DNA from: a virus
Lineage: Duplodnaviria; Caudoviricetes
DNA length: 64,000 nucleotides
Strand: one strand, 5' to 3'
IMG/VR virus record: IMGVR_UViG_2675903043_000002
Coordinates: 1 to 64,000 of that record
Shown here: piece by piece, positions 1-64,000 of the stretch
How positions within the stretch are numbered: the stretch's first letter is position 1
How the letters are laid out: every line of letters begins with the position of its first letter
The notes under the pieces: model-generated
The model's database searches: none
What the model saw: only the letters and a program-made list of their open reading frames with translations
Told to the model about the DNA's origin: nothing
Position numbers and translations under genes: made by a program

Positions 1-168
1 ATCAATCTTGCGTTGGCGAAACCCTTGAGGTTTACGATGGATGTTCTTAACCCAACGCGTCACGCTCGCCACGCCAACATCAAACCGGGCCGCCACCTCG
101 GCTATCGTAAGTCCTTTTTTCTCTCTAACAGACAGGACTTTACGGCGGAAATCCAGTGAATAGGCCAT
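1..168 (-). CDS. IS630-family transposase, N-terminal HTH part (partial)
   Basis: Manual translation MAYSLDFRRKVLSVREKKGLTIAEVAARFDVGVASVTRWVK..., open to the window edge; typical IS630 start. Confidence 0.8.
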   Translation of the reverse strand, partial: MAYSLDFRRKVLSVREKKGLTIAEVAARFDVGVASVTRWVKNIHRKPQGFRQRKID

Positions 169-205
169 CTTTAAATTATAATCAAAATTATCTGGTTGTG
201 CTATA
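1..205 (-). mobile_element. IS630-family insertion sequence, left end (continues beyond the window start)
   Basis: Minus-strand end TATAGCACAACCAGATAATTTTGAT at a TA dinucleotide (~202-205), followed by an ORF starting at 168 with an IS630-type HTH N-terminus. It interrupts the ORF at 188..787. Confidence 0.75.
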
Positions 206-787
206 GCTTTGCAGCGTTGATTTCCCCCGTAGACGCAATTCCAGCGGTAGACAGGACAAGCGATTGCCGGAAATGGCCTGGAAATAATGCAGACGTGCGG
301 CCAAAGTGCGAATGCTGTTAAAGCCAGTGGTACGGAAAATAAAAATTCCCAGAGGATCATCATCACCAATCACGACATTCAATCTGCCGTAGGGTTTACA
401 GGCTCCACCTTTGGCAAGAGCACAGCCATCTGGCGAGGGGCAAGGAAAAGCAACCACCCCTTCTTCCGTTCTGCGCCGGCAGGTTTCACCATTGCCGACA
501 CATAATGGTCTGCCGGTATTTCTATCGAACAAAGTATATTCCGCACGGAAATTCAACTCCGGTTCATTGAACATCAAACGGATCGGGATACTGCGGATTT
601 TTCCGCCCTGTGCCTTGCGCAAGCCTTCATCATACGGATGCGGCAGCCACCCTTCCCTGCTCTGTATCTGGCTGGTGATGGTAAATTGATCATCCTTTTC
701 CGGCAAACGCTTGCCGTTTTTCTCAACGATCTTACCAATCGATATTCTTCCGAGTATTGGCGGTGTAATGGTTAAACCTTTTAGCAT
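188..787 (-). pseudogene. Phage/island 'hydrolase or metal-binding' protein of the YqaJ-DUF932 module, truncated at the 3' end by IS630
   Basis: MLKGLTITPPILGRISIG...CPSPDGC...FRTTGFNS family, usually found next to YqaJ. The last codons (STTR*) come from the IS end. Confidence 0.65.
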
Positions 788-861
788 GCTATGCTCCTTT
801 ACGGTAGTTTGATCGGTCTGCCTGATCATGATCAGGCAGACGCATAGGTTTGAACGAAGAA

Positions 862-1875
862 TCAGGGCGATTGAGGTGAATCAATGACGACAAACCGGCG
901 GCTACCCGCTTTGCTCATCGAATAGCGCTGCAACAGATCAGGCTGCTCTTGAAGTAGACGGGTTACATCAAGGGAAACGCTGTCTTTGCTTTTTTTCCAG
1001 CTGACCTCCCCTGCTATGAACTTTGCCCGGCTAGCCTCGCCCATGACTTGCTGGATGGACTGTTTGTATTGCGCTTCCAGCTTCTGTAACTCCACCAGAC
1101 GCTGGCGGACACTTACGAGATCAGTAAACGTTTTTGACAGGAGCGGATTCTGACTGAAATCCAAGGTAGCACCACTGTCTGCTGGGTACAAACAGCGTAA
1201 AGCCATTTCTGCCGATTCAGAACCATCTGCCGGCGGTGGCGTATCGGATTCAACGTAGTGCCAGAAGGCCTGCTCCAATCCAATCAGGCGGTCGATCAAG
1301 GCGTCATCCCGCTGAATTCGATGTATTTCAAGCTGTTGTCCACCTATTAACACCGCCACATCAGCCGCATATTTCCCGGTGACTGCTAACTGATGGTGAA
1401 CCTGTAGCTGAACATACTCGGGTACACCCTCTTTCCACAGCTTCGCGCCATGAATACCGGCTGTTTTACATTCTAGAATTTGAACCTCACTAGAACCGAT
1501 GACTTCGCGGTCGATGTTGGACAGCATCCAGGGCAGCTCGTGATGCTGCAGCACCGCATTGATGCGCCGTACCCGATAGCCAGTTTTCTGGGAATAATGA
1601 GTAGCCACAATCGGCTCCAGTATAGTGCCCCAGTAAAGCGGGCTTGCTTCATCCTGGGAATCGGCTTTTGGCAGATTGCCGTCACGACCTGTTTTCTCCA
1701 ACCAAAGCTCTAGTTGCGATTTATAGGGATGCAAACCAACGGCAGCAGCGGCATCCGAACTGCCGATGCCTTGTTTTCTGATCGCGAGCCATTCTTCTCT
1801 GGGCATCGCTTTGGTACGTACCAGCTTCAAGGCTGCTTGAGCCTTGGCGGGTACATGAGTGGGTAGGATTGACAT
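862..1875 (-). CDS. YqaJ-like viral recombinase / lambda-type exonuclease
   Basis: WLAIRKQGIGSSDAAA, NIDREV, ILECKT and YVQLQVHHQL motifs. Confidence 0.9.
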   Translation of the reverse strand: MSILPTHVPAKAQAALKLVRTKAMPREEWLAIRKQGIGSSDAAAAVGLHPYKSQLELWLEKTGRDGNLPKADSQDEASPLYWGTILEPIVATHYSQKTGYRVRRINAVLQHHELPWMLSNIDREVIGSSEVQILECKTAGIHGAKLWKEGVPEYVQLQVHHQLAVTGKYAADVAVLIGGQQLEIHRIQRDDALIDRLIGLEQAFWHYVESDTPPPADGSESAEMALRCLYPADSGATLDFSQNPLLSKTFTDLVSVRQRLVELQKLEAQYKQSIQQVMGEASRAKFIAGEVSWKKSKDSVSLDVTRLLQEQPDLLQRYSMSKAGSRRFVVIDSPQSP

Positions 1876-1912
1876 GACTTTCTCCTAATGAGATGACTGT
1901 ATGCACAGAAAC

Positions 1913-1945
1913 AAAAAAGCCAGATAAGCAATCGCTTATCTGGCT
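1913..1945 (-). terminator. Rho-independent terminator between DUF932 and YqaJ
   Basis: Perfect 12-bp stem AGCCAGATAAGC/GCTTATCTGGCT with a 4-nt loop, followed by a T run on the minus strand. Confidence 0.7.
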
Positions 1946-1965
1946 CTCTATCTCTCTTTCTGTCT

Positions 1966-2934
1966 TTAGGCGACTAATTGCAGCGCTGTATCCAGCGCGC
2001 GCTGTTTAAGGATGGCTCCCTGTCCGAACCAGGCAGAATCCAGCCGATGTTCATTGCTGCGCGCCCGCTTGTCATGATCAACATATTCGGTGATGGCATT
2101 GAGCAATCCCCAGGCAGTACCTCTGGCGGAATCCAGTTTTGCGCCACGTCCTTGCCCGTCATAAAGACCTTGCACCTTTTTCAAGGCACGTTCGTTATTT
2201 GGCAAAACCTGATCAGCCTTCTCTGGTTGGGGATCGCACAGCAGCTGCTCGAAATAATTGATCGCTTCGCGCGCCTTTACTTTGCGTTCAGTCAGATGGC
2301 GCATGCGATACATGAACTCATCCCAGCAGAAAACGGCAATGCCGAGCTGCTGCTTCACTGTCTGTGGCTCAAAACGGGTGCTATGCGGCACCTTGATTGC
2401 CTGGGCTGCTCCATTTAAGGAAACAGTAAGCGTGTTGTTGCAGACCACACGCACCGTAGTAGGGGTTGCTGTCGTCGCCAATGTGCCATCGCAGGAAGTA
2501 GCCAGCAGTAGATAGCCATTGACTCGGTCATTGCCTTTCAGTGCTGTAGCTTGTCCAGTCCTGGCCAGAGCCCAGAATTTCCTGCCTCCCTTCAGCACAC
2601 CGGCTGTTTCCAGTTCATAACCGGAGTATTCAGTCAGATCACGGTAGAATTCCAGTACCTCGGATGGCTGCACAACCTGATAGCGCTGCGATACTACCGA
2701 TAAGGCCGCTTTGTTGTCGGAACGATAAAGCACCTTCTGTTCCGGAAAAGCATGGATGGATGTCAGTCCGCCCAGTGCCTCAGTCATAAAATGTACCGGG
2801 GATTCTTTTATTTGCCAGTCCATGCCTGCCTGCTGTGCCCAGACTTCCAATGGTTGCTTGGGGCTTAGTCGATTGCCCAGGCCATGCCAGGGTGTTTGGC
2901 CTACATAAGCCATTTGTTCGATAAAATGTGCCAT
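1966..2934 (-). CDS. DUF932 family phage/plasmid protein
   Basis: MAHFIEQMAYVGQTPWHGLG start, TVRVVCNNTL and GTAWGLLNAITEYVDH motifs. Confidence 0.9.
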   Translation of the reverse strand: MAHFIEQMAYVGQTPWHGLGNRLSPKQPLEVWAQQAGMDWQIKESPVHFMTEALGGLTSIHAFPEQKVLYRSDNKAALSVVSQRYQVVQPSEVLEFYRDLTEYSGYELETAGVLKGGRKFWALARTGQATALKGNDRVNGYLLLATSCDGTLATTATPTTVRVVCNNTLTVSLNGAAQAIKVPHSTRFEPQTVKQQLGIAVFCWDEFMYRMRHLTERKVKAREAINYFEQLLCDPQPEKADQVLPNNERALKKVQGLYDGQGRGAKLDSARGTAWGLLNAITEYVDHDKRARSNEHRLDSAWFGQGAILKQRALDTALQLVA

Positions 2935-2942
2935 AAGTACTC

Positions 2943-3329
2943 CTAATCCATTAAATGGTAGTGTTTTACGCGAGCAACCTTTGGTCGAGAATGATCACGA
3001 TGATGTTGGATACTGAAGCTGTGTCCGCATGACTGGCACAAATAGTTGTCCAGGATGCGTTGATCAATCATTTCTCCCAGCTTGGCCCCGGTGACACCAC
3101 CTGTGACGGCACCGGTCAAGAGACCAAACAAAGCCCCGGCGATACCACCAACGGCTCCTCCTACGGGTCCTATGAAAGCACCGACTGTACGCCCCACTTG
3201 AGCACCTTTCAGTGCACCGGTGACACCATGGATGCCACCGCCAACTGCACCGATCGCCCCGCCTGCTTTTTTAGCTTCATCTTTGGTAGTGATACGGGTG
3301 GAGTGGCAATTTGGACATTGAATATTCAT
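2943..3329 (-). CDS. Hypothetical protein, zinc ribbon enclosing a glycine zipper
   Basis: CPNC at the N-terminus, CQSC near the C-terminus, GxxxG repeats between them; AGGAGG RBS. Confidence 0.7.
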   Translation of the reverse strand: MNIQCPNCHSTRITTKDEAKKAGGAIGAVGGGIHGVTGALKGAQVGRTVGAFIGPVGGAVGGIAGALFGLLTGAVTGGVTGAKLGEMIDQRILDNYLCQSCGHSFSIQHHRDHSRPKVARVKHYHLMD

Positions 3330-4020
3330 GAATACCTCCTGAATAGGATGAGCCCACAGACACGCGTCTATCTTGAAGTGGAAAACTGATGAACGGAGCT
3401 GAAGGCAATAGTGAAAAAGACATATCGCTCTTTGTGTGCGATTTGTTGGGTATAAGGAATAATTGATTTACCTAAAAATCAGGTAATTGACGGCAATACC
3501 CGAAGGCATGACCCAATAGAAATATGTGTGGTTAAAATTTTTTAGGAAAGGGATATTGTTTGGAGGAAACACTCAAGAGCATCAATCTATATGGCGGTTT
3601 TTTCTAGTAGATCGTTTCAACAAAATATATACAAATATATCGCTCGCTTTATCCCATATAATCCATATTACAATCAATAACTTGTATGTCAGATATACTC
3701 ACTATATACGTTAAATCTTTTTATGAAACGATATACTAGTATGGATTGACAATTAGGACATTGAAGATTCATGGTCATACCTCCTGAAGTGAATTAGCCA
3801 TCTGATACGTTTTTTCTATCTTTAAGTAAAAAGTTGACTCAACATATCTGTTGGCCGAGGTGAAAAAACTTAGCACTCTTTATGTGAGCGATGTGTTTTG
3901 AGAAGGAAAGATTGCTTTACTCAAAAATAAAGGTAACTACCAGCCATACCCGAAAGGTATTAGCCAGTAAAAATATGTGTGGTTAAAATTTTTTAGGAAG
4001 GGGAAATAGTTTGTGGGCAT
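3300..4020. repeat. Degenerate tandem duplication (offset ~445 bp) of a gene 5' end and its upstream region
   Basis: AATATGTGTGGTTAAAATTTTTTAGGAA at 3521 and 3972; minus-strand starts MNIQCPNC (3329) and MNLQCPNC (3772), each with an AGGAGG RBS. Confidence 0.75.
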
Positions 4021-4757
4021 TGCTCACATAGTAGTCAATTGAGGAGCATTTTTTTGACGTACTGAGTATCTATACACGGCAAAAATGCCGTACAAAGATA
4101 ATACAGATAAAAAATTAATCGTGTACAGAGTTAATTCATCTTCATGTACGTACTTAATTTATATATTATGAATATCAATAGATTATCGTTATTATAAAAA
4201 ACTAACTGTTGGCAATAGAATTTCAATACGGCATGTAATCGAGGCCAATGTTTTATAACCATCCTAATAACCACACAGGAGCCATAGCATGGAAATTACA
4301 CTAAGTTCAAAAATGGTTGCAACAGGGTCCGACTGTTCCTTGCAAACCCAAGGATAAACTAATGCCGTGATTCACACTAAATTGTGATTCTGGCGATATA
4401 TCTATGTACATGACAATCAGTCCAAATAGATCTGGAAATCTAGGAGGAAAGATTAATTAGTTAACTGGAGTCTCAGGATATTTTGGGATACAGCAATTCG
4501 GGTTATTTATGTTATACAAAATATAATATTAGAAATAGATTCAGTACTGGAGCACACGCTAGGGTGTGGACGAGGTAGATTCAGCTGACTTGAAAGCTTG
4601 TCTGTTACCGATCATCTCCAACTCCATACTCAATATTATGAAATCCGAAGCAAGAACGAGAGCAAAGCAGGCAAGAACTATTTCATAATTATTCTCGTTA
4701 AGAACTGTACAAAATAATCCAGACGCTATTGATATTCCACTTTAGAGAGAAATAACA

Positions 4758-5984
4758 ATGGTTGATATTACTAAACTTAATGAAGATGATCTGGAAATCT
4801 GTGACCGTGCCTTTAGAAATTATCTCTCTGATTATAGTAATAAATTCTGGATAAATCAAAATAAACATATCCGGAGCCGGAGGGCCCATCTGGAGAAGTT
4901 ATCTAAGCTATCGAATGCGATGCATTCTCTAGAGCTTTTCTTGGAAGAATTAGCGACCAGAAAGAATCATGAAGATATGCTCATAACACCCGAGGTATGT
5001 AAAGACGCTTTATTACCGGGAGGTTATAAACTAAAAATACCACCTTGCCAGCAAGATTTTTTGAAATCCCTACCACTTTATGGTGACTTATCCCGCTCTT
5101 TATCCCACGACTGCCGCTATAGTGATGAGGTGGAGGTTTTTTTACCAATTTTTAAAAATTATTCTAATTTTGATGATTATCCTTTTAAATCCTTCTGCTG
5201 GAATCCTGATCTTAGCTTTAGCATGAACAAAGAGAGTCATGCAAAATATACTGGACTCATTAATGAATTCATCAAAGAGTTACATCAGAAACTACGAGAA
5301 CCGAAAACCAGAAAGAAAATTCTTGACAGAAGAAGGGCCGTCGAAAACAACTCCCAAGAATTTATTAAATATGTTGATAAGCTATTTGAAAGAATTGCAG
5401 AGCATCTTGTATTACGGATTGATTTGGCGTATCAGAAAGGCCCTATTTTTAAAAATGTAAGTTTAGAAGATTTTGTAAAAGACCTAAATCGTTTTCACGC
5501 GAATATGCGACACAATCAACTTTTTGACCACATGACAGGCTACATCGTAAAGATTGAATATGGAGTGGAAAAAGGGGTACATGCCCACTTGTTACTTTTC
5601 TTTGACGCATCAAAACGAAAAAGTGATACTGATTTAGCTCAAAAGATCGGTGAGTATTGGCGTATTCAGATTACGGAATATCGGGGTTTTTATTGGAATT
5701 GTAATACAAGTGAAAATAAGAAAAATTTAGAGGCAAGAGGATTTTTAGGCATTGGTGAAATTCATGCAGAGGATAAAGCAAAAAGAGATAATCTGAATTA
5801 TATTATTCGATATTTCTGCAAAAGTGAGCAATTCATTAAACCTAAAACTAATCAAAAAATGAAGCTGCTACGCAAAGGTTTACCTCCAAAGCAGAAAGGT
5901 CGGAAACGTGGAGCACCCAGGGCTTCACAGCGGAAAGTCCGATCTTCTGATCATATCAGCACCACACCAGTTACCTCAAGTTGA
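4758..5984 (+). CDS. YagK/YfjJ (DUF3296, inovirus Gp2-like) protein
   Basis: LVLRIDLAY, GYIVKIEYGVEKGVHAHLLLFFD, IGEYW and YFCK motifs; AT-rich. Confidence 0.75.
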   Translation: MVDITKLNEDDLEICDRAFRNYLSDYSNKFWINQNKHIRSRRAHLEKLSKLSNAMHSLELFLEELATRKNHEDMLITPEVCKDALLPGGYKLKIPPCQQDFLKSLPLYGDLSRSLSHDCRYSDEVEVFLPIFKNYSNFDDYPFKSFCWNPDLSFSMNKESHAKYTGLINEFIKELHQKLREPKTRKKILDRRRAVENNSQEFIKYVDKLFERIAEHLVLRIDLAYQKGPIFKNVSLEDFVKDLNRFHANMRHNQLFDHMTGYIVKIEYGVEKGVHAHLLLFFDASKRKSDTDLAQKIGEYWRIQITEYRGFYWNCNTSENKKNLEARGFLGIGEIHAEDKAKRDNLNYIIRYFCKSEQFIKPKTNQKMKLLRKGLPPKQKGRKRGAPRASQRKVRSSDHISTTPVTSS

Positions 5985-6757
5985 TTCCCACTTTCGAGAG
6001 TTTCTTATGCTCAAGATGGGGATCTATAAATGAAGCTCTAAGCTTGCATTACACAGGTTTAAAGGCAGAATAAAGAGTGCATTCAATATTTAATAAAATC
6101 GGATTTGCTCGTCGGAACTGTGGGAAAAAGATTTTTTCTGGCAGTCACTTTTTGGATAGATGGGATGTGCTTAGCTTCACCTGCCCAATGTTCCGCTACG
6201 GCTAGCTTGTTTGCTAGTTATTTCCACTCTTGAAGAGTATAGACGTTATCGTTTGATTAGGGAGCGGCAAAGTTAAACTTTCTCCGCTTCATGAATCTCA
6301 GTTTTAACTTATTCCTTCTTGAGAACAGCTAAAGTATAGCTTAAAGCTGAGAATTAAAATAAATGCGTTAGAGATATTATCGAATCCCCATTGTTCGATT
6401 ATCCTGATCACACAAGAGATCACCATAATTGCAAACCGACTCACAAGATAATGTTAATTATATGGAGAAAATTATCGATATTAATGTAAGGTGTATATAC
6501 TCGTTAAGCTGAAGCATTTAAGTTTGATGGATGATCTGCAATTGTTGCCAATAGTGAAATATGCTAGCTTAAACTTGATCTAACAGAAATTAAAAATAAG
6601 CCTCAATTGAACCTGAAAATAAAAGAATAAGTTCGGCCAAAAGTTGCTATTCGGACGGACTTGATCGAATGGCCATGGAATGCTTTAATCCAATTAGCAA
6701 GAAACGGAAGGCCATGATCATGCGAATATAAATCCGTCATCTCGCCGTTGCTGTTTA

Positions 6758-6810
6758 TAAATATAGTTGAGTGGTTGCGGACTTCAGTTCAATTCCCGAC
6801 ATCTCCACCA
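6758..6810 (+). other. ssrA: Degenerate tmRNA (ssrA) 3'-end duplicate, interpreted as an island att site
   Basis: GTTGCGGACTTCAGTTCAATTCCCGACATCTCCACCA: tmRNA-like T-loop and acceptor strand ending in CCA. The T-stem is broken and no 5' half is visible upstream. Confidence 0.65.
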
Positions 6811-6816
6811 ACAACC

Positions 6817-6850
6817 AAACCTCAACCATTCTCGGTTGGGGTTTTTTATT
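6817..6850 (+). terminator. Rho-independent terminator after the att site
   Basis: AAACCTCAACC-ATTCTC-GGTTGGGGTTT followed by TTTATT. Confidence 0.7.
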
Positions 6851-7063
6851 GCCCGTTTACCCAGTGTTGGCGCGCCTTCCAGCATTTTCCTCGCGAGCGT
6901 TACCTGCTTCATTTCACCATTTTTCTCCCCTCAACGGCCTCTCTGTTCTGTGTTTTCTCTATTTGTCACGCGAGCGTTCCTGAGACTGCCTCTAGCATTG
7001 GCGCGGGTTTCCGTTCAATGAGTTGTAGTTGAATATTGCTTAGCGATAGCGACCGAAGATGAA

Positions 7064-7230
7064 TAACGTTAGCTCGACATAAGAATCATTACATTACGGT
7101 CGGAAGAGCTTGAGGGCATCTGATATTAAGCGAGTGTTTCTTCTCATGAATAATGGTGAAACTCTTTTCCAAAATTTTTATCATTGGCTTAGATTCCTTT
7201 TGCTGCTTTTCTTATTATGAACTCACGTTA
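7064..7230. mobile_element. MITE copy 1 (IS982-like ends)
   Basis: Imperfect terminal inverted repeats TAACGTTAGCTCGACATAAGAA...TTCTTATTATGAACTCACGTTA; 167 bp; no transposase; similar along its length to 8739-8906. Confidence 0.7.
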
Positions 7231-7454
7231 ATCTTATCTTCAATATCAACTTACTTTCCGCCCTGGCAGTAATCACAGGGAACCAGGCTATATCAAAACT
7301 GCTGAGTACACCAATGCATTGAACCGTACCAGCCAAACTATCCGATGAAATTACTGCTTAACCGGCGAATGTTTGGGCGTTGGCCGAATCAAATTTGTAA
7401 TCGTCTGCTTCTGCCTGTTGCAGAAATCGCTGAACTTCTCAATTAATATTATAA

Positions 7455-8726
7455 GTGAGCGCATTATCAAACCAAATGAGACCTGAGGATGCTACCGATA
7501 ATAATCGATGTGCAATGTGTACCCTTATAACGGCTACTCACCCTCCTACTGTTACCAAGGAATTCAGACTGCAGCCTGATGGCACGCCTGATAAGCAGAC
7601 AACTGCACACGTTATTGCCGGCAGAATGGAAATTGTAGAGTTTACAGACCTTCAGGAATTCATTGGTCTACTCAAAGGTTTAAAAACGGATCAATGCCTC
7701 GCTTATGGAGTGCCTCCCCATAGTCCAGTAGCTCTTGTCACTGAAAGAGAGTGGGCAAAGAATGGATACCCTCTTTCACAAATTGCAAGGACCAATAAAA
7801 CGATGAGCTGGCCGGCTGGTCCTGGAATACTAGTGCTGGACTATGATGCACCTAAGGATGGGAAAGCTGCACTCAGCCGTAAGCAGCTATTTCAAGCTTT
7901 GTTTGATGCATGTCCAGAACTTGAATTTTTCGAAATTGTCTGGTGGCCAAGCACCTCCTCCTGCATTTGGCATGGAGACAAAGAGCTGATAGGCATCAAC
8001 GGGCAGCGGCTATACCTGTTGCTCAATGAAGCGCAGGATATCCCTCGGGTCGGGAAAGCGATTCTGACCAAGCTGTGGGCTCAGGGACATGGCCACTTCG
8101 AAGTCAGCAAATCAGGTTCACTGCTCGAACGCGGCTTATTTGACGCATCGGTATGGCAAACAAATCGCATCGATTTTGCAGCTGGAGCAAAATGCCATGG
8201 AGAGCTGACACAAAAACGCGGAGATCCTATATTACATAGCGGTTTAATATCTGGTCCGATTGACTCAATTCTTGCTATCGCTGATCCAAGCGAAGATGAA
8301 ATTGTACTTGCTGACAAAAACAAAGTCGCTCAGAAATGGCTAGTTACCGAAGAAGTAAAGCGTAAACGAGGAATATGGCAACAGGAACGGCTTGAAAAAA
8401 TGATCCATTTATATCCGAACATTCCCAAAGAGCAGCTTGAAAGAAGTGTTATTCGAGCAGTAGAAAAGCGGGATCTTTTTAGTGACTGGATGATCACAGT
8501 GATTGAAAATGATGTGCCTAAGGAAGTCAGTGTTTTACATATCCTGAACAATCCACAGCATTATCACGGAATGCTAACGCTTGATCCTCTCGAACCTGAT
8601 TACGATCACGGGCGGCCCGTCGGCAAGCTTTTCCTAAGTGATTCTCATCAATGCTTACACTCATTTGCCCACGGCGGTGCAACATTCAGATTAAGTCGCA
8701 CGCTCACCAAGAGCCCGAATTCGTAA
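7455..8726 (+). CDS. Primase-polymerase-like (AEP-type) N-terminal domain protein with no helicase domain
   Basis: ILVLDYD (DxD), WWPSTSS, GQRLY, FDASVWQTNRIDF and LHSFAHGG resemble N-termini of phage/island primases. Confidence 0.5.
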   Translation: MSALSNQMRPEDATDNNRCAMCTLITATHPPTVTKEFRLQPDGTPDKQTTAHVIAGRMEIVEFTDLQEFIGLLKGLKTDQCLAYGVPPHSPVALVTEREWAKNGYPLSQIARTNKTMSWPAGPGILVLDYDAPKDGKAALSRKQLFQALFDACPELEFFEIVWWPSTSSCIWHGDKELIGINGQRLYLLLNEAQDIPRVGKAILTKLWAQGHGHFEVSKSGSLLERGLFDASVWQTNRIDFAAGAKCHGELTQKRGDPILHSGLISGPIDSILAIADPSEDEIVLADKNKVAQKWLVTEEVKRKRGIWQQERLEKMIHLYPNIPKEQLERSVIRAVEKRDLFSDWMITVIENDVPKEVSVLHILNNPQHYHGMLTLDPLEPDYDHGRPVGKLFLSDSHQCLHSFAHGGATFRLSRTLTKSPNS

Positions 8727-8738
8727 GGGTTTTCTTAT

Positions 8739-8906
8739 TAACGTGAGTTCGACATAAGAATCATCACGCTACGGTAGAGCTTGAGGGAGTATGATATTAA
8801 GGAATAGCTTCTTCTCATGAATAAAGAGGAAATTCTTTTTGAAAATCTTTTTATCATTAGGAATTCAAATCTCTTTTGCCGCTTTTCTTATCCCGAACTC
8901 ACGTTA
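8739..8906. mobile_element. MITE copy 2 (IS982-like ends)
   Basis: Terminal inverted repeats TAACGTGAGTTCGACATAAGAA...TTCTTATCCCGAACTCACGTTA; 168 bp. The right end reads SYPELTL, resembling IS982 transposase C-termini. Confidence 0.75.
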
Positions 8907-9301
8907 AATAAAGGTTAGCTTGATTTACTTTTAATAATCTATTAATTGCTGGTAAAAATACCTATAAATGGAAAGCTATAGTTTTAGATTCTTTAAAAGA
9001 ATGGGATAGGAGTAAGCGAAACTGGATAAAGCACGATAAAACCCATGGCGGATACTCATAACCCGCGCCTTTGTCAGTCCATAAACGGCCGTCTAGACAA
9101 GAAACCCTATGAGATACCCTGCTAATTTTTTTAAAATTCCTTCTTTTCATTTCGCTACAACTTTCAGGCTAAAACCAACCTACTTGATCGGATACTTCAG
9201 TATAAAAGCATATAAAATGAGCCAATTTCTTATGCTTTATGAACAATTATATTAATACTAAATCTAAAAATGCTATCTCTACATACTATAGGAGTTCTTC
9301 C

Positions 9302-10072
9302 ATGAAAATTAAGCAGATAAGGAATGCAACACTTAATATTGAATATGGCGGAAAAAAATTTCTGATTGATCCTTGGTTAGCTGAAAAAGGAGCAATCCCT
9401 GGATTTGGCGGTACTATCAATGATCACCTACGGAATCCAACAGCCGATTTGCCCGTTCCTATCAGTGAAATTGTTGATGTGGATGCGGTTATCTTGACCC
9501 ATGTTCATCCAGATCATTGGGATGACACTGCCAAAAATGCGATATCTAAAGACATACCGTTCTTTGTACAGCACGAAGTAGATGCACAAACAATCCGCTT
9601 GGAGGGTTTCAAAAATGTCCGGGTACTCGAGGATACTAACGATTTTGATGGTATTACGTTAATCAAAACGCCTGGTCGGCATGGCGGAAGCGAAATTGTT
9701 GAGGATATGAAAGATTTGTTAGGAGAAGTAAGTGGTATAGTTTTAAAGCATCCGGATGAGAAAACGGTCTACATCGCTGGAGATACTGTCTGGTATGAAG
9801 GAGTCGAAGACAATTTAAAGAAATACCATCCTGATGTAGTTGTGCTTAATAGCGGTGATGCCAAAGTCATTGGTGAAGAATCTATCATCATGGGCAAGCA
9901 GGATGTTTATCAGGTCTATAATGCGGCACCTAACGCGACCATTATCGCCAGCCACATGGAATCGGTGAATCATGCCACGTTATCCCGAAAAGAACTACGA
10001 GAGTATCTAAGCGAAAAAGGCATGACTCAGCGTGTATTAGTACCAGAAGATGGCGAAGCTTATAGCTTCTAA
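9302..10072 (+). CDS. MBL-fold metallo-hydrolase
   Basis: FLIDPWL, THVHPDHWD (HxHxDH), YIAGDT and ASHME motifs; AGGAG RBS before ATG 9302. Confidence 0.9.
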   Translation: MKIKQIRNATLNIEYGGKKFLIDPWLAEKGAIPGFGGTINDHLRNPTADLPVPISEIVDVDAVILTHVHPDHWDDTAKNAISKDIPFFVQHEVDAQTIRLEGFKNVRVLEDTNDFDGITLIKTPGRHGGSEIVEDMKDLLGEVSGIVLKHPDEKTVYIAGDTVWYEGVEDNLKKYHPDVVVLNSGDAKVIGEESIIMGKQDVYQVYNAAPNATIIASHMESVNHATLSRKELREYLSEKGMTQRVLVPEDGEAYSF

Positions 10073-10582
10073 TAGGTTCATGGTGTTCAGTTATGAAAGT
10101 TTTTGTGTTCTGGTTGTGTAAAAGGATAAAGATCAAGGTAAAGCACGAAGTTAGATAAAGAACGTCAAAATCCGCGAAAGGTTCTCATCGTCTCCTCAGC
10201 AGCCTGCGAGTAGATACCTAGACAGGAAAACTTATGATATTTAATGCTAGCGATTGAATCATAGAATTAAGTAGAGGCAATTCAACCGTCTTGCTTGCCC
10301 CTTATCATAAGAACTGATAATGATGCCAAGCACGGTCACATAGATAGGATATGGGGAATTCTTAAAAGGATTAAATTTCTAAGTATGCTGAAATAAAATT
10401 GTATACAAATGTATTATTGTCTACCTGTTTGCTATCCCTTAGCATTATTAACATTAATGCTGTTGATCCATAGCTCTGCTTAAACTGCCGATTATCCTTG
10501 TTTTTTATTGATTGATTCGGCCGAGTGAAGGTCAGCAACTACTTGAAAAGTGGTCAACCTTACACTTTCTACGAGAAGATCA

Positions 10583-11140
10583 ATGAAAAAGACAACTCTG
10601 CTAATTAATGTTTCCGCTATCGCTTTAGTGTATTTATTAATGCTGCCTGACCCTGCGACAGCTGACGAGAAAGGTAGCGGCACATTTAAATTCCAATATG
10701 CAGCAAAGTTTGTCTGTGGAGCAAACCTGACGAGAACCTCTCTTGAACACAATTTGTTCCTTCCCGGATCGTATACAACGGTGGTTAATATCTACAACCC
10801 AAATGACCAGAATGTGAAGTTTCGAAAGAAAATCGCTCTTGTGAATCAATTTGCACCGCAGCAGCCAGGGCCAGTATCTCAATTTATTGAGGAAGAGTTG
10901 ATAGCGGATCACGCTCTTGGCGTTGGTTGCGAGCAAATAAATAATTCCGAAATTACGCCCTTACCGATTCATGGAAGGGTTGACGGATTTTTGGTCATTG
11001 AAAGCACCGAGAGCCTTGACGTCACTGCAGTTTACACCGCTGGAGGGCCAGCAGGAACGACCGAAGTGAGTGATAATGGCATAGTGCGTGTTGAGAGCAT
11101 CGCCGTGGAGCAGATCAAGGAGCGTAAGATCTCCAGGTGA
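10583..11140 (+). CDS. Secreted hypothetical protein
   Basis: Signal-peptide-like MKKTTLLINVSAIALVYLLMLPDPATA followed by FQYAAKFVCG. Confidence 0.7.
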   Translation: MKKTTLLINVSAIALVYLLMLPDPATADEKGSGTFKFQYAAKFVCGANLTRTSLEHNLFLPGSYTTVVNIYNPNDQNVKFRKKIALVNQFAPQQPGPVSQFIEEELIADHALGVGCEQINNSEITPLPIHGRVDGFLVIESTESLDVTAVYTAGGPAGTTEVSDNGIVRVESIAVEQIKERKISR

Positions 11141-11163
11141 ACTGGAATCATAAGTAGGGTAGC

Positions 11164-11640
11164 TTATGCTATACGCAGCATAAGTACCTGCATCTGTTCG
11201 GCCCAACTGCTGGGCCAGGGGTGGCGCATCACCTTCTCCAGCACGGCGTCGGGCGAGCCCACCAGCCATTCGACGACCTTCGGGGCCAACAGAGTTAGGC
11301 GCATCACACGGCGCACCTGAGTGACGTCCATTCCCTCGACATCCGCAATCTCTGCAACCGATGTCACGCGCTGTTCATCCAGCAAGCATTGCCAATAAAA
11401 TGCCAGACCAAGAGCACGCAATAACGCGGAATCCTGCACTGATTTACGGGCTTCTCGCTCACGACATGCCTCCTCCAAGAACGCCTGCGGCGCATCCAGC
11501 GGCGTGATGACTTGCTTCTTGCAACCCCGTTTCACCAACGTCCACGGTACAAAGGTTTCCAACTGGACGCCGCCCGCCGGAACAGGTAGCTGGTAGATGA
11601 CCGCACTACCGTCGATTCGTCCACGGTGTTTCTTGCTCAT
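11164..11640 (-). CDS. Recombinase-associated small HTH protein
   Basis: ETFVPWTLVKRG, ALGLAFYWQ and RLTLLAP motifs; coupled to the recombinase operon; paralogous to 11637..12017. Confidence 0.7.
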   Translation of the reverse strand: MSKKHRGRIDGSAVIYQLPVPAGGVQLETFVPWTLVKRGCKKQVITPLDAPQAFLEEACREREARKSVQDSALLRALGLAFYWQCLLDEQRVTSVAEIADVEGMDVTQVRRVMRLTLLAPKVVEWLVGSPDAVLEKVMRHPWPSSWAEQMQVLMLRIA

Positions 11641-12017
11641 GTCTCCTCCTCAAAACGCTTTACCATCTGCCGCTGGGCTTCCCATTCTATGGGCAAGGGA
11701 TTACGCTGAAACCAGATCAGGTTCATGCGAAGTGGCTGGCGCCCAGCCAGCAACAAATCGATGATGTCTGGGGCAAGCAAGGTCAACCGTAGTAATTCGT
11801 TGACTACTGAATGATGTAGCTTTTCTGCCCGGGCGATAGCCGAGCCACTCTTCATCACACCAGCGTAGATCAAATGTTGCCAGTAAAAAGCCCGAGCGAG
11901 ACCTTCGAGCAAAATCACGTTATGGGCGTTATGCTCATCGGTAACGCGCTGCACACCTCGGCGATGCAATGTCAAAGGTACAAAGGTTTCAAAAGTATCA
12001 TTAGGGAACTGACTCAT
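11637..12017 (-). CDS. Recombinase-associated small HTH protein (paralog)
   Basis: ETFVPLTLHRRG, GLARAFYWQ and RLTLLAP motifs; ATGA overlaps on both sides. Confidence 0.7.
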   Translation of the reverse strand: MSQFPNDTFETFVPLTLHRRGVQRVTDEHNAHNVILLEGLARAFYWQHLIYAGVMKSGSAIARAEKLHHSVVNELLRLTLLAPDIIDLLLAGRQPLRMNLIWFQRNPLPIEWEAQRQMVKRFEEET

Positions 12018-13405
12018 GGGTTCTCGACCTCCAGCAACTCGGCACCGATCCCCTTCGGCACAAACTCGCCGAGCAAAGCGTTCCAGCCGAGTTCACGCCA
12101 CTTCACCCTGATACCCTGCATTTCTCCTCTATGGACGAGATCGATGCGTTCGATCATCAGAGTGGCGATGCGATGGCGCTCAACCGGGAACAGTTGCTCC
12201 CACACGTCGTTGAGCCGCCCCATGGCCATCACGGTAGTGGCTTCGTCGACCTGTTTGCCGTTGCGCTGAATCTGGCGCACCACGGCTGTCACCGCTTCAG
12301 GACTGGTGAGTACTGTCCGAATCTGCGCAACGACTGCCGCCTCGATCTCTGGCGCGGGTAAACGCGCATAGCTCTTGCCAGATGCGCCGAAGCGGCTTTC
12401 CGATTTGGATACGTAATAATGATACTTGCGCCCGTTCTTGCGCGAATAGGTCGGGTACATCCGCTCACCAGAGGGAGCATACAAGAGGCCGCGCAGCAAG
12501 GCATCAGTGCGCGACCGGATCTTGGTTTCCACCGAGCGCGCGTGTCCGTCCCTGGTCAGAACAGCGTGAACCTTATCCCAAAGCTCCTGGTCGATGATCG
12601 GCGAGTGCACGCCAGGGTACCAACTACCCTTGTGCGATAACTCGCCGAGGTAGATGCGATTACGTAGCAATTTATGCAAATACTTCTTGTCAATGCGTGT
12701 GCCGCTGCGGGTCTGCCCTTCCTGCGTCGTCCAGGCCTTGGTAGTGATCCCCTCGGCAGCCAATCTAGCAGCGATCTGAGTAGGCGAACCGATGGTCAAC
12801 ATCTCCTCAAAAATACGCCGTACCACCGCCGCTTCAGCTTCGTTGATAATCAGCATACGGTTGTCGACATCATAACCTAGCGGCGGCACGCCACCCATCC
12901 ACATTCCCTTGCGCTTGGCGGCTGCGATCTTGTCGCGGATGCGCTCACCGGTGACTTCGCGTTCGAACTGGGCAAAGGACAACAGCACGTTCAACATCAG
13001 CCGCCCCATCGAGGTCGTGGTATTGAACTGTTGGGTGACTGAAACGAACGACACTTCAAAGCGCTCGAATATTTCGACCATCTTCGAGAAGTCAGCCAGG
13101 CTGCGTGTCAGGCGATCGATCTTGTAGACCACGACAATGTCGATTTTCCTGGCGCAGATATCAGCTATCAAACGTTTGAGCGCCGGGCGCTCAGTATTGC
13201 CGCCGGAAAAGCCGGGATCATCATAATCATCCGCCACCGCTATCCAACCCTGCGAGCGCTGGCTCGCAATGTAGGCATGACCTGCCTCCTTCTGCGCATC
13301 GATAGAATTGAATTCCTGATTGAGCCGTTCATCCGAAGAAACCCGGCAATAGACTGCGCAACGTTTGCGTGCCTTGGTTGGGGCAATATGCGCAGGCTCA
13401 TTCAT
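12014..13405 (-). CDS. Large serine recombinase (integrase)
   Basis: AVYCRVSS catalytic Ser, DPGFSGG, VYKIDRLTRS and a recombinase domain (LLRNRIYLG). Confidence 0.95.
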   Translation of the reverse strand: MNEPAHIAPTKARKRCAVYCRVSSDERLNQEFNSIDAQKEAGHAYIASQRSQGWIAVADDYDDPGFSGGNTERPALKRLIADICARKIDIVVVYKIDRLTRSLADFSKMVEIFERFEVSFVSVTQQFNTTTSMGRLMLNVLLSFAQFEREVTGERIRDKIAAAKRKGMWMGGVPPLGYDVDNRMLIINEAEAAVVRRIFEEMLTIGSPTQIAARLAAEGITTKAWTTQEGQTRSGTRIDKKYLHKLLRNRIYLGELSHKGSWYPGVHSPIIDQELWDKVHAVLTRDGHARSVETKIRSRTDALLRGLLYAPSGERMYPTYSRKNGRKYHYYVSKSESRFGASGKSYARLPAPEIEAAVVAQIRTVLTSPEAVTAVVRQIQRNGKQVDEATTVMAMGRLNDVWEQLFPVERHRIATLMIERIDLVHRGEMQGIRVKWRELGWNALLGEFVPKGIGAELLEVENP

Positions 13406-13857
13406 TGGTCACCTCGCTTGCCAATCAGGCCAAAGAACAGGGGGCCACTCCAATGCGCGCCCGTGATGTGACGGGCGACCGCAGTCAAGCTCTTGAACGG
13501 TCGCCCTTCGTATTCGAATAATCCTTCGGCCGTGACTGTCACGCGGTGTTCACGCTCACCCCATTCACGCAATAGCACCGTCCCTGGCGCAAAATTAAAT
13601 TCGCGTGGCTTGGCGCGCAACTTGATCCTGGAGTGTTTGGCGCCAATCGCCTCTAAACGCTCCCTTGTGGCCGCAGCGAGCCCGCCAAAGGCTTCCTCCT
13701 GGATTTTGTAGGCGATACGCGATTCGACATGAGAGCGATTAGGATACTCTGGTCGTCGCTTGAAATAACGGTCCCACAGCAGCCAAAGCTCGGACATGGG
13801 GAGACTTGGTAGTTCTGCAATACGCGCAGCTACTGATGATTTTGGTTTATCGTTCAT
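13402..13857 (-). CDS. DUF2924 domain protein
   Basis: PGTVLLREW, FKSLTAVARHITGAHWSGPLFFGL; directly upstream of the serine recombinase. Confidence 0.85.
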   Translation of the reverse strand: MNDKPKSSVAARIAELPSLPMSELWLLWDRYFKRRPEYPNRSHVESRIAYKIQEEAFGGLAAATRERLEAIGAKHSRIKLRAKPREFNFAPGTVLLREWGEREHRVTVTAEGLFEYEGRPFKSLTAVARHITGAHWSGPLFFGLIGKRGDQ

Positions 13858-14051
13858 GACAACCTCTCTTTTCTAGATAACGGGTTCGTATGAACGCTCG
13901 GGTAGGAAGTAATAGCAAGCTCAACTTCTTTCTGTTTGTCGCTTCCTGCCAGTTGCGTGCGCACAATGGCAGCCGCAAGGATCAGGGCGATTTCGCCAGC
14001 TCTCTGGCTGGCTGACATTTCGGATGGGTGAGGTAGTTCGAGGTGCTTCAT
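13854..14051 (-). CDS. Small hypothetical protein, first gene of the recombinase operon
   Basis: MKHLELPHPSEMSASQRAGEIALILAAAIVR; GGAG RBS; stop overlaps the DUF2924 start. Confidence 0.6.
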   Translation of the reverse strand: MKHLELPHPSEMSASQRAGEIALILAAAIVRTQLAGSDKQKEVELAITSYPSVHTNPLSRKERLS

Positions 14052-14211
14052 GGTGGCTCCAAGGAATGGTAACAGCCACACATAGTGCATGGCTTCTTCC
14101 CAATAGGATGGCAAAAGAGAGCAACAATATGATTGCTTTTCTTATTTCGCAAGATATTTTTGCTTTTTTATTTTAGCAATTATAGAATGCCGGTTTAGGA
14201 GGGTCATCACC

Positions 14212-15357
14212 ATGCTGAAAAATATCAGTTCAGGCACCAGTCAAAAGATTTCACAGAAGTTGATCGGCTATCGCGTCAAGGCTGCACGCGAGGCAAGACA
14301 GTGGACGCAGGATCTGCTCGCTCGAGGACTGGGACTAAAGGATCGCCAATCCGTCTCTGATATCGAGAACGGTAAGCGTGCGCTCAAGCCAGAGGAATTA
14401 CTACTGCTCTCCGAGCTGCTGGAGCGGGAAATTGAATTTTTTATCGACCCTTTTGCCGTGGCTGGCGAAGCACAGTTCTCATGGCGGGTGGCCCCTGAAG
14501 TTTCCGAAGATCGTCTTGACGAGTTCGAGTTGAAGGCCGGTCAATGGATTGGTCTGCTGCGTTGGTTACGCGAACAGCGAGAAGGCCGGGCAAGCGTGCT
14601 CAAGCGTGCGCTACGTCTGTCGGCACAGTCGTCATTCGAAGATGCCCATGAGCGCGCCGAAAGTTTGGTAGCCGAGCTTGATTTGGGCATGATCCCGGCC
14701 GAAACGCTGATTGAAAAAATCGAGCAGGAGCTCGATATTCCTGTGCTGTTCGTCGATACGATCAATGGCGACGATGATCCGTCCATCTCTGGGGCAACCT
14801 GCCACATCGATCAAATGGGCGTCATCCTGATCAATCGCAACGAGAGTGAAGCGCGCCGCTACTACGATCTCGCGCACGAGCTGTTCCATGCGCTCACCTG
14901 GGATGCAATGAAACCCGATCATCGCGAATCCAATTCCCTCGCAGATCGCAATAAAGACAAACGCATCGAGCAATTGGCCAACAACTTCGGGGCGAGCCTG
15001 CTGATGCCGCGCGCATCACTTGACCAGCTGATTGATCCGAGTCGCGCCCACGATATTGCCCATCTGTGCGAAGTCGCTGCGCTGTTGCGGGTAGCTCCTG
15101 TGGCGCTCGCCTGGCGATTGTTCAACCTCAAGCTAATTACTAAAGATACTCGGCATGGCCTTTCCCGGCAAAAACAACGGCACTCGGCATCGGGTTCACC
15201 CAAACGATTCTCCCTCACGTTCGTCAAAATGCTATATGAGGCGCTCGACAATGGAAGGCTATCGGCACGCAAGGCGGCTAAAGCCATGGGATTAGGATTG
15301 GGGGGACTGACCGAGCTGTTTACTCAGTATGACCTCACCGCACCCTTCGAGCTGTGA
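14212..15357 (+). CDS. XRE-family HTH fused to an ImmA/IrrE Zn metallopeptidase
   Basis: N-terminal HTH (TQDLLARGLG...SVSDIENGKR), HELFH (HExxH) and EQLANNFGASLLMP. Confidence 0.92.
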   Translation: MLKNISSGTSQKISQKLIGYRVKAAREARQWTQDLLARGLGLKDRQSVSDIENGKRALKPEELLLLSELLEREIEFFIDPFAVAGEAQFSWRVAPEVSEDRLDEFELKAGQWIGLLRWLREQREGRASVLKRALRLSAQSSFEDAHERAESLVAELDLGMIPAETLIEKIEQELDIPVLFVDTINGDDDPSISGATCHIDQMGVILINRNESEARRYYDLAHELFHALTWDAMKPDHRESNSLADRNKDKRIEQLANNFGASLLMPRASLDQLIDPSRAHDIAHLCEVAALLRVAPVALAWRLFNLKLITKDTRHGLSRQKQRHSASGSPKRFSLTFVKMLYEALDNGRLSARKAAKAMGLGLGGLTELFTQYDLTAPFEL

Positions 15358-15369
15358 GGTGGTTACGGT

Positions 15370-15891
15370 ATGCCAAAAACCCGCGTGTTTGCCGATACCA
15401 ATGTTATGCTGGAAGCCTTGCGGACAGACTGCTGGAGCGCAATCAGCAGTCATTTCGCACTCGAAACGGTCGAGAAGTGTGTGAAAGAAACGCTGACGGG
15501 CCATCCTGGTGATTGCCGCCACATCGCAGTTGCTCCCGCGAAGTTAAAGGCAGGCCTGGCTGGCCAACATGCCGTGACACGCCAGGATATCGCCTCACTG
15601 GTGCTCGCCCATCCTGATTGCAATACACTCGACGACGGAGAGAAACACCTGTTCGCATGGCTATTCGCGAACCATCTGTTGCCGTCAGACGCCATCATCG
15701 TCACCACTGCCGACAAGGCAGCTTTGGTGGCTTCTCATGGATTGGGATGGCTTGACTGCACGACTTCCCTGGAAGATCTCGCTCATCAAGCTGGGGTAGG
15801 TCGCACCAATCTCGCTGCGCTCGCATTGCAGTACCGCGAAGACTGGCTATCAAGCATTAAGATTAAAATTAGAATGGGAATCATCCCGTGA
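15370..15891 (+). CDS. PIN-domain protein (candidate toxin)
   Basis: VFADTNV, LDDGEKHL and TTADKAA acidic residues of the PIN fold; follows the XRE-IrrE gene. Confidence 0.7.
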   Translation: MPKTRVFADTNVMLEALRTDCWSAISSHFALETVEKCVKETLTGHPGDCRHIAVAPAKLKAGLAGQHAVTRQDIASLVLAHPDCNTLDDGEKHLFAWLFANHLLPSDAIIVTTADKAALVASHGLGWLDCTTSLEDLAHQAGVGRTNLAALALQYREDWLSSIKIKIRMGIIP

Positions 15892-15961
15892 TTATCGTAG
15901 CGCTGGCGGCGTTACCACTTCATGGGAGGCAGGCCACGCAACATTGTTCAAGGAGCAATAA

Positions 15962-18241
15962 GTGGCCAAAAAAACCCTCAGAAACAGCAAACACCTTGTC
16001 GAACTGATCGGATCGGCAACGCTACCCTCCCTCGCGCTGCTTGCAAAAATCGACCCATTCGCCTTCCTCAGCATCCTGGATGCATCGAAACCCGAGGATA
16101 GCGCTCGCTCAACCCTCATCGACGACTTATCCTTTGTCAAACGCGAAGCCATCACTATCGCTGATGGAGAGGCCGTACGTCTGCTACAGTTGCTGCGCTT
16201 TCGCACCGAAGCGCTCCTCGAATACGCCTACTCAGCCATTATCTTCGGTAATCACCCGGAACTCAGCACTTTTGAGCACACGGCCGATGCGATGACTCGC
16301 TTGATCTGGTTGAGGGTCAACGCTTCCCACATTTTCGATCAGATCGAAACCATCTATTTTACTCACCATTTCCACGGCCACAAGAAATTCCTGGGTTTCA
16401 GTGTACGAGATGGGGACGGGCGTGATTTCGTGTGGACCGAGGAAGTGTCACAAAAGCTGCACGAAGGGGTCGGTGAGATTCTGAAATTGGACGACGAGGC
16501 CATGGCAAACTGTGAAATCATCCATTTCGAAATGGAAGAGAGTGATGACGCCGGCAAACGCCGTCTGCACTATCTCGTGGTCTATCATCCCGGGAAGATG
16601 CGTGCGTTACGCCAGATGAAAGATCAGCGGCGTGATCTGCTGCTCTACATTCCTGCACTGGAAGCCACGCTGGTCTATGATGCGGCCGCAAACAAAGTGC
16701 ATGTGCTGTCCGAGCGGCAAAGTATTGCGAAACGGCTAGCCGATCGGTTTTCGTTGATCGGGTTCGACAAGCCCCTCTCGAAGCAACCGGTAGATGCGAT
16801 CAGCTATGAATTAGCCATGCTCAAGAATTGGGTTGATCTGAAGGCAGCCAAAGCAACTGGTGCACTGATCGTGGATGCCTGGGTATCTTCGTTGAGCGTG
16901 TCCCTCGGACATAGCCAGCACAGCATCACGCTGTCACTGGCAAACAGCGACGACATCTGGCGCGTGACAAGCGAGCACTTCGGTCAGCATAACCCGATCA
17001 CCGCTTGCCGTTCCATATGGGAGGTCAAGCTATCGTTTGTCGTGCGCTTCGACCATGAGACGGAAACACGTGCATTGGACATCACGGTCGGCCAGCGCGG
17101 CTACTGCAACCTGCTCACCCTTCCGGATCCGAGGCTTCGTCGATGCGGCGAAGATATCCTGACTTCGCTCGGTGTGATGAAGCGCATTGAGCTGGCGAAG
17201 GTCGGTGAAAACCTCGCGCTGTTCCAGGCTGAAATGAAGCTGCTCGATTTGGCGACAGATGAAATTGACGGTCATTTGTTGAGCACGCTGAGCTTGCCCA
17301 CCGCTGATCTCGTAGCCAAGGGTCTACTGAAGAAAAAGACCCCGGGCGACTACATTACAGTGCCAGTGGAGGATGACGACGGTCAAGCGGGCTTTCACCG
17401 ACTTAAGGTGCAATCGAACAGCACCCGCACCTGGGCACAAGACGAGGTCAGTGGGCAACAATTTGATCTCACCGAAGGCGATCTGTGCCGCTATGCACTT
17501 GACAAATGGTATCTGCGCGAGCGGCTCGGTTTGCTGCTCAAGGATCAGTTGGTCGACAGACCCCTCAGCCCCGATGAGCACGAACCGTTCATTCTCGGCT
17601 ACTACCGCATGGGGAATCAAAGGCTCCCGATTGCGCTGGTATCGCGGCTCTGGGAGCCCAAACATGCCGACAAGATGGATAGCGCGCTGCGCCAATCTAA
17701 CCTCGGGCTCACCATCGTCTTGAGCACAACGGTAGACTCGCCTCGTCGCTTCCTGGGTCCGGGCATCGTAATCCCGGTGAACACCCTTCTGATCGAGCAT
17801 GACGGCGAAGTCAGGCTTGATCTATCACGTATCGAGGGAGAGGTACGCCGCTGGCAGAACGCGGCTATAACCAGTGATACGCCCTACTTGATCAGAGAGG
17901 ATGCGCGCAATGCGCTGCTGGTCGGTCCCTGGTCAGATCCGTGGACGCTTACGAAGAAGGAATGGGTGGATGTGGTCGCAGTGCTCGTGGATGCCTGGAT
18001 GTCACAGAAAAAGAAATGCACCAAGCTGCAACTGGAGAGCGCAGCGAATGTGCCTATCCGTTCATTGGGAGAGTTTTTCCGGGGTGCGCCTGAGTGGAAA
18101 AACTACATCCGCGGTGCAGATGGTAGCAACAGGCCTCGTCTGTGGGAACTGAATATCGGCGCAGTCGATTATCCCATCCATGAATCGAACCCTTCCAATC
18201 ATACTTACGAACGCACTGAAGCGCCTGGCATGGCGACATAA
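15962..18241 (+). CDS. Large hypothetical protein, possible C-terminal winged-helix DNA-binding domain
   Basis: 759-aa ORF with an AAGGAG RBS; no catalytic motif recognised. Confidence 0.75.
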   Translation: MAKKTLRNSKHLVELIGSATLPSLALLAKIDPFAFLSILDASKPEDSARSTLIDDLSFVKREAITIADGEAVRLLQLLRFRTEALLEYAYSAIIFGNHPELSTFEHTADAMTRLIWLRVNASHIFDQIETIYFTHHFHGHKKFLGFSVRDGDGRDFVWTEEVSQKLHEGVGEILKLDDEAMANCEIIHFEMEESDDAGKRRLHYLVVYHPGKMRALRQMKDQRRDLLLYIPALEATLVYDAAANKVHVLSERQSIAKRLADRFSLIGFDKPLSKQPVDAISYELAMLKNWVDLKAAKATGALIVDAWVSSLSVSLGHSQHSITLSLANSDDIWRVTSEHFGQHNPITACRSIWEVKLSFVVRFDHETETRALDITVGQRGYCNLLTLPDPRLRRCGEDILTSLGVMKRIELAKVGENLALFQAEMKLLDLATDEIDGHLLSTLSLPTADLVAKGLLKKKTPGDYITVPVEDDDGQAGFHRLKVQSNSTRTWAQDEVSGQQFDLTEGDLCRYALDKWYLRERLGLLLKDQLVDRPLSPDEHEPFILGYYRMGNQRLPIALVSRLWEPKHADKMDSALRQSNLGLTIVLSTTVDSPRRFLGPGIVIPVNTLLIEHDGEVRLDLSRIEGEVRRWQNAAITSDTPYLIREDARNALLVGPWSDPWTLTKKEWVDVVAVLVDAWMSQKKKCTKLQLESAANVPIRSLGEFFRGAPEWKNYIRGADGSNRPRLWELNIGAVDYPIHESNPSNHTYERTEAPGMAT

Positions 18242-18271
18242 TCACCATACAAATCAATACGTTGTATTTTT

Positions 18272-18300
18272 TGCGTAATTTCTGCGTAAATCCTGCGTAA
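18272..18300 (+). promoter_or_regulatory. Three phased TGCGTAA direct repeats upstream of the early operon
   Basis: TGCGTAA at 18272, 18283 and 18294 (11-bp period). Confidence 0.55.
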
Positions 18301-18361
18301 TATCGCAGCCCCGTCTGCGAGTTAATAGGAGCACTTCAACACAACAAAAGGAGTGCTTCAA

Positions 18362-18625
18362 ATGCCAAATCAAGTTTCATCCGTTCAATCTGGCCAGAAA
18401 ATCGTATGGCCACGCCAGAACGGTGCTACACGCATTGCCCTTGACGAAAGCGAACTCGCGGCTCGTTGGGGGCTGTCGGTCAAGACCCTGCGCCGCTGGC
18501 GTCAGGAACAGCTCGGCCCGGTCTTCTGTAAGCTGGGTTCCCGCGTCACCTATCTCATCTCTGAAGTCGAAGCGTTCGAGCGGCGTGTTTCGCGCTACTC
18601 GACTTCCGCTCGAGCATACCAATAA
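18362..18625 (+). CDS. AlpA/excisionase-like HTH protein
   Basis: LDESELAARWGLSVKTLRRWR...GPVFCKLGSRVTY. Confidence 0.85.
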   Translation: MPNQVSSVQSGQKIVWPRQNGATRIALDESELAARWGLSVKTLRRWRQEQLGPVFCKLGSRVTYLISEVEAFERRVSRYSTSARAYQ

Positions 18626-18635
18626 GGGGAAAGAC

Positions 18636-19127
18636 ATGAACGATCTGACCATCTTCCCCGCCGACATCAATGAGATGTCCGTGAGCCAATTGGCCGCGTT
18701 ATTACCTGAGCAAAAGCACGAGATTAGTAAGAACCTTGATTGCGCCAGCGAATGGCTGAAAAGAGCTCGCGCCAAGTTCGATGCGGCGCTGGATCAGTGC
18801 TACAGCGAGCAAACTTCTGCCATCCGTCACGCATCCGGCAAGGATTTCGGTGTATGCCATCTCACTGATGGGTTATTGCGCATCACAGTCGATCAGCCTA
18901 AACGCGTGTCATGGGATCAGGCGCAGCTATCCCTTCTTGCCAAGCGTATCGAGGACTCCGGTGAGCATGTCAGTGATTACATCGACATCGAGTATTCAAT
19001 TGCGGAATCCCGCTACACCAACTGGCCCACTCCCATGCAAGAGCTGTTCAGTTCAGCACGTACCGTAAAACCTGGCAAAGCAAGCTATCGCCTTGCATTG
19101 CTTAGCACAGAAGGAAAATCAGCATGA
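18636..19127 (+). CDS. Phage hypothetical protein (recombination module)
   Basis: Start MNDLTIFP after a GGGGAAAG RBS; PKRVSWDQ motif; overlaps the next gene. Confidence 0.7.
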   Translation: MNDLTIFPADINEMSVSQLAALLPEQKHEISKNLDCASEWLKRARAKFDAALDQCYSEQTSAIRHASGKDFGVCHLTDGLLRITVDQPKRVSWDQAQLSLLAKRIEDSGEHVSDYIDIEYSIAESRYTNWPTPMQELFSSARTVKPGKASYRLALLSTEGKSA

Positions 19128-19885
19128 GCAATATTATTCCGTTCGAATTTGAAAATCATACCGTGCGCGTTAATCTCGATGCAGATAATGAGCCATGGTT
19201 CAATGCTAACGATATCTGTAAGGCGCTAGAACATGGCAATGCACGACAAGCGCTTGAATCCCATGTCGACAAGGATGATGTCCAAAAAATGGACGTCATC
19301 GATAGTCTAGGACGCAATCAACGCGCTAACCATGTCAATGAATCCGGGTTATATGCACTGATTCTTGGCAGTAATCTGCCAAAAGCCAAGAAGTTCAAAC
19401 GCTGGGTGACGCATGAAGTATTGCCCTCGATCCGTAAAACCGGTTCCTATGCAGTGCCGGGTGCTCCCTCCCCGTTGGCGCAGCCGACGCAGGATCGCGT
19501 CAATGCGCTACTTATGATTGGTGAAGCGATCACCAAAGTGCCCGGCGTCAAGCCCAGCATCGCCATGGCTGCCACCCTGACCTGCATTCAGGAAAACACC
19601 GGACTTGCGATCGAAACCCTGCGCCGGGCGTTGCCCATCAACAATGAACCGATCTGCAGCATGAACCCGACTAGTCTGGGCGAGCATCTTGGTCACTCAG
19701 CACGGGCCGTGAATAGATGCCTGTCTGCACTGGGCTATCAGCAGCGCAATGAGCGTGACGAGTGGGAATTGACCGAAGCCGGCCAGGCATGGGGTGAAGC
19801 ATTGCCCTATTCGCGAAATGGTCATTCTGGTTACCAGATTCTTTGGAATCCTGCGGTGCTGGAACAGCTGAAGGAGGTGGCGTAA
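19124..19885 (+). CDS. BRO-N domain antirepressor-like protein
   Basis: PFEFENHTVR, PWFNANDIC, VNESGLYALI and FKRWVTHEVLPSIRKTG motifs. Confidence 0.9.
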   Translation: MSNIIPFEFENHTVRVNLDADNEPWFNANDICKALEHGNARQALESHVDKDDVQKMDVIDSLGRNQRANHVNESGLYALILGSNLPKAKKFKRWVTHEVLPSIRKTGSYAVPGAPSPLAQPTQDRVNALLMIGEAITKVPGVKPSIAMAATLTCIQENTGLAIETLRRALPINNEPICSMNPTSLGEHLGHSARAVNRCLSALGYQQRNERDEWELTEAGQAWGEALPYSRNGHSGYQILWNPAVLEQLKEVA

Positions 19886-20691
19886 TGGCTCTACCGATTA
19901 TCTCTGCCGAAGAACGGCTCAAGGAGCAGCATAGCGCCAAGATCGGTTTGATCGGTTTTCCGGGTACCGGAAAAACCACCCAGCTCAAAACCTTACCAGC
20001 GGACAAAACCCTGTTCGTCGATTTGGAGGCAGGCGATCTGTCGGTCAAGGATTGGACTGGTGATACGGTAAGGCCACGCAGCTGGAGTGAATTTCGCGAT
20101 CTGGTAGTCTTTCTCGCCGGCCCCTTGCCTACTGCCACACTCGACCAATCTTTCTCGGAAGCGCACTACCGCCACGTTTGTGAAAAGTATGGCGATCCTG
20201 GACAGCTGGCCAAGTACGAGTACTACTTTGTCGATTCACTGACCGTACTGTCACGGCTTTGCTTTGCCTGGTGCAAAACCCAGCCGCAGGCCTATTCCGA
20301 GAAAAACGGCAAGCCCGATACCCGCGGAGCTTATGGTTTATTAGGTCAGGAAATGATTGCAGCACTGACCCACTTACAACATGTGCGCGATAAGCACGTC
20401 ATTTATGTTGCCATTCTCGAAGAAAAAATGGATGACTTCAACCGGCGCTACTACCAGCTGCAACTGGAGGGCAGCAAGACTGCATTAGAGCTGCCGGGCA
20501 TCCTCGATGAAGTGGTAACACTTGCCATCCTCAAAGCCGACGATGGCAGCCCCTACCGGGCTTTCATCACACGTGCTGACAATCCATACGGCTATCCGAG
20601 CAAAGACCGCAGTGGTCGGCTCGATGCCATTGAAGAACCCTATTTGGGCCGGCTCATCCAGAAATGCCTCAGCCCCACCCCACACATTTAA
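19885..20691 (+). CDS. Phage AAA ATPase (Sak4-like recombinase)
   Basis: Walker A GFPGTGKT, DLEAG, FVDSLT and SKDRSG motifs. Confidence 0.85.
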   Translation: MALPIISAEERLKEQHSAKIGLIGFPGTGKTTQLKTLPADKTLFVDLEAGDLSVKDWTGDTVRPRSWSEFRDLVVFLAGPLPTATLDQSFSEAHYRHVCEKYGDPGQLAKYEYYFVDSLTVLSRLCFAWCKTQPQAYSEKNGKPDTRGAYGLLGQEMIAALTHLQHVRDKHVIYVAILEEKMDDFNRRYYQLQLEGSKTALELPGILDEVVTLAILKADDGSPYRAFITRADNPYGYPSKDRSGRLDAIEEPYLGRLIQKCLSPTPHI

Positions 20692-20710
20692 CATTCAAGG
20701 ATAAAAAACT

Positions 20711-21343
20711 ATGAACCAAAACAACTGGCAAGACTTTAACGATGCCGAAGCACAACAAAGTGGATTCGATCTGATCCCCAAAGGAACGCTGGTACAGGTG
20801 CGCATGACCATCAAACCGGGTGGTTATGACAACCCGGAACAAGGCTGGGCAGGCGGTTATGCCAGCGAAAGCTTCGAGACCGGCAGTGTCTATCTCGCCT
20901 GCGAATTTATCGTACTGGAAGGCCCTTACGCCAAACGCAAGCTTTGGTCAAACATCGGCTTGCAATCGAAGAAAGGGCCCACTTGGGGACAGATGGGTCG
21001 CAGTATGATCCGTGGCATCCTTAACTCCGCACGTAATGTTCACCCGCAGGATAATTCACCGCAAGCCGTTAGTGCCCGGCGCATTGAAGGGTTCCATGAA
21101 TTGGATGGAATCGAGTTTTTGGCACGGGTAGATACCGAAAAGGATGCCAAGGGTGAAGATCGCAACGTAGTGAAACACGTTATCGAACCTGATCACCCTG
21201 ACTACGCCAAGCTGATGGGTGTACTACCCAAAACCAATGTCGGCGGTGGCAACTCAAGCACGCCAGCACAAGCTGCACCGGTCCACCCCTCAGCTACTCC
21301 GCAGCGCTCACCTGCCACTGGCAAACCCGCCTGGGCACAGTAA
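20711..21343 (+). CDS. Phage ssDNA-binding-like protein (DUF669-like)
   Basis: FDLIPKG, FIVLEGPYAKRKLW and a low-complexity tail ending KPAWAQ; follows the Sak4-like ATPase. Confidence 0.65.
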   Translation: MNQNNWQDFNDAEAQQSGFDLIPKGTLVQVRMTIKPGGYDNPEQGWAGGYASESFETGSVYLACEFIVLEGPYAKRKLWSNIGLQSKKGPTWGQMGRSMIRGILNSARNVHPQDNSPQAVSARRIEGFHELDGIEFLARVDTEKDAKGEDRNVVKHVIEPDHPDYAKLMGVLPKTNVGGGNSSTPAQAAPVHPSATPQRSPATGKPAWAQ

Positions 21344-21354
21344 GGGAGACCACT

Positions 21355-21573
21355 ATGAATACAAAGACTCTCACTCTTAGCCACTACGGGGTGGTGCGCT
21401 TTGGCGATCTTGAGTGCGAAGCAGATCAGGGTGGCCGATTCGCCCGTTTTCTGGCTAATCTTGCACCTAACTCATTGTCTCAACTAGAGAATACTCATGA
21501 GCCGATTTTGTTGCCATCGGATCGGCAAGCACAGTTCTTTCCGGCCGGAATCATTGTCGAGGAGGTGGCGTGA
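21355..21573 (+). pseudogene. Short remnant resembling the N-terminus of a P63C-domain phage protein
   Basis: SHYGVVRFGDLECEA...GGRFARFL...PILLPSDRQAQFFPAGII resembles P63C-protein N-termini but is only 72 aa. Confidence 0.4.
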
Positions 21574-22028
21574 AATGCTGGATTTGCAAACGACAAGCTC
21601 GCGGCTACAGACATACCGATGGACGCTACCTTACCGCCGATCCCCGGCGCTATCCGATCGACTGGGCATTTTGCAGTCGTCGCTGCCAGGATATCTTCCA
21701 CAAACTGTATGTCAACTGGGCCGATGCTACCAAGTTTGGCAAGGAGGTCGTGATGATTGATGCCTCTGATATGGAAATTGCTGCTATGAGGCAATGCCTC
21801 AAGGCCTTCGGTCAAGCAGCGGAAACCATCGGTTTTGATAAGCCCCTCGGGGCTTATTCGCAAGATGAGGCGTTGCAGGTGATCGATGCCATCGTTAGTT
21901 GCTATACCGATGCGATGACCGATGCACATGAGGCTGCCAAGTTTCCACCGATGAAAGGGTTATCCAAGCCGATCAGTGATCCTTTTGCTGATCTACAAAA
22001 TGATCTGCCATGGGAGGAGCAAGCATGA
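21570..22028 (+). CDS. DUF6511-like zinc-finger phage protein
   Basis: CWIC and FCSRRCQ motifs; C-terminus DPFADLQNDLPWE. Confidence 0.65.
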   Translation: MKCWICKRQARGYRHTDGRYLTADPRRYPIDWAFCSRRCQDIFHKLYVNWADATKFGKEVVMIDASDMEIAAMRQCLKAFGQAAETIGFDKPLGAYSQDEALQVIDAIVSCYTDAMTDAHEAAKFPPMKGLSKPISDPFADLQNDLPWEEQA

Positions 22029-22762
22029 TGGATTTCAATTCCACTTCGAGTATCTCTGGGCAAGTTACAGCACTGATCAATGCAGGCATGCAAGGCAAAC
22101 ATGCTCAGCAAGCTGCACGACAGTATCTGGGCGCATCGCGTCTAGGGATTGCTTGTGAACGTGCGCTGCAATACGAATATGCGCAAGCACCGGTCGACTA
22201 TGGTCGGGAAATCCCAGGCTAGATGCTGCGCATTTTCGAGCGTGGTCATGTCATGGAAGAGTGCATGGTGCAGTGGTTGTGCACTGCGGGCTTTGACCTG
22301 CGCACCCGCAAACCCAACGGTGAGCAGTTTGGTTTCTCGGTGGTTGATGGCCGCTTGCAAGGCCATATCGATGGCGTGATCGTGAATGGCCCCGAGGGCT
22401 TTGCCTACCCCGCGCTTTGGGAGAATAAGTGCTTGGGCAGCAAATCCTGGCGTGAGCTGGAGAAGAATCAACTCGCCGTTGCAAAGCCGGTCTATGCCGC
22501 GCAAGTCGCACTCTATCAAGCCTATCTTGAGTTGCATGAGCACCCTGCCCTGTTTACGGCGCTCAATGCCGACACGATGGAGATCTATTCCGAACTTGTG
22601 CCGTTTGACGCGAGCCTCGCGCAGCGCATGTCCGATCGAGCGGTCAAGGTGATCAGTGCAACGGAAGCAGATGAACTGTTACCACGATCATTTAATGATT
22701 CAACCCACTTTGAATGCCGCATGTGCTCTTGGCAAGACCGATGCTGGAGGACTTTAACATGA
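22025..22762 (+). pseudogene. PD-(D/E)XK (Cas4-like) exonuclease with an in-frame TAG at 22220-22222
   Basis: Two same-frame ORFs separated by a single TAG: YLGASRLGIACERALQY in the first, GHIDG, WENK, YAAQVALY and CRMCSWQDRC in the second. Confidence 0.8.
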
Positions 22763-23022
22763 ATGACTATTTCACCCCAACCCAATCAGATGTCATCGGT
22801 GAAACGATGATCGATGCCAAACAAGCTGCTGCCGCTTTACGGCTACCGTATTACTGGTTCGCCGATCACAGTATGCGCGCCAAGTACCGGATTCCTCATT
22901 ACCTCATGGGGGGCCTGGTTCGCTACCGTCTATCTGAACTCTCAGTTTGGGCTGCGCGTAACCAATCTGTCCAGCAGCGTGAACAGCGAGAAGTTGAACA
23001 ATTCTTGGAGGAGGACAAATGA
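22759..23022 (+). CDS. Small HTH DNA-binding protein
   Basis: MIDAKQAAAALRLPYYW...IPHYLMGGLVRYRLSEL; ATGA overlaps on both sides. Confidence 0.7.
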   Translation: MNDYFTPTQSDVIGETMIDAKQAAAALRLPYYWFADHSMRAKYRIPHYLMGGLVRYRLSELSVWAARNQSVQQREQREVEQFLEEDK

Positions 23023-25313
23023 TCGATTTTAACGAAACAACTCTTCCCATCGAAGCGCTAAACGCTGAGCGCGATGAAATTCGCGCGGAGTTGCTAGGCC
23101 AGCTGGAATCGGTGTTATGGGCAATGTTTCCCGCTGGCAAGAAACGCCGGGGAAGATTCTTGACTGGTGATGTGCTGGGCAGCCCTGGCGACAGCCTGGA
23201 AGTCGTGCTCGAAGGCGAGAAGGTCGGCTTGTGGACAGACCGTGCCACGGGTGATGGTGGTGATATCTTCGATCTGATCGCAGCACATCTGGGAGTCAAC
23301 ATCATCACTGATTTTCCTCGCGTATTAGCACAGGCAAGTGATCTACTCGGGCATGCTCGTTCAGTGCCATTGCGCAAAGACAAAAAAGAGCCACCCACTG
23401 ACGAACTGGGTCCAGCCACCGCCAAGTGGGATTATCTGGACGCCAATGGCAAACTGATCGCGGTCGTTTATCGTTACGATCCACCTGGAAGAAAGAAGGA
23501 ATTCCGTCCTTGGGATGCGAGACGACGCAAGAATGCGCCACCTGAGCCACGTCCACTTTACAATCAGCCAGGCATTCTTGAAGCTGAACAAGTCATTCTG
23601 GTCGAAGGTGAGAAATGTGCACAAGCATTAATCGATATTGGCATAGCCGCGACCACTGCAATGCATGGTGCCAATGCACCGGTGGACAAGACCGATTGGT
23701 CGCCGCTTGCAGGCAAAGCAGTCTTGATTTGGCCAGATAACGATAAACCCGGCTGGAATTATGCTGACCGAGCCGCTCAAGCGATCTTGCAAGCCGGTGC
23801 GCTGTCAGTTGCCATTCTACTGCCACCTGATGATCGCTCCGATGGCTGGGATGCAGCTGATGCAATCGCCGATGGATTCAATATCGAAGATTTTATCACC
23901 CACGGTCCGCGTATCGCCGTGCAGTCCCCTGAAGAAGAAAATGGTGGCAGTCCCTACCAGAAGGATATCGGCAGAAGTGAAACCTCTGTCTGGGGTACTG
24001 AAGATGCCTTGGCATTGAATTTTACCCGGCGCTACCAACTCGATTGGCGCTATGTCGCAGCTTGGGGCAAGTGGCTGATGTGGGACGGTCAGCGCTGGCG
24101 CACAGAAGAAACATTGGCAGCCAGTAATCTAATCCGTCATGTTTGTCGCCACGCAGCCGTTCAAGCCAACAGCATCAAGGTTGCTGCAAAGCTTGCTGCC
24201 AGCAGTACGGTAGGCGGTGTCGAACGGCTGGCCCGCACGGATCGCAAGCACGCTGCGACTACCGATGAGTGGGATGCTGATATCTGGTTGCTCAACACGC
24301 CAGGGGGCATCATCGATTTGCACACCGGCCGGATGCGCGTGCATGATCGCCGTGATCGCATGACCAAGGTCGCAGCGGCTACCCCGCGCGGCAAGTGCCC
24401 GATCTGGCTGAATTTCATCGCACAGGTGACCCAGGGTGACCAACAATACGCTGCCTATCTGCAGCGCTTTGCCGGCTATTGTCTGACCGGCAGCACGCAA
24501 GAGCACGCGCTGTTCTTCCTGTACGGCACCGGCGCCAACGGCAAATCAGTGTTCGTCAATACGCTCTTCACGCTGTTGGGTGACTACGCGGCCAATGCAC
24601 CGATGGACACTTTTATGGAGGCACGAGGCGATCGGCATCCAACCGATCTGGCAGGTCTGCGTGGCGCACGCTTTGTTGGGGCTACCGAGACTGAACAGGG
24701 ACGCCGCTGGAATGAATCCAAGATCAAAGAAATCACCGGCGGTGATCGGGTATCCGCACGTTTCATGCGCCAGGATTTCTTCACTTACGTGCCACAGTTC
24801 AAGTTGGTGATCGCCGGCAATCACAAGCCAGCGATCCGCAACATCGATGAGGCAATGCGCCGGCGACTGCATCTTATTCCATTCACGATCACCGTACCAC
24901 CTGAAAAGCGCGATAAGCAGCTACAGGAAAAACTGCTCGTGGAACGCGACGGCATTCTCGCCTGGGCACTGGAAGGATGTCTGGCATGGCAGCAAAACGG
25001 TCTGACACCGCCCCAATGCGTAGTAGATGCTACGGACGAGTACTTCGACGAGGAAGACACCATCGGCGAATTTCTCGAGGAAGAGTGTCAACAGCATTCA
25101 CAAGCCAGGGTAGCCATAGCTGATGTATTCGAGCGCTGGCGACAGCGTGCGGAAAAACGCAGTGAATACATCGGCACCAGTCGCTGGTTGGTGCAACAGT
25201 TGCTTAGGCGTGGTTTTCATCGGGCCCGCACGGCCACTGGCGCTAAGGCACTGATGGGATTATCGCTCAAACCTAGGGATTCCAGTAACCGTTTGCCTTA
25301 TTGCGATGACTGA
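23019..25313 (+). CDS. Phage primase-helicase (Toprim + P4/D5-type SF3 helicase)
   Basis: Toprim VEGEKCA and WPDND; D5-N region LLNTPGG; Walker A GTGANGKS; IAGNHKP. Confidence 0.92.
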   Translation: MIDFNETTLPIEALNAERDEIRAELLGQLESVLWAMFPAGKKRRGRFLTGDVLGSPGDSLEVVLEGEKVGLWTDRATGDGGDIFDLIAAHLGVNIITDFPRVLAQASDLLGHARSVPLRKDKKEPPTDELGPATAKWDYLDANGKLIAVVYRYDPPGRKKEFRPWDARRRKNAPPEPRPLYNQPGILEAEQVILVEGEKCAQALIDIGIAATTAMHGANAPVDKTDWSPLAGKAVLIWPDNDKPGWNYADRAAQAILQAGALSVAILLPPDDRSDGWDAADAIADGFNIEDFITHGPRIAVQSPEEENGGSPYQKDIGRSETSVWGTEDALALNFTRRYQLDWRYVAAWGKWLMWDGQRWRTEETLAASNLIRHVCRHAAVQANSIKVAAKLAASSTVGGVERLARTDRKHAATTDEWDADIWLLNTPGGIIDLHTGRMRVHDRRDRMTKVAAATPRGKCPIWLNFIAQVTQGDQQYAAYLQRFAGYCLTGSTQEHALFFLYGTGANGKSVFVNTLFTLLGDYAANAPMDTFMEARGDRHPTDLAGLRGARFVGATETEQGRRWNESKIKEITGGDRVSARFMRQDFFTYVPQFKLVIAGNHKPAIRNIDEAMRRRLHLIPFTITVPPEKRDKQLQEKLLVERDGILAWALEGCLAWQQNGLTPPQCVVDATDEYFDEEDTIGEFLEEECQQHSQARVAIADVFERWRQRAEKRSEYIGTSRWLVQQLLRRGFHRARTATGAKALMGLSLKPRDSSNRLPYCDD

Positions 25314-25350
25314 GCTGAGACTTTATAAAAGTATTTGATTTTTAAGATAT

Positions 25351-25435
25351 TTGACTAATGCTGACTGAGCCATGGATTTACCCCTTACGCGCGGGCGTGA
25401 AAGAAGTTATCCATGGGACAGTCAGATTCAGTCAA
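25351..25435. repeat. Imperfect inverted repeat after the primase gene (candidate origin)
   Basis: TTGACTAATGCTGACTGAGCCATGGAT ... ATCCATGGGACAGTCAGATTCAGTCAA, preceded by an AT-rich tract. Confidence 0.55.
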
Positions 25436-25451
25436 GAAGGAGATTTTGATC

Positions 25452-25919
25452 ATGACAGCAGCACTTCTCGCCCTTGATTTGGGCACTCACACTGGCTGGG
25501 CATTAGCCAGCCGCGACGGCATCATCACGAGCGGCACCGAGCAGTTCAAACCGCAACGTTTCGAAGGAGGCGGCATGCGCTACCTCCGGTTCAAGCGTTG
25601 GCTGACAGAACTCAAGGGATGCCACGATGGCATCGACGCTGTGTTCATGGAAGAGGTACGACGACATGTAGGGGTGGACGCCGCACACGCCTATGGCGGT
25701 TTCTTGGCAACACTCACGGCGTGGTGTGAGCATCACAACATTCCATATCAAGGTGTGCCGGTGGGTACGATCAAGAAGCATGTTACGGGCAAGGGCAATG
25801 CATGCAAGGACGAGATGATTTCTTCCATCCGTAAACTTGGTCACACCCCTGTTGATGATAACGAAGCCGATGCACTGTCACTGCTGTATTGGGCTTTGGA
25901 ACATGGAGATATCAAATGA
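25452..25919 (+). CDS. RuvC-like Holliday junction resolvase
   Basis: LLALDLGTHTGWA, FMEEV, TIKKHVTGKGNA and DDNEADA motifs. Confidence 0.85.
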   Translation: MTAALLALDLGTHTGWALASRDGIITSGTEQFKPQRFEGGGMRYLRFKRWLTELKGCHDGIDAVFMEEVRRHVGVDAAHAYGGFLATLTAWCEHHNIPYQGVPVGTIKKHVTGKGNACKDEMISSIRKLGHTPVDDNEADALSLLYWALEHGDIK

Positions 25920-26461
25920 ACACTACCACATTGATCCCTGTGATCTCTGGAGCGATAAATGGTGAAACCGTGCAATTAGTCGATGCCAGGTTGCTACATC
26001 AATACCTTGAAGTTAGGCGAGATTTCTCAAACTGGATCAAGGGACGTATCGATGAATACGGCTTTGCTAAGGATGAAGATTTTCTCGTACTTGATTCGCC
26101 AAATTCGGCGAATCAAAAATCACATGGGGGCGATCGCCGCAGCAAGGATTACTTGCTGACACTCGACATGGCAAAAGAACTAGCGATGGTCGAGCGCACG
26201 CCTCGGGGACGGCAGGTGCGACGTTACTTCATCGAATGCGAACAACAATTGCGGCAGATGAAACAGAAGACCCTATCCATGACGCGTCCAAGCGCCTCTA
26301 TCAGACTCACACGTGCTGAACGGCAGGCGATCAATCGTCAAGCATGGGCTGAAGTGACAAAGGACGCACAGGCCGCTTTTAACGCCAAGCGTGAAGCTTT
26401 GATTCGCCAGATGGAACAAAGATCAGATTGTGCGCTAACTGATAAGGGAGATGTGATATGA
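25916..26461 (+). CDS. AntA/AntB antirepressor family protein
   Basis: VDARLLHQYL, FSNWIKGRI, YLLTLDMAKELAMVE and VRRYFIECE motifs. Confidence 0.9.
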   Translation: MNTTTLIPVISGAINGETVQLVDARLLHQYLEVRRDFSNWIKGRIDEYGFAKDEDFLVLDSPNSANQKSHGGDRRSKDYLLTLDMAKELAMVERTPRGRQVRRYFIECEQQLRQMKQKTLSMTRPSASIRLTRAERQAINRQAWAEVTKDAQAAFNAKREALIRQMEQRSDCALTDKGDVI

Positions 26462-26667
26462 AGCTTACACAACAACACTATCGCTGCCCCCTCGGTCGTC
26501 TACAACCACAAGTGACTGACCTGGAAGCAATCAAGCAAAACGGCTGGCGTGAGCAGCACATCCTCGTGGTGTCAGCAGATGACGATCGCCTCGACTGGAT
26601 GGAACGCGAATTGCTCAAGCGCATTGGCGAGCGCTTGTACGGTGAGAAAGGAGCACGTCATGGTTAA
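26458..26667 (+). CDS. Phage hypothetical protein
   Basis: 69-aa ORF overlapping both neighbours; YRCPLGRLQP...GWREQHILVV. Confidence 0.65.
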   Translation: MKLTQQHYRCPLGRLQPQVTDLEAIKQNGWREQHILVVSADDDRLDWMERELLKRIGERLYGEKGARHG

Positions 26668-27091
26668 ATGGACAGCTGAGCTCGTTGCAGAACGTTTCTC
26701 GGAGGCAGTTCAAACAGCAGATCGTCTTCCGCCGGTACGCGTTCAAGGTTACTTCAACTGCTGGCCAGACATTCAACGCATGGCGTGGGAGAAGCTGGGT
26801 GCTGAGCCGCGGGTGTACCGCTTCCCACCCGAGCCAGCTGCGATCGACCGCATGCATGAAACTATGCGCTGGGTGCAGTGGCTGGAGATAGAGCAACGGC
26901 ACTTGGTGTGGATGCGCGCCAAGCGCTATAGCTGGCGAGACATCACGATCCACTTTGCTTGCGACCGTACCACGGCATGGCGACGCTGGCAGAAAGCCTT
27001 GGAGGTCGTTGCAACTCGACTTAATCAGGAATGCTTGTCAGGTTCTGCTGTAGCTTCTTCTACCATCTCACGCGGAAACAGTACGACATGA
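26660..27091 (+). CDS. DUF6362-like HTH protein (possible late-gene regulator)
   Basis: WTAELVAERF, QGYFNCWP and a C-terminal HTH (SWRDI...DRTTAWRRW); last gene before the cos-like site. Confidence 0.65.
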   Translation: MVKWTAELVAERFSEAVQTADRLPPVRVQGYFNCWPDIQRMAWEKLGAEPRVYRFPPEPAAIDRMHETMRWVQWLEIEQRHLVWMRAKRYSWRDITIHFACDRTTAWRRWQKALEVVATRLNQECLSGSAVASSTISRGNSTT

Positions 27092-27285
27092 GGAGGTTTC
27101 AGCTTGTTCTTAAAACTTCCAAATTCCTGGGTCATGGGGAGTAATGTTTGCCGCGTTTGTCCCTGTTTTACTGCATTTGTCCTTTCGGTAAGCAATTGAT
27201 TGTGCAACAAAAAGGAAGAAATCATGTATTATTTCACCTATCTTCTGAACAGAAACACAATCAACAAGCCCTTAGGGGATTTGAT

Positions 27286-27382
27286 GGGTCCTTCCTGCCC
27301 AGGATGGCATGCGGGGGGCGCGCGCCCGACATCGCGCTAGCGACAGAGCAAAAAATCAGGTTACCAGAGTTACCAGTTACCA
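27286..27382 (+). other. Candidate cos packaging site (cosQ/cosN/cosB-like)
   Basis: GGGTCCT (identical to lambda cosQ) at 27286, then GC-rich ATGCGGGGGGCGCGCGCCCG, then three GTTACCA repeats (27360, 27369, 27376). Confidence 0.5.
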
Positions 27383-27391
27383 CCCCATACC

Positions 27392-27419
27392 AACCCGTCC
27401 ACGTGACGGGTTTTTTATT
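27392..27419 (+). terminator. Terminator-like hairpin before the methyltransferase
   Basis: AACCCGTC-CACGT-GACGGGTT followed by TTTTATT. Confidence 0.55.
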
Positions 27420-27422
27420 GCC

Positions 27423-28673
27423 ATGCAAAACCTACACATCGAATACCGCCCAATCGAATCGCTCGTGCCTTATATCAATAACGCCCGTACCCATTCCGAT
27501 GAACAGGTCGCGCAAATTGCCGCGTCGATGATAGAATTTGGTTGGACATCACCACTCCTGGTCGACGGTCACAACGGTCTCATCGCCGGCCACGGCAGAC
27601 TGCTCGCTGCACGTAAACTCGGCATGGATACTGTGCCAGTGATCGAACTGGCTCACCTCTCCCCTACTCAGAAGCGCGCATACATTCTGGCGGACAATCG
27701 CCTAGCCGAGAATGCTGGTTGGAATAAAGAACTACTGACCTTGGAGGTTGCTGATCTCAATTCAACCGGATTCGATCTGGATCTGCTGGGTTTCAGTAGT
27801 GATGAGCTTGATGAGCTACTGTCTCCAGAAGATCAGACAGGCCTGACCGATGAGAATGCGGTACCTGAGCCTACCGAGCATCCTGTATCCCGCATGGGCG
27901 ATGTGTGGCTGATGGGAAACCACCGCCTGCTCTGTGGCGATGCAACTGACGCCGAGAATTACCAACTGCTGCTTGGGAACGAGTTGGCAGACATGACCTT
28001 TTGCGATCCACCTTATGGGGTCAATTATGCCAACAGCGCAAAAGACAAACTGCGCGGCAAACATCGCCCGATTTTGAATGACAATCTCGGTGGTGAGTTT
28101 AAACCTTTTCTCGAAGCCGCTTGCAGTAACATACTCTCGGTTACCAAGGGGGCGGTTTACATCGCCATGAGTTCGTCAGAGCTCGACACGCTGCAAGCCG
28201 CTTTCCGGTCCGCGGGTGGCAAGTGGTCGACTTTCATCATCTGGGCCAAGAACACTTTTACGCTCGGTCGTTCTGACTACCAGCGCCAATATGAACCTAT
28301 CCTGTACGGCTGGCGCGAAGGTGCTGACCATTTCTGGTGCGGCGCACGCGATCAAGGAGACGTATGGCACATCAACAAGCCGACCAAGAACGATCTGCAT
28401 CCCACCATGAAGCCAGTGGAACTGGTGGAACGCGCCATCGTCAATTCGAGCAAAAGTCGCGACATCGTGCTCGATCCGTTTGGTGGTTCAGGAACAACGC
28501 TGATCGCCGCTGAGAAATCGGGACGTCAGGCACGGCTGATGGAACTCGATCCGAAGTATGTGGATGTGATTGTGAGACGCTGGGAGTCGTTTACGGGCAA
28601 ACAAGCCATCCTGGCTGGATGCGAACAAACATTTGCTGAAGTGGCTTCGGAGCGTCAAGAGATATCAGCGTAA
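27423..28673 (+). CDS. ParB-N domain + N6/N4 DNA methyltransferase
   Basis: NNARTHS, LIAGHGR, ADNRL (ParB-N); DPPY, HPTMKP and LDPFGGSGTT (methyltransferase). Confidence 0.92.
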   Translation: MQNLHIEYRPIESLVPYINNARTHSDEQVAQIAASMIEFGWTSPLLVDGHNGLIAGHGRLLAARKLGMDTVPVIELAHLSPTQKRAYILADNRLAENAGWNKELLTLEVADLNSTGFDLDLLGFSSDELDELLSPEDQTGLTDENAVPEPTEHPVSRMGDVWLMGNHRLLCGDATDAENYQLLLGNELADMTFCDPPYGVNYANSAKDKLRGKHRPILNDNLGGEFKPFLEAACSNILSVTKGAVYIAMSSSELDTLQAAFRSAGGKWSTFIIWAKNTFTLGRSDYQRQYEPILYGWREGADHFWCGARDQGDVWHINKPTKNDLHPTMKPVELVERAIVNSSKSRDIVLDPFGGSGTTLIAAEKSGRQARLMELDPKYVDVIVRRWESFTGKQAILAGCEQTFAEVASERQEISA

Positions 28674-28796
28674 ATTAAAAGCCAAGACTGAAGATCAGGC
28701 ATGCAACAATTAAGAGTGTGGGTAACACCGTGATGTGACAACAAAGTCTAAACGGTTATACTGCAAGCTTCTCAACCAACAGGAGTATCTCAAGCG

Positions 28797-29075
28797 ATGA
28801 ACAAGACCGAACTGATTGAGCAGATTGCTAAACGCGCCAACTTAACCAAAGCAGATGCGGGCCGTGCCTTGAACGCCGCACTTGATACCATCATTGAAAC
28901 CGTGAGAGAGGGGGGTAATGTGGCTTTACCTGGTTTTGGTTCGTTCAAAACAGCTCAACGCGCTGCCCGAGAGGGCAAGAACCCCAGGACAGGCGAGAAA
29001 CTCTCGATCGCTGCGACAACCGTGCCGAGATTCGCTGCCGGTGCAACCTTCAAGAGCGCGGTTGCCAAAAAATAG
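28797..29075 (+). CDS. hup: HU-family histone-like DNA-binding protein
   Basis: MNKTELIEQIA...GFGSF...RAAREGKNPRTGE...VPRFAAG. Confidence 0.95.
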   Translation: MNKTELIEQIAKRANLTKADAGRALNAALDTIIETVREGGNVALPGFGSFKTAQRAAREGKNPRTGEKLSIAATTVPRFAAGATFKSAVAKK

Positions 29076-29132
29076 CCGAGTTAAAACCAAAATCTACACG
29101 GAGCGGCATCTGCCGCTCTTGGCATGGGTCAC

Positions 29133-29618
29133 TTACGTTATGCGATATACTCGCTCACTTGCCTCTGCTTTTTCAGAGGTGATAGTCAGTCCGAGCTTTT
29201 TCTTTAGCGTCCCAGCTAGAGCCCCTCTCACCGTGTGCGCTTGCCATCCTGTCATCTCACAAAGCTGATCGATGGTTGTGCCTTCAGGACGCTTAAGCAT
29301 GGCAATCATCTGTGCTCGCTTGCTATTGTCGCGCGAGCGAGGTTTATGGGGTTGAGTGGCTTTTGTTTCTTTAACCGAATCCGATGCTGCAGGGGTAAAC
29401 GATGCTCGACGCGGCAATCCCAAGGCTTGATAGCCTTGTTCTGAAACAAACCAATCAGTTTTATCAATGGTAATCAAACCGCGGTTAAACATGCTCTCGA
29501 TCACTTTCGATCTAGCTCCACCCTTGAGGTTATCGGGAAACCAGATCAGTTTGCCGTCCGTATGTGCGGCAGCATGGCTAATAATTTGTTGTTGTGCGGG
29601 ACTCAGCTTGATGGTCAT
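29133..29618 (-). CDS. DUF3489 domain protein
   Basis: SKRAQMIAMLKRPEGTT...TGWQAHTVRGALAGTLKKKLGL. Confidence 0.85.
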   Translation of the reverse strand: MTIKLSPAQQQIISHAAAHTDGKLIWFPDNLKGGARSKVIESMFNRGLITIDKTDWFVSEQGYQALGLPRRASFTPAASDSVKETKATQPHKPRSRDNSKRAQMIAMLKRPEGTTIDQLCEMTGWQAHTVRGALAGTLKKKLGLTITSEKAEASERVYRIT

Positions 29619-29630
29619 GTAGCTTTCTCC

Positions 29631-29828
29631 TTAAACATTATGAATCTTTGCAGCCTGCTCGAAGCCAACCCAGGCACCGTTCTGATCCAGGCCACGTGAG
29701 GCTAATTCTTCGCGTGCCAGGCGGTTCAGATCCAATTCACCGCGTGCCGCCGCAACGAGCACCTTGGTCAATGCAGTCTGGATAAAACCAATTTCATCGA
29801 TCGTATAACCGTTGGTGGTGTAGCTCAT
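29631..29828 (-). CDS. Small phage hypothetical protein
   Basis: AAARGELDLNRLAREELASRGLD..G.WVGF; AGGAG RBS. Confidence 0.75.
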   Translation of the reverse strand: MSYTTNGYTIDEIGFIQTALTKVLVAAARGELDLNRLAREELASRGLDQNGAWVGFEQAAKIHNV

Positions 29829-29860
29829 TTTTTCTCCTGCTATTTATTAATGACGGTGCT

Positions 29861-29891
29861 ATGAACGCTTCACTTGAGCAAAAAGACAAGC
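29861..29891 (-). promoter_or_regulatory. Promoter-like motif GCTTGWCTT-N16-GTTCAT (copy 1)
   Basis: Minus strand GCTTGTCTTTTTGCTCAAGTGAAGCGTTCAT; same length and ends as 54260-54290. Confidence 0.5.
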
Positions 29892-29931
29892 AGAACATGC
29901 ACTTTCTTCAATCAAATGATTGATTATGATC

Positions 29932-30444
29932 ATGGGGTTATCGATTCGCGCCTACGCTCGTCATCGCGGTGTTTCCCATGTTGCCGTGATCAAAGCAGTC
30001 GAAGCTGGACGGATTACGCAACAAGCCGATGGCACTATTAATCCTGAGCAGGCAGACCGAGAGTGGGAGCAGAACACCGCCTCTCCACGCAAGAAGAATT
30101 TCATGCAAAATCACACAGCCGCAGAGTCGATTTCCTCAACGAGTTCTGCTAATGGCACCTCGCTATTGCAAGCGCGCACGGTCAATGAAGTGGTCAAAGC
30201 GCAGACGAACAAAGTACGCCTCGCCCAACTCAAGGGCGAACTCGTCGATCGACCACAGGCCATTGCGCATGTATTCCAGCTGGCTCGTACGGAGCGCGAT
30301 GCTTGGCTCAATTGGCCCGCGCGCATCTCGGCGCAACTCGCCGCCAAACTCGACGTCGATCCGCATGCGATGCACGTCGCGTTGGAAGCCGCCGTGCGTG
30401 AGCATCTACAGGAACTCGGTGAACTGCGCCCCAGGATAGATTGA
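29932..30444 (+). CDS. Terminase small subunit (Nu1-like)
   Basis: N-terminal HTH MGLSIRAYARHRGVS, LKGELVDR; overlaps the large subunit. Confidence 0.8.
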   Translation: MGLSIRAYARHRGVSHVAVIKAVEAGRITQQADGTINPEQADREWEQNTASPRKKNFMQNHTAAESISSTSSANGTSLLQARTVNEVVKAQTNKVRLAQLKGELVDRPQAIAHVFQLARTERDAWLNWPARISAQLAAKLDVDPHAMHVALEAAVREHLQELGELRPRID

Positions 30445-32408
30445 TGCAGATTGAGAATTACGAAGGGGCTCTCGAGATCGAGCGCGCCTGGCGCGAGGGT
30501 TTAACGCCTGATCCGTTACTTACGGTATCTGAATGGGCTGATCGCCATCGGATACTGTCGAGCAAAGCATCGGCTGAACCGGGGCGTTGGCGCACCAGCC
30601 GCACGCCTTATTTGAAAGCGATCATGGATTGCCTGTCGCCGATGTCACCGATCGAGCGCGTGGTGTTCATGAAGGCGGCTCAGCTCGGAGCGACCGAAAT
30701 GGGCAATAACTGGATAGGCTACGTGATCCATCACGCTCCAGGCCCGATGATGGCAGTGTCACCCACCGTGGAAATGGCCAAGCGCAACTCCAAACAGCGC
30801 ATCGACCCATTGATCGAAGAATCTCCCGCGCTAGCTGAGCTGATCGCACCCGCCAGGAGCCGCGATGCAGGCAACACGATACTAGCCAAGGAATTTCGCG
30901 GCGGAGTATTGGTGATGACCGGCGCCAACAGCGCAGTGGGTTTGCGCTCGATGCCGGTGCGCTACCTATTTCTCGATGAGGTGGATGGTTATCCGCTGGA
31001 TGTCGAGGGCGAAGGTGATGCCATCTCGCTGGCAGAAGCACGCACCCGCACCTTTGCCCGTCGCAAGATCTTCATCGTGTCAACGCCAACCATATCGGGG
31101 GCGAGCGCCATCGAGCGCGAGTATGAAGCGAGTGATCAGCGTCGCTACTTCGTGCCCTGCCCGCATTGCTCACACCGTCAATGGTTGCGTTTCGAACAAT
31201 TGCGCTGGCAGAAAAGCCAACCAGAAACGGTAGCTTACGTTTGCGAATCTTGTGCCCAACCAATTGCTGAGCATCATAAGACCTGGATGCTGGAATGCGG
31301 TGAGTGGCGCGCCATGGCATCAGAAAATGGAAGCAAGACCGCTGGTTTTCATCTGTCCAGTCTCTATAGTCCCATCGGCTGGCGTAGCTGGCGGGATATC
31401 GCCGCTGCCTGGGAAGGCGCCATCAACAAGGAATCTGGCTCGGCTTCCGCCATCAAGACTTTCAAGAACACCGAACTGGGTGAGACCTGGTTAGAAGAAG
31501 GCGAAGCGCCTGATTGGCAACAGCTACTTGAGCGGCGTGAGGATTACCAGATTGGCATGATCCCTCTAAGTGGCCTGCTCCTCACCGGTGGCGCCGATAT
31601 TCAAAAAGACCGCATCGAAGTTTCGATCTGGGCCTTTGGCCGTGGCAAGGAATCCTGGCTGATCGAACATCGTGTACTGATGGGCGACACCGCACGCGAT
31701 AGCGTGTGGCAAAGCTTGGCGCACATGATCATGGAGACATGGACGCATGAATCGGGTGCTGCTATGCCGCTTGCACGTTTTGCCATCGATACCGGTTTTG
31801 CCACGCAGGAGGCTTATGCTTTTGTGCGCTCGGTTAAAGACTCCAGAATCATGGCGGTCAAGGGAATAGCACGTGGCGCGGCGCTAGTGGGTACACCTAC
31901 AGCCGTGGATGCTACCACCCGTGGCAAGAAGCTGCGCCGTGGGGTGAAAGTATTTTCAGTAGCAGGTGGCATCGCCAAGCAGGAGCTTTACAACAATTTA
32001 CGCAAGCACATCGACACCAACGAGGATGGGGTCATTAACTACCCGGCTGGTTTCATGCATCTGCCCAAGGTGGATGCCGAATTCGTGCAGCAACTATGTG
32101 CCGAGCAACTCGTCACCAGACGCAACCGCCATGGTTTCGCCATTCGCGAATGGCAGAAGATCCGCGAACGCAATGAAGCGCTCGACTGCTATGTGTATGC
32201 CCGGGCAGCAGCAAGTCTGGCAGGACTAGACCGATTCGAAGAACGCCATTGGCGCGAACTGGAAAAGCAGCTTGGTATTTTTGAACCGCCATCCGCACCA
32301 CAACCGATGACTATCAACCATCACAACGACACTACAGCCAGTGAACCCACCGCTTCCATAGAAACAAAACGAAGCAGGCGGTTGATTCGTAGCCGCTGGA
32401 TGACATAA
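30441..32408 (+). CDS. Terminase large subunit (lambda GpA family)
   Basis: KAAQLGAT, LFLDEVD, STPT, YFVPCPHC and RNEALDC motifs. Confidence 0.95.
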   Translation: MMQIENYEGALEIERAWREGLTPDPLLTVSEWADRHRILSSKASAEPGRWRTSRTPYLKAIMDCLSPMSPIERVVFMKAAQLGATEMGNNWIGYVIHHAPGPMMAVSPTVEMAKRNSKQRIDPLIEESPALAELIAPARSRDAGNTILAKEFRGGVLVMTGANSAVGLRSMPVRYLFLDEVDGYPLDVEGEGDAISLAEARTRTFARRKIFIVSTPTISGASAIEREYEASDQRRYFVPCPHCSHRQWLRFEQLRWQKSQPETVAYVCESCAQPIAEHHKTWMLECGEWRAMASENGSKTAGFHLSSLYSPIGWRSWRDIAAAWEGAINKESGSASAIKTFKNTELGETWLEEGEAPDWQQLLERREDYQIGMIPLSGLLLTGGADIQKDRIEVSIWAFGRGKESWLIEHRVLMGDTARDSVWQSLAHMIMETWTHESGAAMPLARFAIDTGFATQEAYAFVRSVKDSRIMAVKGIARGAALVGTPTAVDATTRGKKLRRGVKVFSVAGGIAKQELYNNLRKHIDTNEDGVINYPAGFMHLPKVDAEFVQQLCAEQLVTRRNRHGFAIREWQKIRERNEALDCYVYARAAASLAGLDRFEERHWRELEKQLGIFEPPSAPQPMTINHHNDTTASEPTASIETKRSRRLIRSRWMT

Positions 32409-32445
32409 GGCACAACGCAATTTTACTCCAAAGTTATAACCATTC

Positions 32446-32643
32446 ATGGCCTACACCCAAGATCAACTGACTGCTCTGGAAATAGCGCTGGCACGCGGTG
32501 AACATCGCGTCACGTTTGCCGACAAAACAGTGGAATATCGCTCGGTGGAGGACCTCAAAGCAGCAATCCGCGAAGTCAAGCGTGGATTGAAGATTACAAA
32601 CTCACCCCGTCAAATTCGCGTAACCAGCAACAAAGGGTTCTGA
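32446..32643 (+). CDS. Head-tail joining protein (gpW-like)
   Basis: Between terminase and portal; LARGEHRVTFADKTVEYRS. Confidence 0.8.
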   Translation: MAYTQDQLTALEIALARGEHRVTFADKTVEYRSVEDLKAAIREVKRGLKITNSPRQIRVTSNKGF

Positions 32644-34070
32644 TGAGTTTTTTCTCTACTATTCGCCGCCGCTTGTTCGGAACCAACGGCGCACCTATCT
32701 ATGATGGCGTGGGCTCAGGCCGCCGCAGCCTTGCCTGGATGCCGGTCAATCTGGGTGCAGTCAGTGCTCTGGCCTATGCGCAAGATGATCTGCGCGCCAA
32801 GAGCCGGGATCTGGTACGACGTAATGCGTGGGCCGCTGCAGGTGTGGAAGCTTTCGTAGCCAATGCCATCGGTACCGGTATCAAGCCCCAGTCGATGGTT
32901 AAAGACCAGGCGATACGCGAAACGATTCATGCGCTGTGGTGGGATTGGGTCGAGGAGGCCGATGCGGCCGGACTCACCGATTTCTATGGCTTACAATCAC
33001 TCAGCGTCAGGGCCATGTTGGAAGGCGGTGAAGCGTTCATCCGGATTCGGCTGCGTCGACCCGAAGATGATCTCAGCGTGCCGCTGCAATTGCAGGTATT
33101 GGAACCCGAACATGTGCCCATCACTTATAACACGGTAGCCAGCAATGGTAACAGTATCCGCTGTGGTATCGAATTCGACAGCCTCGGGCGACGTGTGGCG
33201 TATTGGATGTATCGCTCGCATCCGGACGATGCGCTGCTGGCTCCTATGAGTGGTGCAGGTGGGAGTCTCATTCCGGTGCGGATACCCGCCACAGAGGTCA
33301 TTCATCTGTTTCGCCCCTTGCGACCCGGTCAGATTCGCGGTGAGCCGTGGCTCGCACGTGCGCTGATCAAATTGCATGAACTCGACCAGTACGATGATGC
33401 CGAACTCGTGCGTAAAAAGACCGCTGCCATGTTCGCAGGCTTCATAACCCGCTTGAGTCCAGAAGATAATCTGATGGGCGAAGGTATGACCGATGCCAAT
33501 GGAGTAGCACTGGCAGGATTAGAGCCTGGCACCTTGCAGATTCTCGAACCCGGCGAAGACATCAAGTTCAGCCAACCTGCTGACGTAGGTTCAAGTTACT
33601 CGGAATTCATGCGCCAGCAATTTAGAGCGGTGGCTGCTGCCATGGGGATCACTTACGAGATGCTCACCGGTGATCTGACGCAAGTGAATTATTCCAGCAT
33701 TCGTGCAGGCCTTTTGGAATTTCGCCGTCGTTGTGAGGCGATCCAACACAGCGTGATTGTGCATCAGCTTTGTCGCCCAGTCTTTCGCGTCTGGATGGAA
33801 CAGGCGGTCTTGGCAGGTGCGCTGATTCTACCCAGCTATGCAACTCGCCGCCGTGCCTATCAATCGGTCAAGTGGATTCCACAGGGCTGGCAATGGGTCG
33901 ATCCGTTAAAGGAAACCGAAGCCATGAAATCAGCGATTCGCTCTGGTCTCATGAGTCGCTCTGAGGCGATTTCCGCCAATGGCTATGACGCCGAAGACGT
34001 CGATCGAGAGATTGCAGCAGATAACGAGCGGGCAGACAGTCTGGGGCTCATTTTCGATTCAGATCCCCGC
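32643..34070 (+). CDS. Lambda-family portal protein, exon 1 (476 codons)
   Basis: RPGQIRGEPW, NYSSIRAG and WVDPLKE motifs; ends at ...DSDPR directly before the intron's GTGCG. Confidence 0.92.
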
Positions 34071-36492
34071 GTGCGACGTGAAAAGTCGCGCAAGTAATTG
34101 TTGTACTTGATGAAAAAAAAAAGATACAACCGGTTGTGCCCTCAACCGTAACCTACCGACACAGGCGAAACTGGTAACGGTTTGGTCTGAAGCTGTCGGA
34201 ACAATGTAATCCTCTTCCTTCGGGAAGTAAGGTGAAATCGCGAGATAGAACCGAAGCTGTCAGCACAAAGACGACGGGATGCTAGGTTGGATGATATGGT
34301 CAACACAAGTGAACTACCGATAAACCTCGTTACAGAAGAACGAGCCAAAAGTGCTGATAGGCTCGAACCAAAAGGTATGCAGTCGGTTATTCGGTTACGG
34401 GTTCCGAATACAGGGACAAATGACTGTCGGGGAAGAGGTGGGACCTAAACCATTCTTTGTTATTTGCGTGGAACACGGCAAGCCTATATCGCTGCTTGAT
34501 GATGGATGCAAGCAGATTGACCGCAAGGGAAATTGATGGCGATGTAGGTAGAGGAGGCAGGAAAAAGCAAATGCTGCGCTGTAATGGCGCAGATAGAGAT
34601 TGCAACATCATCTCGCGCGAAAGCGAGCCCACTTCCTGCTGGTCTTTCTTGGTGAGAAAATTTGTAGAACCTTTTAAGGATGAAAAGCAAATGAATGCGG
34701 CGTCTGCCGTGTGTGCATCACCCGACATTGATTCACTTTGGCACCGCATTGACTGGGCCGAAGCGCATCGTTACGTCAGAAGGCTGCAAGTGCGTATTGC
34801 CAAGGCAACACAGGAAGGCCGCTGGGGCAAGGTGAAAGCCTTGCAATGGCTGCTGACCCACTCGTTCTACGGCAAAGCAATAGCCGTCAAACGAGTGACT
34901 GAAAACGATGGCAAGCGAACGCCCGGTGTGGATGGTGAGCTGTGGCCTAGGCCGCAGAACAAAGCCCGCGCTGTGCAATCGCTCAAACGTCGAGGGTATC
35001 GAGCGCAACCCCTGCGCCGTGTCTATATTCCTAAAACGAACGGAAAACAGCGCCCGCTGGGTATCCCAACGATGAAAGACCGTGCTATGCAAGCGCTTTA
35101 TGCGCTGGCACTAGATCCCATCGCGGAAACCAAGGCAGATGTCAACTCCTACGGCTTTCGCCTTGAACGTTGTACCGCTGATGCGATTGAGCAATGCTTT
35201 ACGGCACTGTCCAAACGCTGGGCGGCACAATGGATTCTGGAGGCGGATATCCGTGCCTGCTTTGATCACATTAGCCACGAATGGCTGCTGCAAAACATCC
35301 CAACCGATAGCGGGATGCTCAAACAGTGGCTCAAGACAGGCTACGTGGATCAAAGGCAATGGTTCGCAACGGATGCAGGCACACCGCAGGGCGGGGTCAT
35401 TTCGCCCATTCTGATGAACATGACCTTGGATGGCCTAGAAGAACAACTCATTGCTCGCTTCCAGACTTCCAAGTTTGGTAAGCGCAGCCAGTACGTGGCG
35501 GACAAATACCAAGTCAACTTCTGCCGTTATGCTGATGACTTCATCATTACCGGTAAATCCCAGGAAATACTCGAACATGAAGTGCTGCCTTTGGTGCAAG
35601 ATTTCCTGCGCCAACGCGGTTTGGAACTCTCTTCGGAGAAAACCCGCATCATGCATATCGACGAGGGTTTTGACTTTCTTGGTCAAAACGTCCGCAAGTA
35701 CAAAGGCAAGTTGCTGATCAAACCATCACGCAAGAACATTCTCGCGTTTCTGGAAGATATACGCAAAACCATCAAGAGCAACGCGCAAGCCAAGACGGAA
35801 TACTTGATTGGGCTGCTCAACTCGAAAATCCGGGGCTGGGTGAACTACCACAAGACTGTCGTGGCCAAGCAGGCATTCGAATGGATAGATATGCAAATCT
35901 TCCATGCATTATGGCGATGGGCAGTGCGTCGTCACCCCGCAAAAGGGAAACGATGGATAAGACAACGTTACTTCAAGTGTATTGGCCAACGCCAATGGCA
36001 CTTTGCGGCGGACTTCATAAACCATCGTGGCGAGCGCAAGCAAAAGCGCCTTCTGTATGCCGCATCAACCCCCGTTGGCAAACGGCATATCAAAATACGG
36101 GGCGCAGCCAATCCGTATGACCCGCAGTATGAGCACTATTTTGAGAAGCGCAGAGGGTACCGCATGCTGGACACAAGCCGGCATACGCGGCGCTTGGTCA
36201 GATTATACGCTGAACAGGGCGGGGTTTGCCCCGTCTGTAAACAGCCCATTTATCTTGAACAAGGGTTCAATGTCCACCACATCGTACCCCGTGTGATGGG
36301 TGGTAGTGACCGTCTCTCAAACTTGATACTGCTGCATCCGAATTGCCACCGCCAAGTGCATAGCCAGAATTTGAACGTTGTGAAACCGGCTCCCCATAAG
36401 GAGCTTTGAAAGGCTTGAGCCGGATGAGATAGAAATACTCATGTCCGGTTCTTAGGGGGCGATGGTGTAGCGATGCACTGCTGCTACCCGAC
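34071..36492 (+). mobile_element. Group II intron (IIB / chloroplast-like class)
   Basis: 5' GTGCG at 34071; domain V GAGCCGGATGAGATAGAAATACTCATGTCCGGTTC near 36417-36451; domain VI ending CTACCCGAC at 36492; encodes an RT/maturase. Confidence 0.93.
34691..36409 (+). CDS. ltrA: Group II intron reverse transcriptase/maturase with HNH endonuclease
   Basis: RVT_N (RRLQVRIAKA), RPLGIPT, GTPQGGVISP, YADD, X domain (IRGWVNY), CPVC...HHIVP...NLILLHPNCH. Confidence 0.95.
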   Translation: MNAASAVCASPDIDSLWHRIDWAEAHRYVRRLQVRIAKATQEGRWGKVKALQWLLTHSFYGKAIAVKRVTENDGKRTPGVDGELWPRPQNKARAVQSLKRRGYRAQPLRRVYIPKTNGKQRPLGIPTMKDRAMQALYALALDPIAETKADVNSYGFRLERCTADAIEQCFTALSKRWAAQWILEADIRACFDHISHEWLLQNIPTDSGMLKQWLKTGYVDQRQWFATDAGTPQGGVISPILMNMTLDGLEEQLIARFQTSKFGKRSQYVADKYQVNFCRYADDFIITGKSQEILEHEVLPLVQDFLRQRGLELSSEKTRIMHIDEGFDFLGQNVRKYKGKLLIKPSRKNILAFLEDIRKTIKSNAQAKTEYLIGLLNSKIRGWVNYHKTVVAKQAFEWIDMQIFHALWRWAVRRHPAKGKRWIRQRYFKCIGQRQWHFAADFINHRGERKQKRLLYAASTPVGKRHIKIRGAANPYDPQYEHYFEKRRGYRMLDTSRHTRRLVRLYAEQGGVCPVCKQPIYLEQGFNVHHIVPRVMGGSDRLSNLILLHPNCHRQVHSQNLNVVKPAPHKEL

Positions 36493-36549
36493 CATGGCAA
36501 ATCGGGTGAAACGAGTTCATTTTCAGCCAATCAACCCTCGCAGGAATAA
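36493..36549 (+). CDS. Portal protein exon 2 (HGKSGETSSFSANQPSQE*)
   Basis: In frame with exon 1 after splicing, giving FDSDPRH...; stop TAA ends just before the protease ATG at 36552. Confidence 0.85.
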   Translation, partial: HGKSGETSSFSANQPSQE

Positions 36550-36551
36550 CC

Positions 36552-37808
36552 ATGCAGTTACCCCATATTGCAGCACGCCTCTACGGCACGCCACTGCTCA
36601 TCAATCGTTCCAAATTGGATGTGATTCTGTCGGTGCTTGGTAGTCGCATTGGTGGATCGGATACTAATATGATCGTACCATTATCTGCTCGCCGCGATCA
36701 ACCAACGGGCAGTAGTGGTGTAGCAGTCATTCCCGTACAAGGCACACTGGTCAAGCGCACGCTGGGACTGGAAGCTGCCTCGGGACTCACAAGTTACACC
36801 GAGATTCAAACCCTACTGAGTGCAGCGCTGCGCGATCCCTCTGTACGCGGCATTCTACTCGATGTCGATTCTCCAGGAGGCGAAACGGGCGGCGTATTCG
36901 AGTTGGCTGAATTTATCCGTACAGCCTCAACGATTAAGCCTATCTGGGCGATCGCTAACGATAGCGCCTTCTCCGCAGCATATGCCATTGCGTGTGCTGC
37001 ATCCAGAATCATCACCACGCGTACAGGTGGCGTAGGCAGTATCGGCGTCATCGCCCTGCACGTCGATCAATCCGCAGCCGACAGTAAAAACGGTCTTCGC
37101 TACACCGCGATCACGGCAGGTGCACATAAAAGTGACTACTCGCCGCATGAGCCATTATCGAGCGAGGCACAGGCACGACTCCAGGCAGAGGTAAACCGCC
37201 TGTATGACTTGTTTGTGGCTCATGTCGCCACCATGCGTGCTGTTTCAGAAGACTCAGTGCGCGCAACCGAAGCAGGCCTCTACTTCGGCCCAGAAGCGAT
37301 CCAGACAGGTCTTGCAGACAGTCTCATGAGTTTTGATGAAGTGCTCACCGAATTTAACACTTTTCTTACCCCGCAGGGCCGTTCGCGCAGTCCGGCCCGG
37401 GCGCAAACTCAGGTCGGCTGCGCAACCCATCACAAGGAATTCAACATGCCAGAAAATCATGAAGCACCTGATGAACAGACACACGAACGCGACGCAAATG
37501 TCGAAACCAATTCGACTCTTGAGGCCACCGCATCGGTTACAGATTTTCGCGAGGAAATACGCCGCGAGACGCAAGCGATCGCGGAGCTATGCCTCATCGC
37601 AGGCTGCCCGGCTAAAGCAGCTGAGTTTATCGCGCAAGGTTTGAATGAAGCTCAAGTGCGTCAATTGCTGCTCACGATGAAAGCAACCCATCAGTCAGCG
37701 GAGATTCTTTCTACCATCGACCCCGATAAGACTGCAATTCAGGAACCGGCTGCGTCTGTCCATAACCCACTGATTGCCGCAGTCAAAAAAATTTCTGTCA
37801 AGGAGTAA
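36552..37808 (+). CDS. S49 capsid maturation protease with scaffold C-terminus (gpC/Nu3-like)
   Basis: LDVDSPGG, AFSAAYAIA and GVGSIGV motifs. Confidence 0.92.
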   Translation: MQLPHIAARLYGTPLLINRSKLDVILSVLGSRIGGSDTNMIVPLSARRDQPTGSSGVAVIPVQGTLVKRTLGLEAASGLTSYTEIQTLLSAALRDPSVRGILLDVDSPGGETGGVFELAEFIRTASTIKPIWAIANDSAFSAAYAIACAASRIITTRTGGVGSIGVIALHVDQSAADSKNGLRYTAITAGAHKSDYSPHEPLSSEAQARLQAEVNRLYDLFVAHVATMRAVSEDSVRATEAGLYFGPEAIQTGLADSLMSFDEVLTEFNTFLTPQGRSRSPARAQTQVGCATHHKEFNMPENHEAPDEQTHERDANVETNSTLEATASVTDFREEIRRETQAIAELCLIAGCPAKAAEFIAQGLNEAQVRQLLLTMKATHQSAEILSTIDPDKTAIQEPAASVHNPLIAAVKKISVKE

Positions 37809-37814
37809 CGCATT

Positions 37815-38189
37815 ATGGCTGTTATTAATGAATCCCTTTATCTTGGCGACCTCGTCAAATACGAAGAAAGCCACCGCTATTCGCGCAGACAGGAATTGGT
37901 CGCATCCGGCCAGAATCTGGGTTTAGGCACCGTTGTTGGACGCAAAACAAGTGACGGCAAGATTTATGCCTTGAACCCTGCTGCCACTGATGGCACCCAG
38001 ACTGCAGTAGGTGTTCTGATCGAAGCAGTCGATGCCACACTGCTCGATAAAGACGGCCTCATTCTTGCACGCCATGCCATCGTCGCGGATAAAGCCTTGG
38101 TATGGCCTGCCGGCATCACCAATCCGCAGAAGATCACCGCCCTCACCCAACTTGAAGCTAGCGGCGTACTGGTCTATCAAAGCGCTTAG
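37815..38189 (+). CDS. Head decoration protein (gpD-like)
   Basis: Between protease and capsid; LGTVVG and DGTQTAVGVL motifs. Confidence 0.85.
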   Translation: MAVINESLYLGDLVKYEESHRYSRRQELVASGQNLGLGTVVGRKTSDGKIYALNPAATDGTQTAVGVLIEAVDATLLDKDGLILARHAIVADKALVWPAGITNPQKITALTQLEASGVLVYQSA

Positions 38190-38207
38190 CCTACCTGGAG
38201 AACACCT

Positions 38208-39212
38208 ATGCAGAATCCCTTTCTCAATCCCGCTTTCTCGATGGCAAGCCTCACCGCTGCCATTAATCTCATCCCCAATCGCTATGGGCGCATTGGTGAG
38301 TTAAATTTATTTAATGCCAACCCGGTTATCCAACGCAACATCGTGGTGGAGGAAATACATGGCATTCTGAATCTGCTGCCTACTCTACCCCCTGGTTCAC
38401 CTGGCACGGTCGGCACCCAGGGCAAACGTAAAGTGCGCTCTTTTATTGTGCCGCACATTCCACATGATGATGTGGTGCTACCGGAGGAAGTCCAGGGTAT
38501 CCGTGCTTTTGGCTCAGAAAATCAACTGGAAGCCATTGCCGGCGTGATGGCACGTAAACTTGCCACCATGCGCAACAAGCACGCGATCACTCTGGAACAT
38601 CTGCGCATGGGCGCACTCAAAGGTCAGATCCTTGATGCCGATGGCAGCGTGATCTACGATCTTTTTACTGAGTTCAACGTCACGCAGTCCACGATTAACT
38701 TCCAGCTAAGCAGTAGCACGACCAAGGTCAAAGTTAAATGCAATGAAGTGCTGCGCACTATCGAGAAGAATCTGTTGGGTGAAGTAGCGACCGGCGTGCG
38801 CGTATTATGCTCGCCACAGTTCTTCGATGCGCTCACCTCTCACGATAATGTCGAGAAGGCGTTTGCGTTTTATCAGCAAGGCGCAGCCCTGATCGATGAT
38901 ACGCGTAGCGGGTTTCGCTTCGGTGGACTCGTATTTGAAGAGTATGTCGGTTTTGCTACCGATGCAGCCGGCACCATACGTAAATTCATTCCGGACAATG
39001 AAGCGATCGCGTTTCCCGAAGGAACGCTCGATACATTTGCTACTTATTTTTCCCCAGCGGATTTCAATGAAACGGTCAATACTTTGGGTCAAGAACTGTA
39101 TGCCAAGCAAGAGCCGCGCAAATTTGAGCGTGGCACCGATCTGCACACGCAGAGTAATCCCTTGCCGATGTGCCACCGCCCAGGCGTACTACTGAAACTC
39201 ACGGCTTCCTGA
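38208..39212 (+). CDS. Major capsid protein (lambda gpE family)
   Basis: PHIPHDDVVLPEEVQG, ITLEHLRMGALKG and HTQSNPLPMC motifs. Confidence 0.92.
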   Translation: MQNPFLNPAFSMASLTAAINLIPNRYGRIGELNLFNANPVIQRNIVVEEIHGILNLLPTLPPGSPGTVGTQGKRKVRSFIVPHIPHDDVVLPEEVQGIRAFGSENQLEAIAGVMARKLATMRNKHAITLEHLRMGALKGQILDADGSVIYDLFTEFNVTQSTINFQLSSSTTKVKVKCNEVLRTIEKNLLGEVATGVRVLCSPQFFDALTSHDNVEKAFAFYQQGAALIDDTRSGFRFGGLVFEEYVGFATDAAGTIRKFIPDNEAIAFPEGTLDTFATYFSPADFNETVNTLGQELYAKQEPRKFERGTDLHTQSNPLPMCHRPGVLLKLTAS

Positions 39213-39490
39213 TGAACGTTACCGATCTGTACGAAGCCGCTGCTCGTAATCAACTGTTAACATCGGTCACAGTTGGTAGCGTGACCATCCAGTGCGCCTT
39301 TCGTGCACCTGCTGAAACAGTCCTCGATGGGCTAGCGCTTTCACGTGATTACCATATCGAGTATCCCACTTCCTGGCTCACCTTGACCATCGGTGATTTA
39401 GTACAGATTGCGGGTGAATCTTACAAAGTACGCGAAGTGCGACAAATTCGCGACGGCAGCGAAGCAAGAGCCACTCTCTCAAAATTATAA
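39212..39490 (+). CDS. Head-tail joining / head closure protein
   Basis: Position after the capsid gene; GDLVQIAGESYKVREV. Confidence 0.7.
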   Translation: MNVTDLYEAAARNQLLTSVTVGSVTIQCAFRAPAETVLDGLALSRDYHIEYPTSWLTLTIGDLVQIAGESYKVREVRQIRDGSEARATLSKL

Positions 39491-39927
39491 TGCAAAGTAT
39501 CCGCGAACAAATCATCCAGAAAATCGTCGCCAAGCTTACTCCAGTAGCTACGCTTCAGGGTGCAACCATTCAACGCCAACCGACTATTCCGACCGATCGA
39601 TCGAGACTTCCCGCACTGTTGGTTTTTCCAGAGATGGAAGCCGTGCAACGCATCAATGAACGTAGTGAGCGGGAACTGGCACTCCGCATCGTGGCGCTGG
39701 CTTGTGGCACCGTAGTGGAAGAGCCAGAGCCTATTGCCGATCGATTGTTAGCCGCTGCCCATAGTGTATTGATGACATATAGAAATCTTGATGGTCTGGC
39801 ACAAAGCTTGGAAGAGCTCGATTGTGAGTGGCAGCAAGATGACGCCGATATGGCGTTGGCTGCCATGCCCGCCCGCTACCGGATCACCTATCGCACACTC
39901 ACTCATGATTTAACGCAGAAAGGATAA
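39490..39927 (+). CDS. Tail terminator-like protein
   Basis: SIREQIIQ start and YRITYRT end; position in the neck module. Confidence 0.65.
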   Translation: MQSIREQIIQKIVAKLTPVATLQGATIQRQPTIPTDRSRLPALLVFPEMEAVQRINERSERELALRIVALACGTVVEEPEPIADRLLAAAHSVLMTYRNLDGLAQSLEELDCEWQQDDADMALAAMPARYRITYRTLTHDLTQKG

Positions 39928-39932
39928 ATGCC

Positions 39933-40151
39933 ATGTATCGCATCAAACTTCTCAAAACTCACACCCATGAAGGCCAAGTGCATTTCGCGGGCCATGTACT
40001 CGAAGTCGATGAAATGACCGCTTCCTGGCTGATCCAGTACAGTGTTGGCAAAGCAGCCGATGAGATTGCCAGCTCATCTTCAGAAGATCCCGCTTCATCA
40101 AATATAGATGTTCCAACTAAAAACAAACCCAATCGCAAAGTAAAGGAGTAA
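39933..40151 (+). CDS. Small phage protein
   Basis: IKLLKTHTHEG...LEVDEMTASWLI; AAGGA RBS. Confidence 0.65.
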   Translation: MYRIKLLKTHTHEGQVHFAGHVLEVDEMTASWLIQYSVGKAADEIASSSSEDPASSNIDVPTKNKPNRKVKE

Positions 40152-40154
40152 TCC

Positions 40155-40907
40155 ATGGCATATTTCTCTGGACAAGGCCGTGTCTTTATCGGTAGCCGCG
40201 ATACTAACGGTAACCCTGCAGGACTCACTTTCGTAGGTAATGTGCCCGATCTCAAGGTATCGATTTCAGTCGATACGCTTGAACACCAGGAATCCCAATC
40301 CGGACAGCGTTTGACCGATTTGCAGCTGATCCGAACCAAGAAAGGCGAGTTCGCCTGCACCCTCGAAGAATGGATTCAGTCTAACCTGGAACTGGCATTA
40401 TATGGCTCGACCACGATTGTGGCGAGTGGCACTGTAACGAGCGAGCTATTGCCCAATCCGGTCACCCTTGGCAGTCTCAATCTTCTCTCCAAGCAGAATG
40501 TATCGAGCGTGGTAGTCAAGGATTCGAGTGGCACACCGTTAACTTTACCTTCAACACAATACACGGTAAACGCAAAACACGGCTCCCTCATCATCAACGA
40601 CAAAACTGCCGGTGGCCCCTATACCGAGCCGTTCAAGGTCGACTATAGCTATGGTGCAGCCAATATCACGGCCATGTTCACTCAACCTCTACCGGAACGT
40701 TGGGTGCGTTTTGAAGGATTGAATACTGCTGATTCTAATCATGAGGTTGTAATCGATCTGTATCGCGTGGCGATCAACCCAGCCAAGGAGTTATCAGTGA
40801 TCGGCAACGATCTGATGAAATTCGAGCTATCGGGTCAAGTGCTAGCTGATCTCACCAAATCGGCTACAGGACAGTTTGGGCAATTCGGTCGGGTCATTCT
40901 GCTATGA
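40155..40907 (+). CDS. Major tail tube protein
   Basis: MAYFSGQGRVFIG, VGNVPDL and FEGLNTAD motifs; position. Confidence 0.8.
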   Translation: MAYFSGQGRVFIGSRDTNGNPAGLTFVGNVPDLKVSISVDTLEHQESQSGQRLTDLQLIRTKKGEFACTLEEWIQSNLELALYGSTTIVASGTVTSELLPNPVTLGSLNLLSKQNVSSVVVKDSSGTPLTLPSTQYTVNAKHGSLIINDKTAGGPYTEPFKVDYSYGAANITAMFTQPLPERWVRFEGLNTADSNHEVVIDLYRVAINPAKELSVIGNDLMKFELSGQVLADLTKSATGQFGQFGRVILL

Positions 40908-41293
40908 GTGATAATAATTTCTCAGCCCTACCACCGGTTGCAACCTCTATCGTCGTTAATGATGAAACAATTGACATCACTCCCATCAAGATAGGCGAAC
41001 TGCCTGCATTCAGTCGCGCGGTGCAACCGATAGCGGCTCATCTTTCCGCTTCTCCTGATTGGCTGGCGCTGATCGCAGAACATGGCGATGCCCTCATCGA
41101 GGCCTTGACTATTGCTGCTCGTCGTCCCCGCGACTGGGTCGCCGAACTTGAATTGGATGATGCCGTGAAGTTGGCATCCACTGTGTTTGAGGTCAATGCC
41201 GATTTTTTTATCCAGCGCCTGCTGCCAAGCGTAATGGAAGCGGCAGCCAGGCTCGAAACACGAATGGCTGGGCGGATGCCATCCAGCAACTGA
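40904..41293 (+). CDS. Tail assembly chaperone (gpG-like)
   Basis: Follows the tail tube gene; FEVNADFFIQR contains the slippery sequence T TTT TTT. Confidence 0.75.
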   Translation: MSDNNFSALPPVATSIVVNDETIDITPIKIGELPAFSRAVQPIAAHLSASPDWLALIAEHGDALIEALTIAARRPRDWVAELELDDAVKLASTVFEVNADFFIQRLLPSVMEAAARLETRMAGRMPSSN

Positions 41294-41475
41294 TCAGCGC
41301 GGGTCACTCGTACGAGAGCATCAGGGATTACACCCTGGCGCAGGTGTCTGCGTTTTTAGTAGCCATCGATCGACACGAAGCAAGATCTCTCGCCAATCTA
41401 CTCACGGTAATCGCTGCCGGCAGCCAAGGCTCCAACGACACCATCACCAAAATAATGAAGCAATTGTCGTGCTAA
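41203..41475 (+). CDS. -1 frameshift extension of the tail chaperone (gpGT-like)
   Basis: The -1 frame is open from the T7 run at 41203-41209 to TAA 41473-41475 (…WADAIQQLISAGHSYESIRDYTLAQV…). Confidence 0.65.
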   Translation, partial: FFYPAPAAKRNGSGSQARNTNGWADAIQQLISAGHSYESIRDYTLAQVSAFLVAIDRHEARSLANLLTVIAAGSQGSNDTITKIMKQLSC

Positions 41476-42119
41476 AAATCTCGTTAAGCCGTGCAGGCTT
41501 GCTTGATCCTGCCAAGTTGTCCTCATGGTCGCTATCCAAACAGGTCAACATTCGCAAAGCAGTCACAGCTGGAATGCGTGCAGAAAGCAGGCAATTGGTC
41601 GAGAGCGTGCGTAACCAAATGAAGGCTGACTTCACCGTCAAGCAGCAAAGATTTCTCAGATCGGTGCGCGCTCAAGTATTTGATCGTAACCCAAACAAGT
41701 TACCTGCATTGCTCATCGGTTCCAAAATTTCCTGGCTAGGGGTACATATGCGCGGAGGAAACATTGCAGGTCGCATGCTGATTCCGCTCACGGAAGAAGG
41801 TCGCCGTATCGGGCGGCGCGCATTCAAACGAATAATCGACGCCCTCATTTCCTCCGGAAATGCCTATTTCATCCAGAAGAATGGCAAGGCCATTCTGATG
41901 GCCGAGAACATCCAAGAGAATCAACAACAGCTTCGCCGCTTCAAGCGTGCTGAAAGAGTTCGTACCGGCGCTAAATCCATCAAACGTGGTCAAGAAATTC
42001 CTATCGCTGCGCTGGTACCACGCGTGAGCCTGCAGGCGCGTTTTGATCTAGCCCAAGCTGTGCAAAGGCAATTACCGGGTCTCGCCCGCAATATCGAAAC
42101 AAAACTGAAAACCATCTGA
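41469..42119 (+). CDS. DUF6441-like basic tail-region protein
   Basis: Arg/Lys-rich, lies before the tape measure; IGSKISWLGVH. Confidence 0.6.
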   Translation: MLKISLSRAGLLDPAKLSSWSLSKQVNIRKAVTAGMRAESRQLVESVRNQMKADFTVKQQRFLRSVRAQVFDRNPNKLPALLIGSKISWLGVHMRGGNIAGRMLIPLTEEGRRIGRRAFKRIIDALISSGNAYFIQKNGKAILMAENIQENQQQLRRFKRAERVRTGAKSIKRGQEIPIAALVPRVSLQARFDLAQAVQRQLPGLARNIETKLKTI

Positions 42120-42120
42120 C

Positions 42121-44694
42121 ATGCCCAACGATCGTGCGCAAATATTGATCACCGCGGTTGATCAAACCAAGTCTGCCTTTGATTCAATCCGCGGTAATCT
42201 GAGGCGCCTGGGTGATGAATCCAGTCACCTGCAAACCCTGCTCGCAGGGCTGGGTGTGACGCTATCAGCAGGTGGCTTCGTTGCTTTCGTCAAGGATGCC
42301 ATTAATAGCGCCGATCAGCTCAACAAGCTGTCACAGAAGATCGGCATTTCGGTCGAAGCGCTTTCTACTTTGCGCTTTGCTGCCGAGTTGTCCGATGTGA
42401 GCCTGGAAACGTTACAGAAAGGCATCAAGATACTCTCGCAAACTATAGTTGAAGCAAATAGTGGTGCAGGCAGAGGCGCGCAAGTGTTTGATGCGCTCGG
42501 TATTTCCGTCAAAAATACTGATGGCTCACTCAAGTCAGCCGAACAAATTTTACTGGAAGTGGCCGATGTGTTTGCTACATTGGAGGATGGCACCGTCAAG
42601 ACCACACTCGCGGTCGAACTGTTCGGCAAAGCAGGCCAGGACATGATTCCGCTGTTGAATCAAGGCAAAGCTGGCATCGAACAACTGCGACTGGAAGCAG
42701 AGCGACTGGGGCTCAAACTTGATACAGAAACGGCACGATCAGCCGAAAGCTTCAATGACAATTTGGCAGCTCTCAAAGCTTCTGCCTCCTCTTTGGGCAT
42801 AGCGCTTGCTGGTGATTTCTTGCCGGAACTCACCAACATTACCAACGCCATGCGTATGGCTGCCAATGAAGCGGGTGTGCTCAAAGCGATATGGGTCGGA
42901 CTGGGTGGCATCGGTAACCTCATCTTCAATGGCAGCGAGATCAAACAAGCACAAAGCGAAGTTCAGCGGTTGCAAGAGTTAGTCGATTCTACTCGGCAGA
43001 AACTTGCAACCGGTAAAACGAAGATACCCTTGCTGCCTTTTGATGTGCAATTCAACGATCAGGCACTGGCGGTACTGCGGCGCAATCTCGTGAAGTATGA
43101 GCAAGAACTGGCTCAGGCGCAAAAACGTCTGGGTAACCTCACCCGTTCGGAGCAAACGGAGCCAAAACCAGCAGCAAGCCCGACCGAGGATATGCAGCGC
43201 ATCGCCTGCATTGTTTCCGGTGGCCATTGGGTCAACGGCCAATGCATCAAAAAATCGGCTGGGCGTATCCAGGAGCCAAATACCCTCTCCGCTCGCATGA
43301 ATCTGATCAAGGCAGAATCAGAGACTGAACTCAAACTGATCAAGCAGGGTCTGGAGCTAGCACAAAAAGCTTATGATCGAGCACTTGATGAGCGCCTCAT
43401 TTCCATCCGCGACTTTTATGCTGTCAAGACAGTTATCGACCAACAGGCTATCGATGCAGAAATCAGTTCAATACAGCAAGAACTATCAACACAATCGAAT
43501 TTCGCCATTCGAGGACGTGATGAGAACGAGCGCCTGCGCGCCATGGCTGAAGTCAGAAAACTGGAAGGCGAACTGACAATACTCAACCAGAAACGCACGG
43601 AAATTGAAATCGCTAATGCCCATGCTGCGGCCAAAGCCGAAAAAGCATTGGCTGACGAGTTATCCAAAGTGCGCGAGCGATTGGCGGGAATACGCGGTGT
43701 AGCTGGCAACGAGGTATCACGCGAGCGCTTGCAACGTGAGTACCAGCCCTTGCTTGAGCAATTACGTGCCGCTAAGGATGAGCAGGGTGAAAGCGATGTG
43801 CTGCAGCTGATCGATGTGCAATCGGATTTAGCTTCTCTTTCAAAACTTGAAACAGAATTTCAGGCAGCGCTCGCGCGTATGCACACTCAGCAAGATAGCA
43901 TCAACATCAAACGCCAAGCGGGCTTACTCACAGAGTCGCAAGCACGCAGCCAGATCAATACGCTTTTGCAACAGACTGCGGCCGAAATGGATGTGCTGCT
44001 ACCGAAGATGCAAGCCTTGGCAGGTAGCGCCGGAGGTGAAGCAGTCAACCATGTTGCGAGACTGCGCAATGAAGTAGCGCGAATGCGCATCGATACCGAT
44101 CAATACGTTCTGCGCTTCGAGGGCGCCACGCGTAATGCACTACAGGGATTTTTCAGCGATATCGCACTCGGTTCCAAAGATGCCTTCGACAACATGGTGC
44201 AAACCTTCAAGGTGGCCATAGCCAACATGGTAGCAGAGGCGTTAGCCGCTCGGTTGATTGATTCCCTTTTCGGTGGATTGAGAGGCGCCGGTTCAATAGT
44301 AGGATCCCTATTTGGTGCAATAACCGGAAGCTCCACTCCTATCAAGAAGGCTACAGGCGGTCTGATATCAGGTCCTGGCACTGACACGTCGGACTCCATT
44401 CCGGCTCGCCTTTCCAATGGGGAATATGTCATTCGTGCCGCCGCGGTCAAGCAAGTTGGCGTGGGTTTTCTCGATGCGATCAACAATATGCGTTATCTAG
44501 CGTTAGCACCAAGCTACTTACCTACCCGGCTGAATTTCGCTGAAGGCGGGCTTGTGTCTACCAGTGGTTCTTCCGCTAGAAATGCAGCTACTTCCGTTAA
44601 CTTGAACTTACAACTACATCCTGAGGCGCTCCATATCACGCTGCGCGATTGGTTGGAGAGTGAACTTGCACGCATTGCTGTGGGCGGCAGATGA
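42121..44694 (+). CDS. Tail tape measure protein
   Basis: Long helical Ala/Leu/Gln-rich ORF with C-terminal ATGGLISGPGTDTSDSIPARLSNGEYV. Confidence 0.9.
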   Translation: MPNDRAQILITAVDQTKSAFDSIRGNLRRLGDESSHLQTLLAGLGVTLSAGGFVAFVKDAINSADQLNKLSQKIGISVEALSTLRFAAELSDVSLETLQKGIKILSQTIVEANSGAGRGAQVFDALGISVKNTDGSLKSAEQILLEVADVFATLEDGTVKTTLAVELFGKAGQDMIPLLNQGKAGIEQLRLEAERLGLKLDTETARSAESFNDNLAALKASASSLGIALAGDFLPELTNITNAMRMAANEAGVLKAIWVGLGGIGNLIFNGSEIKQAQSEVQRLQELVDSTRQKLATGKTKIPLLPFDVQFNDQALAVLRRNLVKYEQELAQAQKRLGNLTRSEQTEPKPAASPTEDMQRIACIVSGGHWVNGQCIKKSAGRIQEPNTLSARMNLIKAESETELKLIKQGLELAQKAYDRALDERLISIRDFYAVKTVIDQQAIDAEISSIQQELSTQSNFAIRGRDENERLRAMAEVRKLEGELTILNQKRTEIEIANAHAAAKAEKALADELSKVRERLAGIRGVAGNEVSRERLQREYQPLLEQLRAAKDEQGESDVLQLIDVQSDLASLSKLETEFQAALARMHTQQDSINIKRQAGLLTESQARSQINTLLQQTAAEMDVLLPKMQALAGSAGGEAVNHVARLRNEVARMRIDTDQYVLRFEGATRNALQGFFSDIALGSKDAFDNMVQTFKVAIANMVAEALAARLIDSLFGGLRGAGSIVGSLFGAITGSSTPIKKATGGLISGPGTDTSDSIPARLSNGEYVIRAAAVKQVGVGFLDAINNMRYLALAPSYLPTRLNFAEGGLVSTSGSSARNAATSVNLNLQLHPEALHITLRDWLESELARIAVGGR

Positions 44695-44915
44695 TGGCAA
44701 CACTCAGCGCTTATCCATCTCAAGTGCATGCTGACGCCACCGCTCTGCTCGTTTATCAGGGACAACCCAATCGCACGGTGAACTGGAATCTGGTCGGATC
44801 AGGATCCGTCACACCCTTGTCAAACTGTACCGATGAAACCGGCAAAGCTGGCGCCCTATACCAGCCGGGAACAGCAGGCGGTACCGTCAAGGTGGAGGTG
44901 ACAGCCGGTGCTTGA
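44691..44915 (+). CDS. Small Ig-like (Big_1-like) virion protein
   Basis: GQPNRTVNW...TDETGKAGALY...VKVEV. Confidence 0.5.
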   Translation: MMATLSAYPSQVHADATALLVYQGQPNRTVNWNLVGSGSVTPLSNCTDETGKAGALYQPGTAGGTVKVEVTAGA

Positions 44916-45852
44916 AATTCTGGCAGGCCCTTATGATCTGCTCGATCTGGAGGGTAATTTAGTCACCGATGATTCATTACAGCAGGCGCGCTATTACGAC
45001 GATGATATCGGACTGATGTTCTCGGCAGGCCGCACTCTTGGCAAAAACTGGGTAATCCAATTGGACGGCACCGCCTGCATTCGTAGTGACAGTTATGGCA
45101 TTTACGTGGTTGATTTGCAGCAAACACCACAAAGTGAATACCTGCTGGTCGATGCGCTGTTTAAGGACAAGTTATACCGGTACAACAAGCGCACCGCTAC
45201 CAGGGAAGTGTTGCTCCTCTCCGGTGGAACCAATGCCCTGGCGGACATTCAGGTGCGCACCCAAGATCGCTTCCTGTCTGCCAGCCATAACTTGGTTAAA
45301 TGGCGGCCACTCGATTTAAGCGCAGGCGCGGTCACTGAGGCAACGTTAACGGGGGTGGGCGATTTAACGGGACTATCGATCAATCCGATCTGGTCCAGGA
45401 CGCGTAATCCCGATGTGCTGGCGCTCGCCTATGAAAACGGCCACATCGTCTACTATAACCACATTACTAAAACACAAGCGCCGGGGTCAGCCTACATCGG
45501 AGCGAACAAGGATGCCTGGTACAGCCCCAAGTATGATATCTGGCTGCGACTAACCAGTGAGCGCAAGCTTTATGTGCATGCTTCCAGGCCTCGACCGTAC
45601 GCGTTATCTGATCCAATCGGATCGGTGCCAGTCAGGGGTAAGGTGAGCACTTATAGCGTGCAGCTGACAGGTGATGCGGGCGAGCCGTGTCCGGATGAGT
45701 TGATCGATTGGTCATTGGAGATCGGCAGCGTAGGCCAGCTGAAGAATACGCAATCGCGCACCGATGCGAGCGGCTATGCCACGGTGGATTACTTGGCTCC
45801 GGTCGTGGGAGCGCTGGGCAATGTCATCGTCAAAGCGGAGCTGCGATTCTGA
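44908..45852 (+). CDS. Tail-tip protein with C-terminal Ig-like domain
   Basis: Beta-rich; C-terminal GDAGEP...IDW...TDASGYATVDY. Confidence 0.55.
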   Translation: MLEILAGPYDLLDLEGNLVTDDSLQQARYYDDDIGLMFSAGRTLGKNWVIQLDGTACIRSDSYGIYVVDLQQTPQSEYLLVDALFKDKLYRYNKRTATREVLLLSGGTNALADIQVRTQDRFLSASHNLVKWRPLDLSAGAVTEATLTGVGDLTGLSINPIWSRTRNPDVLALAYENGHIVYYNHITKTQAPGSAYIGANKDAWYSPKYDIWLRLTSERKLYVHASRPRPYALSDPIGSVPVRGKVSTYSVQLTGDAGEPCPDELIDWSLEIGSVGQLKNTQSRTDASGYATVDYLAPVVGALGNVIVKAELRF

Positions 45853-46961
45853 TGTTCAGGCAGATTTATGAGTCGGTGCCGACGCCTTATCGTACCCAGG
45901 AGGAGCTTCCGGCGGTGGGGACAGGTATTGGAGCGTTTCTGTACAACCCCTATTTAGTCGAGCAGCCGAGGCTATATGGCGAGGAAATGTACCTATTGGC
46001 TGGTTTGTTTGTGCGACGCGAGCAAACGGCAACAGCCAACCACACCCTCCACTTGGTTGGGTTTACGCAAATTATCCGTTGGCCGAGCTGGGATACGCGC
46101 CACTGGGTCTTTGATGGCATCACGGGCGAGTTTCTGCGTGATGATCCAGCTATCCCGCCATTGGCACTCGGTGGTGATCTGGTAGAAGGCGCTGATGGCT
46201 CGATCTGGATGTATACCGCCTGGACGGGCGGTTGGATCGAATTAAATCCCGTGACTATGGCTTCCATCACTGGCAGCACACTAGACAAGGCTAAATACGG
46301 CAATCCAGCTTCGATTGAAACACCTTTGGTGGATCGTGCCAACAATATCTTGGTGTGTGCAGAAAGTAGTGGTGTTGCGAGAATTAAAATTTACAACTTC
46401 ACCACTGGTACATGGATACGCGATATCGAGGTGTCCGGGCCGCCCGCTCAGATCATGCCGGAGAGCAACAAATACGCCTATGTCTACTGCCACAACGGCA
46501 TCATTAATTTAATCAATTATGTTGATGGGCGTGTGTTGTCGGCATTGAAAGCACCTGCACCAACCGATACGCAATATTTGACACAGATCGGCTCACAGAA
46601 ATTTGCCTATGATCGTTTTCATCGGCGCTTGCTCGCGTTTCAGATGGTTGTGAATAATGCAGACGGATCGAGCGCATCAACCATCAAAGGCTGGTATCCG
46701 GTGCCCTTGCCAGTCAGGATCATGCAGCCGATACCGCTCATTGCACCACGCGCGGGTAGGACTGTGCCCTACCTTACCCGGCTGTATGGCGATGCGGGCG
46801 AACCGGTGGCGGGAGTGCATGTACAAGGCGCAATCAGCGGTGTGAACGTTAACATAGCGCCGGGCATTACCGATAACAATGGCTATGCCCTCGTGCAGGG
46901 CATAGCCACTGCCGCCGGTAGCGCTATCCTCACCGTCAGCGCGGAGGTGATCACTTCATGA
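45852..46961 (+). CDS. Tail-tip protein, beta-propeller-like with C-terminal Ig-like domain
   Basis: ATG 45852 overlaps the previous stop; C-terminal GDAGEP...TDNNGYA. Confidence 0.55.
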   Translation: MFRQIYESVPTPYRTQEELPAVGTGIGAFLYNPYLVEQPRLYGEEMYLLAGLFVRREQTATANHTLHLVGFTQIIRWPSWDTRHWVFDGITGEFLRDDPAIPPLALGGDLVEGADGSIWMYTAWTGGWIELNPVTMASITGSTLDKAKYGNPASIETPLVDRANNILVCAESSGVARIKIYNFTTGTWIRDIEVSGPPAQIMPESNKYAYVYCHNGIINLINYVDGRVLSALKAPAPTDTQYLTQIGSQKFAYDRFHRRLLAFQMVVNNADGSSASTIKGWYPVPLPVRIMQPIPLIAPRAGRTVPYLTRLYGDAGEPVAGVHVQGAISGVNVNIAPGITDNNGYALVQGIATAAGSAILTVSAEVITS

Positions 46962-47488
46962 CTATTTTGACTAGCCAGACGACCTTTACCATAGGCGAGG
47001 CCTCCACTGAAACCACCTCTATCAATATCACGATTCTACCTTCTATCGGTACAGCTTCTGGTAAGGGGCGACTCATCCATCCTGCCCTCGGCACTTACGA
47101 TTACGCGCAATGTCCGGATGAATGGAGCAACATCGATGGCGATGCCATCATTGCCCCGATCTGGGCGAGCAGCAAAACACTGAATGGCGCCTCCAATACT
47201 CTGACGATGGGCAACATCCGCGATGTAGTGGTAGAGGAACGTTGGACGGGTGGATTGTCCACCTCTCTGGAGATGGTTCGCATATTGGCTGCTTTCTGGC
47301 AGAATCCGCCTGATCCTGCTATCGACTACATTGAATGGTATCCCAATTACATCAACGCTAACGGCTATAAGGTGATCCTCACAGGTTTAGAGCTGAATGG
47401 GCAAGGATTGAATTTTGATTTCATTTCACGCCAGGGTTATGTGACGGGCACCTTGGTGTTACGTATGCGCATTGCAGGAAGAATGTAA
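46958..47488 (+). CDS. Minor tail protein (possibly distal-tail-like)
   Basis: Coupled ORF in the tail-tip module; call rests on size and position only. Confidence 0.45.
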   Translation: MTILTSQTTFTIGEASTETTSINITILPSIGTASGKGRLIHPALGTYDYAQCPDEWSNIDGDAIIAPIWASSKTLNGASNTLTMGNIRDVVVEERWTGGLSTSLEMVRILAAFWQNPPDPAIDYIEWYPNYINANGYKVILTGLELNGQGLNFDFISRQGYVTGTLVLRMRIAGRM

Positions 47489-48936
47489 TGAATCATCGCT
47501 GGCAGCCATTTGCTCAGGATAGCGTCAAAAACATTGCCATTATTTGGCACCCAACGGCTACTCCATTGCAGATGGTAGAAGGCACGCATGCAGACGGGGT
47601 GGATATCAGCGCTTTTGTTACTCGTGCCTCACACAGCGCAGCCGAGGGCAATGTCACCGTGACCTGGCATTTGGAGTTATACGAGGTTGATCAGCCACAA
47701 CCAGGCCAGATCATCGAATTCAGGCTGGATGATCAGTTGCTGTGGTGGGGAGTGATCGAGTCTCTCAATGGTTACCGTTTGAGCTCCGGCGTACGCTCTT
47801 TGACGTTGACGCTGCGATCACGCGATGCCTCGCCCCATTGGCGCAACGTTCGCCGGGTAACTGAGATTTACCCGGTGGCCACTCCGCTGTCAGTCATTGC
47901 GAGAGACATTGCCTACACGCTCGGCTTGAGCGATGCCGAGATCGGATTTGGTGAGACATCCGTCACTACTGTCCATTCAAATACCCAACTGGCAGACTTA
48001 ACCGCCTGGGAAATGCTGGAGAAATTGGCTGAGCCTCTCGGTGTGCAGTCTTTTGTCGATGCACGTGGTGTTTTGAAAACCATTTCCCGCGATATCACGC
48101 GGCCAGTCGATATTGTTTTAACCACCGAGCGCATCATCAGCGTCACCGCAGCCAAATCCAGGCCGCCGCTGACCGCTGTCAAAGTACGATGGCTGGACCC
48201 AAACCTGACCAAGGTTTCGCAACAGGACCAGCTATTGGCCAGTATCAATATCACTGCAGGCTTCTTCCAGCTTAAACAAAAAAAGCGAATTGCTTTTTCC
48301 GAGGATGAAACGCAGCGCGCAGAAAATACTTATCTGGTCATTCGTCAATCGGCCAATTCAGGGCTGCTGCCAGTATGCGAAGAAAGTTATTCGCAAGAAA
48401 CTCAAACCGGTGGCGAAATCGTGCTTACCACCTATGCCTGGGTGCCTGCGCTGGTAACGGCCGGCATGGCAGCGATTCTGTCCAGTTCACTTATTCCCGA
48501 CGGAGTAACTCCCACGGAAACCATTCCGTTAGGACGACCCATTCAGGCAGGCGCCGAGATTACGGTACTACTGACATTGGCCTCGATTGGCACTGGCATG
48601 TATGAGATCTGGGGTACACCCTACGATTATGTGCACGCGCGCAACATCACTGAAGCCTATGATCAAAACGCGCCAGAATGGCTGAGTAATGAAGTCGAGA
48701 TCGAAAACGATTTCATCATGGATGAACCGATGGCGCAAGCCTATGCGGTACGTGAACTGCTTTACAGAGCGCGCGAGGTATCCAGTTTCAATATGTCGAT
48801 TGTCGATGACCCCAGAATCGAGCCAGGCGACATTATTGAATTACCCGACCAATCAAGACTATACGTGACCAACTACCAGCGCGATGTATCACCAGGTAGC
48901 GCGGCCGTACTGGATGTGGAGGGTTTTCGCGTATGA
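47488..48936 (+). CDS. Baseplate hub / tail-tip protein
   Basis: WWGVIES, FVDARGVL and DPRIEPGDII resemble hub (Tal-like) proteins. Confidence 0.55.
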   Translation: MNHRWQPFAQDSVKNIAIIWHPTATPLQMVEGTHADGVDISAFVTRASHSAAEGNVTVTWHLELYEVDQPQPGQIIEFRLDDQLLWWGVIESLNGYRLSSGVRSLTLTLRSRDASPHWRNVRRVTEIYPVATPLSVIARDIAYTLGLSDAEIGFGETSVTTVHSNTQLADLTAWEMLEKLAEPLGVQSFVDARGVLKTISRDITRPVDIVLTTERIISVTAAKSRPPLTAVKVRWLDPNLTKVSQQDQLLASINITAGFFQLKQKKRIAFSEDETQRAENTYLVIRQSANSGLLPVCEESYSQETQTGGEIVLTTYAWVPALVTAGMAAILSSSLIPDGVTPTETIPLGRPIQAGAEITVLLTLASIGTGMYEIWGTPYDYVHARNITEAYDQNAPEWLSNEVEIENDFIMDEPMAQAYAVRELLYRAREVSSFNMSIVDDPRIEPGDIIELPDQSRLYVTNYQRDVSPGSAAVLDVEGFRV

Positions 48937-49466
48937 GCATGCTGACTTACATCACGCAGGCGGAAATAAAGAATGCAGCCAAGGAACTGGACGGCAAAGT
49001 ATTGACCAGACCTGCGCTGTTAGTCACCGATGGCTTGGCGATGATTTATGCGGTTGACGTCGACATCGGCCAGAACTATCCGCTCAAGAATGTGCCGATT
49101 GCACGTGCCAACCGTAATTTGCTCTACGCCGAAGTGGGGGCGGCAGTCAGACTCAGGCGAAGCGAATCCGGACACTATGAGGTGATAGGCTTTTCTCAGG
49201 AGCAACCGGGCAGCTTTTTTCGGGTGCCCATCACTCTCCCCTCATTTACTTTTGGTAACGCAGGCATCATCACCGGCGCCAACCCAGCTCTACCACCCTC
49301 ACCCTTGCCAACCAGCTCGATCGTAATCGGCGAGCCCCAGGACAATACCTTGGTGGGTAGACCGCTCACCTATGCAGAACTGGCCATGCTTGGAACCTAT
49401 GGTTTAACCCCATACGGGGCGACCGGCATCTTTAAAGGTGGCGTATTACAGGAGATATATTCGTGA
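48933..49466 (+). CDS. Minor tail protein
   Basis: Coupled ORF after the hub-like gene. Confidence 0.5.
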   Translation: MSMLTYITQAEIKNAAKELDGKVLTRPALLVTDGLAMIYAVDVDIGQNYPLKNVPIARANRNLLYAEVGAAVRLRRSESGHYEVIGFSQEQPGSFFRVPITLPSFTFGNAGIITGANPALPPSPLPTSSIVIGEPQDNTLVGRPLTYAELAMLGTYGLTPYGATGIFKGGVLQEIYS

Positions 49467-50635
49467 CGTTACAGCTGCAACGCTTCATTAATGGCGATAC
49501 CAATTACATCACGAAACACAACAGCAACCTCGATTTGATCGAGGCAGCCATCGCCTCGCTGGAATTGCTGGCTAGCAACAGTACGGCAGCGAGCAGCGTC
49601 AATGTGGCCAAAGCATTTCAGGCGCTGTTTGGCGTAAGCGCGAGTTTAATCGGTGCGGATAGTTATAAATGCACCGGCTCAGGCAATAATCTGACGGTGC
49701 AGCCTGGCTTTTGCTGGCGGCCAAGCTTGAATGCAGTAGTATCCAAAACGACCATTACCACTATCAGCTTCTCTGGTGTTTCTGCGGGTACCTGGTACAT
49801 AACCGTCGATTCGAGCGGTACCCCTATCCGCACCAATAGCATTACTGAAGCAGCTTATAGCATAGTGTGGACCGGCTCGGCCTTTGGCACCATTACCCGC
49901 TTGCTCAATGTGGTGTGGGGCGCGGCCGATGAAGTGGCAGCACAGAGTAGTACCGTGCTTGGTACAAGCTTTACCAGCCTCGACAGCAGATTGGAAGCGA
50001 GTGAAAACAAGGCGGTGGCGGGCGATCTGGCGAGAACGTATCTATTAGGCAGACTGAGCAAATCAGTAGCAGGTAATAGCAATGTTACTTTGACTGCCGA
50101 TGAGGCGAATAACCTGGAGCTGGTATTCACCGGTGCAGTATCGGGCGAGATCAACATCTCCGTACCGCTCAGCAATGCGCCGCGCTCCTGGCTAGTAATC
50201 AATAATACCACTGGCGGCTATAAGCTTACCCTAAAAGGGCTGAGTGGCACCGGTGTAGCTATGCCTGTTGGCACCGCTTTCTGGGTCTATCACGACGGCA
50301 CTAATATTCTGGCACTCCCTAAAGCAGCCGTTCTCACCCTCCCCTATAACACCAGCATAACTGCAGATTTCTCATGTGCAGACATCATCAAAATCACGCT
50401 CGGCGGTAATGCCATCATTACGCTCACAGGAGCAAAGGACCGGCAAAAATGCATGCTGGAATTAACGCAAGATAGCGTGGGAGGAAGAACTATAACGCTC
50501 GTGAATCATCGCTTCGGTTCGGATTTAACCAATATAACGTTATCTACCGGGCCAGGGTTGACAGACAAGATCGGTTTTATTTATGACGCGGTCGCAGCCA
50601 AATTTGACGTGGTCGCTTTGATGAGGGGGTTCTGA
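49463..50635 (+). CDS. Tail fiber-like protein
   Basis: Ser/Thr/Gly-rich; WLVINNTTGGY and LELTQDSVGGRTIT motifs seen in fiber proteins. Confidence 0.6.
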   Translation: MTLQLQRFINGDTNYITKHNSNLDLIEAAIASLELLASNSTAASSVNVAKAFQALFGVSASLIGADSYKCTGSGNNLTVQPGFCWRPSLNAVVSKTTITTISFSGVSAGTWYITVDSSGTPIRTNSITEAAYSIVWTGSAFGTITRLLNVVWGAADEVAAQSSTVLGTSFTSLDSRLEASENKAVAGDLARTYLLGRLSKSVAGNSNVTLTADEANNLELVFTGAVSGEINISVPLSNAPRSWLVINNTTGGYKLTLKGLSGTGVAMPVGTAFWVYHDGTNILALPKAAVLTLPYNTSITADFSCADIIKITLGGNAIITLTGAKDRQKCMLELTQDSVGGRTITLVNHRFGSDLTNITLSTGPGLTDKIGFIYDAVAAKFDVVALMRGF

Positions 50636-51657
50636 TGAGTTTAATCTTTTTTGATGGTTTCGAGACTTACGCTACCGCTGATATTTTGAAAGAATGGAAC
50701 AGCACCACCGGTCCAGTGGCGATCAGCGCCACAGGGGGTAGACGCGGTGGAGGTGCTTTGTTGGCACCGAGTTCCTCCTCTTTTGGCTGGGCGTCCAAGA
50801 CGCTGCCCGCAAATTACTCTACCTTGATCGTGGGGTTTTCATTCAGCCCGAGCATTTTGCCTTCTTTAACCAATTTCATCCTTCGTCTCATGGATGGTGG
50901 AACTCAACAATTAGAATTAGGCGTTAACCCAGCGGGTAATGTTGTCGTGAGCCGCAACGGCACGGTTTTGGGAACCAGCACTGCCGTGCTTGCCGCAGCT
51001 GAGCAGTATGTGGAATTGAAAGCTACGATCCATGACACTTCTGGTGCCTTTGAGGTGAGATTGAACGGAGTCAATATTCTGTCTGCCTCGAATGTCGACA
51101 CTAAAAATACCGCCAATGCTTTTGTCAATCAGGTGGCTTTGGGGGTACCTGGCAATACCGGCCTCTCTTCGATATTCAAGTATGATGATTTTTATCTGCT
51201 CGATACCACGGGACCTGCGCCCAACAATGATTTTCTGGGTGATGTGCGCATCGATGCGGTTTATCCTAGCGCGGATGGGAATTACACCGATTGGACGCCA
51301 AGCACAGGTACCAGCCATTATGCCTTGGTGGATGATCCCACGCCCAACACCACCGATTACAATGCGAGCAATGTGATCGGACAGAAAGATAGCTATGTGA
51401 TGGGCGATCCGCCATCATTAGCCAGCCAAATCATTTACGGAGTCAGAGTGAAAGTCGCTGCGCTCAAGGATGATGCCGGCTCTCGCTCGCTTAAAATCGG
51501 TATCCGATCTGGCACTACCGATAGCCTTGGCGCTGCCCAGGCGTTATCCACTTCGCAAATCTATTACTCGAACATTCACGAAGTGGACCCGAACACCGGG
51601 GCAGCCTGGACACCGGCTGCGGTTAACGCGATGGAAGTTGTCATCGAGTCGGCATAA
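50635..51657 (+). CDS. Virion structural protein, beta-sandwich / lectin-like
   Basis: FFDGFE start, YVELKA, YDDFYL and DPNTGAAWT motifs. Confidence 0.55.
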   Translation: MSLIFFDGFETYATADILKEWNSTTGPVAISATGGRRGGGALLAPSSSSFGWASKTLPANYSTLIVGFSFSPSILPSLTNFILRLMDGGTQQLELGVNPAGNVVVSRNGTVLGTSTAVLAAAEQYVELKATIHDTSGAFEVRLNGVNILSASNVDTKNTANAFVNQVALGVPGNTGLSSIFKYDDFYLLDTTGPAPNNDFLGDVRIDAVYPSADGNYTDWTPSTGTSHYALVDDPTPNTTDYNASNVIGQKDSYVMGDPPSLASQIIYGVRVKVAALKDDAGSRSLKIGIRSGTTDSLGAAQALSTSQIYYSNIHEVDPNTGAAWTPAAVNAMEVVIESA

Positions 51658-52316
51658 TGACGGCAGCTCGATCAAGCCAAGTTGTTGCGGAGATACTGCG
51701 CAACAACACAGCAGTTAAAGCGCACGCTAGTCAAGCGGCCGCCGCAGTTTTACGCAAAAATACGAGTGTCAATATCCAGGCGAGTCATGCCATCGCCGGA
51801 GTATTGCGGCAAAATACAGCGGTCAAAGCACAAGCGCACCAGCTTATTGCGTCTATTTTACGCAAGGAGGTGACGCCACCCAATATTCAGGTAAGCCAAT
51901 TAACCGCAGAGACATTGAGGCCGTCGATCATCACTGCACAGGTTAGTCAAGTCGTAACCGAGGTAATTAGCGCAGAGCGAACCTTGAAGGCAATCTTACC
52001 GCTCAGCGTAACACTCCAGGCTGATCTGGTGTCTGGCTTGGTTCTGGGGTCAATCTTTACCGCATCTCTCGATACCGAAGCCAGATTGGAGCTTGGCACT
52101 GAGCTGGCTTTCACACAATTTTCCACATCGATCGAGGTGCAAGCCGCATTGCAGTTTCAGTCAAGATTATCGGCTATCTTCCCTACTCATACCGCTACGC
52201 AAGCAAGTTTGCAGCAGGGCTCTGAATTGATGGTCACCCTACCCATTACGCTCAAACAGCGTGCTGGCTTGAAAGTTTATCCCGAATCCGTTACTGGGTT
52301 TTTCTTATTGTTTTGA
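51657..52316 (+). CDS. Tail-region protein with ~18-aa tandem repeats
   Basis: Repeats such as SQVVAEILRNNTAVKAHA / SQAAAAVLRKNTSVNIQA / SHAIAGVLRQNTAVKAQA. Confidence 0.6.
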   Translation: MTAARSSQVVAEILRNNTAVKAHASQAAAAVLRKNTSVNIQASHAIAGVLRQNTAVKAQAHQLIASILRKEVTPPNIQVSQLTAETLRPSIITAQVSQVVTEVISAERTLKAILPLSVTLQADLVSGLVLGSIFTASLDTEARLELGTELAFTQFSTSIEVQAALQFQSRLSAIFPTHTATQASLQQGSELMVTLPITLKQRAGLKVYPESVTGFFLLF

Positions 52317-52328
52317 TCAGGAGTCACT

Positions 52329-52742
52329 ATGAGTTCAGCTACGAATATGCTGGAAGAATCTATTGGCAACCATCTGTTACGCACGGCTACATGGCCAAAA
52401 CCAGCAGGCATTTATATTGCGCTTTTTACTACGCTTCCGCTCGAAGATGGCACCGGTGGCGTAGAGGTGTCAGGCGGTAACTACGCCAGAGTGCAGAATG
52501 GCCCTAGTGATGCTGCCTGGAATGCGCCCACGGGCGGCAATGGTGAGTTCTCTAATGCTGCAGCAGTTGTGTACGGCGCACCTAATGCCAATTGGGGAAA
52601 CGTAGTCGGCGCAGGTATTTATGATGCTTCTACCGGTGGCAGCCTACTAGCGATGGCCAATCTCGATACGACCAGGAATATCGTGGCAGGCGATCCAGCA
52701 CCGAATTTCCCAGCGGGCGCATTGAAATTCATCTTTGCTTAA
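52329..52742 (+). CDS. Small tail-fiber-associated protein
   Basis: YIALFTT, GGVEVSGGNYAR, WGNV and GIYDASTGG motifs. Confidence 0.65.
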   Translation: MSSATNMLEESIGNHLLRTATWPKPAGIYIALFTTLPLEDGTGGVEVSGGNYARVQNGPSDAAWNAPTGGNGEFSNAAAVVYGAPNANWGNVVGAGIYDASTGGSLLAMANLDTTRNIVAGDPAPNFPAGALKFIFA

Positions 52743-52783
52743 CATCACTTTCTTTTCTCATCCTGTTTCATCTCACCCCTACC

Positions 52784-52803
52784 CCGCCTTTGGCGGTTTT
52801 TTT
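52784..52803 (+). terminator. Terminator-like hairpin between tail and lysis genes
   Basis: CCGCC-TTT-GGCGG followed by T7. Confidence 0.55.
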
Positions 52804-52820
52804 ATTTCTGGAGCTTACAA

Positions 52821-53108
52821 ATGAATCTACCTACTCTGTATAACGGCATGGTCGTCATGCCGCAAGATGAGTTCGAACAGTTGCTCGAACAAGCAGCCGC
52901 ACGCGGGGCCAAGCGTGCATTAGCAGATGTCGGCCTGGAAGGCGAAGATGCTGCGCACGACATTCGTGAGCTGCGTGATCTGCTCGATGCTTTCAATACC
53001 GCCAAGCGTACCGCCTGGCAGACGATAATCAAGATCATTACCACAGGCTTTGTTCTAGCTCTAATTGCAGGCGCACTACTAAAAATTGAATTATTTGGAG
53101 GTCAGTAA
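52821..53108 (+). CDS. DUF6127 family holin-like membrane protein
   Basis: AARGAKRALADVGL...DIRELRDLL plus a C-terminal TM helix; precedes the endolysin. Confidence 0.7.
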   Translation: MNLPTLYNGMVVMPQDEFEQLLEQAAARGAKRALADVGLEGEDAAHDIRELRDLLDAFNTAKRTAWQTIIKIITTGFVLALIAGALLKIELFGGQ

Positions 53109-53620
53109 TGGTTGAAACTATCATTGATGACATCATTCGCCGTGAAGGCAACTTCATCAATCACCCCAATGATCGCGGTGGTCCAACTAAATATGGCATC
53201 ACGGCCAAAACACTCGGAGGATGGCTTCATCTAGGTCGGCTAGCCACAAGCGAGGAAGTGGCGGTGCTCACCGAAGCAGAAGCACGAGAAATTTATCGTC
53301 ATCAATACATTGTAGAGCCAGGCTTTGATGCAATCACGCATCCGGCGCTGCAAGCCCTGCTGGTAGATAGCGGTGTGCATTCTGATCCAAGAACGGCAGT
53401 GCATTGGCTGCAAACAGCCTTAAGTGTGGTCGCTGATGGAGTAATTGGCCCGAAGACACTTGCTGCTATAGCGGCTACCGATCAAAATAAACTCTATAGA
53501 AAAGTTCTTGCAGCACGCGTTCGCCACTTGGGGCGATTGATCACCAATGATCCCAAGCAATCGGTCTTTGCCGCTGGCTGGATGAACCGAATGGCAGAAT
53601 TTGTGGAGGGTACCGTATGA
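53108..53620 (+). CDS. Endolysin, glycoside hydrolase family 108 with PG-binding domain
   Basis: REGNFINHPNDRGGPTKYGIT, DGVIGPKT and FAAGWMNR motifs. Confidence 0.9.
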   Translation: MVETIIDDIIRREGNFINHPNDRGGPTKYGITAKTLGGWLHLGRLATSEEVAVLTEAEAREIYRHQYIVEPGFDAITHPALQALLVDSGVHSDPRTAVHWLQTALSVVADGVIGPKTLAAIAATDQNKLYRKVLAARVRHLGRLITNDPKQSVFAAGWMNRMAEFVEGTV

Positions 53621-54045
53621 TTCCAATTCTGACTATGTTAGCGCCAGGATTGATTGAGGCTGGCAGCCGTCTGCTCGATCGGTTGATTCCCGATCCGGCT
53701 GAACGCGAAAAAGCCAAGCTCGCATTACTTCAGGCCGAAGGGCAACAAGCATTGCAGGAGATGCAAACAAGCTTGTCGGCCATCCTGGCTGAAGCGAATT
53801 CCGCTGATCCGTGGACGAGCCGGGCACGGCCGACTTTTCTGTATGTGATCTACGGTGTAATTTTGCTTTGTGTACTCGGATCTATCCTTGGCATCTGGTG
53901 GCCGGCTCATGTTTTCCAGGCAGCGGAGAATTTGAATAAGCTTTTGGGAGCTGTGCCGGAGAGCTTGTGGTGGTTGTTTGGGACTGGTTACCTTGGTTAT
54001 ACAGGGGCTAGGAGTTTTGACAAGTGGAAAGTGCCAGGGCGATAG
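53617..54045 (+). CDS. Holin (3TM family)
   Basis: DRLIPDP, WTSRARPTFLY and GYLGYTGARSFDK motifs. Confidence 0.85.
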   Translation: MIPILTMLAPGLIEAGSRLLDRLIPDPAEREKAKLALLQAEGQQALQEMQTSLSAILAEANSADPWTSRARPTFLYVIYGVILLCVLGSILGIWWPAHVFQAAENLNKLLGAVPESLWWLFGTGYLGYTGARSFDKWKVPGR

Positions 54046-54259
54046 CCCCAGCCAGCCGATACGATAATCCCCCGATCTCACTGCCGACGATGCTAATGGG
54101 GTGCTCACCCAAGACCCAGAACGCTGCTGCTCAGCACTGCCCACCAAGTTAGTTAGTTGGCCGCGGCCATTGTTATTGACTCGAGATTAGCTCGTCCAGA
54201 GTAAAAGGGCGAGACCCAGTAGCTCTTCACGTCGTCTGAAGCAAAATACACCTGTAAAC

Positions 54260-54290
54260 GCTTGACTTCACCGCCTAACAGCGTGTTCAT
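54260..54290 (+). promoter_or_regulatory. Promoter-like motif GCTTGWCTT-N16-GTTCAT (copy 2)
   Basis: GCTTGACTTCACCGCCTAACAGCGTGTTCAT, ending 30 nt before ATG 54320. Confidence 0.5.
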
Positions 54291-54319
54291 GTCATCCACA
54301 TCAACAACGGAGTACAGCG

Positions 54320-54610
54320 ATGAGCAATCAATTCAAGAGGGCCATCATTGATGATGTCATCTCGCGTAACATTGACCCCACAGTGCAAGCTAACTTACTT
54401 GACATATTTGAGTTGGCTATGAAGTCGGTAGCCACCACCCTGGTGCGTGAGGCCAAGTTCGACACGTCCGATTTCGCTACCGCCGAAGAGCGAGGCTGCG
54501 AGGACTTTTCCTTACTCGTGAGCCGGGTCCGCTCCGACTCCCGTAACGAATGGTTCGGCTCGTTTCAGCGGGGCGAGAAGCGCCTCGATGTCATCGGCCA
54601 CCTCGAGTAG
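54320..54610 (+). CDS. Hypothetical protein
   Basis: 96-aa ORF with a GGAG RBS and an upstream promoter-like motif. Confidence 0.65.
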   Translation: MSNQFKRAIIDDVISRNIDPTVQANLLDIFELAMKSVATTLVREAKFDTSDFATAEERGCEDFSLLVSRVRSDSRNEWFGSFQRGEKRLDVIGHLE

Positions 54611-54616
54611 CCTTCC

Positions 54617-55564
54617 TCAGTCCGTCATCTCGGGCGCATCCCAATCGGTCAGCCTTGCTTCCCCGGTCTGGTAGAATTGCTTCACCAACTTCACGTATTC
54701 CAGAAAATCCCGATTCTCAGTTGCCAGCCGGTTAGCCATGCCCCAATCGATCTCATCTCTTTCGCGGGCAGGAATCAAGACCTGGCTTTCTGCCGGGTTG
54801 TCGGCATCCAGTTTGATCAGGCCGATGCCGTGCGCCGCGAACAGCATTCGCAGTTCCTTGAGCGTGTCCTGGCCCTCGATCTCCGCTGCGACCAGATAGC
54901 CAAAATTGGCCCAAGACGAGTTGGAAACCGCTTGGAAAAAGCATTCACGCACGTTCGACCGGTTGATCAGGAACTTGGCCTCGAACGACCACAACTTGGT
55001 GCGCTTGTCGGAATACTGATTCACACAGTCTCGCACCTCCTGGTGCCACTCAGCACCCAAGTCCTCCATCCCGACCACGTCCGGGTACAGCCAACGGTTG
55101 CCGTTCGGCCCTCGTTTGTTCGATGAGCGCTTCTCGTCGATACGCTTCGAATAGACGCCAAACTCCTCCCACAGATACATCGAAAGCAGTGGGTACATGG
55201 CATGCTCGCCAAGCTTGGCATTGTTACTATCTGCCGTGTGCGTGGCAGTCACGCCCTCAGCCGCCGCAACTTCGGCAACATCAGATTTCTCCGAATAGTA
55301 GTACTTGCGCGGCCGACCCTCGGTAGTCTTCAGTTCTGGGTTCCGTTTCTGTAAACGTGGGCGCTGCGAGCTAATTTCCGCGACCAGCTGCTGCACCAAA
55401 TCACCATCGGATCTGATGTAGTCACCGCGACTATTGGATTTCTTCTCCTGACACTCAGCGGGATAGGTACTAAAAATCCACTCTGCGATCTGCCTTGCAG
55501 CCAGCTTTTCTTCGGGCCGTGCCTTCAAACAATCCAGTACGGCTTTCGCCAAATTCAAAGCCAT
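54617..55564 (-). CDS. hrgA: HrgA / COG2958 family protein (HTH + PD-(D/E)XK)
   Basis: EHAMYPLL, NRWLYPDVVG, WSFEAK and FFQAVSNSSWANFGYLVA motifs. Confidence 0.85.
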   Translation of the reverse strand: MALNLAKAVLDCLKARPEEKLAARQIAEWIFSTYPAECQEKKSNSRGDYIRSDGDLVQQLVAEISSQRPRLQKRNPELKTTEGRPRKYYYSEKSDVAEVAAAEGVTATHTADSNNAKLGEHAMYPLLSMYLWEEFGVYSKRIDEKRSSNKRGPNGNRWLYPDVVGMEDLGAEWHQEVRDCVNQYSDKRTKLWSFEAKFLINRSNVRECFFQAVSNSSWANFGYLVAAEIEGQDTLKELRMLFAAHGIGLIKLDADNPAESQVLIPARERDEIDWGMANRLATENRDFLEYVKLVKQFYQTGEARLTDWDAPEMTD

Positions 55565-55612
55565 TTATTGCCTCTTAGCGCCGCATACACAGCATCAATG
55601 TCGAACAAACAA

Positions 55613-57085
55613 TTACCACAGCCCTAATCCCTGGTAATGCTGCCGTTTTGTTTCTAATTCCACCGAGTTATTGATCACACGTAAAGCGTGTTTTAAATAT
55701 CCCACAGCGGCAGAATAGTCTCGCATCTGCTCACAAACTTGGATCAAGCGGATTAGAACTTGGGGTTTGCTTGGGCACTTTCTATTGATCGCCTCAAGTG
55801 CTTCGCGCGCCTCCGGAAAGTTGGCTTCCAAGCCAAATAGGATCGCGCGCAAGAAATCAAGCTCTAACGATTCTCCATCCTGCCTCTCAGCATCCTGAAT
55901 GAGATCCTTTGCGGGGTTCATTTTCCGAAGCGTCAGTAACGTCTTAATGCCAAGCAGCCGGATCAATTGTTGATCGTTTCCCTGCAAGTCGCTCTTGTAT
56001 TCTCGATTGAATACTTCTTCGAACTGGAACAGTCTGTTTGCGCGATAGAGCGCATTGAGCTGTTGCAACAAAGCAGCAGAGTCGTGGGAGCGGGAAAATT
56101 CATCTTCCGCTATTCTTGCCGCCTTTAGGTAGTCCTTTGTCTCCAGAGCCTCGACAACTGATGTCGACCAATCTACAGAAACTTGTCCACCAAATGATGT
56201 TATGGCGTACTGCGGGGAGCTTAATTGATTTTGCCTTGCTAGTTCAAAAGCAGTGCGGAGAGATGCAATATCGTGGTATCGATCTGAAGGTAATCTTTCC
56301 ATGCACCTAAGGATCAGCGCATCAACCATCGGTACAATGTTAGCATTGATTTCACTGGGGCGCTTAAATGGCGCATGGCGACGCACTTGAGAGGGTGTGT
56401 CATGAGGTAGTTGCCCCGTTAGCAACTGGTATAAAAGAACGCCGAGGCTGTAGATGTCGCCTCGCAGCAAGTCCTCAAAAGTCCCTTTACGAGAGACACT
56501 ATCGGAAAATTCTGGAGCAGCGTACAGAACTGTGCCGCCGTTTTCCCTGGTTCGGACATAAATTTCCTCTGGAAGAGCGGAGCTTCCAAAGTCAGTCAAC
56601 TTCACCAAATCACCCGCACCCACAAGAATATTGTGCGGCTTGATGTCGCCATGCGAAATGGGTGTTGGCAAGGTCGCCAAGAATCCAACGGCGTCGAGCA
56701 CCTGCGCGTAGATGCTGAACAGTCGCTCAAACGTGTTACCGAAATTTTGATTCCTTCGCTCCAATTTTTGGGCAAGGCTTTGGCTCGGGAAATACTCCAT
56801 TTCGATGAAGAACCATTCGTTCTCCGGAGGAATTCTCCCCATATTGCAAATCCGAACAATATTGGGATGAGGATCTATTGTGAGTAGTTCTTTCCCCTCG
56901 GCAAGTAGGCGATCATCTTTTGTCAGGTCTTTAGGTATCTTCACCGCGACGATGGTGCTGTCTGACAGTCTCTCCGCCCGCCATACCCAACCATGACTGC
57001 CGTCACCGAGGCATTCGAGCAAGAGATACCTATCGCCTAAGCGCTTATTGGTTCCCGGCAGAAAGTGTGCGGACTTAATATTCAC
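55613..57085 (-). CDS. Hanks-type Ser/Thr protein kinase with C-terminal TPR-like region
   Basis: LGDGSHGWVW, VAVKIPK, HGDIKPHN, DFG, APE and DIYSLG motifs; helical C-terminus. Confidence 0.92.
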   Translation of the reverse strand: MNIKSAHFLPGTNKRLGDRYLLLECLGDGSHGWVWRAERLSDSTIVAVKIPKDLTKDDRLLAEGKELLTIDPHPNIVRICNMGRIPPENEWFFIEMEYFPSQSLAQKLERRNQNFGNTFERLFSIYAQVLDAVGFLATLPTPISHGDIKPHNILVGAGDLVKLTDFGSSALPEEIYVRTRENGGTVLYAAPEFSDSVSRKGTFEDLLRGDIYSLGVLLYQLLTGQLPHDTPSQVRRHAPFKRPSEINANIVPMVDALILRCMERLPSDRYHDIASLRTAFELARQNQLSSPQYAITSFGGQVSVDWSTSVVEALETKDYLKAARIAEDEFSRSHDSAALLQQLNALYRANRLFQFEEVFNREYKSDLQGNDQQLIRLLGIKTLLTLRKMNPAKDLIQDAERQDGESLELDFLRAILFGLEANFPEAREALEAINRKCPSKPQVLIRLIQVCEQMRDYSAAVGYLKHALRVINNSVELETKRQHYQGLGLW

Positions 57086-57627
57086 ATCAACCTCTCACAC
57101 CGAATCTGTTTGAGAAGCAGAGTTCCGCTGCGTTCAATCTCAAAAATAAACCGGCTAAACAGAACAGCTGTATTTCGTATTGCTGGCACCTGCGCTCCAA
57201 CCGACGATTTGAAGCCTTGTCGACATCGCTGCAGAAACACATCTTTATTCGGCGCAGAGACAACCCCTTTGCTCCATGCCGAAAGAATCAGCACTGTAGG
57301 AGCATCTCCCCACCTCATGGATGCCTCAAGTAGATTGCAAAGCTTCTCGTCGAGTTTTTTTTGTCCTCGATCGGTGCCATCGAAGCGTTCGAACTCAATC
57401 AATGCATCAGGCGTGCGCTGCGTTCGACTAAACCAGGTTGAGTCGGAACGAATGTCCGCACCATGCGTCATCGGCACTGGACACTCTGCTACCGCCATAA
57501 AGCCAAGCTCAGATCCAAGCTCATTCCAGGCACTGCAACCCAAGCTGTGAATTAAGACATCCTCGTCGCGAACACCCCAGCTAGACAGCATGGGGTAGCT
57601 GCGATCGATAAACTCCAGTGAGGACAT
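57082..57627 (-). CDS. Small PD-(D/E)XK-like (restriction-endonuclease fold) protein
   Basis: AVAEC...IRSDSTW...ALIEFER pattern (E...D...ExE); likely start MSSLEF at 57627. Confidence 0.55.
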   Translation of the reverse strand: MSSLEFIDRSYPMLSSWGVRDEDVLIHSLGCSAWNELGSELGFMAVAECPVPMTHGADIRSDSTWFSRTQRTPDALIEFERFDGTDRGQKKLDEKLCNLLEASMRWGDAPTVLILSAWSKGVVSAPNKDVFLQRCRQGFKSSVGAQVPAIRNTAVLFSRFIFEIERSGTLLLKQIRCERLM

Positions 57628-57652
57628 TTCGGCACAAATGCGCCCTGTGAGG

Positions 57653-59338
57653 TCAGTCACCAAAGCGCCCCCAAACTCGCAGCACCTCGGGCGATTCACC
57701 ACCGTGTATCAGTGCCTTGTCACCAACTTTAACCAGGAGTGGAGCAGGAATAGATCGCCCACATACCAAAGCCTCACCCGTTGACAGATTAGGTAACTCG
57801 TCCAAGTCAGCCTTGCTTACCATGTCAGACGCTTTTGCGATAAAGCGCTGGTCGTCCGGGTTCTTCAGTCGCATGGTGATCAGAGTGTTGCACTGTGATG
57901 TCACGTCCGCGTCCAGCTTTGATGGACGCTGGCTAACAATAGCAAAGCCCACTCCGAATTTCCGACCTTCGCCAGCAATTTTCTTGATGATCCGGTGGCT
58001 GACCGCATTTCCACCGGCAGGAGCAAAATTATGTCCTTCCTCATAAACCAGGAAACAAGGCCGCAATGGATCTGTCTTGCTGGATGCTGCGCGCAAAATC
58101 TCACTGGAAAGTAGCGCGCAGATCACCTGTTTGGCCGTATCGCTCAGCCCTTGCAGATCGATCACAACGAGACGCCCCTGTTTATTCGAAGGGCGTCCGA
58201 CCATTTTGTAAATATCGGTCGGGGCTGACATAGCCGCAGAGTAGAAGCTTTGCGCCTCGTTGAGCACTCGCGACAACTTCATCGAAATCACCGCAGCACT
58301 GCGGCCATTCAATGCTTTGCCTTCTGCTTCAGAAAGATCATCCCATTCGCGCAACTCTTCGATGCCATCTCCGAGAAAATGTCGAAGGCGATTGATATCT
58401 CGTGGCTCGGTCTTGTCTGCTGTCCGCCAGTATCGCAACGCAACATCAACCACACGCTGCTGTGGCTCGGTCAGCCCGGGGAGAATCTCTGCCACATCAT
58501 CCATTTCAAAGTGATCGAACTGCAGCGCAAGCTGGGCGTTCTTGCCAGCGTACTTGTGCTTGAACGATTCATTTTGTGGTGTGTAAACATGGATACCAGC
58601 CCCGGCTTGCTGCAATCGTTCCAAGGTATCGCGGATTTTTGGAAGCGCAGTACGATCGCGTCCGTCTTCACTTTCTGACAGACCTCCCGAGAAATTCAAT
58701 TGCCCCTTCTCCAGGGCTCTTCCATACTCACCATGCGGATCGAATACAATAACGGTTCCATTGTTCAGTGCCACTAAGCGTTCAATGATGCGGCCGACGG
58801 TGTAGGACTTACCCGATCCCGTCATCGCTAGAACTGCCATATGCTCAGTGACCAGTTTGTTTACTTCTAAAAAGACCGGCACCGTATTATCGCCACGCTC
58901 ATACCCAACGAGATTCCCTAGATGCAAACTGGTGTGTTCGTTGAATTCGTAGAAATCGCTTAAAAATTGAAAGTCCACTGTTTCAACGGCGGCGCCGGGA
59001 TCGAGCGGGCGGCGTGGAATTTTTATCTGACGAGACACTGGATCGCGGTAACCGACCAGTTCGACATTTGCATAGAGATTCTCGCCGGTAACACTGGCGC
59101 CCGGGAGTAGCTCGAGTTCAGTCACGCCACCACCGAATCCAGCGTTGAACAGCATGTTGGTTCGAGTAATCCTAGTGACTCGCCCAAGCACAGGCACCAC
59201 GCTTTCATCCGCGCGCTCCTGGTGCATGATGCGGACAAACTCTCCTCGACGTACGGAAAAGGAATCCTGAACCACCATCGTCAGCTGTGCTGCGTCACCG
59301 GTGTTGCCAACCAGCTTTCCAAGTACCTTGTGTTTCAT
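57653..59338 (-). CDS. herA: HerA-family ATPase / DNA translocase (HAS barrel + DUF87)
   Basis: HMAVLAMTGSGKS, VFDPHGEY, LVYEEGHNF, EGRKFG and SQRPS motifs. Confidence 0.9.
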   Translation of the reverse strand: MKHKVLGKLVGNTGDAAQLTMVVQDSFSVRRGEFVRIMHQERADESVVPVLGRVTRITRTNMLFNAGFGGGVTELELLPGASVTGENLYANVELVGYRDPVSRQIKIPRRPLDPGAAVETVDFQFLSDFYEFNEHTSLHLGNLVGYERGDNTVPVFLEVNKLVTEHMAVLAMTGSGKSYTVGRIIERLVALNNGTVIVFDPHGEYGRALEKGQLNFSGGLSESEDGRDRTALPKIRDTLERLQQAGAGIHVYTPQNESFKHKYAGKNAQLALQFDHFEMDDVAEILPGLTEPQQRVVDVALRYWRTADKTEPRDINRLRHFLGDGIEELREWDDLSEAEGKALNGRSAAVISMKLSRVLNEAQSFYSAAMSAPTDIYKMVGRPSNKQGRLVVIDLQGLSDTAKQVICALLSSEILRAASSKTDPLRPCFLVYEEGHNFAPAGGNAVSHRIIKKIAGEGRKFGVGFAIVSQRPSKLDADVTSQCNTLITMRLKNPDDQRFIAKASDMVSKADLDELPNLSTGEALVCGRSIPAPLLVKVGDKALIHGGESPEVLRVWGRFGD

Positions 59339-60477
59339 GATTCAAACCCTTCATCGAGACCGGACAACCACGTGCTTTCTATGTCGTTACTCCGCAGTGC
59401 TTCATTTAGCCCCTGCTGATAGTAGGCAGAGAACTTTTCGAGAATATTGAGTTGCTGCCGACTTAGCAGCTGTGGCAGTGGCATTGCTTTCTTCTGGCTT
59501 TGCATATCCAGAATCATCAGTCGGGATGCCACGGTATCCAGCAAGGCAGAGTTCCAATCGGACTCTTCGCCAGCCAACTGAGCCATTTTTATTTGACTTG
59601 CGCGCGCGCTGCGGAAGTGAAAACCGATAACACCTTGGCTTACTTCGCTGGCGGGTTCCATTCGGGAGCGATTCTCGGTCATCCGAAAAGCGATAGTTCG
59701 AGTGAAGTTACCCAATATGCCATTGATAAAACGAGTATCGCCAATTCCGCTCAGCCGCTCTTCCAGTCCTTCGAGCATGGCTGCCGAGTCCGGTGCAAAA
59801 CCATCGTTAGCCAAAATATGCTTGCGACCTCCTTCAGTGCGCAAATCTTGTCGAGCGATGCTGACAATGGCAGAGAATCGCTCAGCCAGAATGCTGACTA
59901 ACACAGGACCTTCCGAATTCCATGGAAACAAGGCTTTCCGGTTATTCTGCCAAAACTGTTCGATAATGTCCCTGGTCTTTTCAAACTCAGCCCAGTGCCG
60001 CATATTCCGCTTTAATGGCACCATTTCCCGATCGATGAATAGCGGGGTATCGATAAGAATTAGGTTGGCAAAACCATTCTGTTGCAGCAGTCGCTCTACC
60101 AGGGCATAACAGTGCCGCATCTCCACTAAGTCCAGACGTTTTCTCTGCGCTTCGAAATCGATGTCGTCCAGCTCGGATACTGAATCAGACCCAGCAGTAC
60201 TGATCTTATTGTCCTGAATCGTTAGATCTGTCCGTACAGCTGCAGATGCGTAGATAAAGCCACCCAAAGCACGGTGAATACATGAGTAACTCGCAATACC
60301 GGAGACCGCGAGATTGACGACGGATGGTCGCTTGATGGCCTTAATTAAACCGGCATCCCGAAACAAGGGTGCCACTTGCTCAATATCCCGAATCTGTTTG
60401 AGTAAGCGACCAGCACTGCCAGGCAATCTTAACTGACTATCGATAGCCAATGCTTGCGCAAGATTAGTTGTTTTCAT
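59335..60477 (-). CDS. NurA-like protein, probably catalytically degenerate
   Basis: Directly upstream of HerA with ATGA overlap; LILIDTPL matches NurA motif II and MPLPQ the C-terminal motif, but the motif I position reads AVSGI. Confidence 0.55.
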   Translation of the reverse strand: MKTTNLAQALAIDSQLRLPGSAGRLLKQIRDIEQVAPLFRDAGLIKAIKRPSVVNLAVSGIASYSCIHRALGGFIYASAAVRTDLTIQDNKISTAGSDSVSELDDIDFEAQRKRLDLVEMRHCYALVERLLQQNGFANLILIDTPLFIDREMVPLKRNMRHWAEFEKTRDIIEQFWQNNRKALFPWNSEGPVLVSILAERFSAIVSIARQDLRTEGGRKHILANDGFAPDSAAMLEGLEERLSGIGDTRFINGILGNFTRTIAFRMTENRSRMEPASEVSQGVIGFHFRSARASQIKMAQLAGEESDWNSALLDTVASRLMILDMQSQKKAMPLPQLLSRQQLNILEKFSAYYQQGLNEALRSNDIESTWLSGLDEGFES

Positions 60478-60480
60478 TGG

Positions 60481-61305
60481 CTAGGCCTCATTCCTCAAAT
60501 TTTCGGCAAATGCCCAGTATTTACACCCCATCAAGTGGGCCAACCCCTGTTCGGTCAATCCATTGTCATTTATCAACCCAGCATTTCTTAGGCGAACCAT
60601 GCTTTCCGGCAGATCGAAGTTGGCCAAATTCAATAGTGGAACGGCATATGTCTTCAACCTGCTCAGCAAGCCCTCAGCTGTCGCGACATTGAATCCGTAG
60701 CTGCACACCAACACGGTGACATCCTCTGGGCGTATCGCGTCTTCTTGGGGCTTTGTTTCTTCAGTAGTAACAGATGGCAGGCCACAATGTCGCTCAATCT
60801 TGGCCAGGAAGTCATGCACCAGCGCCGCCTGATCTAACAAACTAATGGACCAAAGCGGTAGTGTCGTGGCAGCGATCAGGCCGCTATTGGAATGTCCCTT
60901 CCAGTATCGTGTATGGCAAGTCGGCTCCCCCAGCGGCATATCCTCTGTGCAAGCACCGTTTACCCCGCGCAGGCGGTACGTCAGTTCGCCCTCCAGCATG
61001 CTCATAAGCAGTGCTCGTTTGACGGCTACCGCAATTGACGGTGCCAACTCAACCACCCAGTCCAGAAAATGAAAAATGCTCCCTTCCTGGTATGGGGGGA
61101 GTAGCAGTAATGAACAACCGGGTTGGCGTACCCACGCCGCACACTCCTCCTGAGATTCTCTCGATGCTTGCAACTGCTCGCCGGTCATCAAAACAAAGCC
61201 GGTCTGCGGTAAGCCATGCTCGGGCGACTGGGAGATCCCCAGCAAGCTGGCCAGGAAACGCCCTCTACGGTGCGCCTGCAATTCCGGAGTGAGATAGAGC
61301 TTCAC
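60481..61305 (-). CDS. Hypothetical protein in the HerA operon
   Basis: 274-aa coupled ORF; C-terminal LRNAGLINDNGLTEQG suggests a winged helix. Confidence 0.7.
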   Translation of the reverse strand: MKLYLTPELQAHRRGRFLASLLGISQSPEHGLPQTGFVLMTGEQLQASRESQEECAAWVRQPGCSLLLLPPYQEGSIFHFLDWVVELAPSIAVAVKRALLMSMLEGELTYRLRGVNGACTEDMPLGEPTCHTRYWKGHSNSGLIAATTLPLWSISLLDQAALVHDFLAKIERHCGLPSVTTEETKPQEDAIRPEDVTVLVCSYGFNVATAEGLLSRLKTYAVPLLNLANFDLPESMVRLRNAGLINDNGLTEQGLAHLMGCKYWAFAENLRNEA

Positions 61306-64000
61306 GCATTGCCCCCGAAATAGAGCTTCATTCTCAGGATGCCCTTGGCAACCAAGGCCTCTTGAGCGGGCGGGGACAGTGCTGGGTTCTTGCCCTCGGC
61401 GATGGCCGTGGCCAAATCTTGCCAGCTCGCGAAATCAAGGCCAGTCCCACTTAACAACTGGTTTGCCTTGTTTTCCCATTGTGATTGCTGCATATCAATC
61501 GTAATTTGCAAATCATGCAAGCTCAGGGCAGATACGCTAGCCAGGTTGATTGCCGCTGGCACGGTTTCGTTGCAAGCACCGAACAGAGGCGTCAGTACTG
61601 GAAGGTAGCGCTCATTGGTCTGACTGACCAAGGTCTCGCGATGCGATAGAATCGTGTTTTCAACTTTACTGATGGCACCGCCAACACTATGCAACTGAGA
61701 GTGAATGGGGTTGAGCAAACGATCAGGGATGCCGCGGATGGCGCTGAACTGCCCCTTGCGTGCTTGCTCACGAAATTTCTCACGCTCACTCTTGGCCAAG
61801 TCAGCCAAGTCCTCAAACGCGTCGCCAATCAACACTAGTTTTTGAGCGAGCGCTGCAAGCTCTTGGGTGTGTTCTGGTGTCGTGTAACCCGCAGGCATGG
61901 GCTCCAAAACGCGCGCAGCCTCTGCGCATCGAGCCTTCAACTCAGCGAGGTAGCCGGTAATCTCGACAAATTTTTTCTTGCCCACACGATAGCTACTTGC
62001 AATGTGGCCAAGGTTCTCAGTAAGACCCAAAGCCGTTCCATTGTCGATATTGACACCGGCTTCTTCGGCGAGCAGGCGCAAGCGATCCGCCGCCTTGTCC
62101 AGTTGAAGTGAGCGCAAGTAATGCAGCAAGGTATCCGAGCTCGCGGTACCCTCTGCCGTTGCGGTATCACTCTCATTGCGCTGCTGCAGGGCGCCATCAA
62201 GAATATTGTTCACCGTCTGTAGCGACAGGGTGAATAAGCTGCGCGGGAACATGTCCAGATTCTGCGCATCAGCCTCAATGTCAGTGATCAGATGATTGAT
62301 GCCTTGTTTGATTTGGGATGCGGCTTTCTCCACGTAATCCGCAAACAGCCGGGCCTGTTCGATACGCTGATAGAGCGATAGGCTCTTGTCGTCGAGGCGT
62401 AGGGTATTGATGTTGCCCAAGGTGATCTCAGGTACTTGTTCCGGCTTGACCCCCGCGACCCGCTGCAGCACCTCAAAGCGTCCGGCAAGCAGAGCAGGCA
62501 TCTTGTCAGTAATGGCAGCCAAGGCATCAGCCCCCTGCAGAGCGAGCGCTTCTTCGTTGACCTTCAGCGCGTCAAACGCTGAGCGGGCTGCTTTGATTAG
62601 CTCGTGCGCTTCCACCGTTTCAGTGCCGGTGGGTGATTTGCCTAAGGGTGCAAAGAGTCCCGGAATGCGGTCATAGCCAAAAACACGCTCCAACTTGGCA
62701 ACCACAGCCTTATAGCCGTCAGCACTGTTGCCGTTAAACCAGTTCTGCGCCTCGTTGATGGCGTTATCCAGTTTGGCCCGTGGCAGGCTTTGCCATTTCG
62801 CTGTTGTTGCAGTGGCATCTTGTAGCTGCAACAGATGCAACTCACCACACCACCACATCCAATCATCGAACACGTTCTTGGCTGTCACGCTGGCATGTTG
62901 CAAGTAGCCCCAGTACCAACCTCGCTTGGCCTTCTCCAGCGTCCATTCCTGTGTGCTGACCGGGTTCGCTATACGTGCCAAGAAGTAGGGGAATTTTGCT
63001 TGCGCCTGCTGCGGGTTGGCCAAGTCAGCAAACAAGCCCGCGTGCTCTTCCTTCGCAAAACCAAGGCTGAGCAGCTTGCTCGGCAAGGCCAGGCGTTGCA
63101 TCAGCGATGCAATTTCTTCGGCATCAATACCGTGCCTGGTTTCCAGATCATTCAAGCCGGAAAGGGTAGGCTTCTTGAACACAAACAAGGTCCAGGCCTG
63201 CAGCAGCAGATCGCGATCCTGCGTGTTGATCTTGCCGGTTGGTCTCAGCGGCCAGGCAATCAAGCCCCGCTCATTCAAGCGGGCGCGCCATTGGTGGATC
63301 GCTTGATAGGCAAAGTCTCGCAAAGCATTGAGCTTGTTCTTGAATTTGCTCGTCAGTCGCGCCTCATCAAGCGAAAAACCCTTGCACTGTTCGGGCGTGA
63401 GGCCGATGCGTTCCAGCTGATCGACTTCGCTGGGGTTCAGGTAGTAGAGCAGCAGGTCGTCTTTGAGCTTTTCACTCACGTCGCCCCGGTTGTACTGCTC
63501 CATCAAGTGGGTAGATGCCGTGAATGCCATCACCGGGAAGCGCCCTTCATTGGTGTGGCGCGTTGCAGCCAGTTGATGCAGTCGATCCAGCTCATCACGG
63601 TTGTTCACCCAGGCAAACCATGCCAGATTGTCCGGGTGCAGCTTCAACCCCTCGCAATACAGCAAGCCACCACGCTGACCAGTCCCTTGCCCACGCGAGC
63701 TGGCTTGAATGCACAGATTCTCTTTATTGGAGAGACTGGGCTGTGCGTATTGCCAGTTCTTGTCCAACAAGCGCATCAAGCCCATCAGACGCGCCGTCCA
63801 GCGCAGGCACGGGTTGTGGCTGCTGGCTTGCAAGAAGGTCTTCATCGCCGCTTCGTGCACATCCGCATCGGCCGGGTCGCGGAAGATCATCGAGTTGTGC
63901 TGCTGATTGCGGTAGCGCAGATCCAGTCGCAGCAACATCGCCACGCTGGGGCCAATATGCGTAGCCTCTTCATCCGGCACAAATTGGTCGCTGCCGATCA
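61302..64000 (-). CDS. Large hypothetical protein with coiled-coil C-terminal half (5' end beyond the window)
   Basis: Frame is open from the window edge (no stop between 63980 and 64000); at least 892 aa; its stop overlaps the next GTG. Confidence 0.75.
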   Translation of the reverse strand, partial: IGSDQFVPDEEATHIGPSVAMLLRLDLRYRNQQHNSMIFRDPADADVHEAAMKTFLQASSHNPCLRWTARLMGLMRLLDKNWQYAQPSLSNKENLCIQASSRGQGTGQRGGLLYCEGLKLHPDNLAWFAWVNNRDELDRLHQLAATRHTNEGRFPVMAFTASTHLMEQYNRGDVSEKLKDDLLLYYLNPSEVDQLERIGLTPEQCKGFSLDEARLTSKFKNKLNALRDFAYQAIHQWRARLNERGLIAWPLRPTGKINTQDRDLLLQAWTLFVFKKPTLSGLNDLETRHGIDAEEIASLMQRLALPSKLLSLGFAKEEHAGLFADLANPQQAQAKFPYFLARIANPVSTQEWTLEKAKRGWYWGYLQHASVTAKNVFDDWMWWCGELHLLQLQDATATTAKWQSLPRAKLDNAINEAQNWFNGNSADGYKAVVAKLERVFGYDRIPGLFAPLGKSPTGTETVEAHELIKAARSAFDALKVNEEALALQGADALAAITDKMPALLAGRFEVLQRVAGVKPEQVPEITLGNINTLRLDDKSLSLYQRIEQARLFADYVEKAASQIKQGINHLITDIEADAQNLDMFPRSLFTLSLQTVNNILDGALQQRNESDTATAEGTASSDTLLHYLRSLQLDKAADRLRLLAEEAGVNIDNGTALGLTENLGHIASSYRVGKKKFVEITGYLAELKARCAEAARVLEPMPAGYTTPEHTQELAALAQKLVLIGDAFEDLADLAKSEREKFREQARKGQFSAIRGIPDRLLNPIHSQLHSVGGAISKVENTILSHRETLVSQTNERYLPVLTPLFGACNETVPAAINLASVSALSLHDLQITIDMQQSQWENKANQLLSGTGLDFASWQDLATAIAEGKNPALSPPAQEALVAKGILRMKLYFGGNA

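Follow-up and report, generated by a model that had tools for sequence, protein, structure and literature searches.

The six genes at the right-hand end of the window (the whole stretch of 64,000 nucleotides analysed here) belong to a horizontally mobile cassette of ten genes, which we consider likely to be an immune system of the restriction-modification type, so far unnamed. The cassette is led by a methylase and its order is kept across very different bacteria, hence its resemblance to an unnamed phage defence of this type. Searches of NCBIfam release 20, PADLOC-DB v2, the RefSeq annotation and full-text literature gave no name for it, and neither PADLOC nor NCBIfam returned a system-level call. 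This agrees with the initial annotation, which saw no named system here; what it overlooked was a partial kinship with MADS, extending to the methylase, the S subunit, the kinase and the HerA-type ATPase.

Between positions 55613 and 64000 six open reading frames lie on the minus strand, and the coordinates and coupled junctions previously given for them were all matched: GTGA at 61305/61302, a 3-nt gap at 60481/60477, ATGA at 59338/59335, GTGA at 57085/57082, and an ATG of the small-protein gene (57627) located 25 nt past the HerA stop. The end of the window cuts the operon. When the sequence past 64000 was retrieved, it supplied four further genes and the N-terminus of the large ATPase; thus, the six genes described at the outset were real, and the methylase, the S subunit and the other upstream genes had been missed, as only the 3′ two thirds of the operon had been visible. 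Similarly, the large protein of more than 890 residues does have 898 codons in the window, its full length being 1428 amino acids. On the contig, the operon comprises ten co-oriented genes, most of them overlapping and the rest nearly abutting. They are listed below from the last gene to the first; coordinates past 64000 are window-equivalent (the ATPase end at 65588 is 65590 of contig C120).

55613..57085, minus strand: Hanks Ser/Thr kinase with TPR-like helical C-terminal region, 490 aa, final operon gene (Pfam, PADLOC, NCBIfam)
57082..57660, minus strand: small protein of about 180-192 aa, candidate PD-(D/E)xK-type nuclease (conserved motifs)
57653..59338, minus strand: HerA-family hexameric translocase ATPase, 561 aa (Pfam DUF87)
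59335..60477, minus strand: NurA-fold protein, 380 aa, lacking the canonical strand-1 catalytic Asp (AF2 fold)
60481..61305, minus strand: 274-aa protein (ORF, no family match)
61302..64000, continuing to 65588, minus strand: ORC/Cdc6-clade AAA+ ATPase, BrxC-like, C-terminal 898 codons of 1428 aa in the window (predicted fold)
65585-66910, minus strand: 441-aa protein (ORF outside the window)
66910-68427, minus strand: HsdS-like subunit (PADLOC Specificity_I)
68427-70553, minus strand: HsdM-like methylase (Pfam N6_Mtase, PADLOC MTase_I)
70581-70979, minus strand: wHTH-like protein of 120-132 aa (ORF outside the window)

The order of transcription is therefore wHTH-like protein, HsdM-type methylase, HsdS-type subunit, 441-aa protein, 1428-aa ATPase (whose gene starts at an ATGA overlap with the preceding one), 274-aa protein, NurA-fold protein, HerA, D..ExE..K protein of about 190 aa, and the kinase with its TPR-like tail. 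The placement at a prophage flank beside a lysis module was borne out by PHROGs matches to tail assembly, endolysin and holin genes on the plus strand at 49463-54045, while the name hrgA for the ORF at 54617-55564 found no backing in Pfam, PADLOC, NCBIfam or PHROGs. The GC content of the operon (54.4%, versus 44.3% for the genome), together with copies more than 90% identical carried by Pseudomonas and Aeromonas, indicates a foreign origin of the cassette.

Gene-order conservation, proposed earlier as a check, was found: all nine core genes share order and strand in 49 of 58 loci, contig ends truncating each of the remaining nine, and the small upstream wHTH-like gene is also present in 42 of the 58. 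Represented among these loci are Gamma- and Betaproteobacteria, Desulfobacteria, Cyanobacteria, Blastocatellia, Fibrobacter and Sumerlaeota; the distribution across phyla is patchy. In E. coli, a copy with 72% DNA identity over the HerA gene occurs in 252 of 5426 complete genomes. Beyond E. coli and Pseudomonas the cassette is rare, its NurA-like gene being absent from all 399 other genomes of the same class that were scored. The flanks differ between loci, with only a 315-aa neighbour recurring (2/58), which indicates that the cassette is not bound to one element. As for the defence context, judged from two E. coli loci and the window, genes for a phosphorothioate-dependent restriction enzyme and McrBC-like proteins adjoin the cassette in both E. 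coli loci inspected; close by there is either a P4-like element carrying a KwaB-like gene or a set of toxin-antitoxin systems and hsdRMS. The idea of a translationally coupled, multi-component cassette is upheld, and it bears hallmarks of a defence system, namely conserved linkage, patchy occurrence across phyla and defence-island neighbours in E. coli. In both inspected genomes its genes of unrecognised family are annotated as hypothetical.

The catalytic motifs of the methylase, kinase, HerA and large ATPase are intact in 48-55 of 50-55 sequences. The methylase matches Pfam N6_Mtase (2.1e-22) and PADLOC MTase_I (1478.6 bits) and has the NPPF/Y motif in 50/50 sequences; its partner matches PADLOC Specificity_I (5.5e-64). 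Among the cassette proteins, the S subunit varies most (median identity 29%) and HerA is the best conserved (85%), a pattern expected for diversifying target specificity. The kinase and HerA assignments proposed before held up. The kinase domain (residues ~13-290; Pfam Pkinase 6.5e-29) is followed by a C-terminus with a weak, below-cut-off TPR_14 match (5.1e-4, Pfam); the VAVK and HGD motifs noted in the kinase are present, and all 53 kinase sequences fit [VIL]A[VIL]K, H[RG]D.KP.N, DFG and [AS]PE. HerA is matched by Pfam DUF87 (4.2e-44) and HAS-barrel (0.0014), by PADLOC HerA (5.4e-57) and, below the cut-off, by NCBIfam helicase_HerA (195.6 bits), with Walker A and Walker B present in 55/55 sequences.

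The 380-aa protein had been called NurA-like, and in its AF2 model (pLDDT 78.8) the NurA fold is confirmed, even though no sequence-level match exists in Pfam or PADLOC. Foldseek aligned the model to S. solfataricus NurA (2ygk_A, E 2.8e-11) and VIA-align gave Z 19.4 over 277 aligned residues (rmsd 4.2). NurA chains, including those of HerA-NurA and TdpAB complexes, occupy nine of the first ten VIA-align ranks; the exception, at rank 9, is TM1739, whose deposited title is that of a putative RNase-H-like nuclease, and Argonaute and EndoV come next at Z ~10. The resemblance does not extend to the first catalytic residue: the 'DGS'-type strand 1 occurs in 0/55 sequences, all 55 having S/A/V/T-G at the position of the strand-1 catalytic Asp and the motif hhD[TC]P[LF]. 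The nuclease of the cassette is consequently a candidate rather than a confident assignment. Another such candidate, of the PD-(D/E)xK type judging by its motifs, is the small protein, described initially as having a restriction endonuclease fold. It has conserved motifs in favour of this and no sequence match in Pfam, PADLOC, NCBIfam or PDB, a Pfam link being absent even via distant relatives. E.P.P, D[IV]R.D and EFER are found in 41/41 orthologues; 38 divergent relatives all have W90 and E103, while H52, D87, E105 and K120 are each retained by at least 90% of them (numbering of the 206-aa ORF). The nearest named Atlas clusters, MunI (0.85) and PDDEXK_11 (0.82), are weak language-model leads only, and all 122 representative clusters of the family consist of stand-alone proteins.

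The N-terminus of the 1428-aa ATPase is predicted to fold like ORC/Cdc6 proteins and BREX BrxC. The AF2 model of residues 1-700 (pLDDT 79.8) had BrxC 9zdx_A as its top Foldseek match (E 3.4e-6), and VIA-align aligned 255 residues with ORC/Cdc6 7jgr_G at Z 12.7 and 358 residues (14-550 of the model) with BrxC at Z 12.3; the TM-scores are low (0.27-0.32) and BrxC is tied with generic ORC/Cdc6 matches. The Walker A sequence WGRGKS is present in 55/55 sequences and Walker B in 51/55; weak KAP_NTPase matches were seen in 14 of 16 family members (best E 0.002). The 274-aa protein has no family match, and a PDB profile search gave nothing convincing. In Pfam, its family (30 members) showed only DUF4350 in 3/30 (best E 0.005) and wHTH-PRTase_assc in 2/30. 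It is encoded in 55/58 loci, the remaining three being cut by contig ends, and is the second most variable protein of the cassette (median identity 34%).

Since the operon opens with a Type I-like methylase and S subunit, its core logic is most likely modification-based discrimination of self from non-self; the earlier proposal of a system that senses or translocates on invading DNA would cover only part of it. By family, the HsdM-like methylase with the two-domain HsdS-like subunit would place N6-methyladenine on a strain-specific host motif. The 1428-aa ATPase, by analogy with BrxC, could serve as an ATP-dependent scaffold or DNA-scanning unit that links the modification and restriction halves and checks whether DNA is methylated. 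The HerA hexamer and the NurA-fold protein, to go by fold and family, would load onto incoming DNA that is unmethylated and translocate it. The small D..ExE..K protein may cut this DNA, as its motif suggests; the NurA-fold protein perhaps cuts as well, via non-canonical residues. For the kinase and its TPR-like tail we speculate on a role in permitting or holding back the machine through phosphorylation, or else in detecting a phage protein. The fast-evolving 441-aa and 274-aa proteins are candidate sensor or adaptor parts, and the small wHTH-like protein is a candidate regulator.

By sequence, the closest named system is MADS, the methylation-associated defence system mad1-mad8 (10.1101/2023.03.30.534895; Zhang et al. 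NAR 2026, PMC13662399), and filing the cassette as a divergent subtype of the Pseudomonas aeruginosa mad1-8 system is an alternative that we regard as unlikely. As described, MADS is also a large operon in which an N6-adenine methylase and a Type I-like S subunit are joined by a Hanks kinase and by a HerA/FtsK-type ATPase that has a presumed nuclease as its partner. PADLOC models mad6 (6.8e-41, on the kinase, alongside many PD-T4-6 models), mad8 (1.1e-26, HerA), mad2 (2.9e-20, methylase) and mad5 (2.3e-11, S subunit) all match below their cut-offs, NCBIfam MADS2, MADS5 and MADS6 are the best named matches for methylase, S subunit and kinase, and MADS operons are reported to vary in completeness, with subtypes probable and MAD3/4 accessory (10.1101/2023.03.30.534895). 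However, the NCBIfam scores are far under the cut-offs (113-120 bits versus 400-720; for MADS6 on the kinase, 112.8 versus 460), and MAD7, mandatory in the published MADS model (Maestri et al., bioRxiv 10.1101/2023.03.30.534895), is absent: the mad7 HMM found nothing genome-wide at E<=1, nor in nine cassette proteins, and hhalign gave a probability of 0.04 for the NurA-like profile against true MAD7. The 1428-aa ATPase against MAD8 reached 0.07. OLD-type MAD3/MAD4 were not detected, the latter described as a Toprim protein. The MAD8 of a true MADS locus (G383) is an 1813-aa protein containing DndH-like parts, its MAD7 is SspG-like and its kinase is fused to an SspF-like domain, and none of these is present here; HerA is a C-terminal domain of that DndH-like MAD8, whereas in the cassette it is a stand-alone protein of 561 aa and the kinase tail is TPR-like. 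Gene order differs too, and the cassette has in addition the 1428-aa ATPase, the NurA-fold protein, the small D..ExE..K protein and two unassigned proteins. A new BREX or BREX-related subtype, built on a BrxC-type ATPase, a methylase and a PglW-like kinase, appears quite improbable. BREX is likewise methylation-based with a large ORC/Cdc6-clade ATPase, Type 2 BREX (Pgl) joins a Ser/Thr kinase to these, and one BREX-related system has recruited a HerA/FtsK translocase (Rakesh & Krishnan, NAR 2026, PMC12839542); Acinetobacter BREX BrxC was also the best Foldseek match and gave the longest VIA alignment. On the other hand, ORC/Cdc6 proteins score as high as BrxC against the ATPase model, no DUF499, BrxC or PglY sequence match was found, PglZ is matched in none of nine proteins (Pfam, PADLOC), BrxA/BrxB/BrxL were not detected by sequence, and the methylase, which has its S subunit encoded separately, resembles HsdM and not PglX. 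BREX has no counterpart to the NurA-HerA pair and small nuclease candidate. 'NurA' is mentioned 0 times in the main text of PMC12839542.

It is also conceivable, though very improbable, that the cassette serves mobile elements as a weapon or for their maintenance, for example by plasmid or island exclusion or as an addiction module, and is not anti-phage. It moves horizontally, adjoining a prophage here and a P4-like satellite and toxin-antitoxin systems in E. coli, a methylase with a lethal partner acts like an addiction module, and interception of DNA during conjugation or segregation has been proposed as the role of 'capture systems' that combine HerA/FtsK with Orc/Cdc6 (Rakesh, Aravind & Krishnan, NAR 2024, PMC10853773). 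Yet the flanks are not common to the loci, and this explanation differs from the preferred restriction-modification reading by target, not by mechanism. In the account of PMC10853773, the HerA/FtsK capture systems with Orc/Cdc6 ATPases and DndFGH have an Orc/Cdc6 protein that contains an inserted, inactive REase, and they have no methylase with S subunit, no TPR kinase and no NurA (0 mentions in the main text). A housekeeping NurA-HerA machine for double-strand-break end resection, with unrelated neighbours, would account for the NurA fold and HerA family, whose nearest solved structures are the complexes from archaea and Deinococcus. It is extremely improbable, and by distribution close to refuted, the cassette being present in only 252 of 5426 E. 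coli genomes and its NurA-like gene in 0/399 other sampled genomes of the class. In addition, the GC content is foreign to the host genome, no Mre11/Rad50 partner lies in the operon, methylase, S subunit and kinase are linked in 49/49 complete loci, and the canonical NurA Asp is missing throughout.

Other known systems share parts of the proposed restriction-modification cassette. In NurA-HerA complexes (Sulfolobus, Thermococcus, Deinococcus) a HerA-family ATPase gene likewise adjoins and overlaps a NurA-fold gene. In a phosphorothioate modification system, the restriction half is formed by TdpAB, which pairs a HerA-like with a NurA-like protein. Compared with these complexes and TdpAB (PDB 8wfd), the pair described here sits in a methylase-kinase-ATPase operon lacking phosphorothioation genes. 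With Type I systems the cassette shares an HsdM-family gamma-class N6-adenine methylase with NPPF and DPxCGS and a fast-varying HsdS-like subunit with two target-recognition halves, both covered over their full length by PADLOC Type I models. It differs in having no HsdR, the other seven proteins being devoid of helicase or ResIII domains, and in a methylase of 708 aa with ~290 extra N-terminal residues and an insertion. In Sir2-HerA and DUF4297-HerA, HerA is likewise the motor or platform for a defence effector, DUF4297 being a nuclease partner; as described, these are two-gene systems without a modification module. Their PADLOC HerA models match the cassette HerA, and none of their effectors is present. 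A minor point concerns the start of the small-protein gene, whose longest ORF extends to 57702: GTG 57660, which overlaps the HerA gene by 8 nt, is at least as likely as ATG 57627, and its position is the start in many orthologues and many gene calls of a 1.84-billion-protein library.

The right end of the window holds the 3' part of a cassette of ten co-oriented minus-strand genes. The six minus-strand open reading frames proposed by the initial annotation within 55613-64000 were all found in place, and a base-by-base reading of the GTGA, ATGA and 3-nt junctions between them agreed with what had been described. The window corresponds to bases 3-64002 of a contig of 117,233 bp (C120), and retrieval of the sequence past position 64000, which had been suggested as a check, revealed the whole operon, with four further genes upstream of the large one.

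441-aa protein; upstream of the 1428-aa gene, minus strand, overlapping stop and start codons
Specificity (S) subunit, 505 aa; upstream of the 1428-aa gene, minus strand, overlapping stop and start codons
Methylase, 708 aa; upstream of the 1428-aa gene, minus strand, overlapping stop and start codons
Small upstream protein, 120-132 aa; minus strand, separated from the methylase gene by a 27-nt gap, weak winged-helix match (Pfam WH_Egal, E 0.0035)

Thus, the survey of genes upstream of the window end defines a unit of nine core genes and the small upstream gene, about 15.4 kb in length. The large protein has 1428 aa; its ATG start overlaps the stop of the preceding gene (ATGA), and the stretch GGGAGGGGG lies ahead of this start. 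Two start codons are available to the small gene that follows HerA: ATG 57627, which leaves a 25-nt gap, and GTG 57660, which gives an 8-nt overlap with HerA and matches the start position of many orthologues as well as many gene calls from a library of 1.84 billion proteins. With either of them the gene is packed tightly against HerA. Promoter-like and terminator-like sites did not exceed chance.

Conservation of gene order, another check proposed at the outset, was confirmed in a set of 58 loci, obtained by a pattern scan of one genome per species followed by tblastn with all eleven proteins. The nine core genes occur in the same order and on the same strand in 49 of these loci and the remaining nine are all cut by contig ends, so that no case of a gene missing from inside the cassette was seen among the 58; the small upstream gene is also present in 42. 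Among the hosts are Gamma- and Betaproteobacteria, Desulfobacteria, three cyanobacteria, a Blastocatellia, a Fibrobacter and a Sumerlaeota MAG. Median identity to the window proteins is highest for HerA (85%), followed by the methylase (70%), the NurA-like protein (68%), the kinase (59%), the large ATPase (55%) and the small protein encoded after HerA (49%); the fast-changing members are the 441-aa and winged-helix-like proteins (39% each), the 274-aa protein (34%) and the S subunit (29%). A fast S subunit beside a slow motor (HerA) is what diversifying target specificity would predict.

Four of the products could be assigned to families by sequence. The methylase matches Pfam N6_Mtase (2.1e-22), contains the motifs DPTCGS and NPPF, and fits a Type I methylase model of PADLOC along its entire length (1478.6 bits), and the S subunit gives a full-length fit to the PADLOC Type I specificity models (5.5e-64). 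The kinase has an intact Hanks domain, with the VAIK, HxD-K-N, DFG and APE patterns in 53 of 53 sequences, and a tail with a weak TPR match. HerA is recognized by Pfam DUF87 (4.2e-44) and weakly by HAS-barrel (0.0014), and both its Walker A and Walker B motifs are kept in 55/55 sequences.

For the 380-aa protein no sequence-level family was found in Pfam, PADLOC, NCBIfam or, by profile, the PDB, and the original description of it as NurA-like was borne out at the level of fold. Its AlphaFold2 model (pLDDT 78.8) matched Sulfolobus NurA (2ygk_A) with a Foldseek E value of 2.8e-11 and, in VIA-align, with a Z score of 19.4 over 277 of 319 residues (rmsd 4.2). NurA chains from HerA-NurA and TdpAB complexes filled nine of the top ten VIA-align ranks, rank 9 being taken by TM1739, a putative RNase-H-like nuclease; Argonaute and EndoV came next behind the NurA ranks, with Z about 10. 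The key catalytic residue of NurA is the aspartate of strand 1, set in a motif of the 'DGS' type. The corresponding pattern, [ILV].[ILV]DG[ST], occurs in none of 55 NurA-like sequences of the cassette; instead, the first beta strand reads (S/A/V/T)-G-(I/V) in all 55, S, A, V or T preceding the invariant Gly60. Other acidic positions are kept, namely S/C-E-L/I-D-D-I in 48/55 and D143 in 55/55. If the cassette works in defence, the NurA fold would here have been retained for a role other than canonical catalysis.

The other candidate nuclease is the small protein of about 190 aa. Its designation as a small nuclease stands in part: a conserved D..ExE..K motif and weak language-model leads speak for it, whereas no sequence match in Pfam, PADLOC, NCBIfam or the PDB was obtained for the protein itself, and ten of its distant relatives gave no Pfam family either. 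In a set of 38 divergent relatives, the most distant of them 18% identical, no change is seen at W90 or E103, and H52, D87, E105 and K120 are kept in at least 90%, a pattern compatible with an active site of the PD-(D/E)xK type; its D..ExE part may be BamHI-like. The nearest named language-model clusters, MunI (0.85) and PDDEXK_11 (0.82), serve as leads only. A single longer fused form was found, a 411-aa Pseudomonas aeruginosa protein (P0121) in which a DUF87 (HerA) domain is joined to a segment that is 88% identical to the small protein and spans 64% of it. Its origin is probably a broken gene, a HerA that was truncated or frameshifted and continues into the adjoining gene, and the fusion is not informative.

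The 1428-aa ATPase likewise has no usable sequence-level family (Pfam, PADLOC, NCBIfam, PDB by profile), and the BrxC/DUF499 sequence models of PADLOC and Pfam do not match it. Structural comparison of residues 1-700 pointed to BrxC (9zdx_A; Foldseek E 3.4e-6; VIA-align Z 12.3, 358 residues aligned over model residues 14-550, rmsd 5.9), a match tied with Drosophila and archaeal ORC/Cdc6 proteins (Z 12.7-12.0, about 255-290 aligned), with TnsC and RdrA ranking behind them. At the Walker A region KAP_NTPase gave weak matches (best E 0.002) in 14 of 16 members; in the language-model comparison the protein falls near AAA_22/ATPase_2/STAND clusters. Sequence searches with residues 700-1428 gave no assignment; influenza HA2 matches to residues 1184-1297 were rejected as coiled-coil noise. 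At least 403 90%-identity clusters are related to this protein, and among the 120 listed all members are 1400-1470 aa long and free of Pfam domains, those that bear a name being 'hypothetical'. The 441-aa and 274-aa proteins gave nothing usable in the same sequence-level family searches (Pfam, PADLOC, NCBIfam, PDB by profile).

Drawing on gene content, folds, motif conservation, linkage and genomic context as observed, and on family, fold or analogy for the individual functional steps, we consider it probable that the cassette is an immune system of the restriction-modification type. As members of Type I families, the methylase and the S subunit would mark a strain-specific motif, and the BrxC-like ATPase, by analogy, could couple reading of this mark to the restriction half. 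There, judging by fold and family, HerA with the NurA-fold protein would load on and translocate unmarked DNA, which would then be cut by the small D..ExE..K protein and perhaps by the NurA-fold protein as well, the kinase possibly gating the whole system. If this is a working defence system, it could help with the question, common to BREX and the methylation-associated defence system (MADS, mad1-8) of P. aeruginosa, of how a large ATPase scaffold turns an unmethylated site into restriction; the presumed restriction parts (HerA, the NurA-fold protein and the small nuclease candidate) are separate, recognizable proteins here, not domains inside giant polypeptides.

Assignment of the cassette to an already named system had to be considered, and MADS is the closest of these. 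PADLOC mad6 matches the kinase domain (6.8e-41), mad8 matches HerA (1.1e-26), and mad2 and mad5 match the methylase and the S subunit. The best named NCBIfam matches are also MADS models, all of them under their cut-offs (MADS6, 112.8 bits vs 460; MADS2, 113.9 vs 720; MADS5, 119.5 vs 400), and generic Type I models fit the methylase and the S subunit far better than do MADS2 and MADS5. The MacSyFinder model of the MADS authors, as their report describes it (10.1101/2023.03.30.534895), requires MAD6, MAD7 and MAD8, with MAD2 and MAD5 as accessory. The PADLOC mad7 HMM, which finds the true MAD7 of a comparison genome (G383) at 4.6e-122, matched none of the nine proteins at E<=1 and nothing elsewhere in the genome, and profile comparisons by hhalign of the NurA-like protein with true MAD7 (probability 0.04) and of the 1428-aa ATPase with true MAD8 (0.07) were null. 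In the true MADS locus of that genome (L066, G383:C155:36000-55780; 10335-19781, minus strand) the PADLOC Ssp/Dnd models match MADS proteins: MAD6 is a kinase with an SspF-like domain (1.4e-28), MAD7 is SspG-like (2.1e-08), and MAD8, of 1813 aa, resembles DndH (4.2e-06) and ends in a HerA-type domain. The restriction half of MADS thus looks like a relative of DndFGH/SspFGH. The same models detected no DndF/G/H or SspF/G/H in the nine cassette proteins, and where the MADS kinase has its SspF-like C-terminal domain the cassette kinase has a TPR-like region. Because MAD7 is missing, scores fall below cut-off, the profile comparisons are null and the true locus is different, we did not file the cassette as MADS; it seems to have the MADS design in common, not the MADS restriction half. 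If the cassette works in defence, it would provide another case, the second, in which a Hanks kinase forms part of a methylation-based system.

The other known systems share parts of the cassette. With BREX it may have in common a BrxC-like ATPase fold, and type 2 BREX also has a kinase. PglZ, which is defining there, was not detected in the nine proteins by Pfam and PADLOC sequence models, though the 441-aa or the 274-aa protein might have a very divergent PglZ-like fold, and the cassette methylase is of the HsdM/HsdS type. HsdM- and HsdS-like genes are shared with Type I restriction-modification systems, from which the cassette differs by the absence of HsdR: no HsdR, ResIII or helicase match was found in its other proteins with Pfam, PADLOC or NCBIfam. 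HerA/FtsK capture systems with Orc/Cdc6 ATPases and BREX-related systems are conceptually close, and as described by Rakesh and co-workers in main-text passages (PMC12839542, PMC10853773) they are without NurA, the HsdM and HsdS pair and the TPR kinase. We rate the cassette as a variant among the modification-dependent multi-protein defence systems. For five of its proteins there are no models in PADLOC-DB v2 and NCBIfam release 20, and full-text search of open-literature main texts found no published description of the gene set. There is a real chance that it represents a distinct family, and a smaller one that a supplement or newer catalogue already lists it. Tentatively, and at somewhat less than even odds, it may be a widespread family without a catalogue name in which self DNA is marked by a Type-I-like methylase together with its S subunit, reading of the methylation is coupled, through a giant BrxC-like ORC/Cdc6 ATPase, to HerA capped by a catalytically remodelled NurA, a separate BamHI-like D..ExE nuclease cuts, and a TPR Hanks kinase gates. 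Such a family would link the logic of Type I restriction-modification, BREX/Pgl, MADS and the HerA-NurA restriction module in one operon.

The cassette is rare at the species level and not rare in E. coli. Among 400 scored genomes of the class the NurA-like profile hit only the genome of the window itself, and the nearest cassette copies lie in other genera (ATPase identity 88-92%). The NurA-like protein shares its 90% cluster with Pseudomonas and Aeromonas sequences, one of which, from P. aeruginosa, occurs on 924 contigs. A megablast search of E. coli genomes and plasmids with the complete operon returned nothing; copies came to light only when the HerA gene was used in blastn, which is more sensitive, and were then seen in 252 of 5426 complete E. 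coli genomes, at 72% identity and always on the chromosome. With about one in twenty complete genomes carrying the cassette, the system would be directly testable in a standard laboratory host and, if it works in defence, a common unannotated immune system would be added to E. coli (252/5426) and to P. aeruginosa. In two E. coli loci inspected for their defence neighbourhood (on NZ_CP127252 and NZ_CP148423) the same ten genes are present, six of whose products (four unknown proteins, the small upstream protein and the 1428-aa ATPase) are labelled 'hypothetical protein' in RefSeq. Directly before the cassette, with almost no spacing, both have genes for a phosphorothioated-DNA-binding restriction endonuclease and McrB/McrC-family proteins (L067 1-4708 in NZ_CP127252, L068 1810-6646 in NZ_CP148423); this run may be a fixed composite island, not a chance neighbourhood. 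One locus adjoins a P4-like element with a KwaB-like gene, the other TA systems and hsdRMS.

In the genome of the window the GC content of the cassette is 54.4% against 44.3% for the genome, and the cassette is thus foreign here. Since PHROGs names phage tail-assembly, endolysin and holin genes on the plus strand at 49463-54045, it was correct to place the cassette at the right-hand border of a prophage, convergent with the lysis module. In 10-kb bins prophage and cassette form one block of 51-58% GC (window positions about 11000-54600, or about 11000-71000 of C120 with the operon), and GC falls right after the small upstream gene, at about C120 71000. A search for att-like direct repeats on either side of the prophage plus operon gave none, the longest repeat being 15 nt, and no tRNA gene was found near the cassette. 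The cassette may be cargo of the prophage or a separate insertion. On its two sides lie the following genes.

54617-55564, minus strand; 315-aa ORF between the prophage lysis genes and the kinase gene, sole member of its 90% cluster
71681-73000 in window-equivalent numbering, outside the window (17681-19000 of L002, the sequence continuing beyond it), minus strand; UmuC-type translesion polymerase gene (Pfam IMS 2e-37, IMS_C, DUF4113)

The name hrgA, originally attached to the 315-aa ORF, was not confirmed, and no match was found in Pfam, PADLOC, NCBIfam or PHROGs. Flanks differ between loci, except for this neighbour, seen in 2 of 58: a 91% identical copy lies at the same position after the kinase gene in a Massilia locus (L048), and a 71% copy lies elsewhere in another cassette locus (L011). 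The ORF may travel with some cassette copies. At the other end, the UmuC-type polymerase gene stands directly upstream of the cassette, and beyond it there is a 156-aa ORF (11000-11470 of L001, a further stretch of the continuing sequence).
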